Source: Macrostomum lignano
Taxonomy: Eukaryota
Direction: 5' to 3'
DNA length: 46,052 nucleotides
Assembly: GCA_002269645.1 (NCBI GenBank)
Contig: NIVC01004436.1
Location: forward strand, 1-46,052
Under the pieces are notes generated by a model. That model did not search any database and had not been told where the DNA came from. It saw only the letters and a list, made by a program, of their open reading frames with translations. Shown one piece after another: positions 1 to 46,052 of the stretch. A program made the translations under genes and the position numbers. How positions within the stretch are numbered: the stretch's first letter is position 1; each line of letters starts with the position of its first letter.

Positions 1-1290
1 CACGTTCGACGTGTCCATCCTGACAGTGTCGGAGGGCAGCATGTTCGAGGTGCGCGCAACGCCGGCGACACCCACCTCGGCGGCGAGGACTTTGATCATC
101 GTCTGGTTGAGCACCTGATGCAAGAGTTCAAGCGCAAGTACCGCAAGGACATGAGCGGCAACGCTCGGGCTGTGAGACCCTTCGGACTGCGGCTGAGCGA
201 GCGAAGCGAACGCTGAGCAGCTCGGCACAGGCGAGCATCGAGATTGACTCGCTGTTCGAGGCATCGATTTTTACACGAGCGTCACCAGGGCTCGATTCGA
301 GGAGCTGTGCGCCGACCTGTTTCGCCAGACGATGGAGCCGGTGGAGCGAGCGCTGAGAGACGCCAAGATGGACAAGAGCAACATCAACGAGATCGTGCTG
401 GTTGGCGGATCAACCCGGATCCCGAGGTGCAGAAGTTGCTGCAAGAATTCATGGGCGGTCGGACGCTGAACAAGTCGATCAACCCGGACGAGGCGGTCGC
501 CTACGGAGCTGCCGTGCAGGCTGCGGTGCTGACTGGCGTGAAGGACGACACGATCGACGACCTGCTGCTGGGATGTGGCGCCGCTGTCTCTCGGCATCGA
601 GACCGCCGGCGGGGTGATGACCAAGATTGTCGAGCGAACAGCCGCATCCCGACCAAGGCGACGCAGACGTTCACCACCTACTCGGACAACCAGAGCGGCG
701 TCACGGTGCAGGTGTTCGAGGGCGAGCGAGCGCTCACCAGAGACAACCACCTGCTGGCCGGTTCAACCTGGACGGGATCCCGCCAGCGCCGCGCGGAGTC
801 CCTCAGATCGAGGTGACCTTCGACGTTGACGCCAACGGAATCCTGGTGGTGTCGGCGAAAGACAAGAGCACCAGCAAGGAGGAGAAGATCACGATCACGA
901 ACGACAAGGGCCGCCTCTCGAAGGACGAGATCGACAGGATGGTGCGGGATGCGGAGAAGTTCCGCGAGGAGGACGAGCGGCACCGCGAGCGCCTGGCGGC
1001 CCGCAACCAGCTCGAGTCGCTCGCCTTCCAGTACAAGCAGGCTGCCAACGACTGCAAGGACAAGCTGGGCGAGAAGGACTCCGCCGAGGTGGTGGCCGCC
1101 TGCGAGCAAGTGATTTCCTGGCTGGAGAACAACCAGACTGCGAGAAGGACGAGATTGCCACCAGCAGCAGCAACTCAGCAGCCGCTGCTCGCCAATCATG
1201 GCCAAGCTTCATCAGCAGCAGCAGCAGTCTGGTCAGCCTCAGCCTGGACATCAGCGAGCTGGAGGACCCACCGTTGAGGAGGTCGACTGA
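1..1290 (+). CDS. HSP70: Cytosolic HSP70, 3' part (5'-truncated by the window), intronless, with several 1-2 nt frameshifts (assembly errors or pseudogene)
   Basis: Reading across frames gives [71 protein letters not shown] and [15 protein letters not shown]. Ends GGA GGA CCC ACC GTT GAG GAG GTC GAC TGA (GGPTVEEVD*) at 1290. AATAAA at 1496. Confidence 0.95.
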
Positions 1291-3958
1291 GCATCATCTG
1301 CACATTCTTCAAGGACTGAGTCTCTTGAATAACCTTTGTACAAAGTATACATTTGCAATTTCATGTATCATCGATCGAGCTAGTTGTAAAAGTTTCTGCA
1401 TTGTCTAAATGCGTGTCCATTCTAAAATCTTTGCATGACTTGCGTTTAATCGTATTCTGCATTCAGAAACGTGTTTTTCACATTTTACATGTATGAATAA
1501 ATGTTAAATAAACGCGTTTAACATTAGTGATTTTTTATCATTACTATTACATTATTCAACCAAATATTAATTTAGTTGTTTATTGTCATTTCTCACATGG
1601 CATATGCATGGCGATCGTTTAGGGACGGTCTAACGGGATTACAATGGATATTAACTCGGACTTGCTGGCCTATCTATACATGTTAGTCCAGTACCCGTTT
1701 CTCCCAGTCCCAGCCAATTCAGAGGAGAGTTCATATACATTTTACGGTATTCATATATTTAAATGCTTACTGAAGGAACTGAAGAACTAATCACAATTCG
1801 CAATTTTCTCATGCGCCCATTCTTTCTCTAGAGTAATTTCTCAGACAAGCTTTAATTCTAACGTCCTTATAATTTCATGGACATGACCTGTCGCTGTAAC
1901 ACTCATTTGAACCTCCTGCGCTGTAAGCAAATTTTTTGCGACAACTCTTGCACTGTCGACGTCCCCATGTATACAGGTTGTACATAATGCTTGCAATACA
2001 TGTATATTAAACACCTGTTTATAATACATAAAGCATATTTTAGAAAACAAATTGCAGTCTGAAAAAGTACTGAGTTTCACTAAGGGTATACATATACCAT
2101 AGATTTTAAGAGCTGGCTTTATGTTCATTTTGATGTTACAAGTACACTGATACATGCAGCTGTAACTATACCAATACTATATATACATTGTACCATATCC
2201 AACCGTTGAGTAATTTTATGGACGATCCAATTGATCGGACATACAGTCTGCATGCACTACATAGATTCGGTTCTGAACCGGAATCGAGAATACGAAAAAG
2301 GTCATTGGTTTAGATCGACAAAGCCAGAAGAGAAGAAACAAATATGGGGATCCAACTGGCTCTGGTTCCGAAAGTACTATAGAATCAATAGAATCGATAC
2401 TTAAAGTATTACCCAACAACTGTAAATAAGCAATTAATTTCAAAAGTGAATGACTCCGTAAATTAAAAACAGTAAAACATAGTTTATATATTACTTTTAC
2501 GTATTGACTTTTAATTTACATTGAAGTTTTTGTTAAAATATGTAATAATTTACAAAATTTTAAACTTTCCAAGAAAAATCTAAGAAAAGCTCAACAACTT
2601 AAAATAGTACCTCTTGGTCCTTTTGTAAGCATGAGGAACAAGATGAATAACTATCTTTATGATCTTAATTTCGAAATATATTAGAAGTAATTTCTGGTGT
2701 TCTTAACTGTTAGGAATTATAAACGCGAGTTAAAAACAATGAAAATATACAATGTTCTTAGACTTAAAACAACGAAAAGAGTTTTGTCATTGCGTGATTA
2801 TTGTCTACAGGAACTACACTACTGTATTAAATTGGTCGTTTGCTCTTGGTACAAAAAGCCTTACTTAATATCTACCTATTTAAATCCAGAATAGGTGCCA
2901 ATTACAAAGTCGATGGTTTTACTATAATTTTTTAAATGGTAACTATAGGGCTTTTCACATTACCAATTCCAGAACCAGAATCGGTTCGGATTTCCAAAAA
3001 AACAGTATAACTATTTAACTTTTTTGAATGTTTAACTGCCTTAACAGCCTCACTTTCACAATTTTTCACTTTCTTCTTGGCTATTGCCATACAATAATCA
3101 CAACTTTAAAGCACTAATATCCCTCTAGTTTAGGAGACAAAAAGTTATACTTTACAAATTGGATCTGGTTCTAGAACCAGAATAAGCAATATGAAAAGGC
3201 CTTGTTAAACAATTAGTAATTTTTATTATTCTATGATATACAAATACTGTGTGCTCTTTTTGTTAAAATGAAGAATATTTACTAATGAATTAACAGTTCT
3301 GTCTTATAGTTTGAATTTATTACTTGTGAATAACCAAAGTATACATGAAATAAATGCTTATGTTTATCTTAATAGAAAAACTATATAGGCCTCGCCTTTT
3401 CAGTTTAATATAATTTATATTTTTATTTCATTTCATTAAATTCATTAATTTGATTCAAACTGATATCACTATTAAATAGAAGGTAGGCCTAAACATTGCC
3501 AATTAATATAAAGTATGTTTGTTTTGGATAGCCATAAGTAAATAAAAAAGATTTATTAGATTTCTAAAATGTCATTTTTATCATAAATATAAACTTAAAT
3601 ATGCAAAAATTAAAATAAATTGATTTCGTGTTTTATTGACTAGTAGTAATACATAAATCCACTTATACTAAATACTTTACTATATCTTCTAAGAATGGTA
3701 TAATTACAATTTAGCTAGAGTATAATTTTTCTTTGATTATAAGTCTTAGGCTTTAATATTTGATAAGTATCTAAGCTATTATAAATCAAATCAAGTGAAT
3801 ATATGGCAAATTTAACAAGTAGCGATAACTATATATTTTTAATAGTTTTTTACTCAGAGTTTTCAAATTATATTTTTTGCTTTTTATATCATCTTTATAT
3901 ACACAAAATTTAAAATAATCATTTATTTATTGCATGGATATTACTTAAAGAACAAGTC

Positions 3959-30915
<26,957 letters not shown>

Positions 30916-30954
30916 GTTCGTTTTGGTTTGTTTTATTAGTGTAGAATCTCTCAC

Positions 30955-31604
30955 TAATTCCCCCTGTGAGACTTGGCATCTCAGCATTCCCCCTGTGAGA
31001 CTTGGCATCTCAGCATTCCCCCTGTGAGACTTGGCATCTCAGCATTCCCCCTGTGAGACTTGGCATCTCAGCATTCCCCCTGTGAGACTTGGCATCTCAG
31101 CATTCCCCCTGTGAGACTTGGCATCTCAGCATTCCCCCTGTGAGACTTGGCATCTCAGCATTCCCCCTGTGAGACTTGGCATCTCAGCATTCCCCCTGTG
31201 AGACTTGGCATCTCAGCATTCCCTCTGTGAGACTTGGCATCTCAGCATTCCCTCTGTGAGACTTGGCATCTCAGCATTCCCCCTGTGAGACTTGGCATCT
31301 CAGCATTCATCATTTTGGGATTATAAGAATTGGCATCTCAGCACCCCCCTTTGGGATTATAAGAATTGGCATCTCAGCATCCCCCCTTTGGGATTATAAG
31401 AATTGGCATCTCAGCATCCCCCCCTTTGGGATCATAAGAATTGGCATCTCAGCATCCCCCCCTTTGGGATCATAAGAATTGGCATCTCAGCATCCCCCCT
31501 TTGGGATTATAAGAATTGGCATCTCAGCATTTCCCCTTTGGGATTACAAGAATTGGCATCTCAGCATCCCCCTTTGGGATTATAAGAATTGGCATCTCAG
31601 CATC
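30955..31604. repeat. Intron 26 minisatellite: 29-bp unit switching to a related 36-38-bp unit at ~31305, cut off by the Polinton
   Basis: CAGCATTCCCCCTGTGAGACTTGGCATCT, then CAGCATCCCCCTTTGGGATTATAAGAATTGGCATCT; ends abruptly at ...CAGCATC|AGTAGT. Confidence 0.9.
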
Positions 31605-31875
31605 AGTAGTATAGAAAAAGACGCTTCTAGACCCAGAGCACTTTTTTAATGACCGTTTTAAGGGTCTAGAGGGGGGACACGGGGGGTAAATAAAAAAACA
31701 CATCTAAACACCATTAATACATCTAATCACCCATAATCACCCCTAACAATAAAAATCACATCCCAACACTTCCAAACACTCCCCAACACCCCCCTCGCGT
31801 CCCCCCTCTTAAGACCTTACAAACGGCCATTAAAATAAGGTCTGATCTGTAAGCGTCTTTTTCTATACTACTACT
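31605..31875. repeat. Terminal inverted-repeat cassette: arms 31605-31686 and 31789-31875
   Basis: AGTAGTATAGAAAAAGACGCTT (31605-31626) is the exact reverse complement of 31851-31872. Imperfect pairing continues to the G6/C6 tracts. Confidence 0.9.
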
Positions 31876-31957
31876 CTATAACCCCTTGCCCGCGCCGCAG
31901 GCGCGAAGGGTCGGAAAGAATAGAAGCTATTTATAGTCAGCTCACCTACCCACCCAA

Positions 31958-32055
31958 CATTCCATTTAGACCAGATTTTAGACCAAACAAAACTAGACTA
32001 TCGTTTTGGTTTTCGTTTTCAAAAATTTGGTCTAAAATCTGGTCTAAATGGAATG
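31958..32055. repeat. Perfect 30-bp inverted repeat with a 38-nt spacer
   Basis: CATTCCATTTAGACCAGATTTTAGACCAAA (31958-31987) and TTTGGTCTAAAATCTGGTCTAAATGGAATG (32026-32055). Confidence 0.95.
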
Positions 32056-32093
32056 CAGACAATCTTTTTCTGTTACTAAAAATAGAACAAAAA

Positions 32094-32492
32094 ATGACAC
32101 ACGTTACACATATGCAAAATCTGAATGAATTGCAGGTAGGAGACCCAGTTGAATACCGAGGTGAGGGGCTTTTTGATGTGGTTGGAACAGCAGCAAATTT
32201 TGTTAAAGACAATATGGGGCTTATAGGGCAAGCTGGCTCTGCAGCAGGCTCTATAACAAATGCTGTAAAAGGAGGAATTGAAGCAGCTAGAGCGGCAGAA
32301 GAACTAAAGAAATTGAGAGATTTTAACGACACCCTCTCACAAATAAATGCAATAAAAGATTTAAAGCTGGCACAAGCCGCACAACCAACAGAAACCCCCA
32401 CGAAAAGCGCACCAATAAGTAATAAAGATATTCAGGATTTTAATAAAATGTTAAATACTATTAAAGGTGGAAAAGGATTAAAGAAATTTTAA
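32094..32492 (+). CDS. Putative virion core/membrane-lytic precursor (adenovirus pVI-like), 132 aa
   Basis: YRGEG|LFDVVGTAANFVKDNMG looks like a cleavage site followed by an amphipathic helix. C-terminal KGGKG|LKKF. Function is inferred. Confidence 0.5.
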   Translation: MTHVTHMQNLNELQVGDPVEYRGEGLFDVVGTAANFVKDNMGLIGQAGSAAGSITNAVKGGIEAARAAEELKKLRDFNDTLSQINAIKDLKLAQAAQPTETPTKSAPISNKDIQDFNKMLNTIKGGKGLKKF

Positions 32493-32502
32493 CAATATAA
32501 AA

Positions 32503-33489
32503 ATGGACACAGATAACGACCGCTTATATTTTATAGGAGAAATTGTAGACACTTTAGATTTGGATGATAATAAACATAGCCACACAATGTTAAAAAGATT
32601 GGATCGATTAGGTAAAAAGTTTGACTACGACATCGATACATTTAAACTCGCAGCAAAATATGCACAAGAAGGAAGGCCAATATCCTTTAAGAATCGCGGC
32701 AGAAATTATAGGTTGACAGACTCCGATGTGAAATTTTTAATGGAGACTCACACTAAAAAGGACGGCGGATTACTACCCATTCTACCGCTTCTTTTAGGGC
32801 TTGGCGCAGCTGGAGCAGTCGGTTTAGCCGGAAAAAGAATTCATGATAATGTAAAACAGCTAGGAGAGTTAAGAGCGAAACAGGGGGGAATCTTGCCCCT
32901 TGCAGCTTTGCTCCCAATAATTTTTGCAGGAATTGGAGCAGCTGGAGGAGTTGCTGGCGGAGCAGCTGGAATTGCAAAAGCAGTAAATGACAAAAAAGCT
33001 GCGGACGAAAAAGCTAAAAGAGAGGCCGAATTTCAAAGACAGCAAATAACGCAGGACGCACAATTTAAACAAAAACTTATCGATACAATTAATAGTAGTT
33101 CAGCAACAGCAGAGCAAAAAAGAAATGCAGAAGCTAGGTTAGCAGCCGGAAAAGGTTTACTCTTGCAAGGAACAAATCACGGGAATGGTTTGGTACTAAA
33201 AGGAACAACCCAAGGAAGTGGAGTTGTAGCAGATAAACTACATGAATTTGGTCAAACTTTAGAAAAAACGGGTGAGAAAGCTAAAGGATTTTTTGACAAT
33301 ATTGGATCCAATTTTAGACCAGCTGTTCAGAAAATTTTTAATAAATTAGGAAAAGATTTTAACATCATTGAAAAACACGACGGAAGCGGATTATATCTCG
33401 AAATGCGACCAAAAGCAGGTTCAGGAATTTTCTTAAATTCAAACGTTATGGGCAATGGATTGCTATTACCAAAAGCAGATCTCGAATAG
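32503..33489 (+). CDS. Core polyprotein with two adenovirus pX/mu-like segments, 328 aa
   Basis: GGLLPILPLLLGLGAAG and GGILPLAALLPIIFAGIGAAGGVAGGAAGIAKA resemble the adenovirus pX C-terminal GGILPLLIPLIAAAIGAVPGIA. Six further GxG-hydrophobic motifs follow. Confidence 0.7.
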   Translation: MDTDNDRLYFIGEIVDTLDLDDNKHSHTMLKRLDRLGKKFDYDIDTFKLAAKYAQEGRPISFKNRGRNYRLTDSDVKFLMETHTKKDGGLLPILPLLLGLGAAGAVGLAGKRIHDNVKQLGELRAKQGGILPLAALLPIIFAGIGAAGGVAGGAAGIAKAVNDKKAADEKAKREAEFQRQQITQDAQFKQKLIDTINSSSATAEQKRNAEARLAAGKGLLLQGTNHGNGLVLKGTTQGSGVVADKLHEFGQTLEKTGEKAKGFFDNIGSNFRPAVQKIFNKLGKDFNIIEKHDGSGLYLEMRPKAGSGIFLNSNVMGNGLLLPKADLE

Positions 33490-33573
33490 GCTCCTGGGGG
33501 GAGGGTCTGGACACCAAAAACACAAAATTAAAAAATCAATAATTCAAACATTATATAAATTTTATTCTATAAA

Positions 33574-36500
33574 ATGGAAGCAATTTTAGCTCAAATCGAC
33601 AACCCTGAACTTAGAGCACAATTAATAGCTCAAATCGATGCACAACGAATTGCCGATAGGGCTGAAATAGAAGCAAGAATTAGGGCAGAAAATGAGATAC
33701 GTTTAGAAAGACAATTAAATGATATTAATAACCCCCAACCACAAGGACAAAATGGAGCTGAAGTAATATATATAGATATAGATATAAATACAAATTATAA
33801 AGAATATTTTAAACAAATGAAAGATAAATTAAAGACCATATTAAACAATTATACTATAAGGCCAAATAACAAACGACAGCCAATTAAGTATAAAATAGAA
33901 GTTGAAACAGAATTTAAAAAACCAAATATTCTTAATGCAAATTCAGAAATTGAAGTAATAAATAACTTTTCACAAGAATCATATAAAACATTATTATCAA
34001 TGGGAAATTACAACAATCAATTCGATCAAATAGAAGCTGAGTTTGATGAATGGATAGATAAGATGACAGAAAACGGATCTGGGTTTATATTTGTATCCTG
34101 TAATTCAGCAACAGTAAAGATTGCACCCATAGAAATTCTTAAAGGACGATCACATATGAAGCTCAAATTTAAATCACCTATGATTATAAATCCAGACAAT
34201 AAAGATAATAAATGTTTATTATGGTGTTTATTAATTCATAAATATCACAATCAAGTAGAATCACACATTAATAAAATATATAATTATAGACAATATGAGG
34301 ATGAAATAATAATGAAAAACATATCATACCCAGTAGCAATAGATGATATATATAAGATTGAAAAAATGAATGGTTTAAATATTAATGTTTTTACAATTGA
34401 AGAACCAAAAGATCTAGAAGAAATTCAGCAGGTCGATCCAGAATGGTATAAGAAAAACTGTTATCTTGTTAAGCCAGCAACTGATATAACAGCACCAGAT
34501 CAAATCGATCTTTTGTACATGCAGCGCGAAAATGAAACACATTATATATACATAAAAGATATTAGTTCTTTTTTAAGAGAAAATAGAAATAGATATCCAC
34601 TATGTAGAAATTGTTTTACATTTAAAAAGGATGAAACAGCTCTTAAAAACCACCAACGATTTTGTTTAGATCACAAATTTACTAATGCTATAATGCCAGC
34701 ATCTGAAGATGCAACCCTAAAGTTCCAACAACATTATATGGCAGTTAAAAAACCAATAGTAATATATGCTGATTTTGAAGCAACAAATGTTCCCTTAAAA
34801 GAATCACAGACGGCATCTGATGATGGGGATCATGCAAAGCATGCGACCCTACGGGACGAATGCACAAAAAAATTGGCACAACAGTTTCCGAATAGTTATT
34901 GTATATATGTACACTCTGTAGCTGATCATATATTTAAATCAAGGATGATTACTTACCACGGTAATGATGCAGCTAAGCACATGGCAGAATCATTAGTAAA
35001 TGTATTTGAATATATTCAAAATCAATATGATAAATTATCAAAAAATATTAATATGACAAATAAGGATAGAGACAATTATAAAAATGCAACAAATTGTTTT
35101 ATGTGCAAAAGATATTTAAGTAAGAAAAATAAGATACGAGAACATTGTCATCTAACAGGAAATTATCGAGGGGCAGCATGTAGATCATGTAATGCAAAAG
35201 AAGGAAAAGGATGTAAGGAAATACCAGTATTTTTTCATAATGGTTCCGGATATGATTTTCATTTCTTAGTTCGAGAATTGCTTCATTTAGGAAAGGATGA
35301 ATATGAAATAAATATATTACCTAAAACATCAGAAAATTACATATCAATAACATATGGTAAGAAATACTCCCATCTAGTTTTTCTAGATTCCTTGAGATTC
35401 TTATCAACATCTTTAGCAAATGTTGTTTCATCATTAGTTCCAAAACCATGGGATTTAGAAATAGTAAAGAAAAACTTTCCAATACTATTGAATCGTTTCA
35501 AAAAAGAAAAACTATCCGAGGAAGAACTAATGCTATTAACTCGTAAGGGCATCTATCCATATGAATATGTAACATCTGAAGACGTATTTTTTCATACCGA
35601 ATTACCCCCAATTGAAAAGTTTTATTCAACATTATCACAAACAAACATAAGTGAATCGGATTATGAACACGCTCAAAAAGTATGGAAATACTTTAATTGT
35701 AAAACATTTAAAGATTATCATAATCTATATCTTAAAGCAGATGTTCTCCTATTAGCTGATGCATTTGAAAACTTTAGGAATCATACATATGAGAATTTTA
35801 AAATTGATCCCGCATATTGTTTCAGTGCACCGGGATTAACATGGGCTTGTGGTTTGAAACATACAGATGTTAAGATTGATTTACTAACTGATCATGATAT
35901 GTTGTTAATGATTGAGAGAGGAATTCGCGTGGATTCTCGGGTGTACTAGGAGATAGATATACTAAAGTAAATAATAAGTATCTTCCAAATTATAATAAAA
36001 AAGAAAAATCATCATATGTATTATATCTAGATGCAAACAATTTATACGGTGGTTGTATGAAACAAAAATTACCAATAGCTGATTTCCAATGGGAAGATGA
36101 CCCCGATTATTACAAAAATATTCCCGAAGGAAGGGGCTGTATCGTAGAAGTGGATTTGCAATATACTCGGGAAGCAAAAGCAAAAACATATAAATATCCT
36201 TTAGCTCCAGAGCATTGTTCAGTTAATGAAGATGATTTATCACAAACACAAAAAGATTATCTTAAAGCAGATAATGCAAAACATCTAGCAACAAAAAAAT
36301 TAATATTAAATTTACATGATAAGAAAAACTATGTAGTGCATTATAAGCTTCTACAATTTTATGAAAAGCAGGGATTAAAAGTGTCTAAAGTACATCGAAC
36401 AATATCGTTTATTGAGGAAGATTGGTTAGCTAAATATATTGACTTTAATTCAAATCAGAGACAGATGTCAAAAACAAATTTTGAGAAAGATTATTGGAAA

Positions 36501-37571
36501 TTAATGAATAATGCTTTTTATGGAAAAACGGTTGAAAATATTAGAGATAGAACCCAATTCCATTTAGAAAAGGATATTGATAAAGCAAAGAAATATTTCT
36601 CAAAACCTAACTTTAAAGACTTTATAAAATTTGATGATAACTTTATGGGTATTCATATGAGAAATAAAACAACAAAATTTCTTAAACCAATATTTATTGG
36701 AATGGTTGTTTTAGATTATGCAAAGCTGGTAATGTATGAATACTATTATGATGTTATAAATAAAACATGGCCAGATAACTATCCAATATATGCAGACACC
36801 GACAGTTTGGTATTTAAGGTTGAAACAGAGGATCGGGCAAAGCCCGCGAACCAAAGGTTCGATGTCTATAAAGATATGGAAAAAATTAAGGATACATTGG
36901 ATACCTCCGACTATCCGGATAACCATCCTTTAAAATCAGATCAAAATAAAAAAGTTGTACTTAAAATGAAAGATGAATTAAATAGCAAAATCATAACCGA
37001 GTTTATAGCAATAAGATCAAAATGCTATGCATTTAAGGTTTTAGGACAGGAGGGAGAGGTAAAAAAAATAAAAGGGGTATCAAGAGCAGCAGTAAAAAAG
37101 ATAACATTTGATGATTATAAAAACGTACTTTTAGATTACCTTAATACAATTGAAAATTATCATGCTCCACAATATCGATTAAATTCAGATAAGCATCAGA
37201 TGTTTGTCATCGAGACAGATAAAAAAACATTAAGTCCATTTGATGATAAAAGATATTTAGATGATAAAATTAAAACATATCCATATGGTTTAAAAGAAGA
37301 GATAAAAAATATGATAAAAGATAAAAAACAAAAAGAAGATATAATAAGTAAATATAATGAATACAAAGCGGCAATAAATAATTATTATTACGATTGTGAT
37401 TGTGAATCCGAATGTGATTGTGAATATAATACATTTCTAGAATATGAAAAAGATATAGATAATTATTATTCAACATTTCCAAAAGAACTTAAAAAATTAA
37501 ATAAGGAAAAAGTCTTGAATAACTGGAAGAGATTAACAGAAAAATTACTTATCGGGTCTGTAAAAAACTAA
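33574..37571 (+). CDS. polB: Protein-primed family B DNA polymerase, split by one missing base at ~35930
   Basis: ExoI IYADFEA, ExoII FHNGSGYDFHF, ExoIII YLKADVLLLAD. Endonuclease-VII-like Zn module CFMC...EHCHLTGNYRGAACRSCN. Restoring one G gives GIRGGFSGVLGDRY...YLDANNLYG (motif A). Motif B KLMNNAFYGK, motif C YADTDS. Confidence 0.95.
34829..34860 (+). mobile_element. Double-hairpin insert, copy in the polB exonuclease region
   Basis: AT CATGC AAA GCATG CGACCC TAC GGGACG AA. Confidence 0.75.
36832..36863 (+). mobile_element. Double-hairpin insert, copy in the polB palm just after YADTDS
   Basis: AT CGGGC AAA GCCCG CGAACC AAA GGTTCG AT. Confidence 0.85.
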
Positions 37572-37904
37572 AGCATGTAATTGTTTGAGCAAATCATTAA
37601 CTTCAATTTCATATATTATTGAGCACCAATTATCCTCACAGTCGGCAGGGTAACTTAAACAATCCTTTATTTTTTTCCTAAGTTTTTTTATTTTTCTAAC
37701 CAATCTATCTATTTCAATTTCAATTACTATTTCAGCATAAACAATATCTTGTCTTAAAAAACGTTTTCTTTTATCTATCTCATATCGGATGGGAAACATA
37801 TCGTCCCCATACTCATGATATTTCTGAGATATAATTATATTTATTTTTTTATTAATATCATTAAGTTCACGCTCTTTAGTGATAAGGATTTTTATCGTAT
37901 CCAT
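37545..37904 (-). CDS. Hypothetical viral protein, 119 aa
   Basis: Open ORF with AAAATG start context; no family recognised. Confidence 0.55.
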   Translation of the reverse strand: MDTIKILITKERELNDINKKINIIISQKYHEYGDDMFPIRYEIDKRKRFLRQDIVYAEIVIEIEIDRLVRKIKKLRKKIKDCLSYPADCEDNWCSIIYEIEVNDLLKQLHALVFYRPDK

Positions 37905-37908
37905 TTTC

Positions 37909-38252
37909 TTATAAAAAATTTAAACTTATTCGGTCATCCTCCCAAACAGCCGCCAATTTTACAGTCCTATCACTCTTTTTATTATTTGTTTGTTTTAGTT
38001 TAAATTGCAATCCACCCTCGTTGCAGTATTTCATAACAAACGCTTTAGGTTTATTAATAACTAAAACAGGAAAATTTTTAACATCATCTCCGCTTAGACA
38101 TAAAATTTTTTGCCCATCTAATTGTAAAAATATTGATTGAAGCCAATAAATTTAACCTGTCTCAAACATACAATATTATATTCTTTATTCTCCAACATAT
38201 TGGGTGTGAGATAATTAATCACATTAGAATCGGTTTTGAACCAGCTCTCCAT
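37909..38252 (-). CDS. Hypothetical viral protein of ~114 aa with one frameshift (absent from the ORF track)
   Basis: MESWFKTDSNVINYLTPNMLENKEYNIVCLRQVKFIGFNQYF/LQLDGQKILCLSGDDVKNFPVLVINKPKAFVMKY...ISLNFL*. The span is 344 nt, one short of a multiple of 3. TAAAAATG start. Confidence 0.55.
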
Positions 38253-38278
38253 TTTTAATCTAAAAAAATAACAAAAAA

Positions 38279-38791
38279 ATGAAAGACATTTATGTTTGTA
38301 ATAAATGTAATGTGACTATGCACAGAGGGCAAACAGCAAACGGAGATATATATCATATGTGTTATTCATGTTCTAAAATATATCAATTTGAAAAAACAAA
38401 AAAGATTGAAAACTCATATTACTATTTTAAAAACACAATTTTAAGAAATCTTACAAGAGACATTTCTGATCCAATTTTAATTCCCGGAAATAATGTTTAT
38501 TTATATAATAACTTTTTCCATTTAAATAAAGGAAAGGGATTAAGTTCGAAAGACTCCGAAAGGATTTTAATTTTAGTTGGATATTATTTCAATTTTCTTA
38601 TTCGAGAGAATACAAAGTTTATAAGGATAGGTAACATACCTAACGAAATGTTATTGAAAAAGTCATTGGAATTTTTATGTATTGATAAAAAATTTAAACC
38701 TAGGATCAGAAGAGAGTTACCACTTTGGGAAGAATATATAACATATGCATTAGAAAAACTAAACAACCTGAAGTTCTACAGCACTTCCTGA
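38279..38791 (+). CDS. Zn-ribbon (CxxC-x17-CxxC) hypothetical protein, 170 aa
   Basis: VCNKCNVTMHRGQTANGDIYHMCYSC. Confidence 0.6.
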   Translation: MKDIYVCNKCNVTMHRGQTANGDIYHMCYSCSKIYQFEKTKKIENSYYYFKNTILRNLTRDISDPILIPGNNVYLYNNFFHLNKGKGLSSKDSERILILVGYYFNFLIRENTKFIRIGNIPNEMLLKKSLEFLCIDKKFKPRIRRELPLWEEYITYALEKLNNLKFYSTS

Positions 38792-39414
38792 CCGCGGGCT
38801 TTGTGCCCCAGTAGCAATAGTTTCAGGTTCGTAAATGCCTAATGTTTCTATCGGTGGAGCTTTGGGTTTATCGAGTCTCAACTCTTTTAATTCCATATCG
38901 GTAAAAGTTTCAACATCTAAAATTCTATTTCTATCTTTTAAATATTTTTCATATAATTCAACCGCGGTTGATAATTCATGAATCGTTATCTCTCCGTCAT
39001 CCAATATTTTTTGCACATATAAATATAATTGATTTTTATATTGCTTGCAACATCTCTTAAAGATTTATATTTTTCCTTTCTTTTTTTAAGATATAATTTA
39101 ATTGCTAAAAGTATTGATAAGTTCCTGATCAATTCAAAACCTGATATTGAGCCAATTGAAATACCTAAAAATAATTGAGATAAATTAAGAGTTGGAATAG
39201 ATTGTAAAATACCTAAAACGATTACACATAACATTGATAAGCTTCCAAATCCAATATTGAAAAAGTCCATATTTCTTATATGGTTTGAAACTCTTCTTAC
39301 TTTTTTAGCATATAAATCATAATCATAGTTAATACGATCAACATTACTTAACATCTGACCTTTACGTTGGTTGAACCGGTCGCGTTCCCATTTATCTGCT
39401 TCAGATACCGACAT
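38759..39414 (-). CDS. Polinton-type two-TM protein, frameshifted near 39010
   Basis: Coiled coil, two hydrophobic segments, KKRKEKYK, then /QKILDDGEITIHELSTAVELYEKY. Resembles the conserved Maverick membrane protein pattern (from recall). Confidence 0.65.
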
Positions 39415-39426
39415 TCTCGTCTATTT

Positions 39427-39726
39427 TTAATAGCACCAAAATGAATTCCCCACGCTCTTTGGGTATTTGCCCGAGCTTAATAGGTATTGTATTGGAGTGA
39501 TTCTTTCTTTTTTCTCCCATTTAAATCCTATTTTCCAAAACTCTTGAAGTATAATATGATTTTTTAATAACTTAATTAATTCTTGAAGCTTCTTATTATC
39601 CTGAACATTTACAGTACTAAATAAAAATTTGGTATGAGATTTGAATGTTTTTATATTTGATTCTTGTTTAGGAATAGGAATAATAACATTATTTTGCCGC
39701 ATCGATGGAGTTCTACTAAAAGCCAT
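39427..39726 (-). CDS. Hypothetical protein, 99 aa
   Basis: Starts at CTATATAAAATG (MAFSRTPSMRQNN...). The longer ORF in the track fuses it to the fibre tail. Confidence 0.45.
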   Translation of the reverse strand: MAFSRTPSMRQNNVIIPIPKQESNIKTFKSHTKFLFSTVNVQDNKKLQELIKLLKNHIILQEFWKIGFKWEKKERITPIQYLLSSGKYPKSVGNSFWCY

Positions 39727-39799
39727 TTTATATAGAAATATTTTATATTTGAGTAGGAGGTTTTTCCAAATAAGCAGTAGAGGAAAAACATAACCAAAC

Positions 39800-41765
39800 G
39801 ACGTACTACCACAACCTGCGCCACGAATAAAATGTGCAGCATCCGATCCTCCAGTTCGAGCACCAAAACCCATAAGGTTCCAGATTTATCTAAAGTTCCC
39901 CAAGTTCCACTATCATATGTGAAAACGTTCTGCCAATGAGGGTAAAGAATCACCAGCAACATTGTATGATGAATCTATACCAAACCCTTTGATTTAAAAT
40001 ATTAATTTCAAAAGATGCCAATCACCGTTATCAATATTTGCATAGGCTACAGTTTGATCCGCGTCAGTATTAACATCGCGCGGCTTGATCCGTCTGATTT
40101 TTTTTACTCCAAAACCAAATTTATCATGCCACTCACTAGCAAAAACTATCAATCCGGCGTCGGTTGATAATCCAGATCCAAATTCCGATGTTGGACGTTG
40201 GTGACAGTATGCATAAAACCAAACCGCATCTGCACCATCTCCTGTAGCATTAGCAACTCGGAAAAAGAAAGACGCAGATATATTTTGAAAATGTGTGAAA
40301 TTGAATTGTAAAGCACCACTTACTCCAGAAGTTTCACGAGTAATTCTAGCGCCGTTTTGATAATCGATATAAGAAGCGTCACCAATTAAAGAACCGACTG
40401 GATATATATCTCCGGCGGTTGTTGGATTTTGATATCCAGACCAATTGCAAATTACTGGTTCGAACAAGGCCGCATCAATAGCAGGTATTCCATCCAATTT
40501 ATTTTTATCGCTTCCAGACATTCTACCATTTGATGTTGGAGTAGCTAGCTGATCTACGTACGCTCGCGGAACTGCAGAAAGTATTTGAGTTGGCCAATTA
40601 AGATCTTGAATTTCAACACGGTGTTCAAATAATTGTATTTGACGAACCTCGATAGGTTGTGTACCGGTACCACCAGTTGGGAAGAATACGCTATAATATT
40701 TCCAAAAATTAGTCGTTAAATTAGATAGAGCAAATGATGTTGCTTGAACTGGTGATCCCGACGTAGTTAATGTCGTCCATGAATCGGTAGCAACATTTTT
40801 TGCGCGAACCGACCACCCCGAGGGTATCTCAATTGTTTCACTGCCTGTAATTCTTAATTCAAATATTCTTCTATTATAACCTAAAAATTCAAATTGAATT
40901 TCCATATTGGTTGTGGTTCCGGTATTTGGTGACCATTGTGTCGCAAGGCTTCCATCTCCAACTCGAAAAGCTGTGTTGCCATTTTCAGATGCTGTAAGAA
41001 CAACATCAGGATTTGAAGTATTTGATGTAAGCGGCGTGGTAAAAATATCGGCGTCGGTTGCATTAGCTCGCTCGTTTACTTGGCCTAGAGTTATCGAGTC
41101 TGCGTTATCTGTTCCAAATAATAAATTTGTTAATTTAAAATTATTCATATTAATATTACCACTACGAGTGGCAACTTGATTATCGACATAGTTCTTATCA
41201 ACCACTGAATCACTAGTTGTAATTGAAACATTTATAATTCGGTTGTTGCTCATATCTAGGTTTCCGGTTGCGGTGGTTTGAACATAACGTGAATCAGAAT
41301 CAGTTCGAGAATAAGAATCAGTTACATCTCTTTTTAAATTTAATCCATTATCAACTTCGGTTTTGGTATAAGAATCGGCTACGTTCCGTTTCAAATTTAA
41401 TGAATTATCAACTTCGGTTTTGGTATAAGAATCGGCTGTTCGTTTTAAATTTAATGAATTATCAACTTCGTTTTGGTATAAGAATCGGCTGTATTGCGTT
41501 TTAAATTTAATGAATTATCAACTTCGGTTTTGGTATAGGAATCGGCTACGTTCCGTTTCAGATTTAGTGAATCATCTATTTGAGTTTTGGTATAGGAATC
41601 TGCAACATTTCTTTTTAAATTTAATTTATTATCAATTCAGTTTTTTTATAACCTTCATCTCATTAATATATCGATTATCTCCAAATGTAACACTTATTCC
41701 ACCAGATGTGCCACCACCACCACTACTTGTTGTTCCGTTCCATGAGGGTGTTCCAGAAAATAACA
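39800..41765 (-). CDS. Fibre/spike adhesin: 19-aa shaft repeats, discoidin (F5/8C)-like domain and legume-type lectin domain; several frameshifts; both ends approximate
   Basis: (NLKRNVADSYTKTEVDNSL)n; GNINMNNFKLTNL...DSITLGQV; AFRVGDGSLATQWSP...WKYYSVFF...EVRQIQLF; GRMSGSDKNKLDGI; GARITRETSGVSGAL...DGADAVWF...GFGARTGGSDAAHFIR. Confidence 0.7.
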
Positions 41766-41776
41766 TTTTTTACTGT

Positions 41777-42246
41777 CTATTTTATAGAGTCTAAAATCGT
41801 GCCATCGGCTCGCATGCTTTGCATGATATTCTTAAATACTTCGGGGTTTACACGAGCTTCATTCGAAAGTCGATATAAAAAATACAACGCCGCTTGCCCG
41901 CAATAACTTTTATCAAAGGTTTGAAATTGTTCATGATGATCTCCACATAAACGATTTTTAGTATGATTAAATTTATCTTTTATTTCCTGTAACGGAGGAA
42001 GCGCGTATGAATCAAAAAAATAAACAAGTTTAGGTTTGAATAAACTGCCGACCAATGAACACCATTTTCTTTTGTTGTTTCAATATTAACAATGAAAGAT
42101 CCATATTGTGGTAAGTCTTTGATCTCATCTCGCATAACACATCTGAATGGTTTTATTTTTAACTGCCTCGCCCAATTTGTTAATTCGATATTGCTTGTTG
42201 TGTCCGTTCCATATCTTTGTTTAAAATCATCCCACGTCATGGTCAT
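41777..42246 (-). CDS. Adenain-like cysteine protease (Polinton PRO), frameshift near 42050
   Basis: IVNIETTKENGVHW (His), YFFDSYA (Asp), EQFQ...SYCGQAALYFL (Gln, Cys). Confidence 0.9.
41796..41827 (-). mobile_element. Double-hairpin insert, copy at the protease C-terminus
   Basis: Reverse complement: AT CATGC AAA GCATG CGAGCC GAT GGCACG AT. Confidence 0.8.
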
Positions 42247-42247
42247 T

Positions 42248-42457
42248 TTATGTTCCTGAAAAACTCTTGGTTTTAGTTAGTTTCGTAGGTGTGGGTTTTA
42301 ACAATTCCTTTCTTATTTTATCAGCTTGTAACTGCCTTAATTTTGCTAGTTCTAGTTCGTAATTATCTTCAGCTTTTTTAACTTTTTCTGATTGTTTTTT
42401 TATTAAATTATTATTATTATCGTGCTTTGCACGCGAACATGTTGTTCGATTACCCAT
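42248..42457 (-). CDS. Small basic hypothetical protein, 69 aa
   Basis: AAAAATG start, coiled-coil-like, contains a double-hairpin insert. Confidence 0.5.
   Translation of the reverse strand: MGNRTTCSRAKHDNNNNLIKKQSEKVKKAEDNYELELAKLRQLQADKIRKELLKPTPTKLTKTKSFSGT
42419..42450 (+). mobile_element. Double-hairpin insert, copy in the 69-aa ORF
   Basis: AT CGTGC TTT GCACG CGAACA TGT TGTTCG AT. Confidence 0.85.
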
Positions 42458-42470
42458 TTTTACTATAGGA

Positions 42471-43252
42471 TTAAACCTGTTTTATACGTAAAATTATTGT
42501 TATTGACTGCCCACCAAAACTTATTAATCTATCGCTTTCATCTACAATCCTAATATAAATTGATTGAACATTATATTGATTTAATGGGTAATATATTGGG
42601 GTTTGAGGTGATACAATCATTTTCTCTCCAATTGGAACAGCAAGAAATGGGATTGAATAAATAATTCCACGTTGAACCAAAACTCCATTATTATCTGTTA
42701 TATAACCGCCGTTTGAATGTCGGTTGTTATATTAATTGTATTACTCCACCCTCAATTTTCCACTGTATCACCGGTGCTTGATGTGGTAACTATTCGGGAA
42801 TTAAATCCAAGTATGGTTCTGAGTGAATTTGCAATTGTGAAATCAACCTGATATCCGGATCCTAGTGATAGTGTGAATCTGCCAGACGGTAAATCAACAC
42901 CTATAACAATTGCTCCTGCTACCCAATCACCATTAGTTGTTAATTCTCCTTCTATATAAGCATTCAAATCAGTATAGCTATACGCTCCTGGGTTAACGCT
43001 AAATGTTGTCCAATTGGCTCCGGAATCTTTAGAATATCTAAATTGATTATTTGTTGCATTAATTAATTGAGGCATGTTGAAAACCGAAAATAGAATTAAA
43101 CCTATTTGATAACTTAGGCTTTGATCAAGTTGTAATGGATCGCGCAATTGAATCCGTTGCTCGCTGGTTGTCATTATAAACTGTAATGTTGTACTAAATT
43201 TTGAATTAGTTCGATCTACCAATTGTTTTATAGTATTTAAATTTGTAGTCAT
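42471..43252 (-). CDS. Minor capsid (penton, single jelly roll), frameshifts near 42750-42700
   Basis: IQLRDPLQLD...YQIGL...INATNNQFRY...PGAYSY...SLRTILGF and GIIYSIP...SPQTPIYYPL...IYIRIVDESDRLISFGG match the Polinton penton pattern. Confidence 0.85.
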
Positions 43253-43266
43253 TTTTATAGTGGGAA

Positions 43267-43293
43267 ATCGAACCGTTCGCGGACTCCGTCGAT
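43267..43293 (-). mobile_element. Shortened double-hairpin insert, intergenic (ATPase-penton)
   Basis: Reverse complement: AT CGAC GGA GTCCG CGAA CGG TTCG AT. Confidence 0.65.
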
Positions 43294-43297
43294 CGTG

Positions 43298-44091
43298 CTA
43301 TGTCTCTTCTTCCTCATTATCTTCTTTTATCAAATTTGTTAAAATTCTATGTTTCCTTTCTAACCTCGGATTGATATAAATATGTTTGTATTGGCTATCA
43401 TCCCAAATTTTTTTACACATACTTTTAAATGGTTTTGCATCCAATCCGGGATTAAATCTAGCGTGAATATTTTGTAGATCATAGTTATCTAAATCAAACA
43501 TTACACAACAGCTAGCATTCTTTTTTATAATCGATTCTAATTCTCTAAAGGATTGAGTAAGATAAAAAGCTCCAATTCCATCTCCTCTACCACTAACAAA
43601 AATTTCCTTTTGCAATTCTTGATCACCGTCATTAATACAATCATCAAAAATAATTAGTGTTTTATCATGTTTTGGAATTTGATCATAGGCTAATCGGGTT
43701 GATACTCTAACAGTTGGGGCTCGATCGGACGAAGTCCGCGACCCTTCGGGCGATCGGTGATGTTTTCTGGCTGTTGTGCCATTGTTTTACATAAATCCTC
43801 AATGTCTGCTAGATTAAATCGCGGTTCGTCATCATCCTCATATTGCTCATATGCTCTTAACATTCTAAACAAGACATCTTTTTTTAATTTGTTTTTTAAT
43901 CCATGTTTAAGAAATTCATAATATTTTATTCTAGGTTTATTAGTATAAATTATTAAATTATTATAGTCTAACATTCCATCTGTTGTTAATAAATCGTAAA
44001 CAAAGTGTGTTTTTCCTTTACCTGATCCTCCGATTACTAAACAAAGAAAAGGATCATTTGGAAATATCTTATCGTGTTTTGCCTTTACCAT
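43298..44091 (-). CDS. A32/FtsK-type genome-packaging ATPase, one missing base at ~43751
   Basis: Walker A IGGSGKGKT, Walker B LIIFDD, GRGDGIGAFYLTQS. Confidence 0.92.
43724..43754 (+). mobile_element. Double-hairpin insert, copy in the ATPase (1 nt short)
   Basis: AT CGGAC GAA GTCCG CGACCC TTC GGG-CG AT. Confidence 0.8.
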
Positions 44092-44156
44092 TTTTAAAGA
44101 AATAATTTAAATAGGCGCGACGGTCGAGACCTGACAGCGACGTGCACTGCATCATT

Positions 44157-45624
44157 TTACAATGGTGCGTCCCGAACAATCGTGCCATCAGCTTTAGCAA
44201 TTGACATATATTCCTCTAGAAACAATACGTGGGCGTCAAGTGCCTGATTACCGGTTTTATTAATCTCTAACATATAATTAAGTCCAATATTGGCTACGTT
44301 TTCTTTCTGTGCCGTTAGATCATAAACAACCACTGGATGAATGTTTAGAAACTCTGTGGGTGTGTACTGAGGGACGGCATACGCTTCATTTTTAGCATAA
44401 TCTTGATAATATTTTATAAAATCATTAACATTATTATTTGCTATATTTAAATTTAGGGGGTCTTTAACCGGATAATATTGATCATCAACCTGCAGGCGGA
44501 TATTCTGAACATTAAACTCGTTAATTGCAGCAACTGCATTGTCTGTTGCGGTGGCTGCTTGTTCTGCTATGTCACCCGATTGAAGCCAATATAAATCCCC
44601 ATTTGCTCTTTTACTCCTTCTATTTGTTATTTTAAACCAAACAAAAATATATCTCACCCGACGTTTTGATGTCAGTATTTGCCACTGGAATGAATCCTGG
44701 TTATTATTAATGGTTCGCATAAAATGTCGACGATTCAAATAAAATATTTCCTGATCATGCGTTAACTGATTATCGATGTGTTTTAAAAGTGGGCTGTTAC
44801 CTCAATAGTTGGTACGACTAATTGAATTGAATCTATACGAACTGCTATATCGGTTGAAATTGAGGTTCCATAAAGTATCCTAGGCTGATATCCACCAGAT
44901 ATTTGCAACTGTATCCCAAATTTTAATCCTTTCCATACCCGATTTGGTGAGAAAACCCAAATAGTGGAAAGATTGAAAAGTCCTGCTCATATGCTGTTGC
45001 TGTGGTTAAAACCGCGACTGGGAATTTATTCTGACGATCTATAAAACCAGTATTAATATCTTTTGTATTAGTCATAGTGGTTACAACTGGAACTATGTTT
45101 GTATTAAGGTAAACAATTAGCGCTGCAGTATCTGCACCGGCTGCGTTTTGTACATTAGGGAAAACTACTGCTTGCCCGTTACCTTTATCCGGCATCCACC
45201 CAACATTATCACCAACTTGTTTTGATAAATAAGTATAATTTAAATGTTTCAAAACTCCATTAATCTCTGCGGGGTTTGATGATGTCTCAACCTCAGCACC
45301 ATTAACAGTTAGTTGAGCTTGGGAAAAACATTTATAAAACCAATCATTTTCATTATTATTCCGGATCGATCTGCGATATCTCCGCTGCAAGAGCAGTTCC
45401 ATCATTTCTAGTATACAACCATCTAACGCGGAAAAACGCATTTTTCATATCCAATATAGTGTTGGTTGCGCCGATGTCAAAAGTTACCGTTCCAGTAGTA
45501 AAGTTATTTGAATTATCACTTGTTGGTAGGGTATAATTTAAATCTTTGCTCTGACCTCATTAATATACTGTCGGTGCTTTTTGAAATGAAATTTATCACT
45601 CCACATAGTTTTTGTTTCAGCCAT
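44157..45624 (-). CDS. Major capsid protein (double jelly roll, hexon-like), several frameshifts
   Basis: TVTFDIGATNTILDMKNAFFRV, FSQAQLTVNGAEVE, RVRYIFVWFK, NIRLQVDDQYYP, TPTEFLNIHPVVVYDLT. Confidence 0.85.
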
Positions 45625-45658
45625 TTTTTTAAGTTAAAAAAGTTTTTTATGTTAAAAA

Positions 45659-46052
45659 ATGAGTCAATTTATGGACGTTGATGGAGAGTTAGCGATTTAT
45701 AAAGAGAAGCAAAGATATTCTGATTTTGTTAGAAATTTACAAAAAAGAAAGTTAGGAATACAATTAGCGGGTGAAAGATTTGCTGCTCCTTTTGTTAATC
45801 CTATTACTGGGAAAATTAGTGAACTAGAAAAAACAGATAAAGATCTTCTGGAAAAAATTGCTAAAATACTGAGCCAAAAGAGGATGAACTTTTAGATGAG
45901 CCGCCTGCTTATGATGTTGATCAAGCTCAAATTGAGAGTTGCAGAGATTAGGGCCAGAACGGGGTGGAGTTGATGAATATCCGAGAGCTGCACCAACTAG
46001 TATTGCTGTGACAGATTTAGGTAATAATAATTATCGAATTGGTGGAGTTGAT
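45659..46052 (+). CDS. Polinton hypothetical protein, 5' part (likely frameshifted near 45890 and running off the window)
   Basis: YSDFVRNLQKRKLGIQLAGERFAAPFVNPITGKI resembles a conserved Maverick ORF N-terminus (from recall). Confidence 0.45.

What the first reader, a model, noticed from the sequence alone, without database searches (positions are those of the whole stretch)
31605..31875. Left end folds back on itself: a 271-nt cassette bounded by two opposed Polinton termini
Seen: AGTAGT-started arm 31605-31686 and an inverted arm 31789-31875 ending ACTACTACT (three AGT units versus two). The outer 22 bp match perfectly. Inside each arm a nested stem is kept with different sequence (TCTAGACCC/GGGTCTAGA versus AGACCTTA/TAAGGTCT) around a shared loop TTTTAATG(A/G)CCGTTT. 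Flanks AGCATC and CTATAA do not form a TSD, so this is not a simply inserted MITE. Inference: a second internal origin or terminus could release a mini-replicon (defective or satellite-like) or allow fold-back priming. A normal Polinton has one such terminus per end.
Basis: partly seen in the sequence, partly recalled or inferred. Interest (0 to 1): 0.7.

Follow-up and report, generated by a model that had tools for sequence, protein, structure and literature searches.

The report
Fold-back end of a Polinton
The left end of this virus-like transposon carries an inverted copy of its own tip, so a single strand can fold back on itself; several unrelated Polintons have the same kind of end, which points to an inherited replication feature rather than a separate mini-element or an assembly error.

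Summary
The 271-nt fold-back is real (z = -11.9). It is the integrated left end of a decayed Polinton: a host minisatellite is cut at 31604 and never resumes. It is not unique. Among 52 loci with a related PolB, 5 of 13 candidate ends fold back the same way (3 complete, 104-159 nt; 2 cut by the contig start); 8 do not. Fold-back ends lie in three PolB clades (monophyly rejected), and their arms covary (7 of 27 positions compensatory between L010 and L035). In all 5 relatives the inner arm has one extra base at position 20; the window copy lacks this bulge. Their PolBs keep the terminal-protein motif. Best reading: a heritable terminal palindrome whose outer arm is the working end and whose inner arm is a pairing partner for self-priming or end repair of single-stranded intermediates. 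A releasable mini-replicon is unsupported but untested. Terminal palindromes with a hairpin-priming model are already described for protist virophages and PLVs, mostly without pPolB, so this is a new variant. No right end could be examined.

The parts
31288..31604 (.). Host 37-bp minisatellite (8.5 copies) in an intron of a VPS13-like gene; cut mid-unit by the insertion. Its last 6 bp (31599-31604) are the predicted target-site duplication.
   Evidence: the unit never reappears right of 31604
31605..31686 (+). Outer arm: the true Polinton left terminus, (AGT)2 start, junction with host DNA
   Evidence: (AGT)2 end motif as in PMC8097293
31626..31670 (+). Short nested inverted repeat (9 bp) inside the outer arm
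31687..31788 (.). 102-nt spacer with no G on the + strand (49 A, 34 C, 19 T); unpaired loop of the fold-back
31789..31875 (-). Inner arm: inverted copy of the terminus, three AGT units, 22 bp perfect then about 78% (50 of 64 columns) match to the outer arm
31812..31843 (-). Short nested inverted repeat (8 bp) inside the inner arm, sharing its core with the outer one
31883..31910 (.). GC-rich mini-hairpin just inside the inner arm
   Evidence: -11.2 kcal/mol
31958..32055 (.). Perfect 30-bp inverted repeat with 38-nt loop, carrying repeated TAGACC motifs
32094..32492 (+). First ORF of the element, 132 aa, unassigned
   Evidence: no Pfam family
32503..33489 (+). 328-aa ORF; lead only: pX-like virion protein
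   Evidence: second hit 0.89, Adeno_PX on 20% of members; low recognition
33574..35949 (+). Protein-primed PolB, N-terminal piece: terminal-protein-like domain (about 63-185, Ser169 in GSG), vOTU-like Cys214/His323, exonuclease with inserted endonuclease VII domain (492-554). The gene is split over two frames.
35916..37571 (+). PolB, C-terminal piece (polymerase motifs)
   Evidence: 1175 relatives at E <= 1e-20, best 55% identity
41777..42276 (-). Probable maturation protease, in two pieces (name inferred; no Pfam hit)
   Evidence: matches ORFs in L001, L045
42471..43297 (-). Conserved Polinton ORF, probably minor capsid protein, in two pieces (name inferred)
   Evidence: E 8e-18 to an L045 ORF that has no Pfam family
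43298..44106 (-). A32-like packaging ATPase, in two pieces
   Evidence: Pox_A32, E 0.006-0.007, below cut-off; E 2e-5 to the L045 ATPase
44157..45444 (-). Major capsid protein, in pieces
   Evidence: 0.96-0.98 to capsid clusters, low recognition value; no PDB sequence hit

Best explanation
This is a palindromic (fold-back) terminus of a Polinton, an inherited end type that recurs in pPolB Polintons. SHOWN: the outer arm is the integration junction; the inner arm is an inverted copy of it inside the element; the same layout recurs in other Polintons; the two arms change together. COMPUTED: on a single strand the terminal 3'-OH pairs with the inner arm and the rest of the element lies ahead as template. 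INFERRED: such single strands (excised or displaced intermediates) do fold back in vivo; the polymerase uses the fold to prime the second strand or to proofread and restore the tip, which keeps the outer 19-22 bp complementary while deeper positions drift; the inner arm is a non-equivalent partner, not a second working end, so only the outer arm is used for integration and protein-primed initiation. Protein priming is kept alongside. How a hairpin-ended product would be opened is unknown; the integrase or the endonuclease VII domain of PolB are candidates only.
For: Junction. Recurrence: a strict scan of 574 terminal-motif starts in 434,322 bases (52 loci plus window) gave 4 hits, all at PolB-proximal left ends (window, L010, L021, L035); block shuffles gave 0 hits in 29 of 30 runs and 1 in 1 of 30 (with 14 motifs gave the same four). 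L030 and L032 begin inside the outer arm and show the inner terminus. Three PolB clades, one-clade tree rejected, p-AU 5e-7. Covariation: L010/L035 18 same, 7 compensatory, 2 broken of 27; L021/L030 8, 6, 6 of 20. 3' end paired in the 5 fold-back ends folded, and not in 3 of 4 single ends (L052 partly paired). Same-side one-base bulge at position 20 in 5 of 5 relatives from two clades, like the GA/GAA arm asymmetry that silences one arm of the MVM left-end hairpin (PMC1185569). Same model proposed for virophage and PLV palindromes.
Against: 8 of 13 candidate ends in relatives have no fold-back, including L004, the sister of L010/L035, so it is dispensable. The terminal-protein Ser motif, the vOTU Cys and the endonuclease VII motif occur in both end types, so no protein change marks the trait. 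The window copy lacks the position-20 bulge. L004, a single end, has GTTCTG at the 'inner' spacing, which weakens the idea that the extra base inactivates an arm. Covariation is also expected from passive copy-correction, and the counts rest on ungapped mapping of 2 pairs of elements. Loop orientation is the same in L021 and L030 (score 72 forward, 34 reverse), so there is no sign of the flip/flop that simple rolling-hairpin replication gives. No right end was seen for any fold-back element.
Confidence: 0.55

Rival explanations
1. Neutral by-product: protein-primed replication now and then snaps back near the end and duplicates the tip in inverted form. The duplicate is inherited and kept matched by passive copy-correction, with no role in the life cycle.
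For: Patchy spread needing 3 changes on the PolB tree, at least 2 forced by well-supported branches. L010 is an almost perfect 159-nt palindrome, as a fresh snap-back would be. Single-end sisters exist. The terminal-protein domain is retained.
Against: The layout persists between elements 73-76% identical while the loop is replaced wholesale (L010 versus L035). The 19 bp plus inner bulge pattern is shared by two clades with different end motifs. CT follows the inner ACTACT in 4 of 4 AGT-type cases.
Confidence: 0.27
2. One reading: the inner arm is a working second terminus, so integrase and polymerase can release or copy the 271-nt cassette as a mini-replicon or non-autonomous element.
For: The cassette has proper (AGT)n and (ACT)n ends facing each other with 22 perfect bp. 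Non-autonomous Polintons exist (recalled, from no call).
Against: No free copy in the window. For each of 8 termini tested, the 19-nt tip matched only known or candidate ends, plus one 3-mismatch hit in L007. The inner arm departs from the outer-arm pattern at positions 20-24. None of this covers the host genome.
Confidence: 0.1
3. Composite locus: a small separate element (or the leftover end of a nested, inverted Polinton) sits next to a Polinton body that lost its own left end.
For: The arms are about 16-19% divergent with indels, as two subfamilies might be. The 6 bp after the inner arm could be a target site. L018 also shows a GC mini-hairpin directly outside a terminus.
Against: Same layout, 62-219 nt upstream of the first gene, in other clades. 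In L010 and L035 the DNA after the inner arm is shared element sequence. No other left-end motif lies between 31876 and the first genes.
Confidence: 0.06
4. Assembly or amplification artefact (fold-back chimera).
For: Several genes of the element are split over frames, which could reflect read errors. Reads were not available.
Against: An artefact would give near-identical arms; these differ at 14 of 86 columns. The same structure occurs in independent public contigs.
Confidence: 0.02

Closest known systems
Terminal palindromes in TIRs of endogenous virophages (subtypes 1, 2, 5, 6) and PLV subtype 4 of Halocafeteria seosinensis (bioRxiv 10.64898/2026.07.28.741278; section 7 read)
   Same: Palindrome at the element's tip next to the target duplication; hairpin-priming model proposed; accidental origin named as the alternative.
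   Different: Those are protist virophages and PLVs, 52 nt in the example given, found with a 10-nt gap limit, and 'preferentially' with non-pPolB replicases. Here they are 104-271 nt, often with a large loop, in Polintons whose pPolB keeps its terminal-protein motif, with arm covariation and a one-base asymmetry.
Polinton/Maverick elements with divergent PolB (Beta adintovirus or pPolB2 type; PMC8502044, PMC10748475, PMC8097293, passages)
   Same: (AGT)2 end motif, pPolB with terminal-protein-like and vOTU-like domains and an inserted HNH-type nuclease, A32 ATPase, capsid genes, low GC against the host (0.33 versus 0.50).
   Different: The passages read describe one end motif per end and paired TIRs, with no internal inverted terminus. 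Assignment to the Beta/pPolB2 class rests on the missing PF03175 hit and the nuclease insertion, not on a tree with reference sequences.
Parvovirus terminal hairpins, especially the MVM left end (PMC1185569, passages; Cotmore and Tattersall 1994 seen only as cited there)
   Same: Works like it: a 3'-terminal palindrome that can self-prime, and arms that differ by one nucleotide with the inboard arm longer.
   Different: No Rep/NS1 nickase was seen in the part of the element in the window; double-stranded integrating element with protein priming; no homology. Inactivation of the inner arm is not shown here.
Casposon TIRs with internal palindromes (PMC4046053, passages)
   Same: Self-synthesising transposons whose TIRs can contain palindromes.
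   Different: Prokaryotic, Cas1 integrase; the palindromes are described only as internal to the TIR.

Membership tests
Polinton/Maverick | Protein-primed family B DNA polymerase | tested here: met
   1175 PolB relatives; exonuclease part matches phi29 polymerase, Z 14.2, rmsd 3.0, 184 aligned; gene split over two frames
Polinton/Maverick | Terminal motif (AGT)2, (AG)3 or (AC)3A at the host junction | tested here: met
   motifs from PMC8097293
Polinton/Maverick | Virion module: packaging ATPase and major capsid protein | tested here: met
   ATPase; capsid; all in pieces and individually weak
Polinton/Maverick | Retroviral-like (rve) integrase | tested here: inconclusive
   0 of 4 integrase queries hit the window at E <= 0.05, but the element runs off the window end; relatives L006, L010, L015, L045 have rve
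Polinton/Maverick | Matching right TIR and 6-bp target-site duplication | not testable with these tools
   the right end lies beyond 46052; host genome not available
Polinton pPolB (Krupovic 2024 architecture) | N-terminal terminal-protein domain with linking Ser/Tyr between helix 2 and strand 4 | tested here: met
   model shows four strands and two helices at 63-185 with Ser169 in that loop; Ser in 79 of 91 rows; Foldseek top hits are Y-family polymerases, E 2e-3, none at E <= 0.001
MITE / stand-alone non-autonomous Polinton | Target-site duplication flanking the cassette | tested here: not met
   0 of 14 tests, 3-9 bp, two right edges; host array does not resume
MITE / stand-alone non-autonomous Polinton | Dispersed copies in the host genome | not testable with these tools
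   only the window, 52 loci and GTDB could be searched
Hairpin-primed (parvovirus-like) terminus | 3' end base-paired with the genome as template | tested here: met
   predicted folds for window, L010, L021, L035, L030; prediction only
Hairpin-primed (parvovirus-like) terminus | Flip/flop sequence inversion of the palindrome among copies | tested here: inconclusive
   same orientation in L021, L030, L032; bulge on the inner arm in 5 of 5; too few independent ends, and asymmetric resolution also keeps one orientation
Hairpin-primed (parvovirus-like) terminus | Site-specific nickase that resolves the hairpin | not tested
   endonuclease VII domain present but also in single-end relatives
Structured RNA / microRNA gene | Rfam match at gathering threshold | tested here: not met
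   18 generic hairpin matches, all far below gathering score

The most novel reading that the evidence does not exclude
Some Polintons combine protein priming with parvovirus-like hairpin priming: the excised single strand primes its own second strand on the inner arm, a one-base asymmetry keeps the inner arm silent as an origin, and the inner arm also stores the unprocessed end (the CT that follows the inner ACTACT in 4 of 4 AGT-type cases would be the dinucleotide that the integrase trims). This end type has arisen or been kept in at least three lineages.
Probability: 0.2. Interest if true: 0.8.

Novelty: new variant of a known kind. Interest (0 to 1): 0.55.

Why it matters
How an integrated Polinton leaves the chromosome, becomes double-stranded and restores its tips has only been modelled from sequence. 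A recurring, covarying fold-back end with natural single-end sisters (L010/L035 against L004) gives matched pairs for genome surveys and for simple polymerase and nuclease assays. It also warns annotators: the cassette looks like a MITE, and short-read contigs can break inside it (L030, L032). If the fold is only a by-product, it is still a marker of snap-back events during Polinton replication.

Tried and rejected
Exact pattern of this terminus in GTDB genomes: 0 hits. blastn of the end and tblastn of PolB against phage records: no match. Rfam: generic hairpins only. Cluster look-up of 8 PolB relatives could not be made. Single-sequence fold of the PolB N-terminal 282 aa was unusable (pLDDT 40) and was not searched. 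The first 61-row tree did not finish its careful search (quick tree). One search used 23 of those 61 rows, chosen; the fold-back labels were set before either tree; L052 has no C-terminal PolB and is in neither tree. Endonuclease VII as a marker of fold-back ends: rejected (present in single-end L004, L015, L039's clade mates and L052; not seen in the L039 stretch scanned). Loss of the terminal protein in fold-back elements: rejected. G-quadruplex in the G-rich loop strand: no four-run motif with loops up to 12 nt. L009 4984-5261 looked like a cassette but lies inside PolB and is an unrelated insertion. Of the 8 ends without fold-back, L003 and L006 are doubtful as termini, L015 has a run of N from about 110 nt inside, and L018 is the end downstream of PolB. 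39 of 52 loci showed no end that I could recognise and were not scored.

Full report
Observation. The stretch 31605-31875 is 271 nt, begins with two AGT units and ends with three ACT units; the outer 22 bp pair perfectly. The arms match at 81% over 84 columns (E 2e-13) or 72 of 86 columns globally: 22 of 22, then 50 of 64. The single strand folds at -56.2 kcal/mol, z -11.9, with 0 of 200 shuffles as good. The terminal 20-mer occurs twice in the window, chance 0.00. No target-site duplication flanks the cassette (0 of 14 tests).

Context. Left of 31605 is host DNA: GC-rich exons of a VPS13-like gene and an HSP70 fragment among minisatellites. The 37-bp array ends mid-unit at 31604 and none of four unit motifs reappears to the right. 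So 31605 is the insertion junction, and the inserted unit is longer than the cassette and runs past 46052. Right of the cassette is AT-rich DNA (GC 0.33 against 0.50) with a protein-primed PolB, an A32-like ATPase and capsid-like ORFs. These genes are split over frames, so the copy is decayed or carries assembly indels. No integrase was found in the window (0 of 4 queries). The (AGT)2 end is the commonest Maverick end motif (PMC8097293, passages).

Relatives. An alignment of 26 PolB sequences was used to scan GTDB genomes and returned 52 loci. They are contigs in metagenome-assembled records and most likely come from eukaryotes or their viruses; L006, L010, L015 and L045 carry rve integrases. 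A scan for a terminus-like hexamer followed within 1.2 kb by an inverted copy of the first 20 nt (up to 3 mismatches) gave 4 hits from 574 starts in 434,322 bases: the window, L021 (129 nt, AGT type), L010 (159 nt, ACAC type) and L035 (104 nt, ACAC type). Block shuffles gave no hit in 29 of 30 runs and one hit in 1 of 30. All four sit at the left end, upstream of PolB or the first gene. L030 and L032, which are 99% identical to each other, start inside the outer arm and show the inner terminus 62 nt before PolB. Of 13 candidate ends picked by hand in relatives, 5 fold back (L032 only weakly on its own, p 0.02) and 8 do not; 39 of 52 loci gave no recognisable end. The claim that a normal Polinton has a single terminus per end is therefore too strong, but single ends are at least as common.

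Evolution of the trait. On a 23-row PolB tree (23 of the 61 rows) the six fold-back elements fall in three clades; holding them together lowers the log-likelihood by 427.5, p-AU 5e-7. L010 and L035 are sisters to single-ended L004 (support 96/94). Three changes are needed, at least two forced by strong branches; this may be repeated gain or gain with losses, and ends may also move by recombination. The arms change together. Between L010 and L035, 18 of 27 terminal positions are unchanged, 7 changed on both arms and kept pairing, and 2 broke; between L021 and L030 the counts are 8, 6 and 6 of 20 (ungapped mapping, so shifts can inflate the count). In all 5 relatives the pairing runs to position 19 and then the inner arm has one extra base. 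The window copy pairs for 22 bp without this bulge, but its inner arm lacks the TTCT found at positions 21-24 of its outer arm and of L010, L015, L035 and L039. Against a strict reading, single-ended L004 has the motif at the longer spacing. CT follows the inner ACTACT in the window (after the third unit), L021, L030 and L032.

Protein side. An AlphaFold model of the N-terminal PolB piece (91-row alignment, pLDDT 83) has four strands and two helices at residues 63-185, with Ser169 in a GSG loop between the second helix and last strand. That is where the linking residue of Polinton terminal-protein domains is placed (10.1101/2024.03.18.585575, section 6). Foldseek's top hits are Y-family polymerases (E 2e-3, none at 0.001 or better), in line with that paper's little-finger origin of the domain. 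The Ser motif and the vOTU-type Cys are present in all 5 fold-back relatives and in single-ended L004, L015, L039 and L052. The endonuclease VII domain is also in both kinds. So the fold-back has not replaced protein priming.

Mechanism. Folding the bottom strand leaves the terminal 3' base paired to the inner arm, with the element as an unpaired template ahead, in the window, L010, L021, L035 and, as far as it is present, L030; three of four single ends have an unpaired tip. The standard Polinton model has an extrachromosomal single-stranded intermediate (secondary descriptions; the original paper is not held). On such a strand a local fold-back would give a primer and a duplex end without the far TIR, and would let the tip be corrected against the inner copy, which explains why identity is perfect at the tip and falls inward. 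The one-sided extra base recalls the MVM left-end hairpin, where GA versus GAA makes one arm an origin and the other inactive (PMC1185569, passages). These steps are inferred. I give 0.55 to a functional fold-back end, 0.27 to a neutral snap-back product kept by passive correction, 0.10 to a releasable mini-replicon, 0.06 to a composite locus and 0.02 to an artefact. No flip/flop was seen (same loop orientation in L021 and L030), and no right end of a fold-back element was available.

What is known. A July 2026 preprint reports palindromes at the TIR tips of endogenous virophages and one PLV subtype in Halocafeteria, proposes hairpin priming, and finds them mostly with non-pPolB replicases (10.64898/2026.07.28.741278; passages and section 7). 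Some casposon TIRs contain palindromes (PMC4046053, passages). Ten literature searches and passage searches in PMC8097293, PMC8502044, PMC10748475, PMC11296320, PMC11131425, PMC10120064, 10.1101/2025.02.07.637071 and 10.64898/2026.10.13.758929 found no description of an internal inverted terminus in pPolB Polintons. Repbase entries and subscription papers were not searchable, so it may be recorded there.

Verdict. A real, recurring fold-back terminus of Polintons: a new variant of a recently described kind, with untested function. Interest 0.55. The boldest reading, combined protein and hairpin priming with a silent inner arm that stores the unprocessed end, has probability about 0.2 and would deserve about 0.8.

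Noticed in passing
window 31605-32060: AGACC/GGTCT occurs 8 times in 456 nt against 8 times in the other 14 kb of the element; palindromes double the count, so about three independent sites. Possible protein-binding motif.
   Followed up: partly
window 31958-32055: Second, perfect 30-bp inverted repeat in the left end; no Rfam family at threshold.
   Followed up: partly
window 31883-31910 and L018 4523-4552: A GC mini-hairpin with a 3-nt loop lies just 5' of an AGTAGT start in both; L004 shares the GGGGTTA flank seen beside the window's inner arm. Target preference or chance.
   Followed up: no
L004 1088, L015 90, L039 577, L010 4628, L035 2544: A GTTCTG motif at position 20-21 is shared by termini with different tip repeats.
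   Followed up: partly
L030 1-123 and L032 1-123: Both contigs start 9-11 nt inside the outer arm, which suggests that assemblies break at this fold-back; their inner tips differ at 2 of the last 11 bases although the contigs are 99% identical.
   Followed up: no
window 5954-30939: The Polinton sits in an intron of a VPS13-like gene whose introns are filled with minisatellites of 14-46 bp.
   Followed up: partly
window 41311-41651: 57-bp tandem array inside the Polinton, overlapping the start of the 39994-41514 fibre-like ORF.
   Followed up: no
L037 12370-21363, L040 1552-11321, L042 11601-21364: Inverted duplications of 1.5-1.9 kb downstream of PolB in one Polinton family.
   Followed up: no
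L010 6800-16200: Tandem duplication of about 4.7 kb covering the PolB C-terminal part and the integrase.
   Followed up: no
Genome contigs: 52 Polinton-type PolB loci lie in bacterial and archaeal metagenome-assembled genomes, 11 of them in records with one accession prefix (CBDDTI); probably eukaryotic or viral contamination of those bins.
   Followed up: partly
P0026, P0035, P0058: Three PolB relatives of 1500-1700 aa carry Pfam PF14528 and PF14890, recalled as homing-endonuclease and intein families.
   Followed up: no

Follow-up and report, generated by a model that had tools for sequence, protein, structure and literature searches.

The stretch of DNA analysed here (46,052 nucleotides, hereafter the window) comes from Macrostomum lignano and carries the N-terminal part of a VPS13D-like host gene, followed by a virus-like element that runs off the window end. 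The host gene (3950–30915, + strand) has many exons, with a minisatellite in nearly every intron, and begins at 3950 with what reads as a chorein-type N-terminus. ORFs on the + strand matched Pfam VPS13_N (5954–9557), VPS13_M (19618–23521), and VPS13_VAB (25623–26915 and 30091–30939), and a UBA-like stretch was located at 24279–24572 (E = 3e-4, slightly below the Pfam cutoff). The ORF at 25623–26915 showed 99% identity with the UniRef entry 'UBA domain-containing protein' of M. lignano, and the host gene was 99–100% identical to the M. lignano protein P0001. The order VPS13_N, VPS13_M, UBA-like, VAB bears out the original reading that the flanking gene is VPS13D-like.

The final VPS13_VAB match stopped at profile position 433 of 570, which corresponds to about three quarters of the VAB domain. 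A GT at 30916–30917 directly follows ...TATCAG and is the predicted splice donor, at the position proposed earlier. The C-terminal part of the host gene had been said to be missing, and indeed no VPS13 C-terminal, ATG2_C, or PH coding sequence was found in the window to the right of 30916; the window holds the left junction only and none of the downstream VPS13D exons.

Intronic minisatellites (30928–31604) lie directly left of the element: ~12 copies of a 29-nt unit (30957–31308) are followed by ~8.5 copies of a 37-nt unit (31288–31604). The 37-nt array stops at 31604 and AGTAGT starts at 31605, forming an abrupt boundary between host and element, and the minisatellite units of 30957–31604 did not occur anywhere inside the element. 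As described earlier, the element starts right after the exon, the donor, and the intronic minisatellite; its insertion in an intron, also part of that description, is something we infer from this one visible junction. The GC content of the element was ~30% versus 50–60%. A GC drop as a mark of foreign DNA was rejected, as host intergenic DNA at 1300–3949 likewise had 29% GC.

Gene content of the element

The element occupies 14.4 kb of the window, with its left end visible at 31605. A terminal fold-back unit (31605–31875) is followed by a non-coding leader (31876–32093) containing a perfect 30-nt inverted repeat (31958–31987 and 32026–32055). The first two ORFs, both intact and on the + strand, encode 132 aa (32094–32492, no Pfam match) and 328 aa (32503–33489). 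The 328-aa product has two Gly/Ala-rich hydrophobic segments and repeated G-x-G-L motifs and matched neither Pfam nor PHROG; partial relatives of this ORF adjoin the protease gene in three contigs (L014, L016, L022), and it may encode a virion or core protein.

The gene for a protein-primed DNA polymerase B (pPolB; 33574–37571, + strand) has one frame change and no in-frame stop. Relatives were found at E values from 1e-131 to 1e-56, some with PF03175, and the exonuclease and polymerase motifs were conserved in the alignment (A2). Within the gene, a match to Endonuclease_7 (30.2 bits, above the cutoff) identified an endonuclease-VII-like zinc-finger insert, which is common to some of the metagenome relatives. 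A search of 5.8 billion proteins gave no M. lignano paralogue of the polymerase (the best match was 39% identical), so the element is not established as a resident repeat family of this genome. The closest polymerase relative is on contig L003 (ENA ERZ27256510; 39–53% identity). This contig also carries a relative of the Cys-rich (at the N-terminus) 170-aa ORF found at 38279–38791 on the + strand (29% identity over 132 aa to L003 6061–6528), which is downstream of the polymerase gene there too. The remaining ORFs of this part are on the − strand: one of 119 aa (37545–37904) and three small ones of 85, 142, and 148 aa (38759–39873), the 142-aa one with a hydrophobic core.

Beyond these ORFs lies a morphogenesis block on the − strand, whose capsid, ATPase, penton-like, and protease genes and fibre repeats occur in the same order in contig L004 (ENA ERZ27299524). 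The fibre-like gene (39994–41766) combines a Gly-rich N-terminal part with a shaft of ~six 57-nt (19-aa) repeats and a globular part at the C-terminus. Its tandem array (41311–41651) matches the fibre start of L004, and there was a weak PHROG tail-fibre match (E = 3e-5). Two frame changes fall in the repeat region, and more breaks past the stop codon are possible. An adenain-like (clan CE) cysteine protease of ~150 aa (41777–42246, one frame change) was 63–71% identical to an intact 146-aa gene of L004. It retains all of the His, Asp, Gln, and Cys positions, in columns conserved across an alignment in which six of 10 members matched Peptidase_C5 and two Peptidase_C48. A basic 69-aa ORF starting with MG (42248–42457) separates the protease from the penton-like gene; L004 has no counterpart of it. 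The putative penton-like minor capsid gene (42471–43252, ~260 aa), with one frame change and one stop inside the aligned stretch, was 54–57% identical to an intact 261-aa gene of L004, and it adjoins the ATPase gene in five IMG/VR relatives too.

The A32-type (FtsK/HerA) packaging ATPase (43298–44091, ~250 aa, one frame change) retains Walker A and was 63–65% identical to its intact 252-aa counterpart in L004; the latter exceeds the Pfam Pox_A32 cutoff (27.1 vs 22.8 bits). The double jelly-roll (DJR) major capsid protein gene (44157–45624, ~490 aa) has four frame changes and no in-frame stop in its true frame; it spans residues 1–486 of protein P0016 over three frames and was 39–50% identical to that of L004. 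The C-terminal fragment gave E = 2e-49 in a search of 1.84 billion representative proteins, which held 21 relatives of the capsid protein, four of them passing Pfam DJR-like_dom. The structural model of P0016 matched DJR capsid proteins in BFVD and PDB. Divergent from the capsid gene, the start of a further gene (45659–46052, + strand) is cut by the window end; it comprises a 78-aa ORF with 38–39% identity to a 71-aa ORF of L004, then open stretches in other frames, and corresponds to the N-terminal part of a 240-aa protein of contig L023. The gene set of 31605–46052 is that of a real virus-like element, far beyond chance. In L003 and L004, which are short environmental fragments, all genes are open, unlike in the element.

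Origin of the frame changes

In all, 10 frame changes and at most one in-frame stop were counted across six genes. The morphogenesis block, close to the window end, holds nine of these frame changes (P ~0.001–0.012 under a uniform model), and an HSP70 fragment at the opposite window end has ~8–9 frame changes and no stop. When two unverified changes in the right-end ORF are included, 10 of 12 are of the minus-one type. No enrichment of frame changes at long homopolymers was found, and this makes sequencing errors a less convincing cause. The published assemblies of M. lignano were built from PacBio reads and are known to contain base errors; they were then polished with RNA-seq, a step that mends only the expressed exons (PMC5730564). 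We consider it somewhat more likely that the 10 frame changes are long-read consensus indel errors near a contig end than that they reflect decay.

The less probable alternative is that the element is integrated, old, and dead, its frame changes being real mutations of a decaying endogenous viral element. Six broken genes, with changes mostly of one type and not concentrated at long homopolymers, agree with such decay, as do the fold-back arms, which have diverged to ~80% identity. The VPS13D-like exons showed no frame change against P0001 over 730 aa, so the assembly is not uniformly poor; however, P0001 possibly derives from a similar assembly and then gives no independent check on the host exons. 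Decay is also difficult to reconcile with the near absence of stops: 5.6% of point substitutions would make one, and several would be expected had substitutions built up alongside indels. Moreover, the breaks are clustered toward the window end rather than evenly spread, only one break falls in the 4-kb polymerase gene, and the ORFs of 132, 328, and 466 aa are uninterrupted. The catalytic residues of the protease and the Walker motifs of the ATPase are intact, and the HSP70 fragment at the other window end is broken likewise.

Left terminus and junction

The terminal fold-back has an outer arm (31605–31689, starting AGTAGT) and an inner inverted arm (31788–31875, ending ACTACTACT), with an A/C-rich loop of ~100 nt between them. 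The arms are alike at the above level over ~85 nt, with the first 22 nt identical, and the unit contains a 27-nt inverted repeat at 93%. Its predicted DNA fold has an energy of −56 kcal/mol (z = −11.9). AGT is reiterated at the terminus, with two copies in the outer arm and three in the inner arm. The 20-nt terminal sequence recurs inverted at 31853–31872, 268 bp inward, which had been overlooked; the 20-mer occurs at only these two places in the window (chance expectation 0). A simple model with a single inverted repeat at either end does not predict this recurrence. The element's right end had been predicted to read ...ACTACT and, given a 6-bp target duplication, to be followed by AGCATC; the ...ACTACT motif is already present at 31872–31875 as the inner arm, with ACTCTA or CTATAA next rather than AGCATC.

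Among DNA transposons, miniature forms reduced to their termini are common, and the 271-bp fold-back could be a miniature inverted-repeat element in its own right, whether a repeat of the host or a product of deletion within the same family, with the large element starting at 31876 without a recognisable terminus. The presence of both termini, the strong folding, and a GC content of 42%, above that of the element body, fit this explanation, which we nevertheless regard as unlikely: the unit's flanks (AGCATC on the left, ACTCTA or CTATAA on the right) do not form a 6-bp duplication, the host minisatellite is not resumed beyond it, the 46-kb window holds no second copy, and its position exactly at the host/virus boundary would be a coincidence.

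It is also rather improbable that the contig is mis-joined, a chimeric read or the assembler having fused the free linear genome of a virus, of the worm or of another culture organism, to host DNA with no insertion in VPS13D. In its favour, the window stops inside the element and shows a single junction, the relatives closest to it come from environmental contigs, with no paralogues found in M. lignano, and the natural DNA end of a linear genome would coincide with the join at 31605. M. lignano assemblies are error-prone (32–64% error-free bases by REAPR; PMC5730564), and consensus quality is apparently poor at both window ends. However, no repeat common to the host side and the element, able to cause a false overlap, was found, and a terminal repeat arm starting with AG begins exactly at the join, as integration predicts. 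The GC content of the element is about that of host intergenic DNA, so composition does not suggest a foreign origin. Relatives of the polymerase sit within animal chromosomes, those of aphids in an 18.5-Mb scaffold, and Orthopolintovirales insertions have been reported from rhabditophoran flatworms (bioRxiv 10.1101/2025.04.19.649669).

Affinity with Polintons and possible consequences for the host

The earlier assignment of 31605–46052 to the Polinton/Maverick type is supported by the combination of pPolB, capsid, ATPase, protease, penton-like, and fibre genes. With Polintons/Mavericks (Orthopolintovirales, including 'adintoviruses' or MELD viruses) the element shares pPolB, the double jelly-roll capsid, the penton-like protein, the A32-type ATPase, the adenain-like protease, an AG-starting inverted-repeat terminus, location in an animal chromosome, and polymerase relatives with rve integrases on 12–21-kb genomes. 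It differs in being far in sequence from named members (polymerase ≤43% identical to the aphid copies), in the few relatives of its capsid protein, in the zinc-finger insert of its polymerase, and in the inward inverted copy of its terminal sequence. Its closest relatives are metagenome contigs with 39–71% amino-acid identity.

The element had been called near-complete, which is not supported, as the integrase, the right inverted repeat, and the target duplication are all absent from the window. Integrase is a defining gene of Polintons, and none was found in the 14.4 kb by Pfam or by tblastn with the integrases of relatives. The lack of these features and the single left junction weigh against the integration reading. 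The polymerase gene has an rve gene as its neighbour in L001, L002, and most IMG/VR relatives, and in L017, another relative, the contig is bounded by terminal inverted repeats of 151 bp. L004 and L023, whose capsid modules are closest to that of the element, are not long enough to reveal an integrase. We expect both the integrase gene and the element's right end just past the window end.

That the element is instead a polinton-like virus, a virophage, or an adenovirus-like virus is very improbable: its P0016 model also resembles virophage and giant-virus capsid proteins, and an adenain-like protease and a fibre gene are present, but its large polymerase has integrase-linked relatives, more distant capsid relatives belong to DJR-like_dom, and its size and gene set match Polintons/adintoviruses, not adenoviruses. 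With Mavirus and other virophages (Lavidaviridae) and polinton-like viruses it shares the module of ATPase and cysteine protease and, judging from model matches to mavirus (6g45) and Sputnik (3j26), the capsid fold; sequence similarity to them was undetectable. This large protein-primed polymerase is missing from most virophages and polinton-like viruses; the hosts known for these viruses are protists. Shared with Adenoviridae are protein-primed replication from inverted termini with short terminal reiterations, the adenain protease (Peptidase_C5 matches), and a fibre with a repetitive shaft, whereas the element has about half the genome size and a small 490-aa double jelly-roll capsid protein instead of hexon. 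We know of no integrase-linked relatives of adenoviruses.

We favour, with a probability of about 0.7, a Polinton/Maverick-type (adintovirus-like, Orthopolintovirales) element integrated in M. lignano, in the intron after the VPS13D-like exon ending at 30915, with its left terminus at 31605 and continuing past the window. From what is known of the family, such a linear double-stranded genome would be replicated from its inverted termini by the polymerase it encodes, with a protein as primer, and the terminal AGT reiteration is the kind of short repeat that may serve in slide-back initiation. A retroviral-type integrase would insert the genome into host DNA, and the capsid module would permit packaging.

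An intronic copy could be removed by splicing together with the intron, and redundancy of the host genome would make it tolerable. M. lignano assemblies are described as having extensive duplicated blocks and the species as a neopolyploid (PMC5730564; PMC10733133), so other copies of the VPS13D-like gene are likely. Given this, the concern that loss of VPS13D is lethal is weaker than originally stated. Mavericks in flatworms are already known from the literature, and this is an ordinary kind of mobile-element insertion. If the frame changes are consensus errors, the underlying copy of the element would be young.

Host gene and left end of the element

The left 31.6 kb of the window belongs to the host, the flatworm Macrostomum lignano. 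The main gene there begins at 3950 with a chorein-type N-terminus, and Pfam placed VPS13_N at 5954–9557, VPS13_M at 19618–23521 and VPS13_VAB at 25623–26915 and 30091–30939 (all + strand), with a UBA-like stretch between VPS13_M and VPS13_VAB that scored 20.9 bits, slightly under the cutoff of 22.4. VPS13D differs from its paralogues in having a UBA domain between its middle and VAB regions, and the order VPS13_N, VPS13_M, UBA-like and VPS13_VAB read from the sequence is that of VPS13D. The ORF at 25623–26915 was 99% identical to an M. lignano UniRef entry named 'UBA domain-containing protein', and the exons of P0001, a fragmentary M. lignano protein model, mapped to 21138–26483 at 97–100% identity with zero frame changes. 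The last VPS13_VAB match stopped at Pfam profile position 433 of 570, and the exon that carries it terminates in ...TATCAG followed by GT at 30916–30917, a donor predicted by sequence reading only. As originally noted, the C-terminal exons fell outside the window: the VPS13_C, ATG2_C and PH region was not found in it, and no host coding sequence lay to the right of 30916. This absence shows that the window holds part of the gene, not a gene without a C-terminus.

Nearly every intron of the VPS13D-like gene contained a minisatellite, each its own. Those between 4258 and 30178 had distinct units of 14–46 nt in up to ~100 copies (for example at 11432–12847 and 9625–10775), and many of the arrays generated long spurious ORFs on both strands. 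A 42-nt minisatellite of ~20 copies at 28200–29050 duplicates an exon end together with its splice donor (...CAAACAG followed by GTGAGC...), so that this intron opens with ~20 tandem 5' splice sites. Base composition shifted strongly inside this single gene, from AT-rich first exons (37%) to later exons of 55–65% GC. To its left, positions 1–1280 (+) carry the 3' two-thirds of a cytosolic HSP70 gene, intronless here and with an EEVD-type C-terminus, and the DNA between HSP70 and VPS13D (within 1300–4910) had 29% GC. No tRNA genes or Rfam families were found across the window.

After 30916 the intron carries two arrays, the first with a 29-nt unit and the second, which stops at 31604, with a 37-nt unit. 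The sequence changes at 31605, where AGTAGTATAG... begins. This 20-mer had a second, inverted occurrence at 31853–31872 and none elsewhere in the window, with 0 expected by chance. The two copies belong to the arms of a 271-bp terminal fold-back unit (31605–31689 and 31788–31875), which were ~80% alike across ~85 nt and identical in their outermost 22 nt, with one additional AGT in the inner arm. Folded as single-stranded DNA, the unit gave -56 kcal/mol (z = -11.9). It would be of interest if it were repeated at the other end of the element. The 489-bp non-coding end of the element was single copy in the window, and the sole IMG/VR match to the terminal 18-mer was attributed to chance, as similarity stopped at the 18 nt.

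The start at AGTAGT, after the exon donor and its minisatellite, agreed with the original observation, and 31605–46052 carries a virus gene set. The right end of the element was originally predicted to read ...ACTACT followed by AGCATC, if a 6-bp target duplication had been made. The motif is present but lies 268 bp inside the element, as the sole inverted copy of the left end in the window, and the next bases are ACTCTA/CTATAA, not AGCATC; the right end itself is beyond the window. The possibility that the fold-back unit inserted on its own, with a 6-bp duplication, was rejected, because AGCATC precedes 31605 and ACTCTA/CTATAA stands on the other side. Just before the first viral ORF, two perfectly inverted 30-nt arms flank a 38-nt spacer (31958–32055), a palindrome that may serve in regulation or be connected with an origin. 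Each arm holds a direct reiteration of TTAGACCA.

Gene content and affinity of the element

Polintons are roughly 15–20 kb long, have inverted-repeat ends of the form 5'-AG...CT-3' and make 6-bp target-site duplications. The assignment of the element to the Polinton/Maverick type held, as a polymerase B, a double jelly-roll capsid protein, an A32-type ATPase and an adenain-like protease were all found. The protein-primed polymerase B gene occupies 33574–37571 (+) and matched its relatives at E-values of 1e-131 to 1e-56; these relatives came from metagenome contigs of 5–20 kb and from three copies on one 18.5-Mb aphid scaffold. Pfam DNA_pol_B_2 (PF03175) was present in two of them, and the columns of exonuclease motifs I–III and polymerase motifs A, B and C were conserved in the polymerase alignment. 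The exonuclease part contains an inserted endonuclease-VII-like zinc finger of the Cys/His type at 35040–35240, which scored 30.2 bits and so passed the cutoff; several metagenome relatives (P0002, P0011, P0013 and P0014) have it too. To the left of the polymerase (+), one ORF of 132 aa and one of 328 aa are open; the longer has hydrophobic Gly/Ala-rich segments, and three IMG/VR contigs contain partial relatives of it beside their protease gene. Five small ORFs lie between the polymerase and fibre genes, and one of them (170 aa) is shared with the metagenome contig of the closest polymerase relative (ENA ERZ27256510).

The morphogenesis genes follow on the - strand. The major capsid protein gene (44157–45624) spans all 486 residues of P0016, its closest intact relative. 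The relatives are few: the C-terminal capsid fragment found only 21 among 1.84 billion representative proteins, and the middle fragment had no match in a word-indexed protein search. Four more distant relatives passed Pfam DJR-like_dom. The predicted structure of P0016 (pTM 0.73) matched double jelly-roll capsid proteins of adintovirus, MELD virus, virophage and giant virus in BFVD (E-values of 1e-13 to 1e-9), and its PDB matches were faustovirus, SGIV, PBCV-1, mavirus (6g45) and Sputnik (3j26). The model of this relative and the Pfam matches of the others thus indicate that 44157–45624 encodes a double jelly-roll major capsid protein.

The adjacent A32-type (FtsK/HerA) packaging ATPase gene (43298–44091, -) was 63–65% identical to an intact relative that passed the Pfam Pox_A32 cutoff; the N-terminal ATPase fragment of the window itself matched weakly, and Walker A and B motifs were present. 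Next to it, as in several relatives, lies a penton-like gene of ~260 aa (42471–43252, -; 54–57% identity to its relative), which had no significant Pfam match and whose window fragment reached a pLDDT of only 34 in a single-sequence model. A 69-aa ORF (-) separates this gene from that of an adenain-like cysteine protease (41777–42246, -; 63–71% identity). The His, Asp, Gln and Cys columns of the protease were conserved and present in the window fragments, and six of the ten members of the alignment matched Peptidase_C5 and two matched Peptidase_C48. The fibre-like gene (39994–41766, -) has ~six 19-aa shaft repeats. Past the stop of its 466-aa ORF, 39400–39993 (-) contains open stretches in two frames that resemble a continued globular domain, for which no comparator was found; the gene may be longer, with further breaks.

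The same gene order, with all genes open, was found in a 4.8-kb metagenome contig with the closest capsid module (L004, ENA ERZ27299524). To the right of the capsid gene, a gene in divergent direction is truncated by the window end. The gene at this place is a single 240-aa protein in L023 (1–720, -), the contig of P0017, which is only 2.4 kb long, and two ORFs of 71 and 135 aa in L004 (455–1070, -); a 78-aa ORF of the window matched the N-terminal part of the 240-aa protein. No significant match was found by sequence in the PDB when the polymerase, ATPase, protease and fibre and the capsid profile were used as queries, and scans of IMG/VR and of JGI metagenomes with the capsid protein and the ATPase gave no relatives.

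An rve integrase was not found in 31605–46052, which is cut by the window end, either by Pfam on ORFs of at least 60 aa or by tblastn with the rve proteins of two related contigs (L001 and L002). Most polymerase relatives do have one, often near the polymerase gene, so the element belongs to an integrase-bearing lineage. In one relative, the contig is bounded by terminal inverted repeats of 151 bp. The element had been described as near-complete, which is a reasonable guess by length, with at least 14.4 kb in the window compared to 12.3–21.6 kb in the contigs of relatives, but the window lacks the integrase, the right repeat and the target duplication.

State of the reading frames

Six genes of the element were broken, with 10 frame changes in total and at most one in-frame stop. 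The polymerase, ATPase and protease had one frame change each, the penton-like gene one plus a stop within the aligned stretch, the fibre gene two and the capsid protein gene four; two further possible frame changes in the right-end ORF, which had no comparator, were not counted. The morphogenesis block, close to the window end, contained nine of the 10 (P ~0.001–0.012 under a uniform spread). In these frames, ~5.6% of point substitutions would yield a stop, so real decay that brought so many indels would be expected to have introduced several stops.

A similar pattern was seen at the other end of the window, whose 46,052 bases are probably a whole contig. The conserved blocks of the HSP70 fragment (1–1280) were spread across all three frames, with ~8–9 frame changes and zero in-frame stops, and poor consensus at the contig end is a likelier explanation than a dead copy. 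The 25 kb lying between the two ends read cleanly. The M. lignano assemblies are PacBio-based with many base errors, and one was polished with RNA-seq (PMC5730564), by which expressed exons would be corrected and silent genes would not. Against sequencing error, the intervals holding the frame changes had no unusually long homopolymers, and simple homopolymer miscalling was not supported as their source. On balance, we lean modestly towards consensus errors near contig ends, rather than decay, as the origin of the frame changes. Annotation calls for caution here, as long-read consensus near contig ends may have produced the apparent pseudogenisation.

Probable integration and its meaning

We consider it probable (about 0.7 to 0.75) that the element is integrated in M. 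lignano DNA and was not mis-joined to it during assembly. The join falls on the first base of an inverted-repeat arm beginning AG, and no repeat was common to the host side and the element at the junction that could have misled the assembler. Relatives are located in animal chromosomes, and reports from flatworms describe Orthopolintovirales insertions in Rhabditophora (bioRxiv 10.1101/2025.04.19.649669) and a Maverick expansion in Dugesia; for Macrostomum itself, a literature search turned up no published Polintons. The element (~30% GC) also equals the host intergenic DNA (29% at 1300–3949), and the argument from GC contrast for foreign DNA or contamination was therefore dropped. A chimeric read is the competing explanation, since the natural end of a linear virus genome would coincide with such a join, and M. 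lignano paralogues were not found. The intronic insertion originally proposed is suggested by the donor, the minisatellite and the abrupt boundary at 31605, but this is the one junction visible in the window.

If the element works as its family suggests, replication of the linear genome by its polymerase would be primed by a protein at the inverted termini, and the terminal AGT reiteration would fit slide-back initiation. Insertion into host DNA would fall to an integrase, whose gene is expected to lie beyond the window, and the capsid, penton-like, ATPase, protease and fibre proteins would build a small icosahedral particle and bring it to maturity. An intronic copy would be removed along with the intron, and with its redundant genome the host would tolerate any effect on VPS13D. 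The insertion probably has no bearing on how VPS13D functions.

That the frame changes are assembly errors and the copy is a young, essentially intact adintovirus-like element of the laboratory flatworm, with an unusual fold-back terminus, is a tentative reading that we hold at less than even odds. Polintons/Mavericks are widespread in animal genomes, and another intronic copy is unsurprising and of modest interest; the element ties a sparsely sampled virus lineage to a tractable model animal. If the tentative reading is true, a capsid/ATPase/protease lineage that has otherwise been seen only in a few short metagenome contigs would have M. lignano as its first animal host.
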